NCBI GenBank assembly: GCA_041489925.1
Contig: JBGPSD010000001.1
Coordinates: forward strand, 4,930 to 68,929
Length of the DNA stretch: 64,000 bases
Source of the DNA: Candidatus Nanoarchaeia archaeon
Lineage (GTDB): Archaea; Nanobdellota; Nanobdellia; Woesearchaeales; ARS49
Direction: 5' to 3'
Part shown: positions 1-64,000 of the stretch, in pieces
Layout: every line of letters starts with the position of its first letter
How positions within the stretch are numbered: position 1 is the stretch's first letter
The notes under the pieces: generated by a model
Told to the model about the DNA's origin: nothing
What the model saw: the letters and a program-made list of their open reading frames with translations, nothing else
Databases searched by the model: none
Position numbers and translations under genes: made by a program

Positions 1-1195
<1,195 letters not shown>

Positions 1196-1279
1196 TTTAC
1201 TTTTTCGTTGATAAAAAGTAAAACTTCGAATTTGGTCGGTTGTTATGCTGCTCTCTTTTTATTTTCACAAGGACCGTTC

Positions 1280-1351
1280 GGGCCCGTAGCTCAACGGTAG
1301 AGCGCCCGCCTTGCACGCGGGAGGCTTCGGGTTCGAATCCCGACGGGTCCA
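1280..1351 (+). tRNA. tRNA-Ala (anticodon UGC) in the 16S-23S spacer
   Basis: GGGCCCG...CGGGTCC acceptor stem with G3:U70, anticodon loop CTTGCAC, T-arm GGGTTCGAATCCC, discriminator A; no encoded CCA. Confidence 0.95.
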
Positions 1352-1570
1352 TTTTTCGCAAGAAAAATGACCCCAGCTGAACCGAGTTCAGCGCGGGTCC
1401 ATCACAAATATCACATTCATACATCATATCATCGAATATGAACCGCGCGATTCAGAAGATCGCGCAGGTATGACGCAAATCGCAAACCAAACACTTGCGG
1501 TTGAAGGGCAATCAGGGTGTAGAAGTCCACTTAAGTGTGGACGAATTAGTACCACTTACACTACATGCTT

Positions 1571-1606
1571 ATGACGGCCGTGCAAAGATCGAGATATCTG
1601 GTCCAT
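1571..1606 (+). other. 5' strand of long-range 23S rRNA processing stem
   Basis: atgacggccgtgcaaagatcgagatat..gtcca is complementary to 4553-4590. Confidence 0.75.
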
Positions 1607-1649
1607 CACGAAGAGTAACATCTTCGTGAGCAGCAGAATAAGAATATTC

Positions 1650-4550
<2,901 letters not shown>

Positions 4551-4552
4551 CA

Positions 4553-4590
4553 TACCTGGACTATATATCTCGATTTTTGCACGGCTATCA
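4553..4590 (+). other. 3' strand of long-range 23S rRNA processing stem
   Basis: cctggactatatatctcgatttttgcacggctatca pairs with 1571-1606. Confidence 0.75.
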
Positions 4591-4604
4591 TTTTTTTTCT
4601 TTTG
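4591..4604 (+). terminator. T-tract likely terminating the rRNA operon
   Basis: ttttttttcttttg directly after the processing stem; archaeal terminators are oligo-T. Confidence 0.4.
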
Positions 4605-4629
4605 TGCAAATCAAGAACTACGGTGACGC

Positions 4630-5256
4630 CTATCTGTTGTGGGGAAATGCTCCATCTTTATCCCGTTTGCTTTTTGAAACAGAGACAGTAATTCCTTTAT
4701 ATGGGCTGAAAAATGTGACTGGGTTTGTTTTGTATGAAATCTCTTTTCCTTGGATGAAGCTCCAGCCTCTATAAATTACGTTTTCTTTTTGATAGAGCTT
4801 TCCTTGTATGATTGAGTATTTGTACCTATGAACTTTTTTACATACTCCTGGTACTTTGCGATAGTCATCAACATAGAAATTATAAGTGTGCATGGTATTA
4901 AGGTAAGAGTTGCCTAATTTAAGGGGTATTTTTTTCTTTTTGAGGTAGTTTTTTACGTAATCTTTGTAAGCAAATTCTTCTGAATTAACATTTATGTCAA
5001 TTAAAAGATGTAGATTCTTTAGATAAACATCTGCAGTTCGGCATTTATATTCGTTTCTTGGAAATCTGTCAATTTTAAATCCTTGAACCATTAGTGGGTG
5101 GACAAGGCTTACCCGTATCTGGCGCACGTGGGACTTATCTTCTTCGAGCTTGATTATTTTCTCCAAAAATCCCAGCTGCTCAGGGCTTACTCCCACTGCA
5201 TTCAGGATTAACTTGGCGGCTCTTTCATATTTCCGCAGGTTGTATTTTTGCGTCAT
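4630..5256 (-). CDS. hypothetical protein, Lys/Tyr/Asn-rich, visibly AT-rich gene
   Basis: 208-aa ORF; start overlaps the upstream stop (ATGA at 5253-5256); no recognised motif. Confidence 0.6.
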   Translation of the reverse strand: MTQKYNLRKYERAAKLILNAVGVSPEQLGFLEKIIKLEEDKSHVRQIRVSLVHPLMVQGFKIDRFPRNEYKCRTADVYLKNLHLLIDINVNSEEFAYKDYVKNYLKKKKIPLKLGNSYLNTMHTYNFYVDDYRKVPGVCKKVHRYKYSIIQGKLYQKENVIYRGWSFIQGKEISYKTNPVTFFSPYKGITVSVSKSKRDKDGAFPHNR

Positions 5257-6170
5257 TGCGCACTTCCCAAGGTTTTGTCAATAAACCTGACAATCGGTAC
5301 GTAAATTTCTCTTCCCGGATAATGCTCAGAGGCCCGCCAACCCTTCAGTTCAACATCCTCTCTAACAGGAATCATTGACAAAATCTGCGATAGGTTCGCA
5401 TAAGGAATGTTCCGCCTTATGTAATCAAATTTCATCAATCCGTTTGCATCTCTCTCTACCAGCGCGCTAGCTAAGATTTGCTGAGCGCCATAGCCTGGAT
5501 AAAGGTAACCACCAGGAATTGTCTTAGATTTCTCCCAGACTGCCCTGACAAAATCATCATCTTTTGAGGTGAAGCCTGCCTTCTGTAGGGTGAAAGTAAG
5601 ATTTGCCCAGAGCGTTTCCTCTTCGTATTCTGAGTTAAATTGGGTATTCCTGATTCCATTTAGCATCCTGTCTCTATGAAATTCTGCGAATCTCTTTCTC
5701 TCACCAGGAGTTAGGTCCATTACTGCCCTAATCAAGCGAGTATTATCCAAGCGAGTATTTGGTTGCAATGTTCCCGCAACCTCAAAATACCTTGAAGCAG
5801 AATCATAAATTGCTTCAATTGCCTCATTTTTGTATTCAGGATGCAAAAATCCCCTATTCTCAAAATAACCATTAACAACCCTGTCAACTTTTACCAGCCC
5901 AGCTTGCTCAGGGATAAGCACAAAAGCCTCGAGCATATCTTGTGCTTTTTTTTCCCAATGCGGAAAAGCATTTATTGTCTTTAAGCACCCATCCTCAACA
6001 CAAAACAAGGTGTCCCAATAAGTAATTCCGTTAACACCCTGTCTTTTCCCTTGGTCTTCTGCAGCAAAATATCTTCCGCTTACCTCTTCTGTTCTGCGCT
6101 CGAAATTTCCTCCTAGCGCACTGAGCATTCTGTCGCTCAAAGTTTGGTTGTCGTTCGTATTTGTTGTCAT
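5253..6170 (-). CDS. hypothetical protein
   Basis: 305-aa ORF with no antisense competitor; translationally coupled to the downstream gene; no recognised motif. Confidence 0.65.
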   Translation of the reverse strand: MTTNTNDNQTLSDRMLSALGGNFERRTEEVSGRYFAAEDQGKRQGVNGITYWDTLFCVEDGCLKTINAFPHWEKKAQDMLEAFVLIPEQAGLVKVDRVVNGYFENRGFLHPEYKNEAIEAIYDSASRYFEVAGTLQPNTRLDNTRLIRAVMDLTPGERKRFAEFHRDRMLNGIRNTQFNSEYEEETLWANLTFTLQKAGFTSKDDDFVRAVWEKSKTIPGGYLYPGYGAQQILASALVERDANGLMKFDYIRRNIPYANLSQILSMIPVREDVELKGWRASEHYPGREIYVPIVRFIDKTLGSAQ

Positions 6171-6204
6171 TTTAATACCCCCATTGGTTTAGTTCTGTGA
6201 TTAT

Positions 6205-6462
6205 CTATGATGCAATGCACAATGCGCCTGACTGAAGAGAGGAGTAAAGGTCATTCGCCGAATAACCTGTGGCCTGCCTAAGCCAAGGAACAAGCATCCT
6301 GCGTGCGTGCGTTGATTCAGCAACAGGGCAGGGCCTGAGTCCTGCATAAAGCAGCATGTACGGGTGCTTTGTGCCCTCACGTACAGTAATACCGGGAATA
6401 GCGCTTGCCATCCTTACGATTGTGGACAGACGTATGCCGTCCTGTGTTTTTCCAGTTGTCAT
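6205..6462 (-). CDS. small protein with possible HicA-like (dsRBD-like toxin) fold
   Basis: GITVREGTKHPYMLL..RPCPV..MLVPWLRQATGYS aligns by eye with E. coli HicA GVDVANGSNHLKL..RSVMP..AILKQLGLS; start set at the second Met, which shares a leader with the 305-aa gene. Confidence 0.4.
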   Translation of the reverse strand: MTTGKTQDGIRLSTIVRMASAIPGITVREGTKHPYMLLYAGLRPCPVAESTHARRMLVPWLRQATGYSANDLYSSLQSGALCIAS

Positions 6463-6550
6463 TTTGATACCCATAATTTGACTACTGAGTGGTGATTATG
6501 AAAACACGTATTTATACTTTTGTTGTAGAAAACCTACTACAAACAGATAG

Positions 6551-6558
6551 TTTTATAT
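6551..6558 (+). promoter_or_regulatory. putative TATA box for the TrmB-family gene (leaderless)
   Basis: ttttatat about 24 nt upstream of ATG 6582. Confidence 0.4.
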
Positions 6559-6581
6559 GCGCTTCAATACTGCTGTTCAGC

Positions 6582-7307
6582 ATGGTAACTAAGGAAGAAG
6601 CGCTTAAAGAGCTGAATCTGAGCGAAAAGGAAGTCAAAGTATACCTCTCGCTATTGATGCTTGGAAAGTCCACAGTTAACGCCGTGGCCAAAAAAGCCCG
6701 TCTAAACAGGGTTTCAACTTATGACATCCTTGAATCATTACTAAATCAGGGTTTTGTTTCATATGCAATCATCTCAGGAGTCAAGCATTTTGAGGCAGTT
6801 GAGCCTTCCAGGTTCCTGGATTCTTTGAAAGAAAAACAGGAAAAGCTTGAGGAGGTTCTGCCGGAATTGGAATCAATAAAAACAACCCTGACAAAAAAGC
6901 CCCAAATTGAGACATATGAAGAGATAAACGGCTTAAAATCAATATTTAATGACATTCTTAAAGCAAATAAAGAAACGTGGTTTATCGGCGATCCAAAAAT
7001 GCTGGATTCCCTGCAGTTTTATTTTCCCCATTTCATAAAACAAAAAAGAAAACAAGGCCTGTTTTCCAAAGTCATAACTTACGATTGCCCTGCAATGAGA
7101 AAATACAAAAGTGAAGCACCTGAAAGATTCATCAAAATGAAATTCATACAGCAAAAGGTCGAGATGACAAAAGTGATTTATGGGAACAAAGTCGCTTTTT
7201 TGACATTCAGAGAAAGAAATTCAATAGGAATCCTGATTAATAACGAAGAAATTGCAAACACAGAAAAAAAATTATTCAATATGTTATGGCTCAACTCTAA
7301 AGAATAA
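6582..7307 (+). CDS. TrmB-family wHTH transcriptional regulator
   Basis: LSEKEVKVYLSLLMLGKSTVNAVAKKARLNRVSTYDILESLLNQGFV is a typical TrmB N-terminal wHTH; alternative upstream starts at 6489/6498. Confidence 0.75.
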   Translation: MVTKEEALKELNLSEKEVKVYLSLLMLGKSTVNAVAKKARLNRVSTYDILESLLNQGFVSYAIISGVKHFEAVEPSRFLDSLKEKQEKLEEVLPELESIKTTLTKKPQIETYEEINGLKSIFNDILKANKETWFIGDPKMLDSLQFYFPHFIKQKRKQGLFSKVITYDCPAMRKYKSEAPERFIKMKFIQQKVEMTKVIYGNKVAFLTFRERNSIGILINNEEIANTEKKLFNMLWLNSKE

Positions 7308-7329
7308 ACCTTCTTTTTTCACTTGACGC

Positions 7330-8604
7330 CTATTCATATCTCAATGCGTCAACTGGCTTGAGCTTTGATGCACGGTAGGCTGGAATTACTCCTGAAACAA
7401 GGCCTATTCCCATTGCCAGAAGCAATGCGCCAATCATAAGGCGGGGGGATATTACTGTGGTAATTGCACCCCCTGAACCTGGCAAAGCAAACCCAATATT
7501 ACCGAGCAATGGCACCAGCTTTGATGCCCCTGCTCCCAGAGCAAGCCAGAGGATTCCGCCTGCAAGTCCGACCATTGCTGCGTTCAAAATGAAAACAAGC
7601 ATTATGTCTCGGTTTTTCGCTCCGATTGCCTTCATGATTCCAATTTCCTTGGTTTTCTCAAGGACTGCTGTGAACATTGTGTTTGCAATCCCCACTGCGC
7701 CGACAATCAATGAAACAGCGGCAATCGCAGCCAAGAATATTGTCATTGTTGATGCTATGCTCGTGAAGCGCTCTGCCTGGGCTTTTTGAGAACGAAGAGT
7801 ATAATCCTTTTTCTTTGTGCCTAATATGTGACGTGAAAGCGCGAGTTTTGCGTCAGCGTCTGCCATAACCTGGTCAACAGCATCAACGCTCGCGACCTTT
7901 ATCTGGATTGAATTAAAAGTAGATTCATCAATATCCGGAATTGTGTAGCGTGCTGCCTTGACAGGCATTATGATTGCACTATCACTTCCGCCCTCGCCGC
8001 TTTCCTTCAGTATTCCAACAACCTTGAAGACCTTGTCTTCCAGAGTGATGTCACGGTTAATGCCTAATGGCTGCTTGAAAACAGTATTTGCAATGTCGCT
8101 TCCAATAATAACCACATTAAGGTCAGATGGTCCCAGCAGCCTGCCTGTGTCAAGCTCTGAAGTGGTCATATACTGCCACACAAGAGGGTCGACTCCCTGG
8201 ACAGACGCAGTTGTCTTTTGTCCAAGATAATACGCGTCAACGCGCCCGGAAACAATTCCCTGGACAAATTTGACATTATTGATTGACTGCAATACTTTTA
8301 CATCTTTTATAGTTAAGTTTCCACTTGAACTGCTAGTCTGCGCTCCTCCACCGCCACCAGGACCGCCAGGAGGACCATCACGGAATCCGCCAAATGCGCC
8401 TCTTCCGCCTGGGCTGAGTGTTATTAGGTCCTCGCCAACTCCGGAAATACTGCTTTGGATACTCTGCTGAAGCCCTTCGCCAATGCTGATAATGGCAACA
8501 ACTGCGGCAACCCCTATAACAATACCTAGAACAGTCAGCCAGCTTCTCAGCTTGCTGTGCAGTGTTATATTAAGGGCGAGCTTCAGCCCGGTTGTTGTTC
8601 TCAT
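7330..8604 (-). CDS. ABC transporter permease, MacB/FtsX family
   Basis: N-terminal TM, large extracytoplasmic domain and C-terminal FtsX-type 3-TM bundle; Gly/Pro-rich insert GGFRDGPPGGPGGGGG. Confidence 0.8.
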   Translation of the reverse strand: MRTTTGLKLALNITLHSKLRSWLTVLGIVIGVAAVVAIISIGEGLQQSIQSSISGVGEDLITLSPGGRGAFGGFRDGPPGGPGGGGGAQTSSSSGNLTIKDVKVLQSINNVKFVQGIVSGRVDAYYLGQKTTASVQGVDPLVWQYMTTSELDTGRLLGPSDLNVVIIGSDIANTVFKQPLGINRDITLEDKVFKVVGILKESGEGGSDSAIIMPVKAARYTIPDIDESTFNSIQIKVASVDAVDQVMADADAKLALSRHILGTKKKDYTLRSQKAQAERFTSIASTMTIFLAAIAAVSLIVGAVGIANTMFTAVLEKTKEIGIMKAIGAKNRDIMLVFILNAAMVGLAGGILWLALGAGASKLVPLLGNIGFALPGSGGAITTVISPRLMIGALLLAMGIGLVSGVIPAYRASKLKPVDALRYE

Positions 8605-9947
8605 GCACTCTTCTTACTATTTTTTGAAGACCTTCTTCCAAGGTAGATAACAACACCAATTACAGCCAAAACTAATGTAGTCTCCCAGATTTTGGTAGAC
8701 GTTGATGGTGTTGACTGCTGGGCAGCACCCTGACCTGGCCTTCCTGCAAATGTTCCTGTTCCTGTTGTAGACTGCTTGAACTGCACAGGAACAGTTTTCT
8801 CAACAGAACGGCGCTTTCCAGCTCCGTCAGTGTATTCTACAAGAACCTTGAGCATACCCTGGGTTGTGATATTGCCCTGGGGCATAATTCTTGGAGCACC
8901 GCCACTGGGCGCGCCTGTCCTGTTAAATGAAGCGCCGCCAAAGCCCTGTGTTCCGCCGGCAGTTGATGCATTCCTTCCGCCTGTTTGCGTCAGTGGGAAA
9001 GAAACAAGAGTGTAGTCGCTCTTGTCAAGGTTACCGACTATTGCGACAGTGGTTCCATCCACGCGGAAGCCTTCCTGCTGTGGAATGCGGACAGTGACTG
9101 AATACGCAGGGGTTATTCCAATGTTCGCGACTGAAAGCGAAGTCTGGCCTGCTGAGCTTTCAGAAAATGCAACATCAAAGTCAGTCTCTCCTCCGACAAA
9201 TATTCCTGCAGTTGTTGCGAGCGTGTTTTTGCTTGTCTGGTTGCCAGATGCCACCTCATACTGCAGGTTCATGTTCAGCGTGTACAAGTCAGGCGCTGCA
9301 TCGACGCTTGCCATAACATTGTAGTGCAATTGCTCGCTTTCACCAGGGCCTATATAACTGATATAGCGCGAGTTTCCAGAACCGATTGGAAGGAGGACTC
9401 CTGTTGATTCACTCCAGGAAAACAGCGCATTCTTGAGAGGCGCGCCTCCAAGGTTGTGTATTGTGAAAGTTATTGGAGTCTCATTTCCTGGAATTATGCT
9501 TGTCTTGTCAATTTCAATGTTCTCGGAGAACACCTTGGAACTAACTGAAATCGGAAGGTCAACAATGGACCAGCCAATTCCGTTATTCAGCGAATACCTT
9601 ACCTTAAGGGAGTATGTTCCTTCGCTGACATCGTTGCTGACAAGCAAATCATAAGTCAGGGTTGAGGAGGTTTCGGCAGAAGGATATGCAGGAATAAGTG
9701 CAATTGTCTGCCTGGCGTTAACAGCTTCAGGAAGTGAAAACGGATATTCAGGGGTTACCTCAGCTATTACATCCTTGACAGGCGTTGAGCCGACGTTCTC
9801 GAAAACCACCTGCACCTGAAGGTTGTTTCCTGCCTGCGCAGGGTTTGGAATCTGGTTCAGCTTTGAAACCTGAACCCCTGCGACTGCAGCGTATGCGCTT
9901 GTTGCACATACCAGCATTAACATGACCAATAGCAATAGCTTTTTCAT
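8601..9947 (-). CDS. secreted, C-terminally anchored surface protein (COG1361/CARDB-like) of the ABC operon
   Basis: Signal peptide MKKLLLLVMLMLVCATSAYA, beta-rich repeats, C-terminal TM plus basic tail; 4-nt overlap with the permease gene. Confidence 0.55.
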   Translation of the reverse strand: MKKLLLLVMLMLVCATSAYAAVAGVQVSKLNQIPNPAQAGNNLQVQVVFENVGSTPVKDVIAEVTPEYPFSLPEAVNARQTIALIPAYPSAETSSTLTYDLLVSNDVSEGTYSLKVRYSLNNGIGWSIVDLPISVSSKVFSENIEIDKTSIIPGNETPITFTIHNLGGAPLKNALFSWSESTGVLLPIGSGNSRYISYIGPGESEQLHYNVMASVDAAPDLYTLNMNLQYEVASGNQTSKNTLATTAGIFVGGETDFDVAFSESSAGQTSLSVANIGITPAYSVTVRIPQQEGFRVDGTTVAIVGNLDKSDYTLVSFPLTQTGGRNASTAGGTQGFGGASFNRTGAPSGGAPRIMPQGNITTQGMLKVLVEYTDGAGKRRSVEKTVPVQFKQSTTGTGTFAGRPGQGAAQQSTPSTSTKIWETTLVLAVIGVVIYLGRRSSKNSKKSA

Positions 9948-9953
9948 TTGTTT

Positions 9954-10688
9954 TTACCTCCTGTTGATAATCTTCTCAATCTCGCCATCTTTCAGGCGGA
10001 TAATTCGCTGGGCGCGCTGAGCCAGCTCGCCCTCGTGAGTAACGATAATTATTGTTTTATGATGCTCTGTATGGAGCTTGCACAGGAAATCAATGATGAA
10101 CTTTTCAGTTGCGCTGTCAAGGTTTCCTGTGGGCTCGTCAGCGAGGATAATTTCAGGGTTGACAGTCAAAGCACGGGCAATCGCAACCCTTTGCATCTGG
10201 CCGCCAGAAAGCTGGGAGGGAAGGTGGTGAACACGGTCCTTCAGCCCGACCATTTCCAACAGTTGCAAAGCCTTTTCTTTTGCCACTGCAGTGTCTTCAT
10301 CCTGCAACTCCAATGGAAGCATCACGTTTTGCAATGCTGTCAATGTCGGAATCAGGTGGAACTGCTGGAAGACAAATCCGATTTTCCTTCCCCTTATTGC
10401 CGCAAGGCTTGATTCTGAAAGGTTTGCAATATCCTGCCCGTCAAGGAATATCTCCCCTTTTGTTGGCAGGTCAAGGCAGCCCATAAGGTTCATCATCGTG
10501 CTCTTTCCGCTTCCGCTCTTGCCTGTAACCGCGACAAATTCACCGTGCCTTATGGACATGTCTACCCCTTTCAATGCTGTAACATCAACTTCTCCAACAT
10601 GATAGACCTTCCACACTCCACTGAACTGGAGAATAGGCTTATGATCAACATGCTTCGGCTTAAGCATCAGCTTAGCGCGGGTTTCCAC
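9954..10688 (-). CDS. ABC transporter ATP-binding protein (MacB/LolD-like)
   Basis: Walker [10 protein letters not shown], signature [15 protein letters not shown], Walker [12 protein letters not shown]. Confidence 0.9.
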
Positions 10689-11100
10689 GGAACCATCCTC
10701 CTTTTGCCGCTCGCGGCGGTTTCATTTCAGCCATCCAGTCATACCTGTGGGTTGCATCGTGCAATACCAGTTTTCCTGTTTCAAGGTCAACAAGGTAAAA
10801 ATGCCTTGAAGTGTCATTTTCAGCAGTCACGCGCAGGACTTCTTTTTGCGCATCTCCCATGCGACCTATCTCTGAACTCGCTTCAATAGTGTAATTGCTA
10901 ATATCATCGCCGCTTGCCTGCAGGTTTTGCACAACAATGGCTTTGGCGCTTTCCATTTGCTCAGGCGTTGCCGGAGTCAATGACGGCCGGGAATGGCTGA
11001 AGCGAACCAAGCTTACAATCAGCAAAACAGCGAACAGTGCGATAAATATCAGTGATACAATCTTCCAATGGTTTACCGAGCTTTGGTTTTTTGTGGCCAT
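10672..11100 (-). CDS. N-terminally anchored small protein (PepSY-like?)
   Basis: TM IVSLIFIALFAVLLIVSLV followed by a soluble domain; first gene of the ABC operon; start set at MATKNQ. Confidence 0.5.
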   Translation of the reverse strand: MATKNQSSVNHWKIVSLIFIALFAVLLIVSLVRFSHSRPSLTPATPEQMESAKAIVVQNLQASGDDISNYTIEASSEIGRMGDAQKEVLRVTAENDTSRHFYLVDLETGKLVLHDATHRYDWMAEMKPPRAAKGGWFRGNPR

Positions 11101-11183
11101 AAACCAGGCATAGAGTGAAACGACATATATTTGTTTGCTGTAACTGGTTTCACTTTTATGAAACAAGAGCACTTGAAAAGGAA

Positions 11184-11714
11184 ATGTTTATAATGGGGGC
11201 AGAATTGGTTTCCTCTATGAAAAGATTCAGCCTGATAATATCCGTAGTAGTGCTTATTGTAGCGCTATTCCTGCTGTTTGACAAGCTCTTTACTCCGCAG
11301 ACATTCCAGATAGCCCTTGAAACAGGCCAGGAGGTAACAACGCAAACACCTGAATACTTCCCTTTGCAGCTGGTTTTGCTTTGTATAGTGTGTGCATTTT
11401 TCGTTGGCGCTGCATCAATCCACATTTATTACAACGCAGAAATACAGCAGATAGCAAAAGTCTTCAAAAAAGAGAATTTGGAAGAGAAATACAAGCAGAT
11501 ACTTTCGCTTTTGAAGCCTGATGAGCAAAAGGTTGTGCTTGAATTGCTTGGAGCCAAAGGGGAGATGCTGCAGAGCGCTTTAGTGTCAAAGCTGGGCATT
11601 TCAAAAGTCAAAGCCACAAGGATTCTTCACAGGCTTTTGCAAAAAGGGCTTATTGTCAAGGAAAGGCACGGATTCACAAACAAGATAATCCTAAAGAAAG
11701 AATCACCGCAATGA
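11184..11714 (+). CDS. membrane-associated wHTH protein (COG2512-like)
   Basis: Two TMs, then EQKVVLELLGAKGEMLQSALVSKLGISKVKATRILHRLLQKGLIVK. Confidence 0.6.
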   Translation: MFIMGAELVSSMKRFSLIISVVVLIVALFLLFDKLFTPQTFQIALETGQEVTTQTPEYFPLQLVLLCIVCAFFVGAASIHIYYNAEIQQIAKVFKKENLEEKYKQILSLLKPDEQKVVLELLGAKGEMLQSALVSKLGISKVKATRILHRLLQKGLIVKERHGFTNKIILKKESPQ

Positions 11715-11915
11715 CTTCCAGAACGCGCCTATTACTGCGCCAATAATCCCGCAAATAACAGCAAACCCGATTGTAACAGCAAAAGCTATTGTTATGAAAT
11801 TAGCAGAGCCGACACTTAATGCCCTTGTTACTGCATCAAGCCTTACCAAGCCCATACCCTGTAAAAGCCAGCCGAGAACAAACCCAATCAATCCGCCAAT
11901 TACTGCCTTTTTCAT
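11703..11915 (-). CDS. small Gly-rich 2-TM membrane protein, paralog A
   Basis: MKKAVIGGLIGFVLGWLLQ...ICGIIGAVIGAF; paralogous to 12926-13156. Confidence 0.6.
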   Translation of the reverse strand: MKKAVIGGLIGFVLGWLLQGMGLVRLDAVTRALSVGSANFITIAFAVTIGFAVICGIIGAVIGAFWKSLR

Positions 11916-11916
11916 T

Positions 11917-12021
11917 TTAATGCCTGAAGAACTGCAAGCCCTCTTCCAGAACTGCTCCTACAAAAGCGCCGACTATCCCGCAGGATGAGGCAACAAAAAG
12001 TATTGTCACAAAAGGTTCACC
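11917..12021 (-). pseudogene. C-terminal remnant (~34 codons) of a third paralog of the small membrane protein
   Basis: Minus-strand translation ENGEPFVTILFVASSCGIVGAFVGAVLEEGLQFFRH* matches the C-terminus of 12926-13156 (FGVTIFIASLCGIIGAFVGAILEEGMLFFKH*); homology ends at the methyltransferase stop codon. Confidence 0.7.
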
Positions 12022-12025
12022 ATTT

Positions 12026-12778
12026 TCATTTTTTCTTCACTAACATCATAAAATTAGACAAAGTAAAGATAAGCATGCCTTCTCTTTCAAGCTTACTTTG
12101 TAACCTTTCTAAATATCTAAGGTGTGAAGAAACGCTAAAATCATCAACAAGCCAAGCGGTATATTTAAGAAAATAGATTATAGCTCCAACATCTTTAAAG
12201 ACAATCTTACCTTTCCATTCAGCAGTCTTAAGTATTTCAAAACCTTGTTTCTTCAGTTCCTTTTTTCGATAAGATAGATTATTAAATGTCCATTTAGGTT
12301 TACAATTAAATGCTTTGATAAGATCAACCAGATTTCTTTTGCAATCTACTTGCTGGGTAAAGAATATTCCTCCAGTTTTCAGAACTCTATAAATTTCCTT
12401 AGCATTAATTGCTCCATGTCTATTAAGGATTAAATCAAAATATCCATCATCGAAAGGAATTTTATGTGCAGAATCAGCTTCAATAACTTTTACACCTACT
12501 TTTTTAAGATTCTTCTTTGCTACTTTAACATTGGGTTTGTACCCTTCAGTAGCGTAAGAATTTTTAGGAAGCGGAGCTAGTTCTAGAAGTCGTTCTCCTC
12601 CTCCAGTATCGATATCTAATAAAAAAGAACTGTGTCTCACCAATTTTTTAGCCATTTTGATATAATTCCAAGATGGACTTTCACTTTTCATCCTTTTATC
12701 TAAATATGAAAAGTCCCAACCTTGGAAAGGAGCATTCTCTTCCTTTCGCCATAATTTTAATAGTAATTTCTTATTCAT
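12026..12778 (-). CDS. class I SAM-dependent methyltransferase, AT-rich (likely acquired)
   Basis: Motif I LLDIDTGGGERLLEL; GGIFFTQQV post-I region; SD GGAGGT 8 nt upstream of ATG 12778. Confidence 0.75.
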   Translation of the reverse strand: MNKKLLLKLWRKEENAPFQGWDFSYLDKRMKSESPSWNYIKMAKKLVRHSSFLLDIDTGGGERLLELAPLPKNSYATEGYKPNVKVAKKNLKKVGVKVIEADSAHKIPFDDGYFDLILNRHGAINAKEIYRVLKTGGIFFTQQVDCKRNLVDLIKAFNCKPKWTFNNLSYRKKELKKQGFEILKTAEWKGKIVFKDVGAIIYFLKYTAWLVDDFSVSSHLRYLERLQSKLEREGMLIFTLSNFMMLVKKK

Positions 12779-12806
12779 GTCAAGAACCTCCGCGGGTCTT
12801 GAGTCG

Positions 12807-12826
12807 CGAAAACGCATGCGTTTTCG
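12807..12826. promoter_or_regulatory. perfect 20-bp palindrome upstream of the methyltransferase
   Basis: cgaaaacgcatgcgttttcg is its own reverse complement. Confidence 0.5.
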
Positions 12827-12862
12827 GGAACTTGACAACGCAAAGCGTTGCTCAAGTCATGC

Positions 12863-12921
12863 TCGGAAACCACCCTCTTACTTCTAGCTGAAGCCGAGTG
12901 ATTGCGAATTGTGGTTTCCGA
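12863..12921. repeat. 11-bp inverted repeat pair
   Basis: tcggaaaccac at 12863-12873 and gtggtttccga at 12911-12921. Confidence 0.6.
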
Positions 12922-12925
12922 CATC

Positions 12926-13156
12926 TTAATGCTTGAAGAACAGCATCCCCTCTTCCAGAATTGCCCCAACAAACGCGCCGATTATTCCGCACAATGACGC
13001 TATGAAAATTGTCACGCCGAAAGCAACAGCGAAGAAATACGCGCCTTCAGGGCTGATGGACTGCGTTACCAGCCCTGTTGTCAGCGAGCCGCGCGCCTGA
13101 ATCAGCAATCCAACAAGAAACCCTGCGATAGCCCCGATAAGCATTCCTTTGCGCAT
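12926..13156 (-). CDS. small Gly-rich 2-TM membrane protein, paralog C
   Basis: MRKGMLIGAIAGFLVGLLIQ...; start chosen by alignment to paralog A. Confidence 0.6.
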   Translation of the reverse strand: MRKGMLIGAIAGFLVGLLIQARGSLTTGLVTQSISPEGAYFFAVAFGVTIFIASLCGIIGAFVGAILEEGMLFFKH

Positions 13157-13200
13157 GAAGAACGAGTAGTATTTGGGTATAATAATATATCGGGTGCGTG

Positions 13201-14925
13201 TCAATCAGCACTGTTTTCTGCACCCTGCCGCTTTCTCCTGCGGTAATCCCAGTAGCCGAGAAGCATCATTACAAACACTATCAGTCCTGCAAGCCAGTAC
13301 CACTTTGTCTTGTTGAAGAATCCTGTTACTGCGCCTGTAATCTGGTTGCCTGTTGTCGCCTCAACCGCAGCCCCTGAGATTTCATTGTCTGAAGGGGCAG
13401 GATTACCCCCTATTGGCGCAGTCATTGCCGCCCCGCCTTGTTCTGCTGCCATGCCCTGCGCTTCACCGCCTGACTGCGCGGCTCCAGGCGCGGCTATTGC
13501 CGCAGGAGCTGGTGCTGCTGCAGGCGCTGCTGCCGCTGAAGCTGGCGCAGCTGAAGGAGCCGGAGCCTGCTGTGCAAAGTGCGAGAATGCATACTCGCCA
13601 AGCCCGTAATGAGAGTCCGGCTGGGCTTGGACATTGACAGTGCGCGTTGCGCTTGCAGTGTTGCCTGAACTGTCATTAATAGAGTAAGTCACGTTGTAAG
13701 TGCCAGCATCATGCGCGTTTACCGTGATTGACGAAACGATTGCTCCTGTAATGTTGCCGTCATAATTGTCAAGCGCAGTGGCTCCTGCGTCAGTGTATGA
13801 ATTTCCTGCAGTAATGTTGGCAATGCTCGCGCCGATTATTGTTATCACCGGCGCTGTCGTGTCAACCACTGTGACAGTAAATAAGTTAGGGCCCGAGTTT
13901 CCAGAGCTGTCTGTTGCGGTGCAGTTCACTGTTGTCAGTCCAAGCGGGAATGTTGAGCCTGAGATTGGAATGCATGTTAGTGTGATTGCGCCATCGATGT
14001 TGTCAACCGCTGTTGCAGAGAACGTGGCAGTTGCTCCTGCTGGGCTTGTTGCTTCTTCAGTCATGTTCGCAGGAATTGTTACAATGGGCAGGGTTGTGTC
14101 GTGCACTGTGATGCTGAATACTGCAGAGCCTTTGTTGCCTGCTGAGTCTGTTGCGGTGCAATTGACTTTTGTCAGTCCAAGCGGGAATGTTGAGCCTGAG
14201 ATTGGAATGCATGTTGGTGTGATTGCGCCATCGATGTTGTCAACCGCTGTTGCAGAGAACGTGGCAGTTGCTCCTGCTGGGCTTGTTGCTTCTTCAGTCA
14301 TGTTTGCAGGAACTGTTACATTAGGAGGCGTTGTGTCAGGAGTATAATATACTGTGACGCGGATGTTGTCAACCCGCGCAGCGAAGCTATTGCCATTAGT
14401 GTTGTTCTTTATTGCAGCAATTGCAACGCCAAAGCTGATGTTATTGAGGTCTGCAGGAGTCAGTGAGAGCGCCCAGAGGTCAGTAGGGCTGCCGTATGTT
14501 ACATTTGAATCATAGTTCGCTGTCCATTCGATCTGGTTTGCCTTATTGCTTCCCTGAATGATGCCGTTCTTCAGGAGCTTTAATGAGTAGTCGTGGATGA
14601 TACCTGGTACGCCCTCTTTCTGGCGTTCTATTGTCACCATGATGCCGTTGATTATCGCGCCTGCGGGGATGGAAAAGTTAAAATTGCGCGCAATAAGGTA
14701 ATTAGAGATTTCAAAGTCATTGAGGTTTGCCGCTGCGCGCAGTTCATTCGAGCTGGTAATGTTGCCGGGACTGGTCCATGGAATTGTGCCGATGCTGGTA
14801 TCATTCACCGCGGTTCCTGGGCTGTTTGGCCCTGCAGTGTCAGCAATCACTGTTGAAACACAAATGGCTAAAAGCAGTAAAAAGATAAACAATCTCTGCA
14901 AGCGCGCCGTTGTTAATATTCGCAT
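13201..14925 (-). CDS. secreted surface protein: unknown N-domain, 2 HYR domains, Ig-like (DUF5011-type) domain, Ala/Pro linker, C-terminal TM anchor
   Basis: Signal peptide; HYR-like PANMTEEATSPAGATATFSATAVDNIDG...FPLGLT.VNCTATDS.GN twice; ALDNYDGNIT Ig-like; C-terminal WYWLAGLIVFVMMLLGYW plus RRRKRQ. Confidence 0.7.
   Translation of the reverse strand: MRILTTARLQRLFIFLLLLAICVSTVIADTAGPNSPGTAVNDTSIGTIPWTSPGNITSSNELRAAANLNDFEISNYLIARNFNFSIPAGAIINGIMVTIERQKEGVPGIIHDYSLKLLKNGIIQGSNKANQIEWTANYDSNVTYGSPTDLWALSLTPADLNNISFGVAIAAIKNNTNGNSFAARVDNIRVTVYYTPDTTPPNVTVPANMTEEATSPAGATATFSATAVDNIDGAITPTCIPISGSTFPLGLTKVNCTATDSAGNKGSAVFSITVHDTTLPIVTIPANMTEEATSPAGATATFSATAVDNIDGAITLTCIPISGSTFPLGLTTVNCTATDSSGNSGPNLFTVTVVDTTAPVITIIGASIANITAGNSYTDAGATALDNYDGNITGAIVSSITVNAHDAGTYNVTYSINDSSGNTASATRTVNVQAQPDSHYGLGEYAFSHFAQQAPAPSAAPASAAAAPAAAPAPAAIAAPGAAQSGGEAQGMAAEQGGAAMTAPIGGNPAPSDNEISGAAVEATTGNQITGAVTGFFNKTKWYWLAGLIVFVMMLLGYWDYRRRKRQGAENSAD
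13870..14340. repeat. tandem 237-bp (79-codon) duplication encoding the two HYR domains
   Basis: gtcagtccaagcgggaatgttgagcctgagattggaatgcatgtt... recurs at 13934 and 14171, with ~155 bp nearly identical. Confidence 0.85.
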
Positions 14926-14975
14926 CCTAAAAAGCCAAAATAGACTTCTTTGTTTATAAACATACCTTCAGAAAA

Positions 14976-15980
14976 TCAAGCTGCAGCAACCAAGTACAAA
15001 GACTGAGCCCATCCAAGCGGCGTGTTCTCGTTGTGCTGCGAGGAGTTTGCGAAGTAGAGTTCTGGAAGTTCTCCCTGTTCGTTCATTGCTGATTTTGTTT
15101 TTTCTACAAAGAACTTGTGCTTGTTTGTTATTCCGAGCTGTTTGTAAATTATCGCGAGCCAGGCAAGGCCCATTGTCCATTCTGCCTCTCCGTCCTTGTT
15201 GTAATACTTGTCACCTTCGTAGCGGATGACTCCTTTTTCACGCAACAGGTTTTCCTCGACGTTCTTGAGGATTGCATCGCGCTGTTTTTCGTCTACAATA
15301 TTGTAAGGGTAAATCAATGAAAGCAAAGCAAGGTCTGTTTCCTTTGTTGCAGATTCACAGGGCAGAAGAGCATTCAAGGCTTCCCTTCCCTTCTGTATAA
15401 TCACTTCAGGAACAACAACTATTCCCTTTACAGCGATAAGTCCTGCGACACAGGCTCCGACAGATGATGCGTGGACTTCCTCGTTTTCCTCCCACATTCC
15501 ATTGTCAGCGTCCTTCCAGTATTCAATCGCTGCAAGATAGCTGACAAGCTTCTGCACTATGCGCTTGTCGTCGCCAGAAAGCTGCAATATTCCCTTTCTC
15601 ACCAGTTCGCCAATCTTGAACAGAATAGCGCCGATAGCGTCATTCTGCTTGTTTCCCCACTCTTCCTTTATCTCGTCGCCTGTAATAGGGTCATAACGCG
15701 CGTGGATGTAACGGAAAGCTGCCTTTGGCATTGGCTCCTTTATCATCCAGTCCATTTTGTATTCATGCTTTTTGAGAATTTCAAGAAGTGCGCGGTAAGT
15801 CTTCACAACAGCATCGTAATTGCCGACAGCTTCCAGCCCGAGAGCTGCATAAACATTGTCACGCAGCCATGCACGGCTATAGCCTGTCTTAACGCTCTGA
15901 GCAGCAGCGGCAAATAACCCTGAAGGATACTGAAGCTGTTGCAAGAGTTTGACGCTGTGAGTTATCATTAGCACCCCCAC
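14976..15980 (-). CDS. glycoside hydrolase family 15-like (glucoamylase / phosphorylase-kinase-like) protein
   Basis: YSRAWLRDNVY motif and (alpha/alpha)6-type helical pattern. Confidence 0.65.
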   Translation of the reverse strand: MGVLMITHSVKLLQQLQYPSGLFAAAAQSVKTGYSRAWLRDNVYAALGLEAVGNYDAVVKTYRALLEILKKHEYKMDWMIKEPMPKAAFRYIHARYDPITGDEIKEEWGNKQNDAIGAILFKIGELVRKGILQLSGDDKRIVQKLVSYLAAIEYWKDADNGMWEENEEVHASSVGACVAGLIAVKGIVVVPEVIIQKGREALNALLPCESATKETDLALLSLIYPYNIVDEKQRDAILKNVEENLLREKGVIRYEGDKYYNKDGEAEWTMGLAWLAIIYKQLGITNKHKFFVEKTKSAMNEQGELPELYFANSSQHNENTPLGWAQSLYLVAAA

Positions 15981-16148
15981 GAATATGATTATCTAAGACG
16001 ATTGAGTATATAAACTTTTCCTTTTGACACTACTCTTGGGTAGTTACTAATAAGCTTGTTTTCTTCGCTATTAAGGGCTATAAAGCACGATTTGGCTGGA
16101 ATTACAAATCATATTTTGTGTGCATTCTTGTTAATATGCTAAACAAGC

Positions 16149-16156
16149 TTTATAAA
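16149..16156 (+). promoter_or_regulatory. putative TATA box for kae1
   Basis: tttataaa 23 nt upstream of ATG 16179. Confidence 0.4.
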
Positions 16157-16178
16157 TCAGGCAAGCCAAAAACAACGT

Positions 16179-17168
16179 ATGCCGCAATACTGCCTTGGGA
16201 TTGAAAGCACAGCGCACACATTCGGGATAGGCATAGCCACATTTGAAGGCAAAATACTGGCTAATGCTAAAGCCAGTTTTACGACAGAAGAAGGCGGGAT
16301 GATTCCGAATGAGGTTGCGAGGCATCACCGCGATGTAAAAGACCAAGTTCTTGAAGATGCTTTGAAGCAGGCAAGAATCAAGCTTGAGCAGGTTTCACTG
16401 ATTGCATATTCAAGAGGACCTGGGCTCACTCCGGCAATTCTCGGAGTCGGGCAAAAAATGGCAGTTGAGCTTGCAAAAAAACTAAACGCGCCAATAATCG
16501 GAGTAAATCATTCAGTTTCACACCTGAGCATTGGCAACCTGATTACAGGCGCAAAAGACCCTGTTTATCTCTATGTTTCAGGACCAAATACGCAAGTCAT
16601 TGCTCTGGCTGGCGGAAGATACAGGATATTTGGCGAAACTCTTGACAATGGGCTTGGCAACACCTTTGACAAGTTCGCAAGGGATGCAAAACTCGGCTTT
16701 CCTGGCGGGCCAAAAATAGAAGAATTGGCAAAAACAGGAAAATACATTGAGCTTCCTTACTCAGTAAAAGGAATGGATGTCAGCTTCTCAGGAATATTGA
16801 CAAAAGCAGAACAGCTGTTAAGGTCAGGAGCGTCAGTAAATGACCTTTGCTTCTCTTTGCAGGAGACTTGCTTTGCAATGCTCGCAGAAGTCTCAGAGCG
16901 CGCCATGGCGCACACAGGAAAAAAAGAATTATTGCTAATCGGCGGTGTGGCAGCAAACAAGCGCCTTGGAGAAATGCTCGAGAAAATGTGCTCTGCAAGA
17001 GGGGCAAAGTTCTATGCAGTCCCTCTTGAGTATTCAGGAGACCAGGGCGCAATGATTGCCTGGCAGGGAATACTCCAGCAAAAAGAAGCCGTAGCGCCTG
17101 AAAAAGCAGACATCTCACCGCAAGAAAGGACAGACGAAGTTGAAGTCAGATGGATTTCTGATAAATAA
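16179..17168 (+). CDS. kae1: tRNA N6-adenosine threonylcarbamoyltransferase Kae1 (no Bud32 fusion)
   Basis: CLGIESTAHTFGIGI, GVNHSVSHL, GGVAAN motifs. Confidence 0.9.
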   Translation: MPQYCLGIESTAHTFGIGIATFEGKILANAKASFTTEEGGMIPNEVARHHRDVKDQVLEDALKQARIKLEQVSLIAYSRGPGLTPAILGVGQKMAVELAKKLNAPIIGVNHSVSHLSIGNLITGAKDPVYLYVSGPNTQVIALAGGRYRIFGETLDNGLGNTFDKFARDAKLGFPGGPKIEELAKTGKYIELPYSVKGMDVSFSGILTKAEQLLRSGASVNDLCFSLQETCFAMLAEVSERAMAHTGKKELLLIGGVAANKRLGEMLEKMCSARGAKFYAVPLEYSGDQGAMIAWQGILQQKEAVAPEKADISPQERTDEVEVRWISDK

Positions 17169-17186
17169 TACTAAAAAACAAAAAAG

Positions 17187-17546
17187 TTACCACCAGCCGA
17201 ACTTTTTCTTTTTCGACTTGGCTTTTTTCGCTTTCTTTGCAGGCTTTGCTTTTGCCCTTGCTTTTTTCGCAGGCTTTGCCCTTGCCTTTGCCTTTCTGGC
17301 TTTTGGCTTCTTTGCCGGCTTTGCCTTTTTCGCCTTGGCTTTCCTTGCCTTGGCAGGCTTTGCCTTTCTGACAGGCGCTTCACGCGCCTTTGCGGTAACA
17401 GGCCTTTCCACAGGCATGAAGGGCTCAAAAACAAGCCCGCAGTCCTTGCAAATCACCTGGTCGCGCATCGTACTGTGTATAATATTCTCAGAGGCGCAGT
17501 CAGGGCACTCGTGTATGCTCTGCAAATGGTCTTCTTCGTTCCCCAT
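17187..17546 (-). CDS. TFIIB-type zinc-ribbon protein with Lys/Ala/Pro-rich basic tail
   Basis: CPDC..x17..CKDC ribbon, followed by ~65 aa of AKPAKKA-type repeats. Confidence 0.7.
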   Translation of the reverse strand: MGNEEDHLQSIHECPDCASENIIHSTMRDQVICKDCGLVFEPFMPVERPVTAKAREAPVRKAKPAKARKAKAKKAKPAKKPKARKAKARAKPAKKARAKAKPAKKAKKAKSKKKKFGWW

Positions 17547-17604
17547 ACGCCGAAGGCGGATACGCCGAGTATAAAAGCATTGCGGAAATGAAGAATACTA
17601 AGCT

Positions 17605-19461
17605 TTAGCGCTTCCTGATTTTGCCTGCGAGCGCCTCGTTAAGCACTTCAGAAATTGTCTCAACAGGGATTATCTTGATTTTCTCGAGCTGTTTCTTGTC
17701 AATGACTATGTCCTGCATGTTGCTCTTTGGCACAATAACACGCTTCAAGCCGACTTCAATCGCTGCCTCAATCTTCGCAGAGACTCCGCCAATAGGCAAA
17801 ACCTCTCCGCGCACTGACAGCGAGCCAGTCATCGCCGTATCCTGCCTGACAGGAACTTTTGTCAAGGCAGAAATTATTGACGTTGCAACAGCAATGCTTG
17901 CAGAGTCGCCCTCAACTCCCTCATAAGTCTGCAAAAACTGCACATAAATGTCATAATTCTTTATGTCCTTTCCAAAGCGCTTCTTGATAATTGCAGAAAC
18001 ATTCTTGATAGCCTCTTTTGCTATCTCTCCAAGCTTTCCTGTCGCAATAATTTCCTTCTCTTTTCCGCCAGGGGTGACTTCTGACTCAATAGGCAGGATT
18101 ATTCCTGAATAAGAGCCGCCACCGCCAATCACTGCCAAGCCATTTACACGGCCAACCTGCTTGCCTTCGGTAACAATAACGTCGTATTCTTTCTTTCGCT
18201 CAATAAACTTGTCCGCAATCTGCTGTTCAAGAGTGCGCGCAATCTTCTTTGCGTCTTTCACGTGCTGAACATCAACAAACTTGGCCTTTTGCTCCGATGC
18301 CAAATCGCCAGCGGCGCGAATCAATCCGCCAAGCTCACGCAAGCGAAGAGTCAATGACTGCTTCCTGTTTGCCATTTTGCGCGCTTCCTCAACAATGCAG
18401 TCAACAGCTGCTTTTGTGAAGTGCGGGATTTTCTTGTCCTTTTCAACTTCCTGTGCAATAAAGCGCGCTATCTTTAGCCGGTTTTCAGGGCTGTCAGGCA
18501 TTGTATCCTTCATGAACACTTCATAGCCATAACCGCGAATCCTTGAACGCAAAGCAGGGTGCATATGCGAGACTGTTTCAACATTGCCAGCAGCGACTAA
18601 AATAAAGTTGCACGGCACTGGCTCTGTTCTGACCATTGCGCCAGAGCTCCTCTCAGACTGGCCTGTTATGGAATACTTGCCTTCCTGCAAAGAAGTCAAT
18701 AATTCCTGCTGTGTCGCAGGCTGCAATGTCGCAATCTCGTCAACAAAAAGGACTCCCATGTTTGCCTTGTGAATCATTCCTGCAACAACCCTTTCGTGCG
18801 CAGGGGTTCCAAGCCCGCCTGACTGCAATGGGTCGTGCAAAACATCGCCCAAAAGCGCTCCTGCGTGGGCTCCTGTCGCGTCCCAGAACGGCGCTGTCTT
18901 CCTGCCGAAATTATCCACGATAACCTTTGGCACCTCAACCCTCTGCTGGGGCATTATGCGCTTGCTCAGGCTAATTATAAGGGCAATGCCAAGGACAAAA
19001 ACCATCCCTGTAATCATTGAGGCTGCATAAACAACAGCATTGTCAAAAGGAAACATCTTTCTGGCATACAGGTAATAAGGAATCAGCGATATAATAATAG
19101 CAAGTATCAGCAGGAACCAGTTTGTTCCGCTGAACGCTCCTGATATCTGCATCCTGCTGCGCGCAACAACCTCGCGGCCCTTGCCGGCAGGAACAATGCG
19201 GATAACCGGCTGGTTCTCGTCATTTGGATTGGGCAGTGCAAGGACGTCAACAAGCTTCTCTTTTGGCAGCAATTCAGCCAGCGCAAGCCCGAGCATTGAC
19301 TTTCCTGTTCCCGGCTCGCCAATAAGCAAAACGTGCCTTCTCTGCATCGCTGCCTTGCGGATAATCTCAACAGCGCCCTCCTGCCCTATGACCTGGTCAA
19401 CAATACTCTCAGGGACTTTCAGGTCAGCAGTAGTCTTAAACTCAGTAGAACTTTTGGCCAT
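17605..19461 (-). CDS. lon: archaeal membrane-bound Lon protease (LonB)
   Basis: Walker A GEPGTGKS, two TMs inserted in the AAA+ domain, C-terminal Lon protease domain (DSASIAVA..., K dyad region). Confidence 0.9.
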
Positions 19462-19607
19462 TGCTTTGCCTGAGCCTATCGTGATTTAAAAGCCTTGCGG
19501 GAACAAACGCAAAGATATTTTTACCCCCACGCAGTAGTTAAAACAGAAAGATTTATATAGGGGTTAATACTAACCTGACAGTAGTAACATTATTGGGGTG
19601 GACTAAA

Positions 19608-20621
19608 ATGAATAAGAACACTAATTACAATCGACGCGATTTCCTTAGGTATATGGGCAAAGCAGGAGCAGGAATGATACTCCTTGCGCCAATACACGCA
19701 ATTACAGGATGCAATGACTCTGGCAAAGACAGCAGCTATGCGCCAGCGCCAGGGCTCGCAAGCAAGTTTGATGTTCTTGAAACAAATGTTGACGGCCTGA
19801 AATACAAGCAGGACGAACAGCCGCCTTTGCAGACAAATCTGCGCCACTACTCCAATATTATTGTCAATCCTAAAGAAGACATTACTGACGCAATGGTCGG
19901 TATGAGGCTCACAAGCCCTACAGGCAAGGTTGACTGGCAGTTTTACTCGCCAAGTCTTAACTTCACAAAAGACATTGGACTTGCAACACCTCCTTTTGTT
20001 TTCCCTGTCAAGAACGGACCTAATGGAAATTACAAGCTTGAATGGCTTGTGAAGAAAGGCAGCGAAGAGGACGTGCTTGTCGCGCTGGAACCAAATGTGG
20101 TCTGGAATGGCAAGCAGGTCGCAAGCACACTTTACGCATCTGAGGCAATTGACTATCTTAACAGGCTGTTCCAGTTCGGAGCAAACCCTGGAATCATAAA
20201 TATTGTCGGCGACACAGCACCTGCAAGCGACATTGTTGCAGCAACAGAAGTATCAAACCGCTTCATTGCTGACGCAAAGGCAAACTACGGCTACACAGCC
20301 CCTGTTGTTACAGGAAAGCTCGCGAGCGAAGTTGCTTCACTGCAGGGCAGCAATGGATTTGCAGTCGGGCAGTATGGAATCAACCAGGCGGTAAAGGCAC
20401 TCTGGGACGGCGTTGGAAAAGTCCTTCCTCCGGGATGCGGGCTTATCCAGACAGCTGAACTTGCAGACGGCAGTGTTTACCTGATGGCTTCTGGCTCAGA
20501 TGACCTGAAAGTCAGGCAGGCTAGCCGCGCACTCGCAACGCACGATTTGTACAACATGAACGCAAGCGCACTCAAGATCACAGGGACAACCCTGACTGAC
20601 ATTGCTGTGGCGCCTGCATGA
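19608..20621 (+). CDS. secreted protein with twin-arginine signal and lipobox-like Cys; S-layer-type C-terminal region
   Basis: NRRDFLRYMGKAGAGMILLAPIHAITGC; IVGDTAPASDIVAATEVS motif. Confidence 0.5.
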   Translation: MNKNTNYNRRDFLRYMGKAGAGMILLAPIHAITGCNDSGKDSSYAPAPGLASKFDVLETNVDGLKYKQDEQPPLQTNLRHYSNIIVNPKEDITDAMVGMRLTSPTGKVDWQFYSPSLNFTKDIGLATPPFVFPVKNGPNGNYKLEWLVKKGSEEDVLVALEPNVVWNGKQVASTLYASEAIDYLNRLFQFGANPGIINIVGDTAPASDIVAATEVSNRFIADAKANYGYTAPVVTGKLASEVASLQGSNGFAVGQYGINQAVKALWDGVGKVLPPGCGLIQTAELADGSVYLMASGSDDLKVRQASRALATHDLYNMNASALKITGTTLTDIAVAPA

Positions 20622-20629
20622 GGTAAAAA

Positions 20630-22291
20630 ATGAAAAAGCTTGCTTTATTCCTTGCAATTTTGTTCGCAATACCTGCGGTTTTCGCAGTTGACTTGTCTAA
20701 TTATCCCTCTTTTTTCAGCGAGGTTTCTGTTGTGGTCGGCGACAATGCGACAACTCTTGATGTTGTCAGCGTCAACACAATAGTAAACTCACTTAACGAG
20801 CAGGGAATCCAGAACAGCATAGTCCTTGCAAGCGAAATAAGCAACATCACAGGAAGGAACATAATCAGCGTCGGAAAGAACAGCATCACAACGCAGATCA
20901 CAAACAACAGCATCAGCGTTGCAAACGGAAACGCCCGCATCAAGCTTTATGACAATAACAGCACAGTCCATATTGCCGCATTTGGAAACACTGCAGATGA
21001 CACAAGGAAGGCAGCTTATGTGCTTGCAAACTGGCACACATTCCCGCTGCAGACATCTGACATAGTTGTTGGAGGCACTCTCCAGAACATCACATTGTCA
21101 AAATACATCCCGCTTATTGACTATTCCTGCAACAATCAGACATATGGCTATGGCCGCAACTGGTCACAGCCGTGCGAAAGCACTTACCTGTTGCAGTATT
21201 TCCCTGTTATCACTGTTCAGCCGCCTGTCACACCGCCTGCAAACCAGACCGATGTAAACCAGACAGGGGGCAATCCGATAGCCCCAACACCTGGAGCTGC
21301 ATTCAGCGTTTCGCAGATTTCAACACTTGGCTCCTCTTCACAGAAGCGCGGAGATAATGTCAGCACGCAGTTCACAGCGCAAAACACAGGAACTGTTGCA
21401 CTGACAGGATTCACTTTCAGCGGAATTGACGCAAAATACAAGCTTAACTTTACAGGCATCCCTGCAAGCCTTGCTTCAGGGCAGACAGCCACAATAACAT
21501 TGAACGCATATGTCCCGCTTGACCTTGACGCTGTCGACAGCGACTGCAACAAGAAAGCAATGAGCATAGGCACACTGACAGTCAGCACCAGCCAGAACGC
21601 AAGCGCAGCACAGGAAGTAAAGATGCAGGCTGAAAACCAGCTCTCAATACTTTCAGTCTACGCAAAGATTGCAGGAGGGCAGAAGAAAGAAATCGAGTCA
21701 GGTTTTGCCGACGTTTACGCAAATGATGATGTTGATGTCATAGTTGAGCTGAAGAACCGCTTCAGCGACAATGACGACCCGATGATTGAAGCAGAAGTCA
21801 GCGCAACAGGCGACACTGATGAGCTTGACCTTGACGACAGCGACAATGTTGAGATAGACGCTGACGATGAGGAAGAGGCAACACTCAGCGGCACTGTTGA
21901 AGATGATGCAAAGGGAAGCATAAGGCTCATCCTGACTGCAAAAGGAGAGGACGAGAACGGCGCACTGTACTGTGAACAGTCAGTTGCAAGGTTCAATGTC
22001 CTTGGAACAACCCGCACAGTCACACAGCAAAACAAGACTCAGCCGATAACATTCATACCGCTTGAGCCTACAAAGCCTGTAGCAAAGAATCAGACTGTCC
22101 AGCCACAGCCAGAGCCAAGGCAGGAAAGCGTTGACGTAGTCGCGCCGACTGCAGAGGTTAAGAGCACAGGGTTCAAGAACAGCAACAGCTATGCAATGCT
22201 GCTTGGCTTGGTCATACTCGTGCTTGTAGGAGTGCTGGCAACAGAAATCTGGGTGCTCACACGCAGGCGCAAGTACATTGACCAGCTATAA
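20630..22291 (+). CDS. S-layer-type surface protein with C-terminal TM anchor
   Basis: Signal peptide, then VDLSNYPSFF..VVVGDNATTLDVVSVNTIV (S-layer N-domain signature); acidic stretch; C-terminal TM plus RRRK. Confidence 0.6.
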   Translation: MKKLALFLAILFAIPAVFAVDLSNYPSFFSEVSVVVGDNATTLDVVSVNTIVNSLNEQGIQNSIVLASEISNITGRNIISVGKNSITTQITNNSISVANGNARIKLYDNNSTVHIAAFGNTADDTRKAAYVLANWHTFPLQTSDIVVGGTLQNITLSKYIPLIDYSCNNQTYGYGRNWSQPCESTYLLQYFPVITVQPPVTPPANQTDVNQTGGNPIAPTPGAAFSVSQISTLGSSSQKRGDNVSTQFTAQNTGTVALTGFTFSGIDAKYKLNFTGIPASLASGQTATITLNAYVPLDLDAVDSDCNKKAMSIGTLTVSTSQNASAAQEVKMQAENQLSILSVYAKIAGGQKKEIESGFADVYANDDVDVIVELKNRFSDNDDPMIEAEVSATGDTDELDLDDSDNVEIDADDEEEATLSGTVEDDAKGSIRLILTAKGEDENGALYCEQSVARFNVLGTTRTVTQQNKTQPITFIPLEPTKPVAKNQTVQPQPEPRQESVDVVAPTAEVKSTGFKNSNSYAMLLGLVILVLVGVLATEIWVLTRRRKYIDQL

Positions 22292-22302
22292 GGGGGTCAG
22301 AG

Positions 22303-23262
22303 ATGACAACCCTGCTGTGCATTTCTGACGTCCACAACGACGAGAAGAAATTAAAGCAGATAGCAGGCTTTGCAAAAGGCTGCGATGCGCTGATAACCGC
22401 AGGCGACGACCTTGACCAGCAGGTTCAAGACGAAGAAGGCAACCTTGCGGGATACGAGTCAGACATTATTCTTGAAGAGCTCAAAAGGAAGCACCAGCCA
22501 GAAAGCAAGGCAAGCGAAGAGGAACTGCAGCAATTTAATGCACTTTATCAGGAGTTTAGTGAGTCTCCAACAGAGGGAAAAAAGGCACAGGTCCAGAACT
22601 TCCTGCAAAATCACCCTACAGTGAACGAAGTATTAAACGCAGAGGAAGAAGCAAAGCAGGAATTCATAAACCACTACAATACGCGCGCAGAAGGCATAAA
22701 CAAATACTACAAACAGGCAGGCATTCTGGGATTTGGGACATCAGGAAATCACGACCCTCTTTCAGCTCGTAAAAGCCTAAGCGCAGTCAATTACCTGCTC
22801 GGAAAAACCGCTGAATTCAAAGGCCTTGTTATCGCAGGCCTGCCTGCAACAGGTGAATCAGTTGGGGCAGCAAACACATTCCCTGATTTATACCAGCACT
22901 TGCAATTTTATGACGCTGAAGAAACATCTGAATTAGCCAAAATGCTGCTTAAGCACCAAGGGAAAATTGACGTCTTTGTCACTCACAAGGCTTACAAGCC
23001 AGAAATCCAGCAATGGGACCCTCATTACAAGGAAGGACAACCCATGGCAAAATTCGGAGTCGACAAGGGCGCTGTTGAAGTTGATGAAAAATTCAAGCCG
23101 GCATTAAACGTATTCGGGCACTATCACCTTGAACGCGCAAAAGTAAAGCGCAGCGAAGACGGAAACCAGTGGTTCCTTTATGTCGGACCAAATGCAGCAG
23201 TCAGGGTTGAATTTGACAAAGAAAAAAGACCATTCCTGGCAAAAAGCGTGTATTACAACTAA
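22303..23262 (+). CDS. calcineurin-like metallophosphoesterase with long helical insert
   Basis: Motifs SDVHND, AGDDLD, GNHDP, VTHK, GHYH in canonical order. Confidence 0.8.
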   Translation: MTTLLCISDVHNDEKKLKQIAGFAKGCDALITAGDDLDQQVQDEEGNLAGYESDIILEELKRKHQPESKASEEELQQFNALYQEFSESPTEGKKAQVQNFLQNHPTVNEVLNAEEEAKQEFINHYNTRAEGINKYYKQAGILGFGTSGNHDPLSARKSLSAVNYLLGKTAEFKGLVIAGLPATGESVGAANTFPDLYQHLQFYDAEETSELAKMLLKHQGKIDVFVTHKAYKPEIQQWDPHYKEGQPMAKFGVDKGAVEVDEKFKPALNVFGHYHLERAKVKRSEDGNQWFLYVGPNAAVRVEFDKEKRPFLAKSVYYN

Positions 23263-23864
23263 AGTTCAACTTCTCCACCGGGAGGCATTTCCTGAAGCTT
23301 GGCTTCCCTGCCTTTTCCCTTTGCCTCAGACTTCCCTTTCTTCTCCACTTTTTCCTCTGATCTTTTTTCCTGCGTTTTCTTCTCTTTTTTGCCGCTTGTC
23401 ATCATCGCGATGAGCCCTGCTGCGATGAGCAATGCCACCAATAACGGCATGATAACCCTATAGGCGATGTCTTCAGGAATCATTCCGCCCATCACAAGCG
23501 CCTCAAGCAGGACGATAAGTATCAGGCCGAGCGCGATTGATTTTATCGCTCCGCTCATATGAACGTGTCCGCCGATAAACGACAGGACTATCCCCAAGAT
23601 TACGAATATAAAAAGCAAAACCGCGACATAGCGTATAAAATAGTTCATCACGCTCAGTGTCTTAAACATTATCAGCGCAAAGAAAGCGATAATAAACGCG
23701 ACCATTGCGTTGTAGTTTGCTTTCGGATTGCCTTTGGAATCAGCGCCAAGAACCCTGCTCTTCTGCAGAACAGCGAATACGACAGTGAATATTATAACAA
23801 ATGGCAGGATGACACTGGTAAACCCTATCTCTTCCATCGTGAGAATGACATCCTTGATAGCCAT
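23259..23864 (-). CDS. multi-pass membrane protein with Lys/Glu-rich C-terminal tail
   Basis: About 5 hydrophobic helices; tail KKEKKTQEKRSEEKVEKKGKSEAKGKG. Confidence 0.55.
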   Translation of the reverse strand: MAIKDVILTMEEIGFTSVILPFVIIFTVVFAVLQKSRVLGADSKGNPKANYNAMVAFIIAFFALIMFKTLSVMNYFIRYVAVLLFIFVILGIVLSFIGGHVHMSGAIKSIALGLILIVLLEALVMGGMIPEDIAYRVIMPLLVALLIAAGLIAMMTSGKKEKKTQEKRSEEKVEKKGKSEAKGKGREAKLQEMPPGGEVEL

Positions 23865-23896
23865 ACCCCCTATGTGCGAATAATTGAGTATAAAAA

Positions 23897-24751
23897 TTAG
23901 TCGGCTGCCTTCTTTATCATCTCAGCCTCTGAAATAAATGCCTGCTCGTCAGGGTGCGGGTCAAACGGCTTGCAGACCGCCAAGAAATCACACTGCCCTG
24001 TTGACCACTTGCAAAGCTTGCTCGGGCTTCGGGGATAATCAATGACCTTGTCTGACTGGGTGTGCTTGTGAATCAGCCCGATTTCCCTCCTTGCAAGCTC
24101 AAGCAATGACTCGTCAACTTCGATAAACTTCGGCCTGTCTTTCAGGAAGTAAATCCCTGCCTTGTCAGGCAGCTTTCCGTGCTTTTCGTGATACAGCAAA
24201 GTGTAAATTGCCAATTGCAGGCGGTATTCCTCCTCGTCGCTGTGGCTGCTTGTCTTGTAGTCCATTATCCTTACCTGCCCTTCGTATTCCTCAATCGCGT
24301 CAATGATTCCCTTTGCCTTCAATGTGTCGCTCATAATCAATTCCTCGCGGATTGGGGTGAGCTTTGCAAAACGCTCAGGGAAAGAGCCTGCAAGAGTGTA
24401 GACCTTGCGGACAAAATGATTTAGCCAGTTGAGAAGCATAAGCAATGTGTCCTCGAAATAGAACTGCCTTTGCACAGGCGTAAGGCCCAGTGATTTCAGC
24501 TTTGCGTCTGCCTTCTGCCACTCGCGCAGCAAAAGGTCCTGCATTATCTCCATCAAACCAAGCTCAAATGAGTCAAGCGTGAGCCTTGTAACATCCTGGT
24601 CAAAGAAAGTCTCAAGGACAGAGTGCGCGATGTTGCCGCGGACCTGGTGCACGTTTGGCTTTGTCTCAAGCGCGGCAATGTACTGGTAATAATACTTCCT
24701 TCGGCACTGCTTGAAGCAGCCTATCGAGCTTGGGCTTTGCACACGAGGCAT
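23897..24751 (-). CDS. PD-(D/E)XK nuclease, Cas4/RecB-like with Fe-S Cys cluster
   Basis: N-terminal Cys (GCFKQC), IMDYKTS, QLAIY, C-terminal CKWSTGQCDFLAVC. Confidence 0.7.
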   Translation of the reverse strand: MPRVQSPSSIGCFKQCRRKYYYQYIAALETKPNVHQVRGNIAHSVLETFFDQDVTRLTLDSFELGLMEIMQDLLLREWQKADAKLKSLGLTPVQRQFYFEDTLLMLLNWLNHFVRKVYTLAGSFPERFAKLTPIREELIMSDTLKAKGIIDAIEEYEGQVRIMDYKTSSHSDEEEYRLQLAIYTLLYHEKHGKLPDKAGIYFLKDRPKFIEVDESLLELARREIGLIHKHTQSDKVIDYPRSPSKLCKWSTGQCDFLAVCKPFDPHPDEQAFISEAEMIKKAAD

Positions 24752-24815
24752 ATGACTGTGTCCAAAACAGTCATTTATATGCTTTATGCAAAGAGATTAG
24801 AATGTCCAGTGGGGC

Positions 24816-25529
24816 TCAGCCTATAGACGTAAGATTCTCAATAGTCTCCTGCATCTGCTGGGAAAGCCCAAAGTTGAGCCAGAGGTAGTGTCCTATCAGT
24901 GCAAGCAATCCGACAACAATGATTATTGCAATTATCCTTCTTATGTAGCCCTTTATCATCTGCCTGCGCTGCGTTACCTCATCTTCCCGCGTCTTGACGC
25001 GGAACAGCCTTATCGGGTACTTGACTCCCCTGAGCTGCTGCCAGCCAAGCTGGACAAAAGGAACTTCATTCTTGTTCATAGCCGAGAAGACAGCGTCGCT
25101 GAAAACAACCTGCCCTGGCTTTGAAAGAGACTCAATGCGCGAGGCTGTGTTGACAGCGTCGCCGAAAACGTCATTGTCGCGCTTCAAAACCTCTCCTGAG
25201 TGGATTGCGACACGTATGCGCAACGGGTGCCTGAGCCTGTTTGTGACATTGTAGCGCTTGAAGGTATGCTGCAATGCGATTCCGCAAAGGACTGCGTCTG
25301 TTGGAGATTTGAACGTGATAAGCAAAGCGTCGCCGATTTTCTTGACAATGGTTCCGCCATACCTTTCAAGGACAGGCATAGGCAAAGTCTCAAAAGCGTT
25401 GAGAAGCTGGTCAATGTGCTCGCGCGTCAAACCAGTGGTTGTTCGTGTGTATTCAACCAAGTCGACAAACATGACTGTTGCAGTCTCAGAAGCCATCCTT
25501 CTCCTTTGTGGCGACGGGTATTCTTGCAT
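24816..25529 (-). CDS. class III adenylate/guanylate cyclase domain with C-terminal TM anchor
   Basis: VMFVDLVEYT, KKIGDALL, IRVAIHSGEV, GDAVNTASRIES; C-terminal IIAIIIVVGLLALIG; alternative start at 25496. Confidence 0.8.
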   Translation of the reverse strand: MQEYPSPQRRRMASETATVMFVDLVEYTRTTTGLTREHIDQLLNAFETLPMPVLERYGGTIVKKIGDALLITFKSPTDAVLCGIALQHTFKRYNVTNRLRHPLRIRVAIHSGEVLKRDNDVFGDAVNTASRIESLSKPGQVVFSDAVFSAMNKNEVPFVQLGWQQLRGVKYPIRLFRVKTREDEVTQRRQMIKGYIRRIIAIIIVVGLLALIGHYLWLNFGLSQQMQETIENLTSIG

Positions 25530-25621
25530 TTTAATAACACCTTTATGAGCTTTCTTATAAATCTTAAGCTTCTCTCACGATATGTGTAAAATAGCATTTT
25601 CCCCTATATAAATCTTTCGGT

Positions 25622-25647
25622 TTGTAGCCACTATTTAGTGGCTACAA
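25622..25647. promoter_or_regulatory. 26-bp palindrome (12-bp arms, 2-nt spacer) in a divergent intergenic region
   Basis: ttgtagccacta tt tagtggctacaa. Confidence 0.55.
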
Positions 25648-25756
25648 GATAGGAACAATTCTGCCGGAAAATCTCCGATATCGTCGGAAATCTTTAGCAA
25701 AACGCACATAAAGACTCAAAACATGATTAGTTCTGTCCCGACGAGAGCGCAAAAAC

Positions 25757-27001
25757 ATGGCAAAGCGGCTGTCGTCGGAAAGTTTGCGGGAAACCCGGAA
25801 TAATTTCCGCCTAATAATAATGATAACCGCGTTCGTCCTTGGCATTTTCTTCGGCGTAATCGCAGGGCTTGTGCCAGGCATCCACATCAACCTGATTGCC
25901 TCGCTTGTGCTTGCAGGAAGCTCATACCTGCTTGACTATTTTGCAGACACTGACATCGCGGTTTTTATCGTGGCAATGGGCATAACCCACGCATTTGTCG
26001 AGGTTGTGCCGTCGATATTCCTCGGAGCGCCTGATGACAGCTCTGCCCTTATAATGCTGCCTGGCCACAAAATGCTCCACAAGGGGCTTGGCTATGATGC
26101 TGTCAGGTTTGCAACAATCGGCGCATTAGGCTGCCTTGTCCTGACTCTTGCTGCATTTCCATTGTTGATATGGGCGTTTCCAATACTTTTCAGCGCACTT
26201 AAGCCGTTCATAGGATGGCTGCTTATTGCCCTGATAATCGTGCTAATCGCGAAAGAAGGAAAGGACTTCTGGAAGGCAGCAATTGTGTTCGGCGCAACAG
26301 GCCTGCTGGGTTTTATCGTCTTAAAAAAGCTCGAGCTCAGCCAGCCCCTGCTGCCGCTGCTCTCAGGGCTGTTCGGAGCCAGCTCTTTGGCGCTGGCGCT
26401 TTTTGAGAACACAAAAATCCCTGTCCAAATCGGCAGGTTTGCGCGGCTAAAGAAAAAAGAGGCTGCAAAAGGAATCCTTGGCGGGCTTGTGGGTGGAACG
26501 CTTGTGACGCTTTTCCCAGGGCTTGGCCCAGGGCACGCAGGAGCGCTTTCCACGACGATATTCAAGTCATCAAGCCATTCTTACCTTGTGCTTGTCGGAG
26601 GCTTGCACACAGCTGATTTTTTGTCATCGCTTGTGACGCTTGTTGTTTTGGGCAAGGCAAGGAACGGCGCAATAGCAGTGATGGAGCAATTGATTGAAAC
26701 AACTTCAAATGACCTGTGGCTGCTCGGCGGTGTTGCACTTGCAGCCGGGCTGATCGCAGCAGTGCTCACCTTGCTCTGCGCAAAAGGATTTTCAGAGCTT
26801 GTCGAGCGCGTGAATTATCCCCTGCTCAGCGCGTCAATTTTGCTGTTTCTCGTCGTATTGTGCACTTGCCTTGTTGGCTGGCGCGGGCTTTGTGTTTTGA
26901 TAATAAGCGCTTTGCTCGGGCTTCTTGCGCCGTGGCTGAAAGTGAGCAGGGCGCACGCAATGGGCTGCTTATTGGTTCCGACTTTGACTTATTATTTGTG
27001 A
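25757..27001 (+). CDS. polytopic membrane protein, TctA/DUF112-like (COG1784)
   Basis: More than 10 TM helices; GLVPGIHINL motif. Confidence 0.5.
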   Translation: MAKRLSSESLRETRNNFRLIIMITAFVLGIFFGVIAGLVPGIHINLIASLVLAGSSYLLDYFADTDIAVFIVAMGITHAFVEVVPSIFLGAPDDSSALIMLPGHKMLHKGLGYDAVRFATIGALGCLVLTLAAFPLLIWAFPILFSALKPFIGWLLIALIIVLIAKEGKDFWKAAIVFGATGLLGFIVLKKLELSQPLLPLLSGLFGASSLALALFENTKIPVQIGRFARLKKKEAAKGILGGLVGGTLVTLFPGLGPGHAGALSTTIFKSSSHSYLVLVGGLHTADFLSSLVTLVVLGKARNGAIAVMEQLIETTSNDLWLLGGVALAAGLIAAVLTLLCAKGFSELVERVNYPLLSASILLFLVVLCTCLVGWRGLCVLIISALLGLLAPWLKVSRAHAMGCLLVPTLTYYL

Positions 27002-27095
27002 TTATATTCCGAAATGTTTAAATATATGGAATAATATTCCATTTATGTCAAGAACTGCAGTAATAAATACCATTTTAGCAGTTCTTGAGCATGCT

Positions 27096-27131
27096 CGGAA
27101 ACTCCCAGTGGTTTCCGTGCAGGAGTTTCCG
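27096..27131. promoter_or_regulatory. inverted/direct heptamer set just upstream of the Lrp start
   Basis: CGGAAAC (27096), GTTTCCG (27111), GTTTCCG (27125). Confidence 0.45.
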
Positions 27132-27135
27132 ACAT

Positions 27136-27585
27136 ATGAATAAATTGGATAATAACGACCAAAAGCTGTTAAGACTGATTAAGGAGGATTCCAAGCGGTC
27201 AGTGCAAAGCCTTGCGAAAGAAACAGGGCTTCCGCAGACAACTGTGCACAACAGGATAAAAAAACTCGAACAGCTTGGCATAATCATGCGCTACACTGCT
27301 GACATTGACTGGAGAAAAGCAGGCAAGCAAATTCTCGCATTTATCCTCGTGTCTTTCGAATATATCCTGCCGACAGGCGGGCGAGTGCAGCAGGAGGACG
27401 CGGCAAAGGAAATCAGGGGAATGCCTGATGTCGAGGAAGTCAGCATTCTCACAGGCGGAGCAGACATGCTTGTAAAGGTCAGGGCAGCAGACCTTGAAGA
27501 GCTCAATGACTTTGTCATCAGGAAGTTAAGGAATGTGCAGGGCGTTGACAAGACGCAGACGATGATTGTGCTGTCATCGTGTTAA
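27136..27585 (+). CDS. Lrp/AsnC-family transcriptional regulator
   Basis: LDNNDQKLLRLIKEDSKRSVQSLAKETGLPQTTVHNRIKKLEQLGII plus a RAM-type C-domain. Confidence 0.85.
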   Translation: MNKLDNNDQKLLRLIKEDSKRSVQSLAKETGLPQTTVHNRIKKLEQLGIIMRYTADIDWRKAGKQILAFILVSFEYILPTGGRVQQEDAAKEIRGMPDVEEVSILTGGADMLVKVRAADLEELNDFVIRKLRNVQGVDKTQTMIVLSSC

Positions 27586-27622
27586 CACAACATATTAATA
27601 CCAACAAGACAAATCAGGGAAT

Positions 27623-28075
27623 ATGGCGCTTGACGAAACAAAACTGCCTGTGAAAATAAGGCAGACAAGAAGGGCTAGAATCTTCTGGTATCTTCTCATC
27701 ATCGGAATTCTTGCAGGTGCGTATTTTTTGAGCGGCTGGCCCAGGATAGGCGCAATTGCGCTTGCGGCGCTAATATTGATCATCGTCGAAATAACACGCA
27801 TAGTCAACGCAGTCATCATCGACGATGCAAAATTGACGCTGAGTTCAGGGCTCCTTAACGTGCACACTATCACGGTTTATTACAGCGAAATCACAGACAT
27901 AAAGATTTCCCAGAACCTATGGGAAAGGATTCTAAATTATGGCAAAATCTACGTGAACACATCTGGGCGCACTGAGTACGAGCTTGTGGAGCGCAACATC
28001 CCCCGCCCGCACAAGGTAAGGGAATTAATCGAACAAATAAGGCATACGCACATCCGCGACATAAGAAAGAAGTAA
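27623..28075 (+). CDS. membrane protein with bacterial PH (bPH_2/DUF304) domain
   Basis: Two TMs, then YSEITDIKISQNLWERILNYGKIYV. Confidence 0.6.
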   Translation: MALDETKLPVKIRQTRRARIFWYLLIIGILAGAYFLSGWPRIGAIALAALILIIVEITRIVNAVIIDDAKLTLSSGLLNVHTITVYYSEITDIKISQNLWERILNYGKIYVNTSGRTEYELVERNIPRPHKVRELIEQIRHTHIRDIRKK

Positions 28076-28123
28076 GCCTTGTTTACACAACCTTTTTAAA
28101 CGAACCCTGAATTCTGCAATGCT

Positions 28124-28387
28124 ATGGAAGCAAGAATAAGCGCATTCAGGGGAACTTTCCGAAGAAAGCGCGGAAACCACATGATAATTGTTGTCGACAC
28201 TGTTGACACCAAGGACAAGGCAAAAGCCCTTGTCGGAAAGACAGTAATCTGGACGTCCCCTGGCAAAAACAAGAAGCAACTGAAAGGAAAGATTGCTGCA
28301 ATCCACGGCGGCAAGGGAGCTGTCAGGGCAATCTTCGAGACAGGAATGCCAGGGCAGAGCCTCGGCGAAGTAGTTAAGATTGAATAA
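28124..28387 (+). CDS. rpl35ae: ribosomal protein eL33 (L35Ae)
   Basis: GKTVIW....GKIAAIHGGKGAVRAIFETGMPGQSLG. Confidence 0.8.
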   Translation: MEARISAFRGTFRRKRGNHMIIVVDTVDTKDKAKALVGKTVIWTSPGKNKKQLKGKIAAIHGGKGAVRAIFETGMPGQSLGEVVKIE

Positions 28388-28497
28388 GCGGTAAAGCATT
28401 CTTTTGAATATTCTTTGACATTGCGGGTTTGTCAATAAATCTGATTGGGAGAGATTACACAAAGCGACATTTAAATAGGTAGAACACGTAGAAAGGT

Positions 28498-28914
28498 ATG
28501 ATGCCGAACACAGCAATATCAGAGATGAGCAGGGCACAACATGCCCAGATCATTGAAAATGGAATTGTGTTAGACAGAATGCTGTTTGCTCCGTTAACGT
28601 TGGATAGCATACCCACAATTGAACGTCAACTTCAAGAATTAAGAGAACAAACAGGTTGCGAATATGTGGTTGTACCAGTAGGTCAACCATACGGCGGGCC
28701 TAAAAGACCAATGGCTCTGCCCAGAGAAGATATCGATGCTGCTCACCGCGCTTATCAGGACGAATTGAGGGGCGTATCGCCAGAAATTGGAAGAGTGTAC
28801 GATTTACAATCCGAAAGAGAACGACTCAAAAAGGGCCGTCCCACGTTCAACCCTGCGCATTACCCATTAAAATTTCGTGGTTTTTTAAGTTCGCATTACC
28901 GCAGACAGCGATAA
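28498..28914 (+). CDS. hypothetical protein
   Basis: 138-aa ORF; no recognised motif. Confidence 0.45.
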   Translation: MMPNTAISEMSRAQHAQIIENGIVLDRMLFAPLTLDSIPTIERQLQELREQTGCEYVVVPVGQPYGGPKRPMALPREDIDAAHRAYQDELRGVSPEIGRVYDLQSERERLKKGRPTFNPAHYPLKFRGFLSSHYRRQR

Positions 28915-28999
28915 AAGACGCCGTTTCTCGAACCATCCGAAAGACTCTGCCTTCTTGTACACTTAAAAAAGCGAACTTTCTCGTATGTTCAAAGAATTC

Positions 29000-29431
29000 T
29001 CACTGCGCCCAGCTTGGAAGCATAGGTCCGATAAACGGCCAGACATAAGGCACTGCGACGACAAGAGCCGCGACCATTGCGCTGTGGAACCAGGTCTCTC
29101 TAAGCCCAAGGGACATTCCGCCCATACTTGCCTTGATTGCAGCGCTGACTCCGTGAATCTTGACCATTGTTATTATTCCGACAATAATCTGCAACGTTAT
29201 TGCAGACATGTATGGTATGCCCTGAAGGAATGAGAAATTCTGCAAAACCCACGGCGTGTTCATCGTCACGAAGCAGGCAATGATTGCGAAAACAACAGCG
29301 TGAATGCCGTGCCCGAACCTGTGCGTCGGAACAGTGACGTCGCGGTGCAGGAGAATAATCTCGTAAATACCAATAATAATGCCCGCGATAATTGGCGGCA
29401 CAATCATCAATGCCGCTGTTGCTGCTGCCAT
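29000..29431 (-). CDS. 4-TM membrane protein with His-rich loop (HRFGHGIH)
   Basis: ATG at 29431; TATA-like tatatatta about 20 nt upstream (leaderless). Confidence 0.55.
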   Translation of the reverse strand: MAAATAALMIVPPIIAGIIIGIYEIILLHRDVTVPTHRFGHGIHAVVFAIIACFVTMNTPWVLQNFSFLQGIPYMSAITLQIIVGIITMVKIHGVSAAIKASMGGMSLGLRETWFHSAMVAALVVAVPYVWPFIGPMLPSWAQ

Positions 29432-29481
29432 AACTACGCAGGGCAAATGCTAATATATAAACGTTTTCTTTGAAAAAAATC

Positions 29482-29958
29482 CTATTTGGGTTTTTCCCTA
29501 TGTATCGTCGCCCTTGGCGTCTTGTCAGTATTCAACTTGTTAAGCAGGATGTTCTCAATATTCAGTGCGGTTGCAACCCCGTCCGCCTTGGAGTCAGCAT
29601 TATCGGTGTCATACATCACATTGTGAACATCTGAACCATTGGGGTACTTGTTGGCAAGTTCCTCAATTCTTGCTGCATAAGGCGCAGGAACGTCCAACCA
29701 GGATGTCTTGCCGCCATATTCAAATTTGATGTAACTGCGGCTGTCCTCGCTCGGAAAAACACGCTTGGCGCCATTCCAGAAAATGTCTGCGCCAAACTTT
29801 GCTGTTTCCTTGCCTGCACACCACAGGTAGCCCATCGTATCAGGAAAACCATGGTAACAGACTGAAATCGTGAAAGCGCAGGCTGCGGCAATTGCTGCCT
29901 TTTTCTTTTGATTCCAAACCGCGGCTGCTGTATTTTTTAATTTTTGAATAAGCGGCAT
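29482..29958 (-). CDS. N-terminally anchored small protein with Asp-rich DTDNADSKADG loop
   Basis: TM AAIAAACAFTISV; SD-like gagggg upstream; abuts the upstream stop. Confidence 0.5.
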   Translation of the reverse strand: MPLIQKLKNTAAAVWNQKKKAAIAAACAFTISVCYHGFPDTMGYLWCAGKETAKFGADIFWNGAKRVFPSEDSRSYIKFEYGGKTSWLDVPAPYAARIEELANKYPNGSDVHNVMYDTDNADSKADGVATALNIENILLNKLNTDKTPRATIHREKPK

Positions 29959-29959
29959 T

Positions 29960-30514
29960 TTATTCCCCTCTCGTCTTGTGGATTGTGCATTTGCCGTACT
30001 GGGCCTCAGCAGGCTTAACCTCAACCGGCTTCGGCGCAAGCCCCATTTCCTGCCTTGAAATGTGGCCGTCTTTTATAGCTTCGTACATTGAAAGCTTTGC
30101 GCTCCTTGCCTGGTCATAAAGCGTTTTTGTTTTCGGCAAATTGTCAATTATAAGGTCGTATTGGATTGCGGCGCGTGATGCTGTCTCGACATCATCGCAG
30201 GAAACAACAGTACCGTCAATAAAGCGGATTTCGTTCTTGTTGTTGATTGCGTAAGGCGTGTTCTGAACTTCATCGCCAGAAGCCTGTTTTCCCTGAACTC
30301 TTTGTACCTGTGCAGTCGGGTTGCGGTAAAAGAAGTGCCTTGGGAACGGTCCTGTAAGCATGTAAGCAGCGCCAATCAATGCGATTGTTCCGGCAGCAAG
30401 CTTGGTCATAGGACCAAGATTGTCAAAATAATCGCGTATGGACTGCTGAGGATTAGTATTCTGTGCGCCCTGAGGCGCTCCCCCTTGTACGGGAACTGGT
30501 TGTGGATTTGGCAT
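29960..30514 (-). CDS. Pro/Gln-rich N-terminus, one TM, globular C-domain; hypothetical
   Basis: ATG 30514 preceded by a perfect SD AAGGTGAT; TM LAAGTIALIGAAYML. Confidence 0.55.
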   Translation of the reverse strand: MPNPQPVPVQGGAPQGAQNTNPQQSIRDYFDNLGPMTKLAAGTIALIGAAYMLTGPFPRHFFYRNPTAQVQRVQGKQASGDEVQNTPYAINNKNEIRFIDGTVVSCDDVETASRAAIQYDLIIDNLPKTKTLYDQARSAKLSMYEAIKDGHISRQEMGLAPKPVEVKPAEAQYGKCTIHKTRGE

Positions 30515-30646
30515 AGTTATCACCTTTGTTGTCACTACGTAGTGAATACTACTATATAAGCTTTTCGGTTACTCAATATAGAGGGGCATTCGCCAAAATA
30601 TTTATATACACAGTTGACGAACGCAGACTAAAAGAGTTGACAGACT

Positions 30647-32890
30647 ATGGTACGCGCAGGACTCCAGAACATTCCGGTTCTTAATTCGTTGCCTGACATC
30701 CCCCAAATGTATGCCAGCAACCCGGGATTCAGCTTCTTTGTTGACCTCATACTCCTTTGCGGATTGTTCGCTGCGCTTCTCGCGCCTCTCGGCTCAATGA
30801 TTTTTGAAAGGGGCGAAGGCGGAGTGGGTGAAGGAAAGAAAGGCGCAGGCAGGAAGTTCGGCGCAATTCTCGGAATCATCCTCGGCGCATCTGCAGCGTT
30901 CGCACTGCGCGCAGCAGGAATAACCCTGTTCCAATACTGGCTGACAACAGTCGCATCTGCCGCCCTGCTTGGGGCAGTACTTTTCGTCATGCTGAAAAAG
31001 CTCCATGTTCCACCAATTGTCGCAGGGCTAATCTGCGCACTGCTGGCGTGGATGATTATGGACTCGTGGTTTGTGACATCAAACAGCGAGACAGTAAGGA
31101 ACCTGTTCGGCTTCCTCTCCCTTCTCGCGCCAATACTCATCTTTTTGTTCATAATCTGGATGTTTTTACCAAAGTTCAGAAGGGCGCCAGGACCAGAACC
31201 TGGACCCGGGCCTGAACCAGGACCAACCCCACCAGAACCTGGACCACCCGAGCCAGGACCAGAACCCGGACCGCCAGGACCTATTCCGCCAAACCCAGGA
31301 GAACGACTTGGACAGGATCTTAACAACATCAATGTGAATGTCAATACTGCAAGCAATGCCAGCAATCAGATTGATATCAGAAACGCAAACATCCTGCAGG
31401 CATTGAACCTTGCAATTGCAGACGCTGAGAATGCAATCAAGTCAGCAGAGCAGGGCGACTCCAAGAACACAGAAGCGCACATCACTGACCTTATTGTAAG
31501 GATTGAATCAATAATCAAGGCAATAAACGGCCAAAAGACATTTGTCACCAAGATAATGGGCCTGAAAGCAGCCATAGAAGCTATTCTCAAGAAGTATTAC
31601 AGCGAAATAAGGACCACAATGGTCCAGTACGGGCAGATGGTTGAAGCAATTGAGAGGGAAGTACAGACATTTGCAGGAAGGCCTGAGCAGGCAGAACTGC
31701 TTGTGAAGCTCGGGATACTGAAGCGCGACCTCCAAATCCTTGAGAATTCATTGAAGCAATTAAATGATATAATTTTGCGCCTTGAAAAGCACCTCCTTGT
31801 GCTTAAAGACGCACAGCTGCAGTCGCTTTACGATGATGCGATAAAGAGCATAAATGAAGTGGACATTAATGCCATGAAAAATTCAATCAGGGCGTTCATC
31901 AGAAAAGAGGGCGCTGCAAGAACGCCAGAGGAGGCAGAGGCGCTCCGCCGCGAAGTGATTCAACTGATTGAGTGGCTTGAAAACAAGCTGGGCCAGATAA
32001 CTGCCAAGTGCCAGGCATTCACTGCCGCATCCAAATTCAACACGGCGCAGGTCAAGGAAATCCAGGCAGAGATAAAGCACTGGAAAGAGATTTTCGAAGG
32101 GCTTGTCAAAAAGGCACTTGATGCTGTTGAAAGCGGCATTTTGGCATTGCAAGCTGCGATTAACGAGAGAAGAGCGGCAATCGCAGGAAGGGCCGCTGTG
32201 CCGCCTGTCCCACCGCCTGCAGCAAGGGCTCAAGCGCCTGCGCAAAGACCTGCCAGACGCGCGCCAGCCCCTGTCCAACCGCCTGCAGCAGCAGTTATTG
32301 TTCCTGAAATTGATGAGATAATGAGGAACATCGAAAAGCAAAGGCGCCTCCTCGCCAGCCTCGCAGCCCAGACACGCGAGGTTATCAACAGGATTATCTT
32401 TGCAGAATCAGTAAAGAGAAAGAGCGGCCAAAAGACAATAGACGCAAAATCAGAACAGGCATTTTTGGACGCGATACAAAAGGCTGTTGAAGAGGCAAGA
32501 TTTGATATTGATGCTGCGAGTGTTTCACAGAGAATAATCAATGAGATTCACACTGCAGCAGAGCATGTCCGCATAAGGATAATGATGCAAAACAGCCCTG
32601 CAGAATCAAGGACACTCAGGGAGCTGGAACAAAACCTCAAGACATTTGAGAAATACGAGCAAACAGCAGTCCTGCCTGTGCTTGTGAACCTGCAGGAAAC
32701 AATCAACAAGGAAGTTATTGAGACGCTCAGAAAGAAAAAGACAGTGATGGTGTCAGGCCAGATAATCACAGATGCAGTCAAAAACAAGCTTCTCAGGCTT
32801 GCAGACCAGCTTGATGCAGCCATCAATGCGCTTGCAGGAATAACTGTGCTAAGAAGGCCTATGCCGCCCGTGCGACCGGCGCAAATTTAA
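30647..32890 (+). CDS. large protein with five predicted N-terminal TM helices, PGPE-repeat linker and ~560-aa helical/coiled-coil region
   Basis: 747-aa ORF; 5 hydrophobic helices in the first 180 aa; PGPEPGPGPEPGPTPPEPGPPEPGPEPGPPGP; heptad-like helical sequence; internal Ala/Pro-rich linker. Confidence 0.8.
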   Translation: MVRAGLQNIPVLNSLPDIPQMYASNPGFSFFVDLILLCGLFAALLAPLGSMIFERGEGGVGEGKKGAGRKFGAILGIILGASAAFALRAAGITLFQYWLTTVASAALLGAVLFVMLKKLHVPPIVAGLICALLAWMIMDSWFVTSNSETVRNLFGFLSLLAPILIFLFIIWMFLPKFRRAPGPEPGPGPEPGPTPPEPGPPEPGPEPGPPGPIPPNPGERLGQDLNNINVNVNTASNASNQIDIRNANILQALNLAIADAENAIKSAEQGDSKNTEAHITDLIVRIESIIKAINGQKTFVTKIMGLKAAIEAILKKYYSEIRTTMVQYGQMVEAIEREVQTFAGRPEQAELLVKLGILKRDLQILENSLKQLNDIILRLEKHLLVLKDAQLQSLYDDAIKSINEVDINAMKNSIRAFIRKEGAARTPEEAEALRREVIQLIEWLENKLGQITAKCQAFTAASKFNTAQVKEIQAEIKHWKEIFEGLVKKALDAVESGILALQAAINERRAAIAGRAAVPPVPPPAARAQAPAQRPARRAPAPVQPPAAAVIVPEIDEIMRNIEKQRRLLASLAAQTREVINRIIFAESVKRKSGQKTIDAKSEQAFLDAIQKAVEEARFDIDAASVSQRIINEIHTAAEHVRIRIMMQNSPAESRTLRELEQNLKTFEKYEQTAVLPVLVNLQETINKEVIETLRKKKTVMVSGQIITDAVKNKLLRLADQLDAAINALAGITVLRRPMPPVRPAQI

Positions 32891-35800
32891 TCTCCCCTTT
32901 GCAATAATCCATCCAGTCTTTTCTCGAAGCACTCTTTGGCGCCAGCTTAAACTCGCTTAGTGCTTCCTCAAACTTATCCTCATCGTGTGTTTCGCTTGCA
33001 ATCAATGCAAGGCACATTCCAATATTGAAAGAGCAGTTCTGCTTTGCAGCATCAAATGGAACACCCTCGCGCGCCACCCTGTAGTTCCTGCACGCATACT
33101 GAAGCTTCCTGATTTTTGCATTGCCAGAAAGCCCTGTCGAAGCATACAGCGCTTTGTCTGCGTAGTCTGCTATTGAGCGTGCTGAGTTGTAATCATCGTG
33201 CAGCCTTGAAATCCTGTTCTCAAGCTCATCCTTGTCATTTTCAATGGCGCGGATTTGGTCCCACAATGAGGCAACATAGCCCAATGGCAGCCCTGACTGG
33301 AGCTCGCAAAGCAGGGCGTATTCCTTTGGATTGTTCTTCGCAAATGACGTCCTGCCAAGATACATCCTGCTTACCGCGACAAGTGTCCTGAGCTCGCGGT
33401 TCGCTCGCGTATTCACCAGTTCGCATGCATTACTGCCGATAACCTCCTTCAGGTTGTTGATGCGCGTTGCATAACCGCCGCCGTGCAGCATCGCATCATA
33501 AGCTTCAAGCAATGGCTCCTTGAAATTATCATAAGCCTTGTTTTTCTCAATTCTTGCCCGCATGCCTTTCAGCACTTTTTCAAAGCGCGCTCCTTTCGGG
33601 ATATTGACCCTTGGCGCCTTTACAGGATGGTCTGATGCCCAGTTGCGCACAATCGCGACAAGGTCGTCAGGCGCAGCTGCATTCCTGCGAATGCGCAATA
33701 TTTCATTTGCTTTCTTTTGCAATTCCTGCTCATTCTTCCCAATCTGGAGGCGATAACCCTTTTCCATTGCGTTGCGCTCAGCGTCCTTCCTTATGAGCGC
33801 AGCAGCGTGTGACTTGTCCTTTTCTGCAAGGGCTTTTGCGTGCGCTTCCTGCAACTTTTTGCTATTTGCAGCCAAAGCATTATCTGCTTTCTCCAGCTTC
33901 TGTTCAAGCTCAGTCACTTTTGCAGCAAGCTCAGTGTCTGGCTCTCCTTTTTCTTCCCTTGCGCGCTTAAGGTCTGCTTCATACTGCTTGCGCGCATCGC
34001 CCAGCTGTTTTTCAAAGTCTGTGCGCTGTTTACCAAGCTCTTTGCCATGGTCTTCGCGCATAGATTTCAACCGTTCTTCAAGATCAGTGCGATCCTCCAC
34101 AGCCTTGCCATACTTTTGTTCTGAGGTTTGGCGCCTCTGTTCGAGTGCAGCATATTCCCTTACTTTTGCAGCAAGCTGTTCATCATAGCCCTTTCGCACT
34201 TCTGTAAGCTGGAGTTCAGCTGCACTCTGGACTTGCCCAATCCTTGTTTGGGCTGTCGCATAATCGCCTTTCAGTTTGTTGTTTTCTTGTTCAAGAGCCG
34301 CACGCTGTGCTTCAATTTCTGCAATACGCTTCTCAATTTCACCTGCTCCTGGCTCATCGCCTGCCTTCAGCGCCTTAGTTTTGAATTCTACCAGTACTTT
34401 CATGGGGTCTGTTTCAACCAGTTTGTTCCCAAACCTTGTTTTCAGATAGGGAGCAACAGATTCAATGATTTTCGTAACTGCGCCAAACATTTTGTCTGCA
34501 CGCCGTATATCCTGCGTTTGGGTTTCCAACTGAGATTTGTAGCCGTCAATTTCCTTTTGTTTGGCAGCGATTTCGGTATCATACGTCTGTTTGTCAGTGT
34601 CGCGCGCCTGCCTTAGCTTGGATGCGTCTGGCTGGCCTTTTCGCAGTCCCTCAAGTTCTTTGTTTGCGGTTTCAAGGCGTTGTTCAAGCTGAGTGTATGC
34701 TGCTTCTTTTCTTTCAATATTGCGCTGCAGGTTCAATGCTTTTTCTTTTTCCTTGTCGCGCTCTTCGCGTGCGCTATCAACATCATCATTACGGGAATTC
34801 AATTGCGTGACTTGCTCGCTGGTGAGCCTCTCAATTTCTGCATCATGTTCCTTTTTGTCAGCTTCGCGCTCCTTTCTTTGCCCTTCCTGCATTTCCGCAG
34901 CAGACTGTTCATATGCAAGACGCTGCCGCTCAAACGCTTCGTACTGCTGCTTCAACTTATCATCAGATTCGGGTTTAAACTCGCCGCTTTGGACAAGCCC
35001 TGCAACCTGTTCCAGTATATCGCGGGGATTTTCAGCCTGAATTCTGCCGCCGCATATTGCCTTCAGGCGCTTGGCAAGAGGCTCAACTGCCTGCTCATAG
35101 AGCGATTGCATTGATTCAAACTCCTGATTTTTAGCACCAATTTGCTGCTCGAGCTCGCTGATCCTTGCCTTTGAAGAAAGCCCCTCCTGCGCCTTGGTCC
35201 TCAACTCATCAATAGTTGCGCCCAGACCAGTGAACCATTTCAAGTATCCAAGGACCCTCTCAACAGGCTTTTTTCCTTTGAATTCGGGATGTTTCTCAGT
35301 CACATACCCATCAAGATCCTTGACAAGAGTAAAAACATCAACGTGATCCATCAGGTAGGCATCTGCGTCATCTGCATCCTTCTTTGCAACTGCAACTCTT
35401 TCAGTGGCCCACCGCTTTACTTTTCCAATAATCCTCATTGACCTGCTTACAATCGCTTCATTCTCAGATTCAAGCTGCTCCTCTATTTTTTCAGCGGCAG
35501 CCAGTTGCACTTCAAGTTCCTGAATCTTTGCTTCAAGTGCCAAAGGCCTTGTTCCCTGCGCGTCTTTAGGCGGTTCTTCAGCAGGCGAGGAATGGGATGA
35601 GTCTGATGTACTGCCCGGAATTGGGGGAGGAGCGTCTGCATCTGGCGGATGGATGGGAATGCGCGCACCGCTGAAAATCTGTGTCTGTTCTGTAGCAGGG
35701 TTCTCATGAAGCTTGAAGTCATGTTTTGTTTCCTTCCGGAACTCATCTGTCTCAGGATGCCAGACAAACTGCAAGTGCGAACCTGCCCTGCCGTCAAAAA

Positions 35801-36668
35801 CATAAACGCCTACCGGCGAGTGCGGAAACTTGTGGGCAACTTCGTCAAAAATCTTGCTTGGTCTGTACTCTGAATCGCGCGTCTCAATTTCACTCTGCCC
35901 AACTGGATTTTTCTGCCCAGCGATAATCATGTAATATACGCCGTCGATAAGTTTTTCCTTTGGAAGAATTCTTGAATTGCATATAATCACGCCTGACTCC
36001 TTTCTGTCCGAAGAGAACGTGCTTTGCAGTTGTTCATCTTCATCGATTGATTTTCCGCTGCGGTAAGCGAGCAGCGGCGCGTCTGCTGCCGCTGTGATTT
36101 CATCAAGCCCTGATGCTGATAAAACAACCCCCTTCAGCTCAATTCTTTGCCAGTCGAGATAGCTGTCTGATGGAAGCGCCTCTATGTGGAAGATATTGGT
36201 TCCCATTACCTTGACTTTTATTTCCTCGCTCCTTGCAGGCATCATTGCCTTTCCAAGGTCGCGGTAGAATTCCCTGAACCTCGGGACAAGAATCCCTTCC
36301 ACAGGGATGCCTCCTGCCTCAACAGCGCCGACATACTTCCTGAAAGGCACGCTGGCAGGATTGCCGCCAGGGTCAACTGCGCGAAGGCTGCCAAGGTCTG
36401 CAGGGTTCATTATTCCTTTCTTGCTCCATTCATTTGCGTGGACATTAAACTCGTCACAAAGCAATGCCCATGCGCCTTCATCAAATTCCTTGAGCTCTGC
36501 AGGGCTCATTTGCGAGCCAGGCGTGTTTCCTATAAGCGCGATTAAGTCCAGTTTTTTGTCTGTTTCCTTGCTGACTGCCTGCGGAAGCTTTGAGAAAAGA
36601 TTCCTGAGAAAATCAATGTCTCCATTCGCATCATTCACTACCGCAAACACTGCAGGCGCTGTCATCAC
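32859..36668 (-). CDS. giant coiled-coil protein with degenerate metallophosphoesterase-like N-domain and helical C-domain
   Basis: 1269-aa uninterrupted ORF; ~650 aa of charged E/K/Q/A/L-rich heptad-like sequence; no signal peptide or TM seen. Confidence 0.85.
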   Translation of the reverse strand: MMTAPAVFAVVNDANGDIDFLRNLFSKLPQAVSKETDKKLDLIALIGNTPGSQMSPAELKEFDEGAWALLCDEFNVHANEWSKKGIMNPADLGSLRAVDPGGNPASVPFRKYVGAVEAGGIPVEGILVPRFREFYRDLGKAMMPARSEEIKVKVMGTNIFHIEALPSDSYLDWQRIELKGVVLSASGLDEITAAADAPLLAYRSGKSIDEDEQLQSTFSSDRKESGVIICNSRILPKEKLIDGVYYMIIAGQKNPVGQSEIETRDSEYRPSKIFDEVAHKFPHSPVGVYVFDGRAGSHLQFVWHPETDEFRKETKHDFKLHENPATEQTQIFSGARIPIHPPDADAPPPIPGSTSDSSHSSPAEEPPKDAQGTRPLALEAKIQELEVQLAAAEKIEEQLESENEAIVSRSMRIIGKVKRWATERVAVAKKDADDADAYLMDHVDVFTLVKDLDGYVTEKHPEFKGKKPVERVLGYLKWFTGLGATIDELRTKAQEGLSSKARISELEQQIGAKNQEFESMQSLYEQAVEPLAKRLKAICGGRIQAENPRDILEQVAGLVQSGEFKPESDDKLKQQYEAFERQRLAYEQSAAEMQEGQRKEREADKKEHDAEIERLTSEQVTQLNSRNDDVDSAREERDKEKEKALNLQRNIERKEAAYTQLEQRLETANKELEGLRKGQPDASKLRQARDTDKQTYDTEIAAKQKEIDGYKSQLETQTQDIRRADKMFGAVTKIIESVAPYLKTRFGNKLVETDPMKVLVEFKTKALKAGDEPGAGEIEKRIAEIEAQRAALEQENNKLKGDYATAQTRIGQVQSAAELQLTEVRKGYDEQLAAKVREYAALEQRRQTSEQKYGKAVEDRTDLEERLKSMREDHGKELGKQRTDFEKQLGDARKQYEADLKRAREEKGEPDTELAAKVTELEQKLEKADNALAANSKKLQEAHAKALAEKDKSHAAALIRKDAERNAMEKGYRLQIGKNEQELQKKANEILRIRRNAAAPDDLVAIVRNWASDHPVKAPRVNIPKGARFEKVLKGMRARIEKNKAYDNFKEPLLEAYDAMLHGGGYATRINNLKEVIGSNACELVNTRANRELRTLVAVSRMYLGRTSFAKNNPKEYALLCELQSGLPLGYVASLWDQIRAIENDKDELENRISRLHDDYNSARSIADYADKALYASTGLSGNAKIRKLQYACRNYRVAREGVPFDAAKQNCSFNIGMCLALIASETHDEDKFEEALSEFKLAPKSASRKDWMDYCKGEIKFAPVARAA

Positions 36669-36756
36669 TGGCAGGTTATAGGTCTGGTAGTTTTAAAGCT
36701 GGTGAAATCAGGCTTAAAAAGAAAGGTATTTAAACCTGAAAAGGAAGCAACAGATT

Positions 36757-37500
36757 ATGCAGAAAAAAGAGGCTCACGGTCCGCACCCTTTGCACGCTGA
36801 GCTCGTGCTCACAAAGAAGCCAAAGGGAGCGACTGTAATTGAAGGGTTCCCTGGGCTTGGCCTTGTTGGAACAATAGCAACAGGTTTTCTGCTTGACCAT
36901 CTGAAGTGCGAGAAAATCGGCAGCTACTACTTTGAAGACCCGCCTGCCACGCTCGCTGTGCACGGCGACAAGATAGTTGACCCGATTGGCATTTACTACA
37001 ACAAGGAATACAACCTCGTGATTGTCCACGCGATAACATCTGCGCAGGGATTGGAATTCCACGCAGCAGACTTGATACTCACCCTGTGCAAGCAGATTGA
37101 TGCAGCAGAGGTTATCACGCTTGAAGGGGTTGGCAGCTCTGAAACTGAGGAAACCCGCGGGTTCTTCTACACAGACCATCCCCAGCTCAAGAGCACAATG
37201 GAAAAAATGGGAGTTGACTGCCTTGGCGAAGGAATCATAATGGGCGTGACAGCTGCAATACTGCTGCGCAACCAGCTTCCAATACTCTCATTATTCGCTG
37301 AAACACACTCAAAACTGCCTGACAGCAAGGCAGCTGCGAAAATCATTGAAATTCTCGACAAAATACTGGGATTAAAGGTGAATTACGCGCCTTTATTGAA
37401 GCAGGCAGAGGAGTTTGAAAAGAAGCTCAAAGGCATGCTCAGCCAGACCATGAAAGCCCAGGAACTAAAGGAACAAAAGCAGGTTGGATACATAGGATAG
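36757..37500 (+). CDS. PAC2-family proteasome assembly chaperone (PbaB-like)
   Basis: VIEGFPGLGLVGTIATGFLLDHL signature; ~245 aa. Confidence 0.75.
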   Translation: MQKKEAHGPHPLHAELVLTKKPKGATVIEGFPGLGLVGTIATGFLLDHLKCEKIGSYYFEDPPATLAVHGDKIVDPIGIYYNKEYNLVIVHAITSAQGLEFHAADLILTLCKQIDAAEVITLEGVGSSETEETRGFFYTDHPQLKSTMEKMGVDCLGEGIIMGVTAAILLRNQLPILSLFAETHSKLPDSKAAAKIIEILDKILGLKVNYAPLLKQAEEFEKKLKGMLSQTMKAQELKEQKQVGYIG

Positions 37501-38399
37501 GCATTCTCTCACTTTCGTTCTCTAACCCTGTCACTTCTTGATGTTTTAATGCCCAATTTTTCTAGTGCCTAAGTGCTTTTTGGCTCTTGAGTCGGGGTCT
37601 TGGCTGATTCTGGCCTGGTGCTCTTGGGATGTTGCTGGAAGTTAGGCACTTTGCGTTTGCTCATGCTTTCTTTCTAACCCTCACTTTTGTTTAGGGGTGG
37701 TTTTTATTTTCCTTATTTAGAAAAATATAGACGAAAATATACTTTTGCTAATATTCTTTGTAAGACAACTTTTGTTAAAGATGTTTTGTAAAAGAATATT
37801 CTGTGAAACAATTTTCCTGATTTCTATTTTATGCCACAACTGTCACTTTAGATAAGTAATTGTTCTGCTCTCCGTCGGTAAAATAGCGAAAAAGAGCAAC
37901 CGATTTAAAATGAATTTTTTGCAAAAACCATTTTTGACCAAATCAAGGGTTTTGAAAGGTTTTTGAGGCACTCAAACTTGTCAGGGAAAATGCCAGAATT
38001 ACTCATAGTCGGGCCTCGAAGTGCATCTTTTGGTGTAGAACCCCGGGTATGCAGCAGGTCGACCTTGACCTTATTCGTCGGGAAAATCAAGAAAAGTCCG
38101 CGTTTTTGCCGACTCCGACTGGGTTTTTGCTGAAACCACAATTTTGTGCACATCTGGAATGGGGATGGTAGGTGGTTTTAGTCGGGATTTTTAGCTAATC
38201 TGGGGTTTGATGGCTCAAAAATGCATTGAAGTACCGTATTCTGAGCCATTTTGAGAAAAAAGTCTGCTCTAAAGCGGTTTAAACGCGAAAACGGCTAAAT
38301 TCTGGCGTTTTGGCGACAGTTTCAATCATCTTTTGTCGGGTTTTCACTGGACACTGGTCGGGATTACGCAAGGCTTTTTAACGAGAAGGTCTAAACGCT
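37501..38399. other. 0.9 kb apparently non-coding region with AT-rich core and oriented GTCGGG motifs
   Basis: No credible ORF on either strand; GTCGGG at 37591, 38008, 38077, 38181, 38335 and 38357, all on the + strand. Confidence 0.6.
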
Positions 38400-38405
38400 T
38401 TGAAA

Positions 38406-38924
38406 ATGAAGATTCAACTCGAACATTCAGAGGCGCCTGAACAGGCAGTTCCCGAGGATATCGCAAAGACCATTCTGGCCCGCTTTGGGCTTTTGCCGAG
38501 GAAAAAAGACGGCAGTGCCCAGATGCACAAGCTCCTTCTCGAGCTATCAGAGCGCAAGAAGGCTGCCAATAGGGAGAAAAAGCCTGAGCTGGCAGTGATG
38601 CCCGTTGAGGATATGGGCTCTTTCGCAGGCATAAAGCGCCAGACAATGTACGAGTATTTGCACCGCTGGCTTGACCTGAATATCCTCAAGAAAACCAGCT
38701 TTGTGAACAATGGAAAAGTTGTCATCGGTTATGAGCTGAACGGCACAAACCTGGAAGGGGCGTTCAGAAAGGCAGAATCGACGATAAAAACCCATTTGGA
38801 TGGCTCTTTCAAGCTTATCGAACAGCTCCAAAGCGAGATAAAGAAGGAAAAGCTCAGGGCTGGGGCTTCTGAACAGCCTGAGGAGCCTGCATCCAGTGTG
38901 ACAACAGAGAATTTAGGCCAATAA
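38406..38924 (+). CDS. wHTH DNA-binding protein, hypothetical
   Basis: VEDMGSFAGIKRQTMYEYLHRWLDLNILKK helix-turn-helix-like; coiled-coil C-terminus. Confidence 0.5.
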   Translation: MKIQLEHSEAPEQAVPEDIAKTILARFGLLPRKKDGSAQMHKLLLELSERKKAANREKKPELAVMPVEDMGSFAGIKRQTMYEYLHRWLDLNILKKTSFVNNGKVVIGYELNGTNLEGAFRKAESTIKTHLDGSFKLIEQLQSEIKKEKLRAGASEQPEEPASSVTTENLGQ

Positions 38925-39423
38925 CAACTTCTTTTGCCTGTTTCTGCCTGAATTTGGGCTCCAATTGCACAAATGCCTGCCCTTCGTCATACTTTTTCAG
39001 GATTGGGACCCCTTTCTCGACGAGGTTTGTGATAACGCCTGAAATAAGCGTGTCAGAGATATTGAGCTTCCTGGCAAGCTGTTTGTAGCTGACAAAAGGG
39101 ATGCCCTCTCCGACGATATAAAGCGCCTGGAAGACCTCCTGTTCGCGCTTTGTTAAAGGCTGGATTTCGATTTTTTGCTCTGCTTTTTTGCCCTCGACAA
39201 GAAGGAAAAGCTCCTCTATGCGGGCGTGAAGCTTGTCGAGCTTTTCCTCGACAGAATGGATGTATTCGTGGTTTGCCTGGAGCTCGTTTGTGTTCTCGTT
39301 AATCGCTGCCCTGTGGTCGTCGAGCTCCTCCCTGAATGCGTCGAAAATTGAGTTCATGGCAAGCTCTGCGCCTGCCTCGTCCCTGTGTACTAACACTGCT
39401 TGTTTTGACTTCAAACTTTCCAC
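38854..39423 (-). CDS. coiled-coil plus C-terminal HTH protein
   Basis: LTKREQEVFQALY...SYKQLARKLNISDTLISGVITNLVEKGV; GTG start at 39423 or ATG at 39357. Confidence 0.55.
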   Translation of the reverse strand: MESLKSKQAVLVHRDEAGAELAMNSIFDAFREELDDHRAAINENTNELQANHEYIHSVEEKLDKLHARIEELFLLVEGKKAEQKIEIQPLTKREQEVFQALYIVGEGIPFVSYKQLARKLNISDTLISGVITNLVEKGVPILKKYDEGQAFVQLEPKFRQKQAKEVVIGLNSLLSHWMQAPQAVQKPQP

Positions 39424-39491
39424 CCCAACTATCCTCGATAACTGTGCTGCTTGTGATTGGCTCCTTTAAAAGGATTTTTGTGCTGGAAACC

Positions 39492-40202
39492 CTATCTTCC
39501 AACAGCCTTTTTCAGGTGGCCTCCGACCATAAGCAGTTTTTCCTTTCCTTCGTGAATAACTCCTATTGCAGACTCATCCTCAAGCTCCTCTAGGAGCCTG
39601 TAGAAGCTGCTCTTGCTGGCAAGGCCCTGCTCCTCGACGAGCATCTCCCTGAGCTGCAGCGCCGATATCTTGCCGTATTTCGTGATCATGCTCATGATAA
39701 GCCCCTTCAGGTATTCCTTCGAGTTCCTGGTTATCCGCTGGACAATCTTGTCCCTCAAAGCCTGTGTTCTCGACGGTGGAGGGGCAATGTGAGGTAATGC
39801 CTCGACTTCGTGCCTTATCTGCTGAACGGCTGGAGCTGCCTTCTGGTGCTCCAAATGGCGCAATTTGTCCTCTATTTGTCTCATACGCTCTACCATGGTG
39901 TCGAAATCGTAATACGCGTCAATAATGCGCTTTATTGTCTCAGAATCCTTTGGAACATCCCTTAATTCCGTTTGCATCCTCTCGATAAGCTGCTTCTGCC
40001 TGACGATTTCCTGCTCGTAGTCGTCGAGGTCGTGCTGCTGCTCCTCTATGAGCTGGTTTTGGCGGGCTGTCTGCTGCTGGAAATAAGCAAGCCATTGGTA
40101 TATCGCGTTCGTGTCCTGCTTGACATGCGCAAAGCTGTCCTTTAAAGCGCGGTCAAGCTGCGCGACCTTGTCGTCAACCTCTTTTCCGAAAAGCCACCCC
40201 AT
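39492..40202 (-). CDS. coiled-coil plus C-terminal wHTH protein
   Basis: ATG 40202 lies 23 nt downstream of tttttata (leaderless); C-terminal ISALQLREMLVEEQGLASKSSFYRLLEELEDESAI. Confidence 0.6.
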   Translation of the reverse strand: MGWLFGKEVDDKVAQLDRALKDSFAHVKQDTNAIYQWLAYFQQQTARQNQLIEEQQHDLDDYEQEIVRQKQLIERMQTELRDVPKDSETIKRIIDAYYDFDTMVERMRQIEDKLRHLEHQKAAPAVQQIRHEVEALPHIAPPPSRTQALRDKIVQRITRNSKEYLKGLIMSMITKYGKISALQLREMLVEEQGLASKSSFYRLLEELEDESAIGVIHEGKEKLLMVGGHLKKAVGR

Positions 40203-40269
40203 GGCAAAGTGAAAACGAGGGCAGGTATAAAAAGTTTTCCAATACCCTATTTTGTCCTCTTTTCTGCTG

Positions 40270-40725
40270 TTTTTGGGACGGTCCCAGGACCTTCCCATGA
40301 CGTTCCCAGGACTGTTTTGGGACTATCAGCTGCCTTTTGGGAACGTTTTATCGTCGGTAAAACGTCATTCCCACATTCCCACTTGGGACTATCTGGGAAT
40401 GAGCTGAGACGGAGGCGGGAATATCCTGGGAATGAGTGGGAATGATATGGGAATATCCATCGTCGGAAGGGCATTACCTCCTGGGACTATCTGGGAATGA
40501 GAATGAAGTATTGGGAATGAAGCAATACGGATACGGGACTGCTGCGAAAAAGTTTGGGAATGGGAACGAGATTGGGAACGTTCCCAGCTGGGACTATCTG
40601 GGAATGAGAATGGGACTGGGAACGTCGACAATGAGCACATTGTCGAGCGTGCTCGCCAACTCCGTTGGCGACATGATATTGGGACAGTCCCAGTGGGAAC
40701 GAGAGTGGGAATGACTGGGAATGAG
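40270..40725. repeat. dense strand-biased array of GGGAAT/GGGAAC/GGGACT motifs with three perfect 20-bp direct repeats
   Basis: tgggactatctgggaatgag at 40384, 40482 and 40589; CTGGGAATGAG at 40393, 40426, 40491, 40598 and 40714; about 24 GGGA(A/C) on + and about 8 inverted. Confidence 0.9.
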
Positions 40726-41142
40726 GCAGTGGTGCCATATAATATAGTGCGACAAGAATGTCATATGTCATAGCAGGGCAGGTCTAACCATTGCCAAGCC
40801 TAGGGCAGGAGGGGAGCAGAACAGGCCTTCAGGAAGGTTTACTGGTGCCTAATGCTGGTGCCTAAGAACCAATAAAACACATGGTGCCTATGTGCTTCAA
40901 AGTGAGGCTTTCTGAAGGGCAAAGGAGGGTCAAAAAGGGTAACCTTGTGAGTGAAAAGTGAGAGTTCAGAAAGGGTTTTGGATAGGTTAGGCACCATCTA
41001 AAACTAGTGCTTTTGGCCAAAAGTGAGCAATTCGGGATAGCAAAAGGGTTAAATATAGGGGTTCTATTCATCAAAAGTGAGGCGATGCCAAACAGCGTTC
41101 GGCAAGCCATCAAAATGCAAGCATTTTGAGGCGAATGAGTAT

Positions 41143-41835
41143 ATGATGAACCCAAACGACAATCCTTGGTTTTACGCACCAGAACTGCCCCAGACGGGCG
41201 AAATAGTGCTTGACCCAGAAGAAGTTAGGCACCTGAAGGCTCAAAGGCTAAAAACAAAGGATAAAGTGAGCTTGTTCAATGGCAAGGGCACAGTGGCTAT
41301 AGCAGAGCTGATGGAAGAGGGCAAGGCAAGGCTTCTGGAAAGCCATGAAGTTGCCAAAAGCGAGTTTTCCCTTGCAATAGCAGTTGCAGTGCCAAAAGGA
41401 GACCGCGCTGACTGGATGCTCCAAAAGCTCACAGAACTCGGCGTATCTACGATAATCCCCATTAAAACAGAGCATTCTGTAGTGCTTCCACGCGAGGCAA
41501 AGCAGGAGCGCTGGCAAAGAATCCTGATAGAGGCCTGCAAGCAAAGCAAGCAGGCCTGGATACCTGAACTTAAACCCTTATCGACGATAGAAGAGGCTCT
41601 GAAGCAGGACGCAAAACTGAAGCTTCTGCTTGACCAGGAAGGCAAGCCAATACTTGAAGCTCTTCAGGAAAAGCCAAAGAGCGCCATTGCCTTTATCGGG
41701 CCAGAAGGGGGCTTTACCGACGGGGAAAAGGCAATCCTGAATAAGGCAGGCTGTATTCCTGCCTCATTAGGAAAGCAGGTTCTAAGGATTGAAACCGCAG
41801 CAATGACAATAGCTGCACTGGTCAATATTCTCTAG
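41143..41835 (+). CDS. rsmE: 16S rRNA (uracil1498-N3)-methyltransferase RsmE-like (SPOUT)
   Basis: PUA-like N-domain; AVPKGDRADWMLQKLTELGV; RWQRILIEACKQS; LGKQVLRIETAA. Confidence 0.75.
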   Translation: MMNPNDNPWFYAPELPQTGEIVLDPEEVRHLKAQRLKTKDKVSLFNGKGTVAIAELMEEGKARLLESHEVAKSEFSLAIAVAVPKGDRADWMLQKLTELGVSTIIPIKTEHSVVLPREAKQERWQRILIEACKQSKQAWIPELKPLSTIEEALKQDAKLKLLLDQEGKPILEALQEKPKSAIAFIGPEGGFTDGEKAILNKAGCIPASLGKQVLRIETAAMTIAALVNIL

Positions 41836-41875
41836 AAATAATAAAAAACAGAAAAAATCCGCCTTGTCGGCGGGA

Positions 41876-42241
41876 TTAAACGTCAGGATTGAAAGCCAAG
41901 CCTGAAGGCGACATAACACATGCGCCGTTCACACAGCCGTTTACGCACCTTTGTGGGTTGGTATACATGGCTCCGTCCCTGCAGTAGTACTCAATAAGCT
42001 TTGGACCAGCGCCTGAAACCGCGTTGTTGTTATTGTCAGCGCAGGTGTCTGTAAATGGGCTGCCTGCATACGTCGTGGTTCCCCTTGTGAAAAAGTCCAT
42101 GTCCCGCTCGGTGTCTGTGCAAACATAGCTTGCCACAGTATTTCCTGTTGCCTTGCCGGTAAACAGCAAAATCATTCCGACCAGCGCGATGACCGCAACA
42201 AGCCCGAGAATGACCAATTCCACTGAAGCTTTTTTGTTCAT
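41876..42241 (-). CDS. small Cys-rich protein with class III (pilin-type)-like signal peptide, copy 1
   Basis: MNKKASVELVILGLVAVIALVGMILLF; C-domain C.D...C...YYC....C.NGC.NGAC. Confidence 0.6.
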   Translation of the reverse strand: MNKKASVELVILGLVAVIALVGMILLFTGKATGNTVASYVCTDTERDMDFFTRGTTTYAGSPFTDTCADNNNNAVSGAGPKLIEYYCRDGAMYTNPQRCVNGCVNGACVMSPSGLAFNPDV

Positions 42242-42263
42242 AAAATGCACCTCTTTTTTGACT

Positions 42264-42298
42264 GATTTTTTGAAGTTATCGTGTATAAGTATTAAAAC
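42264..42298. repeat. conserved intergenic element (promoter/leader) of the pilin-like tandem genes, copy 1
   Basis: gatttt(t)tgaagttatcgtgtataagtattaaaac also occurs at 42688-42721. Confidence 0.8.
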
Positions 42299-42313
42299 GT
42301 TTCCTTAAAAATC

Positions 42314-42667
42314 CTAAATGCAGGCGCCGTTCATGCAGCCATTGGGGCACGTGTAGATATCAAACTCAAGCTCATTCCCGTTCTGGCAATATCCTTCTGC
42401 AAGGTAAAGCCCTTCTTTAACAAGGTTTCCAGGTCCAGGACTTGAAAGAGTGGGAAAGCGCAAGCAAGTATCCTCAAATGAAGATATTCCCACACCTACT
42501 GAGCCCCTTGACTTGTAGTTTTTACCATTGTCTGAATCAACGCAGCTTGTAGCCATCGCGTTTCCTGTTACAGCACCCTTGCCTGTGAAAAGCAGTATGA
42601 GCCCGACAAGAGCAATAACTGCTACAGTGCCAAGAATAACCAATGCAATTGAGCCTTTCTTATTCAC
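42314..42667 (-). CDS. small Cys-rich protein with class III-like signal peptide, copy 2 (GTG start)
   Basis: (M)NKKGSIALVILGTVAVIALVGLILLF; SCVDSDNG...YCQNG...CPNGCMNGACI; SD GAGGT 8 nt upstream of GTG. Confidence 0.6.
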   Translation of the reverse strand: MNKKGSIALVILGTVAVIALVGLILLFTGKGAVTGNAMATSCVDSDNGKNYKSRGSVGVGISSFEDTCLRFPTLSSPGPGNLVKEGLYLAEGYCQNGNELEFDIYTCPNGCMNGACI

Positions 42668-42687
42668 GATAAGCAACCTCTTTTAAG

Positions 42688-42721
42688 GATTTTTGAAGTT
42701 ATCGTGTATAAGTATTAAAAC
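42688..42721. repeat. conserved intergenic element, copy 2
   Basis: Identical apart from one T to 42264-42298; 423 bp offset. Confidence 0.8.
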
Positions 42722-42722
42722 C

Positions 42723-43061
42723 TTACTGCAAGAACTTGCTAGACCTGCATACAGCGTCTACGCAGAAACGCGGGCATCGGTAATAGATTTTCTTCATCTT
42801 GTTGTCTTTGCAGATAAATTCCCACAAGCCATCGCCGCTTGGAGCCTCTGAGCCGTGGGCATTAACGCAGGTGTCAACATAAGGGCGGTCAAGTGAATAA
42901 ACAGTGCCCTTTACAGTGAAATTCAGCCCATTATCAGTGTCAATGCAAAAAGGCTCTGCTGCCTTGCCTGTCATTCCTGAGAAAAGCAAAACAAGCCCTG
43001 CCAGCGCCATAACCGCGACTATGCCGAGAATAACCAGCTCAACAGACGCGTTCTTGTTCAT
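42723..43061 (-). CDS. small Cys-rich protein with class III-like signal peptide, copy 3
   Basis: MNKNASVELVILGIVAVMALAGLVLLF; FCIDTDNG...FICKD...CPRFCVDAVC. Confidence 0.6.
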   Translation of the reverse strand: MNKNASVELVILGIVAVMALAGLVLLFSGMTGKAAEPFCIDTDNGLNFTVKGTVYSLDRPYVDTCVNAHGSEAPSGDGLWEFICKDNKMKKIYYRCPRFCVDAVCRSSKFLQ

Positions 43062-43180
43062 CGCATGAATTCAAATGCCAAATCCGTATATAATCTTTTC
43101 CACACGCAAGCTAGCGGTCAGCAAAGCTGACTAAGGTTGCTTGCGCAACCTTTTTAAACACTCCACTATCCCTCCTTATT

Positions 43181-43453
43181 ATGGACGTAAAGATTCTTGA
43201 GGAAAAGAAGAGCAGGCTTGTTTTCAACATTGAGGGAGACGGCTCGACAATCGCAAACATGCTAAAGAAAGAGCTGTGGAATGACGAGCACGTCAAGGTA
43301 GCAGGGTTCAATGTTGAGCACCCGCTGATTAACGTGCCGACATTTATTGTTGAGACAGACGGCGCAGACCCCAAGAAGACTGTTTCTGCAGCAATAAAGC
43401 GAATAGCCAAGTCAGTTGAGAAGTTCAAGGACGAAGCAAAGGCGCTGAAGTAG
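43181..43453 (+). CDS. rpoL: DNA-directed RNA polymerase subunit L (Rpo11)
   Basis: EGDGSTIANMLKKELWNDEHVKVAGFNVEHPL. Confidence 0.85.
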   Translation: MDVKILEEKKSRLVFNIEGDGSTIANMLKKELWNDEHVKVAGFNVEHPLINVPTFIVETDGADPKKTVSAAIKRIAKSVEKFKDEAKALK

Positions 43454-43504
43454 TCCTTATCGCCACATCTAAGCATTATAAACTGACAAAAGATAATACT
43501 CCTT

Positions 43505-43804
43505 ATGCTTTACTGGACAAAGACCTTGATAACCTGCGGCGTGGCAGGACTGATAGGAGCATATGCAGGAACGTATTTGACCTTCCAGCGTTCAGAGCAG
43601 GCAAAAAAAGAGCTTGCAGAACTGATAATTGCGCAAAAACCAGACAAAACACACATTCTTGACATTAATGAAGACTGGATTCCTGACGTTGTAATGCAGA
43701 AAAACGGAAAATACATGACATTTCTCGGGCAGAGAGACGGCAGCTTCAAACAGATAAGCGACTCAACAATTGAGCAGAAAATAAAAGAATTATCAAAAAG
43801 ATAA
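43505..43804 (+). CDS. small N-terminally anchored protein with FG-GAP-like DINEDWIPDVV motif
   Basis: 99-aa ORF, one TM. Confidence 0.45.
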   Translation: MLYWTKTLITCGVAGLIGAYAGTYLTFQRSEQAKKELAELIIAQKPDKTHILDINEDWIPDVVMQKNGKYMTFLGQRDGSFKQISDSTIEQKIKELSKR

Positions 43805-43857
43805 GTTTTTCTCATCCTAAAACTTTATATAGTGCCTAAGGACTTCTTTGTTTTACG

Positions 43858-44382
43858 ATGGGCGGGTTTGTACGAATCAAGAAAATCAAAGGAAGCGAAT
43901 ACGGCTATCTTGTTGAGAATACCTGGACTGCAAAAGGCTCAAGGCAGAAAGTCAAGGCATATCTTGGCAAGATTATCAAGCCAGTCAAATCAGCAGAGCT
44001 TCCTGCGCCTGAACTGAAAGAAACTTCTTATTCTGATGCAGTAAGGGCAGTCGCAAAATGGACACTTTTGCAGTACGGCTTCCAGGAAGGCTCGCAAAGT
44101 ATGCTGATGCAGGGAACTGTTCTTGCAGACCTTGCTGAGCTGAAAGTAATCAACCGGACAAACCCTGCTGTAATCGCAATGCACGAAGGATTCCTCTGCC
44201 AGCACACCCTGCAGCAGGCAGTCGGGTTCATACCATCAGGAAACACAGAAGAAATAGTTGGAAAAGAGCTCGCAAATGTGCTGCTTGAAGCAGGATTATC
44301 TGTTCCTCACGAAATTTTTGTCCAGATTTTTGAAAAAATTCACAATACTTATAAACAAAATATTAATCCAGAGACGCAATGA
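43858..44382 (+). CDS. hypothetical protein
   Basis: 174-aa ORF; 4-nt overlap with uppS; upstream TAGTGCCTAAG motif at 43830-43840. Confidence 0.5.
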   Translation: MGGFVRIKKIKGSEYGYLVENTWTAKGSRQKVKAYLGKIIKPVKSAELPAPELKETSYSDAVRAVAKWTLLQYGFQEGSQSMLMQGTVLADLAELKVINRTNPAVIAMHEGFLCQHTLQQAVGFIPSGNTEEIVGKELANVLLEAGLSVPHEIFVQIFEKIHNTYKQNINPETQ

Positions 44383-45092
44383 TTCCTGAAAAAGTCCCAA
44401 GGCACATCGGAGTTATCCTTGACGGAAACAGAAGGTTTGCGAAAAAACTGATGATGAAGCCGTGGATGGGGCACGACTGGGGTGCGAAAAAAATCAGGCA
44501 GTTCCTTGACTGGAGCCGGGAGCTCGGAGTGCAGGAAGTAACCGCATACTGCTTCTCAATGCAGAACTTCAACAGGCCAAAAGACGAGTTTGACTTCCTG
44601 ATGGACACCTTTGACAAGGAATTTACCGCGCTTTCCACACCTGAGCAAGTTGAGGAATTGAGGAAAAACGGGGTCAGGATCAATTTCATCGGCAGGATTG
44701 GGATGTTCCCAGAGAATATCCAGAAGGGAATGAGAACGTTAATGGGACTGACAAAGGAAAACAAGCCGTTCGTGGCCAACTTCGCGATGGCATACGGCGG
44801 CCGTGAGGAAGTTATTGACGCCGCAAAGAAGCTTGGAGAGGACATAAAGGCAGGAAAAGTTGACATTGAAAAGCTGAATGAAGAGGTATTTGGCAAGTAT
44901 TTGTATCTTAAATCAGAGCCTGACCTGATAATCAGGACAGGCGGGGAGCACAGGACAAGCAACTTCCTAATCTGGCAGAGCTATTACAGCGAGTGGTTCT
45001 TCGTAGACAAAACCTGGCCTGAGATGGAAAAGGAAGACCTGGTAAAAGTGATTCAGGAATTCTCGCAAAGGGAAAGAAGGTTTGGGAAGTAA
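44379..45092 (+). CDS. uppS: cis-prenyltransferase (undecaprenyl-diphosphate synthase family)
   Basis: HIGVILDGNRRFA; RTGGEHRTSNFLIWQ. Confidence 0.9.
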   Translation: MIPEKVPRHIGVILDGNRRFAKKLMMKPWMGHDWGAKKIRQFLDWSRELGVQEVTAYCFSMQNFNRPKDEFDFLMDTFDKEFTALSTPEQVEELRKNGVRINFIGRIGMFPENIQKGMRTLMGLTKENKPFVANFAMAYGGREEVIDAAKKLGEDIKAGKVDIEKLNEEVFGKYLYLKSEPDLIIRTGGEHRTSNFLIWQSYYSEWFFVDKTWPEMEKEDLVKVIQEFSQRERRFGK

Positions 45093-45126
45093 GAATTCTA
45101 AAACATAAAGAAAAAGAAGTAAAAAT

Positions 45127-45468
45127 TTACCTTGTTCCGCAGCCGAAGTTGAAGTTCAGTATCGGTTGTCCGCCGCAGATTGACTCAAGCATTGTCCTGC
45201 AGGTTGTTTCTGCGTCTGCAATCTTTGCATCCACAGTCGGATAAGCCCTGACAACCTCGCTGCTGTATGCGCATACTCCGTCACATCCGCAGGCATATCC
45301 GCCAGCCCTTTCAATGCGGAATGGCTCTGATGTTGGGAATGTGTCCCTTGTCATCGGCCCTGTTGCCTCGCCGGTAATCTTGCCGGAGAAAATCAGGATA
45401 AGCCCGACAAGCGCCAGCACAGCGACCAAGCCCAGAATGATAAGCTCAATCGAACCTCTTTTGTTCAT
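45127..45468 (-). CDS. small Cys-rich protein with class III-like signal peptide, dispersed copy 4
   Basis: MNKRGSIELIILGLVAVLALVGLILIF; 6 Cys in the C-domain; TATA ctttatatac and SD gaggtg upstream. Confidence 0.6.
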   Translation of the reverse strand: MNKRGSIELIILGLVAVLALVGLILIFSGKITGEATGPMTRDTFPTSEPFRIERAGGYACGCDGVCAYSSEVVRAYPTVDAKIADAETTCRTMLESICGGQPILNFNFGCGTR

Positions 45469-45571
45469 AATACACCTCTTATGTTTTTTAAACAGATTGC
45501 GAAACCACGTATATAAAGTTTGCCCTCCTGATGCGAAAGCTATAAATACTTGTTTCTACTTCGCAAGAGTT

Positions 45572-46012
45572 ATGAGGAAAGTGATTGTTTTGGCAGTGAT
45601 TACGATGCTTGTTCTTTTGGCAGCTTGTGGCGGAAACCAGATGAAGGCAAAGCCATTGAGCGCAAGGACACCGACAGCAGCAGCAGTCAACGAGGCAGCA
45701 GCACCTGCACCCACTCCTCAGCCAACTCCTGCGCAGGATTCAGGCGTGTCAGCAGCAGACGCTCTTAAGGAGCTTCAACAGCAGATGAAGAACGTTACTA
45801 TTTCAACAGGCCCCAAGGTGGCAACAACAGGGATGCCTCCGGCACCCACAGGAGTAACAGGTAAGGACGCACTTCTTGCAAGGACTCACGACTATATGAC
45901 TCAGAGCACAGGAGTAACTGGCGTGACAGATGTCATTACAACCTTCCCGAACTACCACGACGAGTCCAACCTGCCCACGGAATACCAGCAGGGCGGACAG
46001 TACGACAACTGA
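45572..46012 (+). CDS. putative lipoprotein with Ala/Pro-rich linker
   Basis: MRKVIVLAVITMLVLLAAC lipobox; TATA tataaata about 30 nt upstream. Confidence 0.55.
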   Translation: MRKVIVLAVITMLVLLAACGGNQMKAKPLSARTPTAAAVNEAAAPAPTPQPTPAQDSGVSAADALKELQQQMKNVTISTGPKVATTGMPPAPTGVTGKDALLARTHDYMTQSTGVTGVTDVITTFPNYHDESNLPTEYQQGGQYDN

Positions 46013-46115
46013 TTTTCAGGATTCTTATCTACGCATTTGCAGATAGCGCTGCAAATCTTTATAATGACCATCAAGGTTACTTTCTATACAGAGAAAAAGA
46101 AGGCAGTGATGCAAA

Positions 46116-47171
46116 ATGCCATTTGACCCGCGAAAGCACATCATAAGACCTCCTGCAGCAGGTGCACCTCAGCCGCCAAGGCCATACCTACCGCAAAAGC
46201 CGGCAAAAGTGGTATTGCCCGGCAATTCTTCGCGCCGTCTTGCTGCTGTTCCAGGCAAGATTGACGTTGTCCCATTCACAGAATTCCCTGATATTGTTGT
46301 GCTGAACTTTTCCCAGTATGAAGGAATTATGCCCCTTCTAAAAAGGCACATTTGCGCACGTTCTGAGCTGGAGGATGCAGTCAACAATATAATCCTCAAT
46401 TTGCTTGTCAATTCACCGCAAAAAGTTGTAAAGCCTGGAAAACTGGATTATAATCACTTTGAGAAACAGTACAACCACGACCAGCTGATGGGATATTTGA
46501 ATACAATCACCTGCATTGATGTGGTTTTCAGCAAGTCCCCTTCAAAGATTGGAAATTTCACAAGAAAAGAGACATATCTTATTGAGAAAATCCAGGATGC
46601 AGAACGCCCATTGAAAGGAAAATACCATCTTGCATACATAGACGACAACTACAGGGATTCGTTTGCCAAAGCTGTTGAACACAAAAAAGAACAAATCAGG
46701 GAAGCTCTACTGGAACCATATGTATCACAAATGGAGACCATCGAATGCGAAATAGAAAGAAAGGTCAAAGAAATGGGCGAGGCAGGACTGAAAGAATACG
46801 AATTTGTGGAAAACACACTCCATAACATTTTGCGCGTAGAGGCACAAGGAATCGATGATGCAAGGGGAGAACAACAAATACTTGAAGCGATAAAATACAT
46901 GCAATCCAAGCAACCACCAGGGCCTTTTGATGGAAAAATCATTGACCTGCTGAATATCGCACACCACTGCTACCGGATCCAGCGCAGCCAATCACCAGAA
47001 GTAGAGGCAGAAATGCGCAAAATCCCAAGCTATGAGCAAATTCTTGAAAGCGTTGCGTCATGCCTGGAGCCAAAAGGGGTATTAATCCTAAACCCTGCAC
47101 AGGAACGCACTTTCCAGGGGCTCAAATACCTCGGCAATTTCGGCAAGGTCGGGATGTATCAGAAGGTGTGA
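46116..47171 (+). CDS. hypothetical protein
   Basis: 351-aa ORF, Pro-rich N-terminus; no motif recognised. Confidence 0.55.
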   Translation: MPFDPRKHIIRPPAAGAPQPPRPYLPQKPAKVVLPGNSSRRLAAVPGKIDVVPFTEFPDIVVLNFSQYEGIMPLLKRHICARSELEDAVNNIILNLLVNSPQKVVKPGKLDYNHFEKQYNHDQLMGYLNTITCIDVVFSKSPSKIGNFTRKETYLIEKIQDAERPLKGKYHLAYIDDNYRDSFAKAVEHKKEQIREALLEPYVSQMETIECEIERKVKEMGEAGLKEYEFVENTLHNILRVEAQGIDDARGEQQILEAIKYMQSKQPPGPFDGKIIDLLNIAHHCYRIQRSQSPEVEAEMRKIPSYEQILESVASCLEPKGVLILNPAQERTFQGLKYLGNFGKVGMYQKV

Positions 47172-47173
47172 AT

Positions 47174-47803
47174 TTATCTGGCATAAGCAGGCTTGGGCTT
47201 GAAGCCGAAAAGGCGGCCGAAAAATGACCCGCGTTCCTTTGCGCCCTTGGGTTCAGGGGCAAGCGCAAACTGCAAATCCTTTGCTTTCTCAATATCTTCA
47301 ACTATGAGCTTTGTCAAAGAAACAATTTCAACATCCATCATCAAGGCGTTTATTAATCCTTCAACTTCTGAAGCATCAGGGTATGGTTTTGCCGTGCATC
47401 GCAAGAATGCCTGAAGGTAAGTTTTGACTTTGGGGATTAATTTGTTTGCATACGATTTGGCGCTGTCCAGTGATGCTGAAAGCTGTGACGTACCATATGA
47501 AGTCAGGTTCCTGCTTTGGGCGGATTTTGGCAGGCTCATAAACCACTTGAGCATTACATCGCACTCCGCAAGAACATTATTCAGCGAACCAACAAACTGA
47601 TTCAAAAGGCCGATAAGCAAAGTGCATTCTTTTTTCAGGCGTTCGCGCTGTCCTGTAACATATCCCTCACCAACCCCTGCAGCAAATGCTCCTTTCAAAC
47701 CCATAGTTGCTGTTTGTGTCCGCTTAACAGCATCCTCAATCAAGCCGAGCTGACGAAGCAGGTCTTTGTGGTGCATCTGTGCCATATCCGCATTTGAGAA
47801 CAA
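47174..47803 (-). CDS. hypothetical helical protein
   Basis: 209-aa ORF convergent with 46116-47171. Confidence 0.5.
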   Translation of the reverse strand: MFSNADMAQMHHKDLLRQLGLIEDAVKRTQTATMGLKGAFAAGVGEGYVTGQRERLKKECTLLIGLLNQFVGSLNNVLAECDVMLKWFMSLPKSAQSRNLTSYGTSQLSASLDSAKSYANKLIPKVKTYLQAFLRCTAKPYPDASEVEGLINALMMDVEIVSLTKLIVEDIEKAKDLQFALAPEPKGAKERGSFFGRLFGFKPKPAYAR

Positions 47804-47882
47804 TTCAACTATTAAAATGCTTTGACAATACTCGCAGTATCAGAAAGTTTTATAAACACCCCCCTGTGAGCCAGAGTTACTT

Positions 47883-47913
47883 CCCGCAGACTACTCTTAA
47901 TTGAGTAGGAGGG
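47883..47913 (+). promoter_or_regulatory. hairpin with asymmetric internal loop that sequesters the rpl1 SD
   Basis: ccc gcaga ctactc ttaatt gagtag ga ggg; the 3' arm contains the aggaggg SD 8 nt before ATG 47921. Confidence 0.4.
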
Positions 47914-47920
47914 TCGAATA

Positions 47921-48784
47921 ATGGTTAGCAAAGAAGAATTTGTCCAAACATTGCAGCAAGTGAAAGCTAGTTCTCCTAAGAGAAAGTTTGCACAGAGCGT
48001 TGACCTCATTATCAATCTCAAAGAGCTTGACCTGAAGAAGCCAGAGGAACAGGTTGACGTCTGGGTTCCTTTGGTGAACCCGAAGGGCAAGGTTATCAAG
48101 ATTGCAGCCCTTGTCGGCCCTGAAATGCAGGAGCAGGCAAAGGCAAACTGCGACCTTGTCATCATGCACGACGAGTTCAAGAAGTATGAAGGCAAGAAAA
48201 AGGAAATCAGAAAGCTCGCAAAGACAAATGACCTATTCATCGCCCAGGCAAACATCATGCCGGACGTTGCAAAATTCTTTGGTCGCGTTCTCGGCCCGCG
48301 GGGAAAGATGCCAAACCCCAAGGCAGGATGTGTCGTACCGCCAAACGTCAACCTGAAGGCGCTGACTGACAAGCTCAAGAGGACTCTCCACGTTGTCGCA
48401 AAGACGCAATTGTCTGCAAAGTGCTCAATCGGAAAGGAAGACATGCCTGATGAAAAGCTGATTGAGAACATAATGCTTGTTTACAATGCAGTCCTGCACG
48501 CGCTACCGCAGGAAATCAACAACATCAAGTCAGTAATACTCAAGCTTTCAATGGGTCCGCCATTCAAGGTCGGAGCCACAGCAGAGGAAAGGGCAGGAAA
48601 GAAAAAGGCTGCGCACGCAGTAAAGACAGAAACTGCTGAAAAAGCACCTGAAAAGAAGGAAGAACCTGCACGAGCAGAAGCACCCAAGAAAGCTGCAAAG
48701 CCCGCGAAAGCGGACCAGTCGAACCGCAGTTCGACGCTGCCAAGGGTGAAGAAGGCAGAAGCTAAGGAAGGTGAAGCCGCATGA
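47921..48784 (+). CDS. rpl1: ribosomal protein uL1 with ~70-aa Lys/Ala/Glu/Pro-rich C-terminal extension
   Basis: KRKFAQSVDLIINLKELD, typical uL1 core; ATGA overlap with the P0 start. Confidence 0.9.
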   Translation: MVSKEEFVQTLQQVKASSPKRKFAQSVDLIINLKELDLKKPEEQVDVWVPLVNPKGKVIKIAALVGPEMQEQAKANCDLVIMHDEFKKYEGKKKEIRKLAKTNDLFIAQANIMPDVAKFFGRVLGPRGKMPNPKAGCVVPPNVNLKALTDKLKRTLHVVAKTQLSAKCSIGKEDMPDEKLIENIMLVYNAVLHALPQEINNIKSVILKLSMGPPFKVGATAEERAGKKKAAHAVKTETAEKAPEKKEEPARAEAPKKAAKPAKADQSNRSSTLPRVKKAEAKEGEAA

Positions 48785-49656
48785 GCAGGAAAGACCGTGG
48801 CAAGAAAACCTCCAATGCAGCGCCTGAGAAAAAGGCGGTAATCAAGAGAATACAGGACCTGGCAAAGAAATTCCCAATCATAGGCATACTTAACATGCAC
48901 TCATTGCCTGCAGCACAGCTGGCACGAATGAGGGGGCAGTTAAGGCAGAATGTCGAGATGATGATGTGCAAGAAGAGCCTCATCCTGCTCGCGCTTGAAA
49001 AACTAAAGGCAACACACAAGGGCGTTGAAAACCTTGAAAAAATACTGCCAGACATGCCTGCGCTGATTTTCACAAAAGACAACCCATTCGCGGTTCACAA
49101 GACAATCAAGAAAAACAAGAGCAAGGCGCCTGCAAAGGCAGGACAGCTTGCCCCATTTGACCTGATTGTCCCTGCAGGACCCACGTCGTTCGCGCCAGGA
49201 CCTGTGCTTAGCGAGCTTTCAATGCTCGGAATCAAGGCAGGAGTAGAAGGCGGAAAGGTCGCTATCAAACAGGACTGCACAGTATGCAAGGAAGGGCAGC
49301 CAATCAAGCTGGCGCTCGCGTCTATGCTCGCAAGGCTTGGCATAGAGCCAATGGAAATCGGGCTTGACCTTGTCGCTGTCTACGAAGCAGGCACAATCTA
49401 TCCAAAGACAGTCCTTGACATTGACGAAGTGAAGTTCATGAGTGATTTGACAACAGCAGCAAGCTGGGCGTTCAACCTCGCAATGGAATCTGTCTATATT
49501 TCAAAGGACACAACAGAGCCATTGCTCCAGAAGGCATTCAGGGAGGCAAAGGCGGTTGCTCTGGAAGGCGGAGTCACAGAGCCAGAGCTTATGGGAGACC
49601 TTTTGGCAAAGGCAGAGCGCGAGGCAATGTCATTACAATCAGAAATACCAAAATAA
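48781..49656 (+). CDS. rplP0: ribosomal stalk protein uL10 (P0), short form
   Basis: FPIIGILNMHSLPAAQLARMRGQLR; gene order L1-P0-P1. Confidence 0.85.
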   Translation: MSRKDRGKKTSNAAPEKKAVIKRIQDLAKKFPIIGILNMHSLPAAQLARMRGQLRQNVEMMMCKKSLILLALEKLKATHKGVENLEKILPDMPALIFTKDNPFAVHKTIKKNKSKAPAKAGQLAPFDLIVPAGPTSFAPGPVLSELSMLGIKAGVEGGKVAIKQDCTVCKEGQPIKLALASMLARLGIEPMEIGLDLVAVYEAGTIYPKTVLDIDEVKFMSDLTTAASWAFNLAMESVYISKDTTEPLLQKAFREAKAVALEGGVTEPELMGDLLAKAEREAMSLQSEIPK

Positions 49657-49664
49657 CAATTATC

Positions 49665-49736
49665 GGAGGCATCGCTGACTGTCGCCGACTTCGGTCGGCG
49701 GACTTGGCTGAGGCCAAGTGCGGTCAGCGGGTCTCC
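49665..49736 (+). ncRNA. 72-nt GC-rich three-way-junction RNA structure in the P0-P1 spacer
   Basis: Outer stems 49665-70/49731-36 and 49673-79/49723-29; hairpin gccgac-UUCG-gtcggc (49684-99); hairpin cttggc-UGAG-gccaag (49703-18). Confidence 0.6.
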
Positions 49737-49778
49737 AAAACATCAAAATCAATCAATAATGTTTAGGAGGTATGAAAA

Positions 49779-50090
49779 ATGGAATACATCTATGCGGCCA
49801 TGCTAATACACAAGGCAGGCGGCAAGGTGGACGAGGCAACAGTCAAGAAAGTGCTTGAAGCAGCAGGCGTCAAGTCAGACGAAGCGCGCATCAAGGCACT
49901 GGTTGCTTCATTGCAGGGCGTCAACATTGACGAAGCAGTGAAGAAGGCAGCTGTTGCACCTGTCGCTGTTGCTGCTGCGCCCACGGGTGGCGAAGCAAAG
50001 GCAGAGAAGAAGGACGAGAAGAAGTCCGCAGAGGAAGGCAAGAAGCAGGAAGAAGCTGCAGCTGCGGGCCTCAGCGCGCTCTTCGGATAA
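49779..50090 (+). CDS. rpl12: ribosomal stalk protein P1 (aL12)
   Basis: [11 protein letters not shown]...; acidic/Ala linker; C-terminal GLSALFG; SD aggaggt upstream. Confidence 0.9.
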
Positions 50091-50163
50091 GAAGAACGCT
50101 GAGGGCTCGTAGTTATACGCGCCTAGCGGCTGCGAGCCTACAACGAGCTAGGGGCACTGCTCT

Positions 50164-51048
50164 ATGCTGACACTAGAGGAAAGAAAAGCTGTTCAAGCAC
50201 AACTGGATGAGCTTCAACCACGTATCAAAGCGCTGAAGCAGAGACTTAACGAGTTAAACGACCAGAAGGAAAAGGCTTTCCAGCAGCGCAATCCTGTCGG
50301 CAAGGAGATTTCTTCTTTAATACACGACATAAAGCAGCTCAAGCAGGGGCGGGATTCCTTGACAGATGAAGTCAAGAAGCTCAAGGAGAACCGCACAGGG
50401 CTGAATGAGATAATCAAGAAGAAGATTGAGGAAGCCAAAAAGCTCAATGCAGAGAAGAAAAAGGCTACCGCAAAGCTCGGGCTGAAAGAAAATCCAGGCA
50501 ATCTGAAGATGATGATGGACAAGCTTGAGCACAGAATAGAGACAGATGTGATTTCTTTTGAAAAAGAGAAGGCAATAATGAAGGAAATCAAGGAATTGAA
50601 GAAGCGCTATAACGAGGCAAAGGCGTCAAGCGCTGTCTGGGACGCTGCGCACCAGATGAGCAAGGACATTGATACCATGCAGGAGCAGGCAGATGACATT
50701 CACAGGCAGATTCAGCAAAAGGCAAAATTAAGCCAGCAAAAGCACGAACAGCTTGTTGATGAAAGCAGGAAGGTTGACGGGCTTCGCGGCAAGGGAGACA
50801 CGTTCACAAAGGACATAGGTCAAAGAAAGTCAGAGATTGCAACGCTCTCAGAAGAGCTTGGAGCGCTTTTGAAGCAGGCAGGCGAGCTGAATACAAAGCT
50901 TTTTGCCGAGCGAAAGGAAAAAGAAGCCGCAACCGTCAATCAAAGGCAGAAGAAATTCTCAGAGAAATTGGCAGAAGTCAAGCAAAAGTTCGCGAAAGGC
51001 GAGAAATTAACCACAGAAGACATTATTATAATGCAGGGAGAGAATTAA
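50164..51048 (+). CDS. conserved archaeal coiled-coil protein (COG1340-like)
   Basis: 294 aa, almost entirely heptad-like K/E/L-rich. Confidence 0.5.
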   Translation: MLTLEERKAVQAQLDELQPRIKALKQRLNELNDQKEKAFQQRNPVGKEISSLIHDIKQLKQGRDSLTDEVKKLKENRTGLNEIIKKKIEEAKKLNAEKKKATAKLGLKENPGNLKMMMDKLEHRIETDVISFEKEKAIMKEIKELKKRYNEAKASSAVWDAAHQMSKDIDTMQEQADDIHRQIQQKAKLSQQKHEQLVDESRKVDGLRGKGDTFTKDIGQRKSEIATLSEELGALLKQAGELNTKLFAERKEKEAATVNQRQKKFSEKLAEVKQKFAKGEKLTTEDIIIMQGEN

Positions 51049-51426
51049 TTATTTCTTAACACGCAATAAGAAGCCAAAATATGCTGCTAACAGGACTGCA
51101 AAGCCGCCATAAATTATCTTTATTTGCCAGGACATGTTAGGTGTCATGAACAGTGTGAATAAAACCACCAAAGGGATTATCAGCAATATTACAAGGAGGA
51201 TGTTTGCTGCACTCTTCATTTTCCTTGAAACCAGAAAGTTGGTCAAGAGCCCGATAAGCCATGCAAAGACAAAAACGCAAACTATTGGGAGGATTATAAA
51301 TAAGATTAAAATCACTGCCCCAAAATCAGAACCTGAAAAAAACACAACCGCAGAAGAAATCAGGCCAAGCAGGAAAACTATTAACGCAACAATTCCGGTG
51401 TACCGCAACCAGTTTGGATTCTTCAT
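51049..51426 (-). CDS. 4-TM membrane protein
   Basis: 125-aa hydrophobic ORF. Confidence 0.5.
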   Translation of the reverse strand: MKNPNWLRYTGIVALIVFLLGLISSAVVFFSGSDFGAVILILFIILPIVCVFVFAWLIGLLTNFLVSRKMKSAANILLVILLIIPLVVLFTLFMTPNMSWQIKIIYGGFAVLLAAYFGFLLRVKK

Positions 51427-51435
51427 GTCAAAGAA

Positions 51436-51627
51436 TTACTTCTTTTCCTGCTTTTCTACCTTGATGAACTCTGCGTAGTTGCATGCGCCGCAGACAAGGC
51501 GGTCTTTGTGGCTGGCAAGAGCAAATCCAGAGCCGCACTTTGGGCAGTACTTGTTCTTTTTCACAACTTTGTCGCCTTCCTTTTTGTACGTGTTCCAGAT
51601 TCCTTTCGGTGCTTTCTTGTCTGCCAT
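51436..51627 (-). CDS. rps27ae: ribosomal protein eS31 (S27ae)
   Basis: Zinc ribbon CPKCG...CGAC. Confidence 0.85.
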   Translation of the reverse strand: MADKKAPKGIWNTYKKEGDKVVKKNKYCPKCGSGFALASHKDRLVCGACNYAEFIKVEKQEKK

Positions 51628-51628
51628 T

Positions 51629-52111
51629 TTATACCTTTACCTCTGCTTTCTTTGGTTCTTCTTTCTTTGCTTCAGCAGGCTTTGCTTCCTTCTTCGGCTC
51701 TTCCTTCTTTTCAGCAGGCTTTGCTTCCTTCTTTGGCTCTTCCTTCTTGGCTTCTGCAGGTTTTGCTTCTACCTTTGGAGCTGCCGGAGCCGCTGCTGGC
51801 GCTGCTGCAGGTGCTGCTCCTGGAGCTGCCTTACCTGCTGCTTTTTCCTTTGCCTTTTTGCCAAGCTTTACAACTTTCTCAAGCAGTTCCTTGCTTGGGT
51901 AAATGTGAGCCTCGAAACCTGCCTTCTGGCTGCCGAAGTTAGTGAAAACGTGCACGATAAATATTGCCTCTGCCTTTGCGCCGAGCTTTGTCGCCAAAGC
52001 GTCAGCCAACTGCTTCTGAGATGGAGTCGCGCCGGTAAAGCTTATTTCGCCATGTACTTCCTTCCTTTGAAGATACGGATTTTCGTTTGTCTTGCTTATT
52101 GAAATGTCCAT
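51629..52111 (-). CDS. rps24e: ribosomal protein eS24 with ~70-aa Ala/Pro/Lys/Glu repeat tail
   Basis: NPYLQRKEV..F.....TPS core; tail of EAKPAE(A)KKEEPKK x3. Confidence 0.8.
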   Translation of the reverse strand: MDISISKTNENPYLQRKEVHGEISFTGATPSQKQLADALATKLGAKAEAIFIVHVFTNFGSQKAGFEAHIYPSKELLEKVVKLGKKAKEKAAGKAAPGAAPAAAPAAAPAAPKVEAKPAEAKKEEPKKEAKPAEKKEEPKKEAKPAEAKKEEPKKAEVKV

Positions 52112-52309
52112 TTAAGTCACCTTAATTGCGTATTCGCCCTTGACATCGTGGCCCATCTTTTTTGCGATGTCGCTTTTGTTAGAGTCAAGTATGTGAATCC
52201 TGCCCTTCCAGTTCAAAACAAACTGGGCGCTGTGGCAGACAGGGCATTCGTCGCCCTCGACAAAAAGCTTGCATTTCTTGCATGATTTCTTTTTGGACAT
52301 TTTGTTCAC
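52112..52309 (-). CDS. spt4: transcription elongation factor Spt4 (RpoE'')
   Basis: CKKC...CPVC zinc ribbon; position downstream of rpoE'. Confidence 0.8.
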   Translation of the reverse strand: MNKMSKKKSCKKCKLFVEGDECPVCHSAQFVLNWKGRIHILDSNKSDIAKKMGHDVKGEYAIKVT

Positions 52310-52893
52310 TTCTCCTTCTTGGACTTCTTTTCCTTCTTTTCTTCCTTTGCAACTACGGGCGGTGCCGCAACCGCTGACCAGTCTGTCTTGCCCATTCCAA
52401 GCTGGCGCATTGTCAATCCAATCTTCGGGTTGTTCGGGTCCTTGAACGACACCGCAATGACACGAGCCCTGCAGACGTCTCCAACTTTCAGGAATCGCTT
52501 TGAGTCCCTTCCTGTAAGGACCTTGTCCTTTGCGAATGAGACAAAGTCATCCATTGTCTGCGAAATGTGAATCATGCCGTCAATCGGGCCCAAAGTTATG
52601 AATGCGCCGAAGTCAGCGATGTCCTTTATCCTGCCGACAACGACTTCCTGCAGTTCAGGCTTGTAAGAGAGTATCTCAAAAGTTGTCTCGTAATAGCTTG
52701 CGCCGTCTCCTGGGATTATGACTCCCTCGCCGACTTCCTTGACATCAATGACGTCAACAACAACGCCCATTGACTGGTCGATAAGGCCGTCATACTTTAG
52801 CTTGATTCCTGCCTTGACTGCATCCTTCAGGTCCTTGCCAAAGAACCTTGGCGATACCCTGATGTGGTCCTGCACGGTTATTTTGTAAAACAT
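52306..52893 (-). CDS. rpoE: RNA polymerase subunit E' (Rpo7) with S1 domain and short KE tail
   Basis: MFYKITVQDHIRVSP..., VGRIKDIADFGAFITLGPIDGMIHISQ. Confidence 0.9.
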   Translation of the reverse strand: MFYKITVQDHIRVSPRFFGKDLKDAVKAGIKLKYDGLIDQSMGVVVDVIDVKEVGEGVIIPGDGASYYETTFEILSYKPELQEVVVGRIKDIADFGAFITLGPIDGMIHISQTMDDFVSFAKDKVLTGRDSKRFLKVGDVCRARVIAVSFKDPNNPKIGLTMRQLGMGKTDWSAVAAPPVVAKEEKKEKKSKKEK

Positions 52894-52983
52894 TTTGTTT
52901 CCTCGGTTTGCATCAATGCCCCGAGCCAAAGAAGCCGAAGCATCTCATTATAGACTGAGAGGACAGAGGTTGCTTTTTAAAGG

Positions 52984-53376
52984 TTATGGTTTGGGGACGA
53001 GTTCAAGAAACTTCTTCTGCCTGATGATTATTACTGGAATTCCCTTTGCCTTCAGCCTGCGCTTCAAGTCCTGGTCCTGTGTTGCGACAATCGTATCCTT
53101 GTCAGCGACTTTGAGAATAAGCGTGTCTGTGTAGCCCTTTTTGTCTGTCAAAATTATGCCAATGCGCTTTTTCATTATGAGCTGGTTTGCGAGCCTTGCA
53201 CCGATTTTGACATCTGGCTTTCCCTTGGTGATTATGGTATCAAGCTCGTCAAGAGTCTTGTCAACTGACATCAGCCTGTAAGTGCATGGAATAATCCTCT
53301 CAAGCTCCCTGAAGAAGTCCACCTTCCACGAAAGGCAGTCCACAAGGAAGTTTGTGTCAAGGATAATTGTTTTCAT
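52984..53376 (-). CDS. PIN-domain protein (conserved partner of the rpoE'-spt4 cluster)
   Basis: IILDTNFLV..., VATQDQDLKRRL. Confidence 0.75.
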   Translation of the reverse strand: MKTIILDTNFLVDCLSWKVDFFRELERIIPCTYRLMSVDKTLDELDTIITKGKPDVKIGARLANQLIMKKRIGIILTDKKGYTDTLILKVADKDTIVATQDQDLKRRLKAKGIPVIIIRQKKFLELVPKP

Positions 53377-53413
53377 AACGAAGATTAACGAGAAGGGGGT
53401 AATTAAAGCTTGC

Positions 53414-53836
53414 CTATGCGGTCTTTCCGCCAGGGATGTGGAAGAGATTGCACTGGTTCATGCACGTAGGCTTTGTTGCAGTGCATTTCTGAATATCTGC
53501 CTGGCTTTTTACAGCCATCATGCACCATTTGTAAGCGTCATTGCAGTTGTTCTGGCAGCGCACAATGTTGCGCCAGGAATACCTGTCTGTAATCTGAACA
53601 GGCGAGTTCTTCTTCAGTGATATGCACCTGCCGAGCGAGGGCGAGCACTTGTTGCATTCACCTGAGCAGTCATTGTCATGCAGGCAGACGCTTCCGCAGG
53701 TTCCTGGAAGGTTTGACACGCGGGCACCCCAGAACGCCATTCCTGTGGTGCTTGGGCCTGAGAAAATAACAAGCAAGCCAATTGTGGCTATGAAAAGCAC
53801 TACGAGAAACACAGCGATATTGCCTCTTTTTTGCAT
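53414..53836 (-). CDS. Cys-rich secreted/anchored protein with class III-like signal peptide
   Basis: MQKRGNIAVFLVVLFIATIGLLVIF; 16 Cys in ~100 aa. Confidence 0.55.
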   Translation of the reverse strand: MQKRGNIAVFLVVLFIATIGLLVIFSGPSTTGMAFWGARVSNLPGTCGSVCLHDNDCSGECNKCSPSLGRCISLKKNSPVQITDRYSWRNIVRCQNNCNDAYKWCMMAVKSQADIQKCTATKPTCMNQCNLFHIPGGKTA

Positions 53837-53934
53837 ACTGCCTGCTTATGCCTTCTGTTATAAAAGCGTTTCGGCAACAAGTAGCTTTTTATACCACCCT
53901 TTGCGTTTGGCAAAGCGTGGCTAATGACAAACAA

Positions 53935-55176
53935 ATGCTAAAGGAAGTCCTAAAGGACATCACACCGTGCAGGGAAGAGCGCGCAGCGATGTTTCAATTA
54001 GTTGACACTTTCATTTCACAACTCAACAGGTCATTGAAAAAGAACAAGTGCTCTGCAGAGGCGGTTCTTGGCGGAAGCTATGCAAAGGACACCTGGCTCA
54101 AGGGCGACTATGATGTTGATGTTTTCGTGCGGTTCTCGCTGAAGCACAAGAAAGAGAACCTGAGCAACCTGCTTACAAAGGCATTGAAGCCCTGGAAGAC
54201 AGAGAGGGTGCACGGCTCAAGGGATTATTTCTGGGTGCACGAAAAAAGGTTCAGGTTTGAGATAATCCCTGTGCTCGCAATCAAAAAAGGCAGCGACGCA
54301 GAGAACGTGACTGATTTCTCGCCGCTGCACGTGCAGTGGGTCAACAAAAACTGCAAAAAGTACAAGGATGACATCAGGCTTTTCAAGAAATTCTGCAAGG
54401 CGCAGGGGGTTTATGGCGCAGAAAGCTACATCCGCGGATTCTCAGGCCACGTTGTTGACATACTTGTCGGATACTACAAGGGATTTTTGCCATTGCTGAA
54501 GGCAGCATCGCAATGGAAGCCTAAGACAATTGTTGATTACTACCATCATTTTGACAAAAAAGCATTGTTTGTCCTCAACCGCAGCAAGATTCAGGGGCCA
54601 TTGATAATAGTTGACCCTGTTCAAAAGGAAAGAAACTCAGCAGCAGCCCTGAGCCAGGAAAAATATTACGGGTTTGTCAAGGCAGCGCAGAAGTTTTTGA
54701 AAAAGCAGTCAAAAGAGGCATTTGTCGAGACAGAGGTTGACCTTGGAAAGCTCGCAAAGCTCGGGCATTTGGTGCACGTCTGCGCAAAAGTGCCAAAAGG
54801 TAAGGAAGATGTTGTCGGAACAAGGCTTTTGCACGTGTTTGAGTACATCAAGAGATACCTTGAGGACTTTGAAATCAAGATAGCAGGCTGGCGCTGGAAC
54901 AAGGGGCCAGAGGCAGAGTTATGGTATGTTGTCAAGGAAAGCAAACTGCCTGCTGTGATGATACACCCAGGACCGCCGCTTGAGCTCAAGGAAGCTGTTG
55001 CAAAATTCAAAAAAGTGCACAAGAAGACTTTTGTTTCAGACCACAGGGTGATGGCAGAGGTAAAACGGGAGTGGCGCACTCCGGAAGCAGCGGTTAATGC
55101 AGCTGCAAAAGACAGCTACCTGAAACAGCGCGGAATAACAATAAGCATAATCCTTTTGCAGGAGACACACGGATGA
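53935..55176 (+). CDS. cca: CCA-adding enzyme (archaeal class I tRNA nucleotidyltransferase)
   Basis: LGGSYAKDTWLKGDYDVDVFVRF; full length ~413 aa. Confidence 0.85.
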   Translation: MLKEVLKDITPCREERAAMFQLVDTFISQLNRSLKKNKCSAEAVLGGSYAKDTWLKGDYDVDVFVRFSLKHKKENLSNLLTKALKPWKTERVHGSRDYFWVHEKRFRFEIIPVLAIKKGSDAENVTDFSPLHVQWVNKNCKKYKDDIRLFKKFCKAQGVYGAESYIRGFSGHVVDILVGYYKGFLPLLKAASQWKPKTIVDYYHHFDKKALFVLNRSKIQGPLIIVDPVQKERNSAAALSQEKYYGFVKAAQKFLKKQSKEAFVETEVDLGKLAKLGHLVHVCAKVPKGKEDVVGTRLLHVFEYIKRYLEDFEIKIAGWRWNKGPEAELWYVVKESKLPAVMIHPGPPLELKEAVAKFKKVHKKTFVSDHRVMAEVKREWRTPEAAVNAAAKDSYLKQRGITISIILLQETHG

Positions 55177-55820
55177 ACCTCATTGGCATAATACTGCACG
55201 TGGACAAGTATCTTGACTTAATCATACAGAATTACGGAGTATGGACTTACGCGCTCCTGTTCATTATAGTTTTCCTTGAGACAGGGCTTGTTGCAACACC
55301 ATTTTTGCCAGGAGACTCTTTATTGTTTGCCGCAGGAACATTTGCCGCAAGGGGCTCATTCAGCATCGGACTCCTGATTGCATTGATTGCAATCGCGGCA
55401 ATACTCGGCGACACTGTAAATTACTGGGTTGGCAGCATTCTCGGCCCAAAGGTGTTCAGGCAGAAGAAAGGATTGTTCTTCAGAAAGGAATACCTGGAAC
55501 GCACACACCTTTTCTATGAGAAATACGGCGCAAAGACAATAGTGCTCGCGCGCTTTATTCCGATTATCAGGACATTTGCGCCTTTTGTGGCAGGCATTGG
55601 AAAGATGCCATATCCAAAATTCCTGGTTTACAACGTGGTTGGCGGAATTGCATGGACGCTGCTGTTTGTGCTTGCGGGCTACTGGTTCGGAGCAATCAAC
55701 TATGTGAAGGAGAATTTTTCACTTGTCATCCTCGCAATAATAATCATTTCTTTTGTTCCGCTTGCCTGGGAATTGATAAGCCACCGCTGGCACAAGAAGA
55801 AATACGAACACAAACACTAA
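55173..55820 (+). CDS. dedA: DedA-family membrane protein
   Basis: FLETGLVATPFLPGDSLLFAAG; RFIPIIRTFAPFVAG. Confidence 0.85.
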   Translation: MNLIGIILHVDKYLDLIIQNYGVWTYALLFIIVFLETGLVATPFLPGDSLLFAAGTFAARGSFSIGLLIALIAIAAILGDTVNYWVGSILGPKVFRQKKGLFFRKEYLERTHLFYEKYGAKTIVLARFIPIIRTFAPFVAGIGKMPYPKFLVYNVVGGIAWTLLFVLAGYWFGAINYVKENFSLVILAIIIISFVPLAWELISHRWHKKKYEHKH

Positions 55821-55904
55821 TGGCTTGACTATTCCGTAGTGGTTACTAATAATTTTATACACTCTGCCGTCTATTTTGCTTAAATCAATATATGGAGGGA
55901 TAAA

Positions 55905-56225
55905 ATGGAAAAGATAGGAACATGGGCATTCTTGATTGGCGTACTCATCGCCGTTGTGGCCGGACTTGTACCGAGCTTGCCAGCAACACAGGTTGCATGG
56001 GTGCTCGTCATTCTCGGCCTAGTGGTTGGGTTCCTGAACATCAGGGCACGTGAGGCACAGGAATTCCTTGTCGCCTGCATCGCAATCCTGGTTGTCTCAG
56101 GCATGGGCGGGCTTCCCCCATTGGGAAGGACACTCGGAACAATCCTGACCAACATGATTGCCTTTGTCGCGCCAGCAGCACTGCTTGTCGCACTCAGGGC
56201 TGTCTGGGACCTGGCAGAGGACTAA
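55905..56225 (+). CDS. small 3-4 TM membrane protein
   Basis: 106-aa hydrophobic ORF. Confidence 0.5.
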   Translation: MEKIGTWAFLIGVLIAVVAGLVPSLPATQVAWVLVILGLVVGFLNIRAREAQEFLVACIAILVVSGMGGLPPLGRTLGTILTNMIAFVAPAALLVALRAVWDLAED

Positions 56226-56268
56226 AGAAAATTTTTATTTTCTTTTTTTATTTAAAAAAAGGTTGACA

Positions 56269-58683
56269 ATGACACGCGAAACTGATTTTATTCTCTGGTT
56301 CAAGGACTTAAGGATAGAGGATGTGCCGCTGGTTGGCGGAAAGAATGCATCCCTTGGAGAGATGTACAGGGAGCTGACAAGAAAAGGAGTGAGGATTCCA
56401 AACGGATTTGCAATAACTGCTCACGCTTACAAGCATCTTTTGAAGCAATCGGGAATTGAGAAAGAAATGAGGGCCCTTCTCGAGGGTCTTGACGTGAAAA
56501 ACATGAGGCAGCTTTCGGAAAGGGGAAGGAAAATCCGCGAGCTGGTACGCAGGGCAGAGTTCCCAGACGACCTCAGGGACGCAATATTCAGGGCATACAC
56601 GCTTTTGAGCAAGGAATACCGCTCTAATGAGGTTGATGTTGCTGTCAGGAGCTCTGCAACAGCAGAAGACCTGCCTGAGGCAAGCTTCGCAGGCCAGCAG
56701 GAGACTTATCTTAACATAGTCGGCGAGCACGCACTGCTTGATGCCTGCAGGAACTGCTTTGCATCATTGTTCACAAACAGGGCGATTGCGTACAGGGCAG
56801 AAAAAGGCTTTGACCACTTCAAGGTCTACCTGAGCATAGGCGTCCAGAAGATGGCGAGGTCTGACCTGGCAAGCTCAGGAGTCATGTTCACACTGGACAC
56901 AGAGACAGGATTCCCGCATGTTTGCTTTGTGACAGGAAGCTATGGGCTTGGCGAGAATGTAGTGCAGGGAGCAGTCAACCCTGATGAATTCTACGTTTTC
57001 AAGCCGACTTTGAAAGAAGGATACAAACCGCTTATACAGAAAATAATCGGCGAAAAGGCAATAAAGATGATTTATGCCAATGAAGGCCCCCGCCCGACCA
57101 AAAACATTCCAACCCCTGATGAAGACAGAAAAAAGTTCTGCATTACTGATGACGAGGCATTGCAGCTGGCAAAGTGGGGGGTAATAATCGAGGAGCACTA
57201 CTCGCAGAAAAAAGGCAAATGGACTCCGATGGACATAGAATGGGCAAAGGACGGGCAGTCAGGAAAGCTGTTTATTGTGCAGGCGCGCCCTGAAACAGTC
57301 CAGAGCCAGAAGGCAAAGAACGTTCTTGAGGAATACAAGCTGAAGGAAAAAGGAAAAGTTCTCGCTGTCGGCAAGAGCGTGGGCAACAAGATAGGGCAGG
57401 GAGTCGCACAGGTAATCAAGGATGTCAAGGAAATCGCGCACTTCAAACCAGGCGATGTCTTGGTTACAGAAATGACAGACCCTGACTGGGTTCCGATAAT
57501 GAGGATGGCAAAGGCAATTGTCACGAATAAAGGCGGGCGAACCTGCCACGCGGCAATTGTTTCGCGCGAACTGGGAATTCCCTGTGTCGTTGGTACTCTT
57601 AACGGTACTGACAAGATAAGAAGCGGGCAAAAGATAACTGTCAGCTGCGCAGAAGGCGAAGACGGCCGGGTCTATGAGGGAATCCTGAAGTTTGAGATTG
57701 AGAAACTTGACCTCAAGCAGATGCCAAAGACAAGGACAAAGATTATGATGAATGTAGGCAACCCTGATGAGGCATTTGAGCTGAGCTTTATCCCGAACCA
57801 GGGAGTGGGGCTTGCGCGAATGGAGTTCGTGATTAACGAGTTCATCAGGATTCACCCAATGGCGCTTTTGCAGTTCAAGGAGCTTAAAGATGAGGAAGTC
57901 AAGAGAAAGATTGAATCGCTGACACACGGCTATTCCAACAAGGCTGACTTTTTCGTGGATAAATTGGCGCAGGGAATTGGAATAATTGCAGCAGCGTTCT
58001 ATCCAAATGATGTCATAGTCAGGATGAGCGACTTCAAGACAAATGAATACGCAAACCTGATTGGCGGAACTGTTTATGAGCCAAAGGAAGAAAACCCCAT
58101 GATAGGCTGGCGCGGGGCAAGCAGGTATTACCGCCCTGGCTACAGCCCGGCATTTGCTTTGGAATGCAAGGCGCTTAAGAGGGTGCGTGACGAATTCGGC
58201 CTGACCAATTTGAAAGCAATGGTGCCATTCTGCAGGACAGTTGATGAAGGAAAGAAAGTTATTGCTGAAATGAACAAGCACGGATTAAGACAGGGCAAGA
58301 ATGACCTTCAGATTTACGTTATGTGCGAGATTCCAAGCAACGTAATACTTGCAGAGGAGTTCAGCAAGATATTTGACGGATTCAGCATTGGTTCGAATGA
58401 TTTGACACAACTGACTCTCGGTCTGGACCGCGACAGCGCGATTGTCGCAGACCTTTTTGATGAAAGGAACGAGGCAGTAAAGAGAATGGTGGAGTATGCC
58501 ATCAAGACTGTGAAGTCCTGCCACAGGAAGATTGGAATCTGCGGAGACGCGCCATCAACGCACTCTGACTTTGCGCAGTTCCTTGTCAAGTGCGGCATTG
58601 ACTCAATTTCACTCAGCCCTGACGCAGTAATAAAGACAACTTTGAAGATTGCGGAAATGGAAAAGAAGCTCAGGCGCGGATAA
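56269..58683 (+). CDS. ppsA: phosphoenolpyruvate synthase (pyruvate, water dikinase)
   Basis: VGGKNASLGEM; GGRTCHAAIVSRELGIPCVVG; SIGSNDLTQL. Confidence 0.95.
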   Translation: MTRETDFILWFKDLRIEDVPLVGGKNASLGEMYRELTRKGVRIPNGFAITAHAYKHLLKQSGIEKEMRALLEGLDVKNMRQLSERGRKIRELVRRAEFPDDLRDAIFRAYTLLSKEYRSNEVDVAVRSSATAEDLPEASFAGQQETYLNIVGEHALLDACRNCFASLFTNRAIAYRAEKGFDHFKVYLSIGVQKMARSDLASSGVMFTLDTETGFPHVCFVTGSYGLGENVVQGAVNPDEFYVFKPTLKEGYKPLIQKIIGEKAIKMIYANEGPRPTKNIPTPDEDRKKFCITDDEALQLAKWGVIIEEHYSQKKGKWTPMDIEWAKDGQSGKLFIVQARPETVQSQKAKNVLEEYKLKEKGKVLAVGKSVGNKIGQGVAQVIKDVKEIAHFKPGDVLVTEMTDPDWVPIMRMAKAIVTNKGGRTCHAAIVSRELGIPCVVGTLNGTDKIRSGQKITVSCAEGEDGRVYEGILKFEIEKLDLKQMPKTRTKIMMNVGNPDEAFELSFIPNQGVGLARMEFVINEFIRIHPMALLQFKELKDEEVKRKIESLTHGYSNKADFFVDKLAQGIGIIAAAFYPNDVIVRMSDFKTNEYANLIGGTVYEPKEENPMIGWRGASRYYRPGYSPAFALECKALKRVRDEFGLTNLKAMVPFCRTVDEGKKVIAEMNKHGLRQGKNDLQIYVMCEIPSNVILAEEFSKIFDGFSIGSNDLTQLTLGLDRDSAIVADLFDERNEAVKRMVEYAIKTVKSCHRKIGICGDAPSTHSDFAQFLVKCGIDSISLSPDAVIKTTLKIAEMEKKLRRG

Positions 58684-59617
58684 TAACAATCTTCTTGTTC
58701 AGGTTTCTGTTGATGTTCCACTCAAATTCTCCGATAATATTCAGCTTTGCCTTCCTGATTAATGGCTTGTAATTGATTGTGTCAGGGAATCCGAGCACTG
58801 CCTTGCCCGTCAGGACCTGCTTGAGCATTGATAGGAACTTTGCGTAAAGCTCTTCAAGTCCTTTTGGCGGCGTGTTTCTGCCGTATGGAAGGTCTGCGAC
58901 AAGATATTTTGCTTTGGTGATGGTTAATGCGTTCTTTTTTTGCAGTTTGTAGCGCTTTATTCCGTAGCCCTCAAGGTTTTTGACTGCTTTTGACAATAAT
59001 TCAGGCTCAATGTCATAGCCAACCGGTGTTAATCCCATCAAGCCTGCTTCAATTAAGGTTCCTCCTGCGCCGCAAAACGGGTCAATAAGCTCTCCTTTTG
59101 TGATTCCTGTGAGGTTTACCATTGCCCTTGCTATCTGCGGGTGCGTCCCTGTGGGATGAGGTGCAGGCCATTTATGCACTTTCCTACTTTCAAAGTCCTC
59201 TGTATTCTGCCACAAGAGCTTTCCTGCAATCACTTTGCCGCCGATAAAGAAGAAATTAAACCAAGTTTTTGGGTTTTTCATCTCTGCCTTTGAGTTTTTG
59301 ATTTTTTCCGCAACCTGCTTGGCTATTGCGCGCTCAATGCAGGAGTCAACATGGTGGCAGGTGACCTTGAAGTTCTTCCTGTAATGCTTCTGCCAGTTGA
59401 ATCCTGAGATTTTTCTGCCCAGTTGAGAGCGGTTGCAGGCAAAAAGAAACTCATAAGCAGAATGCGAGAGCCCAAGGCGGTGAAAATCAGCAGATTTTGC
59501 ATCTGCAGCAAGAATTTCATTGCCATAAAGCGCGACTTTCCTTCCTTTGGCAACTTCCAGGGCTTCAGCTGAGGCAATATCTGCGTAGCGCTTGTACAGT
59601 TGGAAGAAAACTTTCAT
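58670..59617 (-). CDS. tRNA (guanine-N2)-methyltransferase, aTrm11/TrmG10-like
   Basis: PQIARAMVNL; DPFCGAGGTLIEA; VADLPYG. Confidence 0.75.
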   Translation of the reverse strand: MKVFFQLYKRYADIASAEALEVAKGRKVALYGNEILAADAKSADFHRLGLSHSAYEFLFACNRSQLGRKISGFNWQKHYRKNFKVTCHHVDSCIERAIAKQVAEKIKNSKAEMKNPKTWFNFFFIGGKVIAGKLLWQNTEDFESRKVHKWPAPHPTGTHPQIARAMVNLTGITKGELIDPFCGAGGTLIEAGLMGLTPVGYDIEPELLSKAVKNLEGYGIKRYKLQKKNALTITKAKYLVADLPYGRNTPPKGLEELYAKFLSMLKQVLTGKAVLGFPDTINYKPLIRKAKLNIIGEFEWNINRNLNKKIVIIRA

Positions 59618-60141
59618 TTCTTCTTCTGGAGAAGCTTCTTTGCCTGCCTGTTGACCAGGTACAGCACGACAAAGAACGTTACCACCATCAGTATGAATCC
59701 AATCTTTGTCCTTGCATAATCCCAGTAACTGACAGTTGCAGCGAATGCAGTGACTACTGTGCCAATGAAGACACCCATAAGCACTGCGTCAGCGAGCGGA
59801 AGCAGCATCGCAAGCACCAGAATCACAAGGTTGAAGCCTGTTATCAATGAATATTTCCATCCATTGTAAACATTGCGCTCCTCGTTCCATGCCTGTTCTG
59901 CAACGCGCTGCGTTGCAAGGCACGCATTTGTCTTGGCTTCCTGCTCTGCAGTCATTGATTTTTGCTGTGCTTCAGTCAGTTGGGCATTTGGAGGATATTG
60001 TGCATAGCATTCCTGTGTTCCCCGAAAGGAATCTTCTGTCCCTGTAAATTTCGGGAAGAAAACATTAGCCCCAAGGAAAACCATAGGGACATAGAGCAGT
60101 GCGATAATCAATACGTACAAGAGTTTTATCCAGTTTGCCAT
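59614..60141 (-). CDS. membrane protein
   Basis: 175-aa ORF, N-terminal TM plus 3 C-terminal TMs; 4-nt overlap with the downstream gene. Confidence 0.5.
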   Translation of the reverse strand: MANWIKLLYVLIIALLYVPMVFLGANVFFPKFTGTEDSFRGTQECYAQYPPNAQLTEAQQKSMTAEQEAKTNACLATQRVAEQAWNEERNVYNGWKYSLITGFNLVILVLAMLLPLADAVLMGVFIGTVVTAFAATVSYWDYARTKIGFILMVVTFFVVLYLVNRQAKKLLQKKK

Positions 60142-60180
60142 AATAGCGGGTTAAGAAGAGGGGATTATAAATTTAACTGA

Positions 60181-60993
60181 TTACTGGGGCTTCTTGTATA
60201 TTTCATCAAGAGCCCTGAGGACATTGTTAAAGCTCTTTTTGCCGTCTGTTGGAGGAATACTGCGTGTCAGGCAGACTGGCTTTTCTGCCATGAATGCCAT
60301 TCCAAGGTCAAACTTGTTGTCATTATTATTGCATGTCCACAAAACATGAACATCCCTTGATTTTTCCATTGCAGCCCTGCGCGCGCTATATGCCGCAATG
60401 CAGGTTACGTCGTCAATTGCATCTTCTCTTGGCGGATAATACACATGAGTGCCAAAGGACTCAAGAGCACGCACGTAATCCTCAATAAAATCCCTGTTAA
60501 GAAAATCCTTCCATTCAGGGCAAAGAATGTAAGCCATGTGCTCATCAGGCCATTTTCTGGCAACAGGGTTTGGCGGCACACCAGAAAGACCGTCAAGCGC
60601 AAGCACAAAGTTTGCAAGGCTTGGATAGGGTGTTGTTTTAACAGCTTCCCTGTTGACTATTTTCAAAGGCTTTCTTGCCATGAACCCCATTCCCAGGTCA
60701 AACTTGCTTCCGTCGCTGCCAGGGGTCCAGTACAAATGGACCTCGCTTGCATTTCTTATTACATCCCGGTTCTGCTCGCACATTTTCATCCCGATAGGAT
60801 CGCCCTGTTTTGTGTCCCAGAGCGGATAATGCACTTTTTTGCCCTGAGCCTCAAGCTGCGCCACATAATACATCAGAAAGACTTCATCAGGATATTGTGA
60901 ATCACGAACAGGACTGATTAAGAACACATTGTTTTCCGAAGAGTTGGTTTTGCTCACAAAAACGCAACTGGCAAGGTCAATAAAAAGCTTCAC
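60181..60993 (-). CDS. protein with two tandem nucleoside 2-deoxyribosyltransferase/DUF4406-like Rossmannoid repeats
   Basis: Repeat signatures VHLYWTPGSDGSKFDLGMGFMARKP and VHVLWTCNNNDNKFDLGMAFMAEKP. Confidence 0.45.
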   Translation of the reverse strand: MKLFIDLASCVFVSKTNSSENNVFLISPVRDSQYPDEVFLMYYVAQLEAQGKKVHYPLWDTKQGDPIGMKMCEQNRDVIRNASEVHLYWTPGSDGSKFDLGMGFMARKPLKIVNREAVKTTPYPSLANFVLALDGLSGVPPNPVARKWPDEHMAYILCPEWKDFLNRDFIEDYVRALESFGTHVYYPPREDAIDDVTCIAAYSARRAAMEKSRDVHVLWTCNNNDNKFDLGMAFMAEKPVCLTRSIPPTDGKKSFNNVLRALDEIYKKPQ

Positions 60994-61023
60994 ATTTACA
61001 ATATGGAAAAATATTAATACTTA

Positions 61024-61365
61024 ATGGGCGGAAACAACAGTATGCCACGCGGAAGACCAATCAGATCAGAGATTCGGCAAGGTATGGTTGAAATTCTCGC
61101 GGTAAAGGGCTCTGCGTATGGTTATGAGCTTGCGAAGATTTACAACGCGATTTTCCCGCAGTGCACGCGCGAAAATGTATATTATCACCTGCGCAAGGGA
61201 ACCGCAATAGGCGAGTTTGTCGTCAAGGAGATAAAGGAAGAGCACGGCGAATACTCATGGGGCTCTGTTGTTGAGAAGAAATACTATGCGCTTGGACCAA
61301 ATGCAAAGCCTGTTGGAAATGAGCGTGTTAAGAAATTCTTTGAAGGGAAGAAAGAGAATCAATGA
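61024..61365 (+). CDS. PadR-like wHTH regulator
   Basis: GSAYGYELAKIY.......VYYHLRKGTAIGEF. Confidence 0.55.
   Translation: MGGNNSMPRGRPIRSEIRQGMVEILAVKGSAYGYELAKIYNAIFPQCTRENVYYHLRKGTAIGEFVVKEIKEEHGEYSWGSVVEKKYYALGPNAKPVGNERVKKFFEGKKENQ
61317..61353. repeat. 37-bp direct repeat, left copy (3' end of the PadR-like gene)
   Basis: aaatgAgcgtgttaagaaAttctttgaagggaagaaa versus the 61819-61855 copy, 2 mismatches. Confidence 0.9.
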
Positions 61366-61808
61366 AGTTCTTTAATACTGACTGGATTCGCACGATATTT
61401 AGGGTCACGATATGGGTGATATGTGATTTCAAATGTCTTATTTTCACACTCCCGCACAAAAACACATGATCTATTTCCTAACAATGAGTTTCTAAGACTT
61501 TCAAGCGGTAAACCTACATCAGGATCATGCAAAAGATGAATCTCACCCAGGATTTCTTTCAACAGGATGTGCGCAAGAGGTGCATCATAGCCCTCAGAAT
61601 CCTGATAAAGAAATTCATACTTTAGGCCTTCAGAACGTTCGTAAAGCTCGTTGCGATCAATTTTTCCATTGATTGCATCGTTAACTATATTGCCCAGACG
61701 CTCTTCCAAATCAACATTTCGTTGTGTATTGTGTGCCAGTGTTTGCCCCACAATACCTAGAAATGTTTCGCAATATTTAACACTTTGGACATTTGAGGAA
61801 GGAACCAT
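61359..61808 (-). CDS. hypothetical protein carried on the DR-flanked insert
   Basis: 149-aa ORF lying entirely between the two repeat copies. Confidence 0.55.
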   Translation of the reverse strand: MVPSSNVQSVKYCETFLGIVGQTLAHNTQRNVDLEERLGNIVNDAINGKIDRNELYERSEGLKYEFLYQDSEGYDAPLAHILLKEILGEIHLLHDPDVGLPLESLRNSLLGNRSCVFVRECENKTFEITYHPYRDPKYRANPVSIKELH

Positions 61809-61818
61809 GCACTATTAA

Positions 61819-61855
61819 AAATGCGCGTGTTAAGAAGTTCTTTGAAGGGAAGAAA
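61819..61855. repeat. 37-bp direct repeat, right copy
   Basis: aaatgCgcgtgttaagaaGttctttgaagggaagaaa followed by TAA; encodes RVKKFFEGKK*, the same as the PadR C-terminus. Confidence 0.9.
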
Positions 61856-61858
61856 TAA

Positions 61859-62356
61859 TTAATGGCACTTGCCGATGCATTGCGCTGTGCAGAATTCTAT
61901 GAACTTTGGCTCGCAGACTCTCGCGCTCCTCAATGAGCACGCTGTGGAGCAGGCGCTTGGGTCGATTATCTGGCCGCAGCTCTGCTTGCAGTCAGCGCCG
62001 CTTGGCTTGTTGCAGGAGTATGTTGCAGAAATCTTGCATGAGGAATCGCAATTGTCAATGCACGCCTTGTAAGGGTCTGCCGCTGGCTTGCTTTCAGGGA
62101 TGATTATTACCTGAGGCTCTGGCCTTGGAAGAACATTAGTGGGAATTCCGCTCGGAGGAACTGGCGCAGGCTTTGGCTGGGCAGCGGGCTGTGCGGCAAC
62201 AGGCTGTGACACTGGCTCGCTTGTAACGACAACATCCTTGGGGCCTGTCTGCTCCTGAGTGATTATTGCGCCGCCTGTGGGCGATGTCTGGCAGCCAAGC
62301 AGGGCTATCACAAGAACGCATGCCACAATGCTAATGAATGAAGCCTTTGACAACAT
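61859..62356 (-). CDS. lipoprotein-like Pro-rich / Cys-rich secreted protein
   Basis: IVACVLVIALLGC lipobox; Pro-rich linker; 16 Cys in the C-terminal 70 aa. Confidence 0.55.
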   Translation of the reverse strand: MLSKASFISIVACVLVIALLGCQTSPTGGAIITQEQTGPKDVVVTSEPVSQPVAAQPAAQPKPAPVPPSGIPTNVLPRPEPQVIIIPESKPAADPYKACIDNCDSSCKISATYSCNKPSGADCKQSCGQIIDPSACSTACSLRSARVCEPKFIEFCTAQCIGKCH

Positions 62357-63503
62357 TTATGACCACCAGCAGCAAAAACGCGATGCTGATAAACCTCGAG
62401 ACTTTCAAACCCACCGGTAGCTTAAAAAGCTTTTGCATTGCGAGCTGCAGCATCCTTCCGCCATCAATAGGGCCGATGGGCAGGAGGTTGAACAAGCCGA
62501 TGCCGAGGCTCAAAAGGAAGAGCCAGTACAGCAGGCCGAAAAGCCACAAGATTATCGGCACAGACCACTCGCCGTATTTTTCCTTGAATGGCGGCTTTAT
62601 CTCTGCGTGCTGCCTTGAAAACACCCCCAGATAGACTTTGGACTCATTCTTCGGGTTTTTTACGAGCGCAACATTGTATGTTGCGTTCCTTGTCTGCAAG
62701 GCAATTGTGTCGCCTGGATTTTTTGCGGATAGTGCTGTGCTGAGGTTGTCAAGGTAAGTTGTTGGAAGGCTGTCAATTGATGTTATAATCTCGTCTTTCT
62801 GCATTCCTGCCAAAGCAGCAGGGCTTCCTGTTTCTACGCTGGTTATCCTAACGCCGTCAGGCAAAAGCATTGACTGCGCCAATGGGTTTGCGGCAAAAAT
62901 GACAATCAGGAAAATAATCCCTGCCATGACAAGGTTTGCGAAAGGCCCTGCGGCAAAAACGCTCAACTGCCTGAATTTGGACTGTTTCTGCAGGTATGCT
63001 TCGTCAGGCTCGACAAAAGCAGCAGGAACAATCGGGACAATCACCCCAAGGAATGCAAGCCCTGCGTTCCTGACAGGCATTTTGTAAATCCTCGCAGCAA
63101 TGCCGTGGCAGAACTCGTGCACTCCTGCGATAAGGAAAATGCTCAGCAGCCAGTAGACAAAAGGAACGAAAAACACGCCCTCTGCCTGGAATGGAAGCAC
63201 TGGCTGGATTCCGGGGGCTGCTCCGGGTGAAATGAAAAGCAGGGCAGTGGTCCTGATTAACTCATAGCTTATCATCAGCATTCCTGCAAAGCCTGCCACA
63301 ATCCCGATGCCGAAGAACCACGACCAGAACCTCGGCATCATCTGCGCGAGCCTGTCCATGAACTTCAGCCCCTTCTGGGTGCGCCACATCACAAAGTACA
63401 GTATTGGAAAAATCCCCTGCATCTGGATGTTCTTGCGCTGCAGCACAGAAAAAAGAATCATCAGGAGGATAAACGCGATAAGCAGAATGTATTGGGAGTC
63501 CAT
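62331..63503 (-). CDS. site-2 protease (M50 metalloprotease) with PDZ domain
   Basis: HEFCHGIAA; NLLPIGPIDGG; PDZ-like GSPAALAGMQKDEIITSID. Confidence 0.85.
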   Translation of the reverse strand: MDSQYILLIAFILLMILFSVLQRKNIQMQGIFPILYFVMWRTQKGLKFMDRLAQMMPRFWSWFFGIGIVAGFAGMLMISYELIRTTALLFISPGAAPGIQPVLPFQAEGVFFVPFVYWLLSIFLIAGVHEFCHGIAARIYKMPVRNAGLAFLGVIVPIVPAAFVEPDEAYLQKQSKFRQLSVFAAGPFANLVMAGIIFLIVIFAANPLAQSMLLPDGVRITSVETGSPAALAGMQKDEIITSIDSLPTTYLDNLSTALSAKNPGDTIALQTRNATYNVALVKNPKNESKVYLGVFSRQHAEIKPPFKEKYGEWSVPIILWLFGLLYWLFLLSLGIGLFNLLPIGPIDGGRMLQLAMQKLFKLPVGLKVSRFISIAFLLLVVINVVKGFIH

Positions 63504-63535
63504 TAGAGAACAGGCAATCTACTCGTATAAAAGGT

Positions 63536-63697
63536 TTACTTCTTGCGCTTTGGCTTGAAGTGCTTGTTCTGGCATTTCCTGCACTTAACAGCGCCTTCTG
63601 CTATCTTCCTGTTTGGGGCGTTGATTACAGACTTGCATCTCCTGCAGACAAACTTGTTGCGGAACATCCGCGCGTCAGCTTCTGGGAACTTGACCAT
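63536..63697 (-). CDS. rpl40e: ribosomal protein eL40 (53 aa; below the ORF-track cutoff)
   Basis: Manual translation MVKFPEADARMFRNKFVCRRCKSVINAPNRKIAEGAVKCRKCQNKHFKPKRKK; C4 ribbon; the ATG overlaps the aIF5A stop (TAATG). Confidence 0.8.
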   Translation of the reverse strand: MVKFPEADARMFRNKFVCRRCKSVINAPNRKIAEGAVKCRKCQNKHFKPKRKK

Positions 63698-64000
63698 TAG
63701 TCAGCACTGCTCTTGATTTGCTTCATTACCTTATCGCCCAGTATGATCCAGTACAAAACCTGGCATCCCTCGACAACACCTTCCTTCATATCCGCAGGTA
63801 TTGCCAAATCAAATGTTTCGTATGTCTCTGTGTCCATAACGTTTGCCTTGTCTCCGGTAACGCTAAGGACCTGGGCTGTCTTCTTCTCTATGAGTGGAAC
63901 TTCGACGTTGTCGTGGCCTGGCATGATGACTTCGCGCTTCTTTTCATCAATCAGCCCTATTGCGACAAGGCGGACTTTTGCGTGGCCGTGCTTTCCTGAC
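63697..64000 (-). CDS. eif5a: translation initiation factor aIF5A (N-terminus outside window)
   Basis: Hypusine loop SGKHGHAKV encoded at 63960-64000; OB-fold C-domain. Confidence 0.9.
   Translation of the reverse strand, partial: SGKHGHAKVRLVAIGLIDEKKREVIMPGHDNVEVPLIEKKTAQVLSVTGDKANVMDTETYETFDLAIPADMKEGVVEGCQVLYWIILGDKVMKQIKSSAD

Follow-up and report, generated by a model that had tools for sequence, protein, structure and literature searches.

The window, that is, the whole stretch of 64,000 nucleotides of archaeal DNA analysed, contains two long convergent genes and two small genes beside them:

30647..32890, + strand: partner gene, ORF for a 747-aa polytopic membrane anchor with predicted cytoplasmic helical domains
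32859..36668, − strand: big gene, ORF for a 1269-aa soluble head-rod-tail protein without signal peptide
32859..32890, no strand: 32-bp 3'-3' overlap of the convergent genes, from the ORF ends
30601..30608, + strand: putative TATA-like box TTTATATA, read by eye, ~42 nt upstream of the partner ATG
36691..36697, − strand: putative TATA-like box TTTAAAA, read by eye, ~26 nt upstream of the start of the big gene
29482..30535, − strand: two single-TM small proteins (191 aa and 158/185 aa), from sequence, divergent from the partner gene

The coordinates and strands of the two ORFs and their overlap were as given in a preliminary description of this DNA. In other loci the 3' overlap likewise measured 32 bp (L001, L003) or differed slightly (L007, 26 bp; L009, 38 bp), and the two genes abut with zero overlap in L004 and L010. 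Both ORFs are far longer than expected by chance, both are conserved in other genomes, and their dN/dS values against the closest relative, L001, were 0.38 (big gene) and 0.18 (partner); both are thus real genes, and both are under purifying selection. In the start region of the big gene a GTG (36668) directly precedes an ATG (36665), and homologues start with 'MPENAVFAVV', which leaves both codons as candidate starts. The placement of TTTAAAA about 26 nt upstream suggests a leaderless big-gene transcript. Given the convergent orientation and the separate putative promoters, the pair is not an operon.

The membrane anchor was divided as follows:

30647..31171, + strand: conserved 5-TM domain, aa 1–175, predicted N-out/C-in (hydropathy, alignment A3, AF2)
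31175..31300, + strand: Pro/Gly/Glu-rich spacer, aa ~177–218 (sequence, AF2)
31295..32194, + strand: helical domain D1, aa 217–516, a predicted elongated multi-helix bundle (AF2)
32195..32287, + strand: Ala/Pro-rich hinge, aa 517–547, with the string AAVPPVPPPAARAQAPAQRPARRAPAPVQPPAAA (sequence; predicted disordered by AF2)
32288..32842, + strand: helical domain D2, aa 548–732 (AF2 helices, pLDDT 50–70)
32843..32887, + strand: Pro/Arg-rich C-terminal tail RRPMPPVRPAQI (sequence)

Five hydrophobic segments (aa 30–48, 74–92, 98–116, 119–137 and 156–174) were found by hydropathy and are present in every homologue, in agreement with the five TM helices first described; AF2 places the helices at 28–54, 67–89, 98–118, 123–144 and 148–173. 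The 5-TM domain is the best-conserved part of the anchor, and Y22, S29, F30, D33, G76, G80, W98 and T100 are invariant in alignment A3. Ten K/R residues lie on loop 1, loop 3 and the segment after TM5, versus two on the opposite side, with the same bias across homologues, and by the positive-inside rule the C-terminus is predicted to be inside and the helical domains cytoplasmic. The spacer, non-helical in the AF2 model (pLDDT < 50), is replaced in homologues by (VPP)n or Gly-rich runs. Both this Pro/Gly/Glu run and the exact hinge string were present as originally reported, and the hinge position in homologues is likewise taken by a Pro/Ala-rich segment. D1 was modelled with pLDDT 75–90 as helices 217–268, 272–294, 297–340, 346–384, 388–403, 407–422 and 427–516; its conservation reaches L010_562 (30% over 516 aa), and Foldseek gave only weak, non-significant matches, to long helical bundles. 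D2 occurs in some homologues only (HMM matches in the window, L001, L003, L004, L007, L014 and L016), the 557- and 562-aa anchor forms lacking it. The C-termini of most homologues are Pro- and Arg/Lys-rich, with L003 as the exception. In the AF2 model the cytoplasmic region consists of bundles of 16–90-residue helices, and heptad periodicity in the sequence is patchy. The anchor is therefore not mainly a two-stranded coiled coil, and its cytoplasmic region is predicted to form bundles. The heptad-like region of the preliminary description was thus retained as helical, with heptads only in patches, and its portrayal of the anchor as a giant coiled-coil protein was dropped.

The opposite topology would place the spacer and bundles outside the cell, as a host-attachment stalk or adhesin that varies through exposure, with the big protein unrelated or acting from inside. 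A rigid Pro-rich spacer that immediately follows a TM helix recalls wall-spanning linkers, e.g., TonB, and the anchor has such a spacer, which in L003 includes about 45 residues of VPP repeats. Hypervariability is a common trait of exposed proteins, and weak fold matches of the anchor include the trypanosome haptoglobin–haemoglobin receptor and ClyA-family toxins. Moreover, DPANN archaea depend on contact with a host (PMC11291902). Nevertheless, a surface structure was judged distinctly doubtful: the distribution of K/R residues across homologues favours a cytoplasmic C-terminus, the anchor Foldseek matches are non-significant, the TM domain and not an exposed tip is the most conserved part, and the big protein is equally variable yet has no export signal.

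The following segments were distinguished in the big protein:

35661..36668, − strand: globular α/β head, aa 1–336, with degenerate metallophosphoesterase-like motifs (AF2, Foldseek, motif reading)
35514..35660, − strand: Pro/Ser-rich linker, aa 337–385, with a conserved PPP[IVLM]P motif (sequence, alignment)
33714..35513, − strand: segmented coiled-coil rod, aa 386–985 (heptad periodicity, charge, composition)
35223..35366, − strand: rod-interrupting module 1, aa 435–482, ...DHVDVFTLVKDLDGYVTEKHPEFKGKKPVERVLGYLKWF (HMM from 5 seeds)
34371..34499, − strand: rod-interrupting module 2, aa 724–766, ...FGAVTKIIESVAPYLKTRFGNKLVETDPMKVLVEF (HMM, dN/dS)
33111..33677, − strand: family-specific helical C-domain, aa ~998–1186, LVAIVRNW...KEYALLCELQSGLP (HMM)
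32889..33164, − strand: 2×TPR module at the C-terminus, aa ~1169–1260, containing a conserved Cys (alignment A9)

No signal peptide was read at the N-terminus and hydropathy detected zero hydrophobic segments, so that this protein is without TM helices, as first stated. The E/K/Q/A/L rod was borne out by its composition over aa 386–985 (13.8% E, 11.8% A, 11.2% K, 8.7% L and 7.8% Q) and by a strong 3.5-residue periodicity, present in segments. Alignment gaps revealed that rod length and sequence differ strongly between homologues, and in L009_770 the rod is absent, with a Pro/Lys-rich linker instead. The rod is broken by two conserved modules of ~45 aa; the module 1 HMM found 1–4 copies in every rod-bearing homologue searched, and module 1 matches L007 at 80% of nucleotides within otherwise unalignable DNA. 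The C-domain HMM matched the window, L001, L003, L004, L007, L009 (1e-15) and L014, and in L005 this domain is a separate 359-aa gene (7e-6). Pfam TPR_2 was matched by 8/10 family tails (best E 1.2e-11), the window copy alone being too degenerate to reach the threshold, and the A9 profile matched consensus TPR structures with E values of 1e-10 to 4e-42. On these profile matches the tail is, at family level, a genuine 2×TPR. The ~270-aa helical C-domain initially proposed is therefore helical, as stated, and not a single domain, being composed of aa ~998–1186 followed by two TPR repeats.

A long coiled coil could also belong to a DNA-handling machine, the big protein being an SMC/Rad50/SbcC-like protein or Mre11 fusion for chromosome segregation or repair. 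The only signs of this are weak matches in coiled-coil regions (SMC_prok_B, E = 0.018; Rad50_Sulf, E = 0.27; PHROG SbcC-like for the relative P0013, E = 0.007). Neither Walker A nor Walker B (hhhhD[DE]) occurs in the big protein, in line with the absence of Walker motifs in the preliminary description, its score of 12.8 bits compares with a family cut-off of 567, the rod is without a CxxC zinc hook, the head lacks nuclease metal ligands and the partner is a membrane protein; this reading is effectively refuted. SMC/Rad50, S-layer protein and tape measure were rejected as candidates in the absence of a Walker motif and of a family match, the profile scores for SMC and Rad50 being far below their cut-offs, and no confident homology to an S-layer, SMC-like or tape-measure family was found. 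No match of the big protein to defence, phage or S-layer families was obtained.

The head was modelled by AF2 with moderate confidence (pLDDT 66, pTM 0.68) as a mixed β/α fold with a helical insertion at aa 56–112. The window head carries NDANG where DxHG is expected and GNTPG where GDxxDRG is expected; the relatives P0013 and P0014 keep SDLHG at motif I, and P0013 also keeps GD at motif II. Foldseek gave no E value at or below 1e-3 in PDB or BFVD; the weak lists from these two independent libraries are enriched for metallophosphoesterases (Vps29, purple acid phosphatase, TT1561, YfkN, SbcD-like). There was no Pfam match and no PDB-profile match, and the hhalign probability was 0.8%. The head thus faintly resembles metallophosphoesterases, a homology that is unproven and without statistical support. 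Neither protein could be assigned to a known family in the preliminary description; this stands for the proteins as wholes and not for their parts, the tail being TPR and the head metallophosphoesterase-like.

Across genomes, PAC2, n174, n189 and n268 are 81–99% identical, versus 25–37% for the big protein and 23–51% for the anchor. The flanking DNA aligns at 75–92%, and roughly 31.1–36.7 kb is unalignable. The pair is therefore a hypervariable island flanked by highly conserved DNA, its most distinctive property. The preliminary description did not mention this property. Only the two genes and the two adjoining small membrane genes belong to the island: identity is 31–54% for n191 and 28% for n185, against 90–99% for PAC2 in the same genomes. 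No family match was found for these two small proteins, which are possible extra components of the module. Against L001, dN/dS was 0.06–0.12 in module 1, 0.14 in ~aa 751–850 around module 2 and 0.03–0.13 in the C-domain, giving 0.03–0.14 over the rod modules, C-domain and TPR tail versus 0.3–0.7 in the head and rod. The head evolves fastest (dN 0.13–0.19, dS up to 0.6), and no segment of the big gene exceeded a dN/dS of 1.

Such hypervariability might reflect an arms race, the pair acting as a sensor/effector against viruses or mobile elements, or serving to manipulate a host, with a head descended from an Mre11/SbcD-type nuclease. The divergence island amid conserved flanks is consistent with this, as is the highest dN of the head with its raised dS, which suggests allele exchange. 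The combination of a metallophosphoesterase-like head with a long coiled coil also recalls SbcCD, Mre11–Rad50 and Lamassu, and weak viral SbcD-like structural matches to the head were obtained. However, PADLOC gave no significant match (LmuB, 0.018; JetC, 0.026; both in coiled-coil regions only), ATPase motifs are absent, the catalytic metal ligands of the window head are substituted and dN/dS is nowhere above 1. Defence islands usually differ in presence between genomes, whereas every genome of this lineage has the pair at the same site, among housekeeping genes. A conflict module was consequently considered improbable.

The family is extremely rare, with 9 relatives of the head among 1.84 billion representative proteins and five homologues of the big protein in 5.8 billion proteins. 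A probable Woesearchaeota/DPANN origin is supported by LonB, whose cluster at ≥90% identity has a member named Candidatus Woesearchaeota, and by a divergent 16S; the closest MAG, however, is labelled Methanosarcinales. The two genes were found together, always between PAC2 and L35Ae, in 12/12 archaeal loci with enough DNA (window, L001, L003, L004, L005, L007, L009, L010, L013, L014, L016 and L018), convergent or convergent after gene fission, and the pair first noted in the window is thus conserved; the possibility that the genes never co-occur elsewhere was discarded. This adjacency is kept despite head/rod fission (L007, L016), TPR fission (L005, L013), anchor duplication (L013) and rod loss (L009). 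Since the wider synteny from PAC2 to L35Ae is common to all loci, co-occurrence could nonetheless reflect a vertically inherited block instead of functional coupling. The pair would then be two unrelated, weakly constrained, lineage-specific proteins drifting side by side, as would suit convergent genes with separate putative promoters and dN/dS below 1 everywhere; weak constraint alone can suffice for fast divergence of helical, low-complexity sequence. Nor do the domains co-vary cleanly, for L005 has the C-domain and lacks D2. This reading is unlikely, although less so than an arms race or a surface stalk, because adjacency outlasted gene fission and duplication, loss of the rod and a complete turnover of the sequence, divergence is confined to the pair and the two small membrane genes, and a fast globular head beside strongly purified short modules indicates patterned constraint and not uniform drift.

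The explanation tentatively preferred, still at somewhat less than even odds, is that the two genes form a lineage-restricted module of a Woesearchaeota-type (DPANN) archaeon and probably build a membrane-tethered cytoplasmic scaffold. The pair is inherited together at one chromosomal site and keeps its architecture while diverging far faster than its neighbours; this constant pairing, with divergence far above that of the housekeeping genes, suggests an internal scaffold, which is physically plausible as the helical domains of the anchor are predicted to share the cytoplasm with the rod protein, which has no signal peptide. The membrane anchor and soluble rod originally proposed as a scaffold are thus supported as a conserved pair, and would act on one side of the membrane. 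The rod protein would dock on the anchor, most likely through its strongly conserved TPR tail, C-domain and two rod-interrupting modules, and on the anchor side through the hinge, Pro/Arg tail or helical domains; more speculatively, the tail RRPMPPVRPAQI is a candidate ligand of the TPR tail. The head would be a metallophosphoesterase fold that has lost its metal ligands, and would hence serve for binding and not for catalysis; a fully extended rod would hold it at a distance of up to ~90 nm (≈600 aa × 0.15 nm) from the membrane. A head ligand that itself varies from strain to strain would account for the head diverging fastest. Candidate roles lie in division, in cell shape or, on the cytoplasmic side, at a cell–cell contact site.

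Among known systems, long coiled-coil proteins (CCPs) in type-IV-pilus loci are confined to cluster-2 DPANN, including Woesearchaeota, and have a proposed role in cell–cell interaction (Hamm et al. 2024, PMC11291902); what defines them is adjacency to the pilus genes CpaF/TadC, together with predictions described as 'nucleopore-like' or sigma-1-like. The pair likewise includes a long coiled-coil protein, whereas no pilus genes lie within ±10 kb of it here or in related loci. The tail of the big protein resembles the TPR domains of Hop/Sti1, PEX5 and OGT, with significant family-level profile and structure matches, but has just two repeats and a cap with a conserved Cys. The head starts β-α-β-α like Vps29, with D..G ending strand 1 and GN ending strand 2, and motif II of human Vps29 is also GN, not GD. 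Vps29 chains form a large share of its weak Foldseek list, all of these matches being non-significant, and the head differs in being almost twice as large, with the helical insertion, and fused to a rod. As a whole, the big protein recalls Uso1/p115, golgins and myosin-II tail-type rods in its globular head, broken coiled coil and short terminal interaction domain, and, as in Uso1/p115-type tethers, the rod is probably brought to the membrane by a separate anchor. It is not homologous to any of these (the sole match, Uso1_p115_C with E = 0.0098, is coiled-coil-level and on an anchor homologue), and it differs from these rods in its metallophosphoesterase-like head, which is neither armadillo nor motor, and its TPR tail. 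EzrA and Caulobacter TipN combine an N-terminal membrane anchor with a long cytoplasmic α-helical domain and recruit soluble partners at the membrane. The anchor shares this order, with its helical domain predicted to be cytoplasmic, and its homologue P0010 weakly matches Pfam EzrA (E = 0.067). It departs from both in the number of TM helices (five, against one or two), an added Pro-rich spacer and hinge, no significant sequence or fold similarity and an archaeal host, and the module differs further in pairing the anchor with a specific giant rod protein and in being hypervariable.

The two genes were found to form a real, lineage-specific and uncharacterised module, whose domain architecture is newly resolved and whose evolution is of an unusual "core but hypervariable" kind. 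The two ORFs of the preliminary description were recovered as described, convergent and with 32 bp in common:

30647-32890, plus strand: gene of the membrane anchor, 747 aa
32859-36668, minus strand: gene of the big protein, 1269 aa

The 3'-3' overlap was also seen in several related loci. Compared with the closest relative (locus L001 of another genome), dN/dS values of 0.38 and 0.18 were obtained for the big gene and the anchor gene, respectively, and both are therefore genuine and constrained. Shorter ORFs in other frames within the pair were unsupported and were rejected as by-products of biased composition. Two TATA-like boxes in opposite directions, both read by eye, lie at 36691-36734, within the 88 bp that separate the big gene from the flanking PAC2 gene:

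TTTAAAA, minus strand: TATA-like box, ~26 nt from the start codon
TATTTAAA, plus strand: TATA-like box, ~26 nt from the start codon

This spacing of ~26 nt suggests that the big gene and PAC2 may be expressed as two divergent leaderless transcripts.

Five relatives of the full-length big protein and six of the anchor were found among 5.8 billion clustered proteins, while exhaustive HMMER with the head profile of the big protein returned nine proteins among 1.84 billion representatives and a metagenome scan with a narrower alignment (A8) returned 4 loci. Genomic context was recovered for all relatives, and an anchor homologue adjoins the big gene, convergently, in 12 of the 12 archaeal loci with enough DNA (the window, L001/L002, L003, L004, L005, L007, L009, L010, L013, L014, L016 and L018). 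The pair does recur elsewhere, contrary to the possibility, raised earlier, that the two genes never co-occur in other genomes. Adjacency is kept despite fission of head and rod (L007, probably L016), with the TPR tail as a separate gene (L005, L013), with tandem duplication of the anchor (L013), where a Pro/Lys-rich linker replaces the rod (L009_770, the 770-aa protein of L009) and where a long rod protein coexists with a short head-TPR paralogue (L018). The short paralogous form (524-770 aa; L018 3238-4812, L009 7059-9371) consists of a head, a Pro-rich or short linker and TPR, with no long rod, and in L018 it occurs together with a 1010-aa head-rod protein lacking the TPR tail. The sole bacterial head relative, P0015 (415 aa, L020), is a distant one (E 2.6e-7) with SDLRG, GN and a short coiled coil; a MurA-like and an Ffh-like gene flank it and no anchor adjoins it, so that the head family is not confined to archaea. 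A wider synteny is common to all archaeal loci, in which PAC2 lies at one end and a 4-TM protein with the L35Ae gene at the other, so that co-occurrence alone cannot separate functional coupling from block inheritance. This shared synteny and the separate putative promoters would suit two unlinked neighbours, an explanation made unlikely by the persistent adjacency and by the patterned constraint on the big gene.

That constraint is set within an island of divergence. Across the same genomes, amino-acid identity is 81-99% for PAC2, 81-99% for the neighbouring genes n174, n189 and n268 (named by protein length in aa) and 63-94% for the 4-TM protein n148, with values of 25-37% for the big protein and 23-51% for the anchor. 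In DNA alignments with the window, 75-92% identity was obtained for the flanking sequence of L003, L004, L007 and L010, and ~31.1-36.7 kb is unalignable, with the exception of the anchor TM region, the head in L003 and a short L007 stretch overlapping the first rod module. Against L001, dS is similar across the region (0.02-0.21), and dN is 0.08 for the big gene, 0.036 for n148 and 0-0.02 for most neighbours. The parts of the big gene gave the following values against L001:

Head: dN 0.13-0.19, dS up to 0.6, dN/dS 0.3-0.7
Rod modules, C-domain and TPR tail: dN low, dS similar to the flanks, dN/dS 0.03-0.14

The big gene is under strongly patterned constraint, not uniform drift, and the raised dS of the head hints at possible allele exchange. 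None of its 100-codon windows exceeded a dN/dS of 1 against L001; therefore, positive selection is not demonstrated. Further small genes were observed at the anchor side of the island:

29482-30535, minus strand: two small single-TM proteins (191 aa; 158/185 aa), oriented away from the anchor gene
29000-29446, minus strand: n148, 148 aa, four TM, no Pfam match
28498-28914: unmatched 138-aa ORF
27623-28075: bPH_2-domain gene, beyond L35Ae

The two single-TM proteins are fast-evolving (28-54% identity where PAC2 shows 90-99%), have no family matches and may belong to the same variable module. In all loci, the distant L009, L013 and L016 among them, the n148 gene is found at the edge of the island. 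The interval between L35Ae and the 4-TM gene (window 28400-29000, compared with L001 17714-18796) is a second small variable spot of differing gene content, holding the 138-aa ORF in the window and an aspartate-semialdehyde dehydrogenase gene in L001 and L004.

The five predicted TM helices of the anchor correspond to hydrophobic segments at aa 30-48, 74-92, 98-116, 119-137 and 156-174, the same five being present in every homologue, and the Pro/Gly/Glu run and Ala/Pro hinge quoted earlier occur verbatim in the 747-aa protein. Residues 1-175 are the best-conserved part, with Y22, S29, F30, D33, G76, G80, W98 and T100 invariant among nine diverse aligned sequences. When the TM-domain profile (A3) was used in a word-indexed search for homologues, the outcome was uninformative, with one fragment (P0018), the hydrophobic words having probably swamped the prefilter. 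Loop 1, loop 3 and the post-TM5 segment carry 10 K/R residues by sequence reading, against 2 on the opposite side, with homologues being similar, and the positive-inside rule therefore predicts an N-out/C-in topology. An extracellular stalk or adhesin, for which the Pro-rich spacer could be cited, is made improbable by this charge bias. The AlphaFold2 model of the anchor (pLDDT 65, pTM 0.39) was built from a shallow alignment (A5), which lowers confidence for D2 and for helix packing, and comprises:

N-terminal region: five membrane helices, then a disordered Pro-rich spacer
aa 217-516: D1, well modelled (pLDDT 75-90), helices of 16-90 residues
aa 517-547: hinge, disordered
aa 548-732: D2, helical, lower confidence

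According to this model, the label of a giant coiled-coil protein is better replaced by that of a polytopic anchor with helical bundles. Foldseek of the model against PDB gave no significant match; the weak ones were generic long bundles (ClyA-family toxins, the trypanosome haptoglobin-haemoglobin receptor, IKK/TBK1 scaffold domains and the ULK1-complex core). A Pro/Arg-rich C-terminal tail is present in most anchors, not in all. Joint gain and loss of D2 and the C-domain of the big protein, which would have spoken for contact between them, was not clean, L005 having a C-domain (as a separate gene) without D2, and the D2 HMM was too narrow.

The 1269-aa protein, as previously described, has no TM or signal peptide, with no hydrophobic segment or hydrophobic N-terminus, and its head is followed by the reported Pro/Ser linker, which carries a conserved PPP[IVLM]P motif. 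The rod (aa 386-985) is indeed rich in E, A, K, L and Q, with strong 3.5-residue periodicity in several stretches. It is broken by a recurring module of ~45 residues (a hydrophobic helix, an HPEF/NPEL-type turn and a second helix), whose HMM found 1-4 copies in each rod-bearing homologue searched (aa 435-482 and 724-766 in the window protein); no long internal repeats were detected in the rods by self-BLAST. A family-specific helical C-domain (aa ~998-1186) follows, and the last ~90 residues form two TPR repeats and a cap with a conserved Cys. Family tails on their own matched TPR_2 (PF07719) in 8 of 10 cases (best E 1.2e-11) and PF00515 in 6 of 10, and the tail profile (A9) matched consensus TPR structures with E values of 1e-10 to 4e-42. 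The window tail is the most degenerate copy of the family, aligning with the others and falling below the Pfam threshold alone. Judged at family level by its 34-residue helix-turn-helix repeats, the predicted tail domain is a true TPR. Short peptides are the typical ligands of TPR domains.

The head (aa 1-336) was modelled with AlphaFold2 from five sequences (pLDDT 66, pTM 0.68) and begins β-α-β-α, with a β-rich C-terminal half. Metallophosphoesterases (MPEs; calcineurin-like, PF00149, including Mre11/SbcD and Vps29) have an αββα sandwich fold and share the five metal motifs DxH, GDxxDR, GNH[DE], H and GHxH. The N-terminus of the window head (AVVNDANGD...LIALIGNTPG) places NDANG and GNTPG at the positions of motifs I and II, and GNH[DE] is absent from it. 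Among distant head relatives from the exhaustive profile search, canonical MPE motifs I (SDLHG, in proteins P0013 and P0014) and II (LIGDTPG, in P0013) were observed, and the motif-III position is occupied by GRHD in L009_770 and GWND in L018_524; no member of the head family has the full five-motif set. When the head model (pLDDT 66) was searched with Foldseek, no match reached E≤1e-3, but MPEs were strongly over-represented among the weak ones. They dominated the PDB list, with purple acid phosphatase, TT1561, YfkN, CpdB and numerous chains of Vps29, and recurred in BFVD as entries for calcineurin-like phosphoesterase, SbcD and "DNA repair exonuclease". A Pfam scan of the head returned nothing, even at E≤5, and profile searches of PDB with the head found no MPE. 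When the head was compared by hhalign with three small MPEs, motifs I and II were in register, with a probability of 0.8%. The head is probably a degenerate, non-catalytic MPE-like fold, whose membership is unproven.

Scans of both proteins and several homologues against Pfam, NCBIfam, PDB sequences, PADLOC and PHROG gave only sub-threshold matches typical of coiled coil. The earlier view that neither protein is assignable to a known family has to be modified for the tail, which is TPR; it stands for the rest, which has no family match, with the head MPE-like but unproven. The exclusion of SMC and Rad50 was borne out, since Walker A (GxxxxGK[ST]) and Walker B were absent from both proteins by regular expression and SMC_prok_B scored 12.8 bits against a cut-off of 567. 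In SMC, Rad50 and SbcC, ATPase head halves lie at both termini and the coiled coil turns back on itself at a central hinge or CxxC zinc hook; neither CxxC in the rod nor a Pfam hinge or hook match was found, and an SMC/Rad50-like DNA machine is effectively excluded. A viral tape measure was rejected, the sole PHROG match (phrog_10613, E=0.0075) lying over coiled coil and the surroundings consisting of housekeeping genes (PAC2, L35Ae, rRNA and ribosomal proteins) and not of tail genes. An S-layer or secreted surface protein was discarded for the big protein, which has no hydrophobic N-terminus or TM and no S-layer or Ig-like Pfam domain. PspA/Vipp1/ESCRT-III, the JGI name of homologue P0010, was not supported by any PspA_IM30 or Snf7 match in Pfam for the window protein and five homologues, and this assignment was rejected, as was one to the EzrA family, for which matches were sub-threshold. 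Known anti-phage systems were likewise rejected, with no PADLOC match for either window protein and homologue matches only at E≥0.018, in coiled-coil regions. The pair might still be a conflict or defence module, as its hypervariability and putative nuclease-like ancestry would permit; the lack of PADLOC matches, of an ATPase and of catalytic residues, together with a presence that is fixed and universal, makes this quite unlikely.

The window carries an archaeal 16S (partial, 1-1195), tRNA-Ala and 23S operon. This 16S has a divergent sequence, reading for instance GCGGTAACCCCGG downstream of the 515 region, and was matched by none of the group-specific Methanosarcinales/ANME FISH probes compared with it, which serves as a lead only. 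The ≥90%-identity cluster of the window LonB includes a member named "Candidatus Woesearchaeota archaeon", and Woesearchaeota belong to the DPANN kingdom Nanobdellati in the NCBI taxonomy. An origin from a Woesearchaeota-type DPANN archaeon is likely. The closest MAG, GCA_964353335.1, is titled "uncultured Methanosarcinales archaeon", in conflict with the Woesearchaeota label of the LonB cluster, and may be mis-binned or mislabelled; no literature on the related MAGs was found by accession. Other genes observed in the window were:

38400-40298: n174, n189 and n268, three small proteins in a row with 81-100% identity across the lineage, two of which combine an N-terminal coiled coil with a C-terminal HTH; weak Pfam matches only (DUF7147, HTH_11)
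50164-51048, plus strand: 294-aa helical/coiled-coil protein; DUF7121 (E 2.3e-9), Laminin_II weak
13201-14925, minus strand: 574 aa, HYR and bacterial-surface Ig-like domains, probable cell-surface protein; related gene at the L010 edge
8601-9947, 19593-22291 and 46116-47171: large ORFs (448, 342, 553 and 351 aa) without Pfam match at E≤1e-5

The unmatched large ORFs are consistent with a poorly characterised lineage.

The best-supported reading of the pair, although held tentatively, is that of a membrane-tethered cytoplasmic scaffold. It is based on how anchor and rod are built, on a predicted topology that puts both on the same side of the membrane, on a pairing without exception and on the joint hypervariability. 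The rod protein would dock on the anchor through its conserved tail and modules, with the Pro/Arg-rich tail of most anchors as a speculative ligand of the TPR repeats. The head would be a non-catalytic binding module tens of nanometres off the membrane and could recognise something that differs between strains. A more specific and distinctly less probable proposal is that the pair, perhaps with the two small membrane proteins, is the cytoplasmic scaffold of a lineage-specific host-contact or attachment site, core but hypervariable, in which the anchor would mark the contact membrane, the rod-borne degenerate-phosphoesterase head would engage strain-specific factors of a partner, a host or a virus and anchor and rod protein would co-diversify. 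DPANN archaea, whose genomes are tiny, cannot do without cell-cell contact; to our knowledge, almost nothing is known of their internal organisation. In this lineage, ~6 kb of DNA goes to a pair of proteins that is virtually absent elsewhere and occupies the same chromosomal site in each genome sampled, and being core, paired and hypervariable at once is an unusual combination for cytoplasmic proteins. Its significance would be much greater if the pair turned out to belong to a host-contact apparatus of DPANN archaea or to an intracellular arms-race system, for which the chance is small. In an uncultured symbiont, the pair gives cryo-ET, proteomics and interaction studies a definite point of entry, be it to a structure of the cytoskeleton or contact site or to an arms race within the cell. 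Family models could be seeded from the 5-TM anchor, the rod-interrupting module and the C-domain, which are newly defined as conserved modules.

The nearest literature precedent, likened by description and gene context, is that of the DPANN-specific coiled-coil proteins (CCPs; Ca. Nanohaloarchaeum profiles NAR1_03220 and NAR1_01690), which adjoin type-IV-pilus genes and were proposed to act in cell-cell interaction (PMC11291902). The CCP genes are flanked by CpaF and TadC (or FlaF/PilA) genes (PMC11291902), whereas the locus of the pair is without pilus genes, and T2SSE/T2SSF-type Pfam families were found neither within ±10 kb in L001-L013 nor among the 40 window ORFs scanned. With no detectable homology, the pair is functionally alike to the membrane-anchored helical landmark and scaffold proteins EzrA and TipN and to the head-rod-tail tethers p115/Uso1 and the golgins. 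The head itself resembles Vps29, an inactive phosphoesterase scaffold, and is a possible further case of the MPE fold being reused as a non-catalytic binding head.

Follow-up and report, generated by a model that had tools for sequence, protein, structure and literature searches.

The window, by which we mean the whole 64,000-nucleotide stretch of DNA analysed here, carries a dense array of short TGGGA(A/C) boxes (40274–40725) in a non-coding region upstream of a two-gene operon. The operon lies on the minus strand and encodes wH1 (39492–40205; 237 codons with the stop), a protein with a long N-terminal helix or coiled coil and a C-terminal winged HTH, and wH2 (38854–39423; 189 aa), in which a coiled coil is followed by a C-terminal LuxR/GerE-like HTH (LTKREQEVF...). 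The order of the two genes is fixed, wH2 standing immediately downstream of wH1 in 80 of 80 loci. On the minus strand, the TATA box TTTTTATA (40226–40233) precedes the ATG at 40205 by about 20 nt; it is conserved in relatives as GGTATAAAAAGTTTT and probably acts as the promoter of the wH1–wH2 operon, and the array starts some 40 bp upstream of it. At the far end of the array, CATATAATATAGTGCGAC (40736–40753), an element that looks like a TATA box and is kept in closer relatives, separates it from a second motif set on the plus strand (40844–41270), composed of five AAAGTGAG(AGTT) boxes with GGTGCCTAA/TTAGGCACC boxes. One box of this set stands where the rsmE transcript region starts and another within rsmE, the plus-strand 16S rRNA methyltransferase gene (41144–41835) that forms the divergent neighbour here and is replaced by a METTL5-like methyltransferase gene in most relatives. 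The AAAGTGAG box closest to the neighbouring gene lies 7–8 nt ahead of the ATG. A role for AAAGTGAG as a Shine–Dalgarno partner was considered and rejected, as the 3' end of the 16S rRNA is an ordinary GGATCACCTCCT offering at most a weak GUGA match.

Convergent with wH2 lies p174 (38400–38924, plus strand), whose product, a strongly conserved winged-helix protein, carries a long C-terminal helix. Its upstream region (37500–38400) contains a mirrored AAAGTGAG/GTGCCTAA module (37508–37690), an AT-rich stretch beside this left module (37690–37900; GC 0.29) and GTCGGGA(T) repeats of its own, the GTCGGGA repeat being 131-fold enriched and present in 27 of 31 loci. Since p174 has its own distinct upstream repeat, the provision of each gene with its own operator array appears to be a pattern of the cluster. 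The mirrored flanking motifs also gave rise to the idea of an integrated mobile element, which we discarded, the whole interval being syntenic and conserved order-wide; a 17-mer searched against IMG/VR viral contigs had one chance-level match, in a genuine phage.

The array comprises 29 TGGGA/TCCCA boxes at 40274–40720, 22 on the plus and 7 on the minus strand, where the rest of the window leads one to expect 0.40 per 460 bp (Poisson P ~2e-43 for 29). Any other 500-bp stretch of the window contains at most three, a second cluster being absent from the window. Matches to TGGGAMT number 32 in the window, 18 of them inside the array (shuffle mean 14.4, shuffle maximum 24), and the GC content of the array is 0.51, compared with 0.475 for the window. 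The boxes belong to units of about 11 bp of the forms TGGGAATGAGn, TGGGACTATCn and GGACnGTCCCA; single units read, for example, TGGGAATGAGT, TGGGACTATCT and TGGGACGGTCCCA. A first-pass annotation had described direct repeats, inverted copies and embedded dyads at this place, and its inventory needs only small corrections. TGGGACTATCTGGGAATGAG occurs exactly at 40384, 40482 and 40589, with zero further copies in the window, and the identity of the last two copies spans 24–25 bp. Four of the five positions given for CTGGGAATGAG are exact (40393, 40426, 40491 and 40598), the last copy being at 40715, not 40714; likewise, the count of 24 plus-strand GGGA[AC] within 40270–40730 stands, and the inverted copies are 7, not about 8. 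The dyads TGGGAACGTTCCCA (40573–40586) and GGGAC-A-GTCCC (40681–40691) were both located, and conservation between the boxes is low, much as the annotation had said. The units of about 11 bp occur in mixed orientation with irregular gaps, and Tandem Repeats Finder reports periods of 10–11 bp in several short sub-stretches only, which agrees with the earlier opinion that this is neither a satellite, with its homogeneous tandem units, nor a CRISPR array, in which regular repeats of 24–40 bp alternate with unique spacers of like length.

Several parts of the array can be told apart. The promoter-proximal sub-array (40274–40312; period 11, 3.4 copies) consists of a TGGGAC-G-GTCCCA dyad at 40274–40286 followed by GGACnTTCCCA units, and its position is kept in close relatives. 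A conserved sub-module on the plus strand (40343–40400) is built of a palindromic ACGTTTTATCGTCGGTAAAACGT box, two inverted ATTCCCA boxes and then TGGGACTATCTGGGAATGAG; its ATCGACGA/GACGATAA sequences are enriched 39–83 times, and a second, isolated copy of it exists in three loci (L028, L046 and L069). The neighbouring TGAGACGG box (40405–40412, plus strand) is kept within the array of many relatives. Outside the conserved array falls an insert (40624–40671) that is specific to the window and carries two hairpins, GTCGACAATG...CATTGTCGAG and TCGCCAAC...GTTGGCGA.

The locus is chromosomal (Woesearchaeota, DPANN) and syntenic across the order. We compared 69 species-level loci of 4–20 kb each for the position of the densest cluster, and 80 loci for spacing and synteny. 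In this comparison of relatives, of a kind that had been suggested for the interval, the densest 500-bp segment of TGGGA(A/C) boxes lies directly upstream of the wH1 homologue in 67 of the 69 species loci, and this segment accounts for a median of 51% of all boxes per locus of about 16 kb. The linkage to wH1 holds whichever of three kinds of gene lies upstream (a METTL5-like gene in 47 loci, rsmE in 7, and RpoL or another gene in 19), and the conserved array spans wH1 identities down to about 36% and GC contents from 0.29 to 0.55. A non-coding region of 0.4–1 kb is kept in nearly every Woesearchaeales species examined, with 8–30 phased units per locus order-wide.

The spacing of the boxes follows the helical repeat of DNA. 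Among same-strand spacings in the 80 loci, 11 bp is the most frequent (231 times), with 10 bp (78), 22 bp (51) and 33 bp (32) following, and then 44/45 and 55 bp. Relatives differ by exact gains and losses of 11-bp units, which break any reading frame and bear out the view that the array is not coding, and the distal half of the array shows fast turnover among close relatives. In low-GC lineages the boxes degenerate to TRRGA, yet the 11-bp register is retained; columns of the boxes are 63% identical, as against 46% for columns of the spacers. In L018, L039, L059, L078 and L079, units lie on the opposite strand and the adjoining AAAGTGAG boxes are unflipped, a combination that fits recognition at the DNA level. 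Helical phasing, indels of 11-bp units and flipped units together indicate a protein on one face of the DNA rather than an RNA or a coding sequence. The early description of the array as iterons or clustered binding sites thus fits the phased boxes, their recurrence ahead of the wH1–wH2 operon in 67 of 69 loci and the higher conservation of boxes than of spacers.

Which protein could read such an array? In the AF2 model of wH1 the C-terminal winged HTH is predicted with pLDDT of about 90 over residues 160–230, and the N-terminal helix is 78 residues long. Its Foldseek matches are winged-helix DNA-binding proteins, including ArsR/SmtB, MarR, Fur, AspA and TubR, and are generic (E 0.003–0.07). 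The SKSSFYR recognition helix of wH1 is invariant in 33 diverse homologues, an invariance to be read in light of the retrieval of these loci with a pattern built from that very helix. Searches of Pfam, NCBIfam and PDB sequences returned no family for wH1 or wH2, only coiled-coil noise, and the two proteins have no detectable similarity to each other. Foldseek matches of p174 include RTP and are confined to generic winged-helix folds; neither a Rep-like domain nor similarity to Cdt1/WhiP was found in wH1, wH2 or p174.

We favour, with a probability of roughly 0.55, the interpretation of the array as an iteron-like operator or nucleoprotein platform with wH1 and/or wH2 as its putative binders. 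The array would act as a row of units of about 11 bp, placed between two divergent promoters, in which successive TGGGA(A/C) boxes face one side of the helix and are loaded by wH1 or wH2. We regard wH1 as the likelier candidate because its recognition helix is invariant, as is the GGGA core, while wH2, p174 or an unlinked protein may be the TGGGA binder instead. On the GGGAC-N-GTCCC dyads wH1 could bind as dimers, on the direct repeats in a head-to-tail arrangement, and its long N-terminal helix could then drive polymerisation into a cooperative nucleoprotein filament, with an architecture akin to that of ParR on parC, TubR on tubC and the omega repressor on its heptads. Such a filament would regulate its own operon and probably also the divergent rRNA-methyltransferase gene. 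The sequences themselves show the array, the phasing of its boxes, its linkage to the operon across the order and the way it evolves; the identity of the binding protein and the output of binding, be it transcriptional or architectural, are what we infer. The presence of 20–30 sites over 450 bp exceeds the needs of simple autoregulation in a densely coded genome, which hints at a structural role.

This last consideration leads to the possibility that the same complex serves chromosome maintenance, as a centromere-like, nucleoid-organising or Orc1-independent initiator site and not mainly as an operator, with the three winged-helix genes and the mirrored flanking modules forming one unit. The very high multiplicity of 8–30 phased units, kept order-wide in streamlined genomes, would suit such a function, as would the bracketing of the three-gene cluster by mirrored AAAGTGAG/GTGCCTAA modules, with some 200 bp of AT-rich sequence (GC 0.29) adjoining the left one. 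The parC, tubC and omega centromeres similarly lie upstream of their own operons (PMC3130281), AspA and TubR are among the structural matches of wH1 and RTP among those of p174, and a winged-helix initiator has a reported precedent in WhiP (PMC3607249). However, the structural matches are weak and generic, neither the window nor the 10 kb around the locus in 80 relatives encodes a ParA/MinD-type ATPase (KGGxGK[ST]), and the cluster itself contains no ParM/TubZ-like or Rep-like gene. No switch of skew or gene orientation was seen at the locus, and the AAAGTGAG box 7–8 nt before the ATG of the neighbour resembles ordinary promoter or leader regulation. We therefore consider a maintenance role possible but doubtful. 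The bolder version, in which the wH1–wH2–p174 cluster, its arrays for each transcription unit and the mirrored modules constitute a dedicated DPANN chromosome-maintenance locus, seems to us improbable; such a locus might take the form of an archaeal centromere, a nucleoid-organising centre or an Orc1-independent initiator–origin pair, and the TGGGA array would then serve as the DNA on which a large protein filament is built.

The first-pass annotation had leaned towards a replication origin, in which the array would be an ORB/mini-ORB cluster bound by Orc1/Cdc6 at a chromosomal or secondary origin. The attraction of this idea is understandable. The archaeal consensus ORB is CTTCCAGTGGAAACGAAAGGGGT (PMC4153887), and the half-site TGGGAA(C) needs a single substitution to become TGGAAAC, the half-site of ORB; the plus-strand site GTCCCAGTGGGAACGAGAGTGGG (40687–40709) matches 17 of 23 consensus positions, multi-copy mini-ORB arrays occur at archaeal origins (PMC1904270), and along the window the raw cumulative GC skew is lowest near 37 kb. 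However, a match of 17/23 or better is reached in 16% of shuffles, and the site is missing in 80 of 80 relatives, where the best ORB match is 15/23 and the median 13; even L004, with an identical wH1 (100%), is without it. The mini-ORB TTCCAGTGGAAAC at up to 2 mismatches has 3 matches against 1.95 expected, and the ORB dyad is lacking from most array units, which are direct repeats. Judged by its match statistics, GTCCCAGTGGGAACGAGAGTGGG is a chance-level juxtaposition of array units.

The surroundings of the array are no more origin-like. ORFs of the Orc1 type (320–520 aa with an N-terminal Walker A) are absent from the 64-kb window and from 10 kb around the locus in 80 species, no Orc1/Cdc6 Pfam match was obtained among 40 window ORFs, which include most of those above 200 aa, and ORC1/Cdc6 of Nanobdellota is encoded elsewhere; at origins of this type a neighbouring orc1/cdc6 gene is common though not universal. 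With its GC of 0.51 the array lacks an unwinding element, and the sole AT-rich stretch is 2.4 kb off in another intergenic region. The V-shaped raw skew of the window vanishes once gene orientation is corrected, the orientation-corrected two-term model having enough data in 7 loci only, and no switch is seen in raw skew (37 loci) or in four-fold-site skew and gene orientation (33 loci), replication skew being uncalibrated for these genomes. An origin of this kind is thus very unlikely.

Still less probable is an element acting at the RNA level, with UGGGAAU repeats in a non-coding RNA (a protein sponge, for example) or in a long 5' leader. The strong strand bias of the boxes in most lineages (e.g. 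0–3 vs 10–22) would be expected of it, and the window array, read on either strand, folds better than its shuffles do (z ~ -6), but an equal score on both strands is explained by the inverted boxes, and phasing at 10–11 bp and multiples thereof is a feature of double-stranded DNA. Units flipped between strands in several lineages also speak against RNA, Rfam contains no match at the gathering threshold or at E<=10, and the TATA box of wH1 lies between array and gene, which puts the array outside the leader made from the proximal promoter. Neutral, functionless expansion of a slippage-prone, microsatellite-like tandem repeat would account for unit gain and loss and for the quick turnover of the distal half among close relatives, but it is strongly disfavoured by an array that in 67 of 69 species recurs ahead of this operon with box, phase and position unchanged, and by boxes more conserved than spacers.

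Two further candidates were set aside. The GGG runs that a G-quadruplex would use are lost in low-GC relatives, where the boxes are degraded to TGAGA/TAAGA. A plasmid Rep–iteron origin, with iterons of 17–22 bp beside a rep gene and an AT-rich region, does not match a unit of about 11 bp at a chromosomal, syntenic locus from which a Rep-like domain is absent.

In the DPANN archaea, whose tiny genomes are tightly packed with genes, hardly any regulator or factor of chromosome biology has been characterised by experiment. Against this background the locus offers a concrete candidate protein–DNA pair, namely wH1 or wH2 with the TGGGA(A/C)T units. Should the array be an autoregulatory operator only, it would be an unusually elaborate one; should it be architectural, as a centromere, an organiser or an initiator site, it would open the chromosome biology of the phylum, in which nothing of this kind is known to our knowledge. 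The origin call, attractive as it was, is on present evidence very probably wrong, and the ORB-like site is an accident of repeat juxtaposition.

How does the array compare with systems already described? The ORB and mini-ORB clusters of Sulfolobus, Pyrococcus and Methanothermobacter are likewise short winged-helix targets in multiple copies, with TTCC/GGAA-like cores and some dyads, and the ORB half-site TGGAAAC is similar to TGGGAAC of the array (PMC1904270, PMC4153887). In contrast to these clusters, the array matches the consensus at chance level and consists mostly of 11-bp direct repeats. WhiP at Sulfolobus oriC3 is reportedly a winged-helix protein encoded beside the DNA element that it specifies, independently of Orc1, whereas the array bears no sign of initiation.

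Parallels are also provided by winged-helix regulators. Ss-LrpB is an archaeal winged-helix regulator with regularly spaced boxes in its own control region, and AspA (pNOB8, PDB 5k5q) spreads from a site upstream of aspA-parBA. Sites upstream of the protein's own promoter, palindromic boxes, a winged-helix reader and a cooperative, phased occupation, the last two of which are predicted for the array, are common to these cases. They differ from it in having one to three boxes or a single nucleation site instead of 8–30 phased units, and wH1 and its companions have no sequence relationship to either protein.

A further likeness is to ParR–parC, TubR–tubC and omega (pSM19035), which also consist of short boxes at about one helical turn. 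The iterons of R1 parC are 11 bp long, and the repeats of tubC 12 bp. Repeats of pSK41 parC measure 20 bp, and the omega heptads occur in direct and inverted orientation (PMC3130281). Like the array, these sites lie directly upstream of an operon, which in their case is that of the small DNA-binding protein itself; there, cooperative binding, formation of a superstructure and autoregulation of the operon go together, whereas for the array binding to the boxes is only predicted. TubR, one of the Foldseek hits of wH1, also belongs to the winged-helix proteins. The operon downstream of the array consists of wH1 and wH2 only, with no partner NTPase (ParM, ParA or TubZ) in it or within 10 kb, and wH1, which falls into no known family, differs from the plasmid proteins in its long N-terminal coiled coil. 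The array also differs from its plasmid-borne counterparts in being chromosomal, order-wide and single-copy, and it is longer, with as many as about 30 units among which other conserved boxes are interspersed.

TGGGA(A/C) boxes are concentrated at 40274-40720, where 29 of them form the array, 22 on the plus strand and 7 on the minus strand. Against a background of 0.40 boxes per 460 bp in the rest of the window, the Poisson probability of this count is about 2e-43, and every other 500-bp window holds at most 3. The word TGGGAMT has 32 matches in the window, 18 within the array (shuffle mean 14.4, maximum 24), and Tandem Repeats Finder reports a period of 10-11 in sub-stretches of the window. 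The repeats described in the first-pass annotation are all present where it placed them, apart from a slip of one base: CTGGGAATGAG does occur five times, with the fifth copy at 40715. Its inverted GGGA(A/C) copies exist as well, though as seven rather than eight, and its dyads are accounted for by the quasi-palindromic nature (GGGAC-N-GTCCC) of the unit, the stretch of about 11 bp carrying one box.

The window, with its 16S rRNA, tRNA-Ala and 23S rRNA genes at 1-4565, is a segment of an archaeal chromosome, and the homologues of its proteins belong to Woesearchaeota/Nanoarchaeota (DPANN). The array lies in the ~940-bp intergenic stretch that separates the divergent genes wH1 (39492-40205, minus) and rsmE (41144-41835, plus). 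The next gene downstream on the minus strand, after wH1, is wH2 (38854-39423); p174 (38400-38924, plus) is convergent with wH2, and upstream of it extend about 900 bp of conserved non-coding DNA (37500-38400), with a PAC2 gene beyond. Two very large ORFs, of 1269 aa (32859-36668, minus) and 747 aa (30647-32890, plus), have no Pfam match; the former adjoins PAC2 in the closest relative too (locus L004, 85% identity).

Since all wH1 homologues begin with MGW[LI]FGK, the gene really begins at the ATG at 40205, and the public 268-aa model (P0001, 39492-40298, minus) is a 31-codon over-extension into the array. No sequence relatives of wH1 were found in Pfam, NCBIfam or PDB. Its AlphaFold model (mean pLDDT 80.6) has an N-terminal helix of 78 residues, two more helices and, at the C-terminus, a winged helix-turn-helix; in Foldseek it matches generic DNA-binding winged-helix folds only (Hop2, Fur, ArsR/SmtB, MarR, AspA and TubR; E 0.003-0.07). 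Its recognition helix, SKSSFYR, does not vary among 33 diverse homologues, and a profile search recovered 566 cluster representatives at E<=0.001, 224 of these at E<=1e-30. The less conserved wH2 has both a coiled coil and a LuxR/GerE-like HTH. p174, with 412 homologues at 65-93% identity and likewise no sequence match in Pfam, NCBIfam or PDB, has a winged helix and a long C-terminal helix; its weak Foldseek matches include TFE-alpha/TFIIE, the Lrs14-type AbfR2 and the replication terminator protein RTP. We found no published description of this locus or of the three families. A recent preprint counts a winged-HTH regulator, itself uncharacterised, among the single-copy core markers of Nanobdellota; it may or may not be one of them.

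The interval is retained in relatives. Exact protein look-up yielded three close relatives with unchanged gene order and intergenic regions of equal size, packed with TGGGA(A/C) boxes. Scanning a single genome for each species gave 171 confirmed loci, of which 80 were kept. In 67 of the 69 loci whose upstream sequence was long enough, the densest 500-bp TGGGA[AC]/[GT]TCCCA window adjoins the wH1 homologue on its upstream side; this one window contains a median of 51% of all boxes per ~16-kb locus. Among 8-mers of these upstream regions, TGGGACTA is enriched 434-fold and TGGGAATG 88-fold over the flanks. The neighbour beyond the array differs between loci (METTL5-like methyltransferase, 47; rsmE, 7; RpoL or another gene, 19) and wH2 directly follows wH1 in 80 of 80, so the array belongs with the wH1-wH2 operon. 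Over the 80 loci, successive same-strand boxes lie 11 bp apart 231 times, 10 bp 78 times, 22 bp 51 times and 33 bp 32 times, followed by 44/45 and 55 bp; each turn of the helix carries one box, and gaps span whole turns.

Aligned against seven close relatives, the window's array keeps its position in the promoter-proximal half and turns over in the distal half; gains and losses of exact 11-bp units are among the differences. Box columns are 63% conserved, other columns 46%. In low-GC lineages the arrays are shorter and the boxes degenerate (TRRGA), with the 11-bp register retained. Units (GAC[CA]GTCCCA) lie on the opposite strand in L018, L039, L059, L078 and L079, where the adjacent AAAGTGAG boxes keep their orientation. 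The 11-bp indels break any reading frame, which speaks against coding sequence and bears out the earlier view that ORFs called here are artefacts.

Some elements stand apart from the array proper. An isolated second copy of a sub-module, [ATTCCCA][ATTCCCA][TGGGA..][TGGGAAT] plus a GTCGACGA-type box, occurs beyond the methyltransferase gene upstream of wH1 (L028 ~1215-1275, L046 ~1405-1460, L069 ~1210-1260, window orientation) and hints at one or more additional targets of the same protein. Lineage-specific inserts of some 50 bp, which form perfect hairpins within otherwise conserved non-coding DNA (window 40624-40671; upstream of wH1 in L003 and of p174 in L004), are possible small mobile hairpin elements. 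TGGGACTATCTGGGAAT has one exact copy in IMG/VR, about the chance expectation for a 17-mer there; it lies immediately ahead of a 112-aa ORF in L084 (408-424; IMGVR_UViG_3300035158_000369), a genuine tailed-phage contig whose terminase- and portal-like ORFs adjoin it.

Because phasing, unit indels, box conservation, the low-GC register, strand flips and the quasi-palindromic unit point the same way when taken together, we argue that the array would be a duplex-DNA target for protein bound side by side on one helix face. The first-pass suggestion of iterons or clustered binding sites fits such a phased, conserved array linked to wH1-wH2. We infer from sequence, with a probability of roughly 0.55, that wH1 and/or wH2 load on it as a filament tuning the operon or the divergent promoters. 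These proteins would occupy one unit per helical turn, as dimers on the promoter-near GGGAC-N-GTCCC dyads and head-to-tail on the direct repeats, and the long N-terminal helix would join neighbours into a cooperative filament. It would begin where the array starts, some 40 bp upstream of the TATA box (40226-40233) of the operon; lying between the divergent promoters, it could tune both.

This operator reading is supported by the parallel arrangement at p174, which has its own distinct upstream repeat: GTCGGGA(T), at 37591, 37874, 38008, 38077, 38181, 38335 and 38357, is 131-fold enriched and present in 27 of 31 relatives' loci. The same region, for which Rfam gave no match, contains GTCCAGTGAAAAC (38340-38352, minus), within an invariant block TTTCACTGGACACTGGTCGGGATTACGCAAGG some 50 bp upstream of p174; it is two mismatches from the 13-mer mini-ORB (the short form of the origin recognition box, ORB), a chance-level match for the window.

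A second motif set, AAAGTGAG(AGTT) and GGTGCCTAA/TTAGGCACC boxes, lies at 40844-41270 (plus) and is mirrored at 37508-37690. wH1-upstream regions of the 80 loci hold 297 copies of AAAGTGAG, versus 43 in 1.36 Mb of flanks; there are about four per locus, in a single orientation, some within neighbouring coding sequences in differing frames. At the divergent methyltransferase gene the nearest box lies ~21 nt past a TATA box (window 41049-41081; L023, L045, L058, L063 and others) and ends 7-8 nt ahead of the ATG in 24 of ~41 loci, and therefore overlaps the transcription start or a short leader. With a 16S 3' end of the usual form, GGATCACCTCCT, the box could at most be a weak Shine-Dalgarno sequence; an operator at +1 is the likelier reading.

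It is plausible that the array does more than regulate its own operon: site multiplicity is very high for a compact genome, AAAGTGAG/GTGCCTAA modules in mirror orientation bracket the three-gene cluster on both outer sides, and an AT-rich stretch (37690-37900, GC 0.29) adjoins the left one. That the locus serves chromosome maintenance, as a centromere-like or otherwise structural site, is an unlikely but serious alternative.

The Orc1/ORB replication origin suspected in the first-pass annotation is considerably less probable. The archaeal consensus ORB is given as CTTCCAGTGGAAACGAAAGGGGT (Pelve et al., as quoted in PMC4153887), and its best match in the window is indeed the site at 40687 (GTCCCAGTGGGAACGAGAGTGGG, 17/23). 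However, matches of at least 17/23 occur in 16% of shuffled windows, and the site, which adjoins the window-specific hairpin-rich insert, is absent from 80 of 80 relatives (best 15/23, median 13), including L004 with its identical wH1. A Pyrococcus mini-ORB, TTCCAGTGGAACT with core TTCC/GAA (PMC1904270), has 3 matches with at most two mismatches against 1.95 expected, and the array, at GC 0.51, is not AT-rich. Nanobdellota genomes encode ORC1/Cdc6; no such ORF was found in the window (Pfam, 40 ORFs) or within 10 kb of the locus in 80 species. The window's raw cumulative skew has its minimum near 37 kb, but the orientation-corrected term is +0.021 and +0.045 on the two sides, of equal sign, and the V-shape therefore reflects gene orientation. 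In 37 relatives raw GC skew shows no switch at the locus (mean right-minus-left difference 0.010; 18/37 positive; p 0.43), and in 33 none is seen in four-fold-site GC skew, four-fold-site AT skew or gene orientation. Composition fails to support an origin, yet would not reveal one if these genomes carry no replication skew; our search for literature on Woesearchaeota/DPANN origins returned nothing relevant.

An RNA function is very improbable given the strand flips, helical phasing, equal fold z-scores on both strands and lack of Rfam matches. Neutral repeats are scarcely credible.

As in the ParR-parC (for example of R1), TubR-tubC and omega-heptad systems, with their phased short boxes upstream of the binding protein's operon (PMC3130281), the array's boxes stand upstream of the operon of their candidate binder. 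The partner NTPase that defines those systems is absent: the operon consists of wH1 and wH2 alone, with no deviant-Walker-A ORF in the window or within 10 kb in 80 loci. The locus, moreover, lies on the chromosome in conserved synteny and is not mobile; we therefore do not count it among par systems, although in the way its DNA is bound it probably acts like one. Phased iteron-like binding arrays are a known principle; this one stands out by being large, by being conserved across the order in reduced genomes and by being tied to proteins without family assignment.
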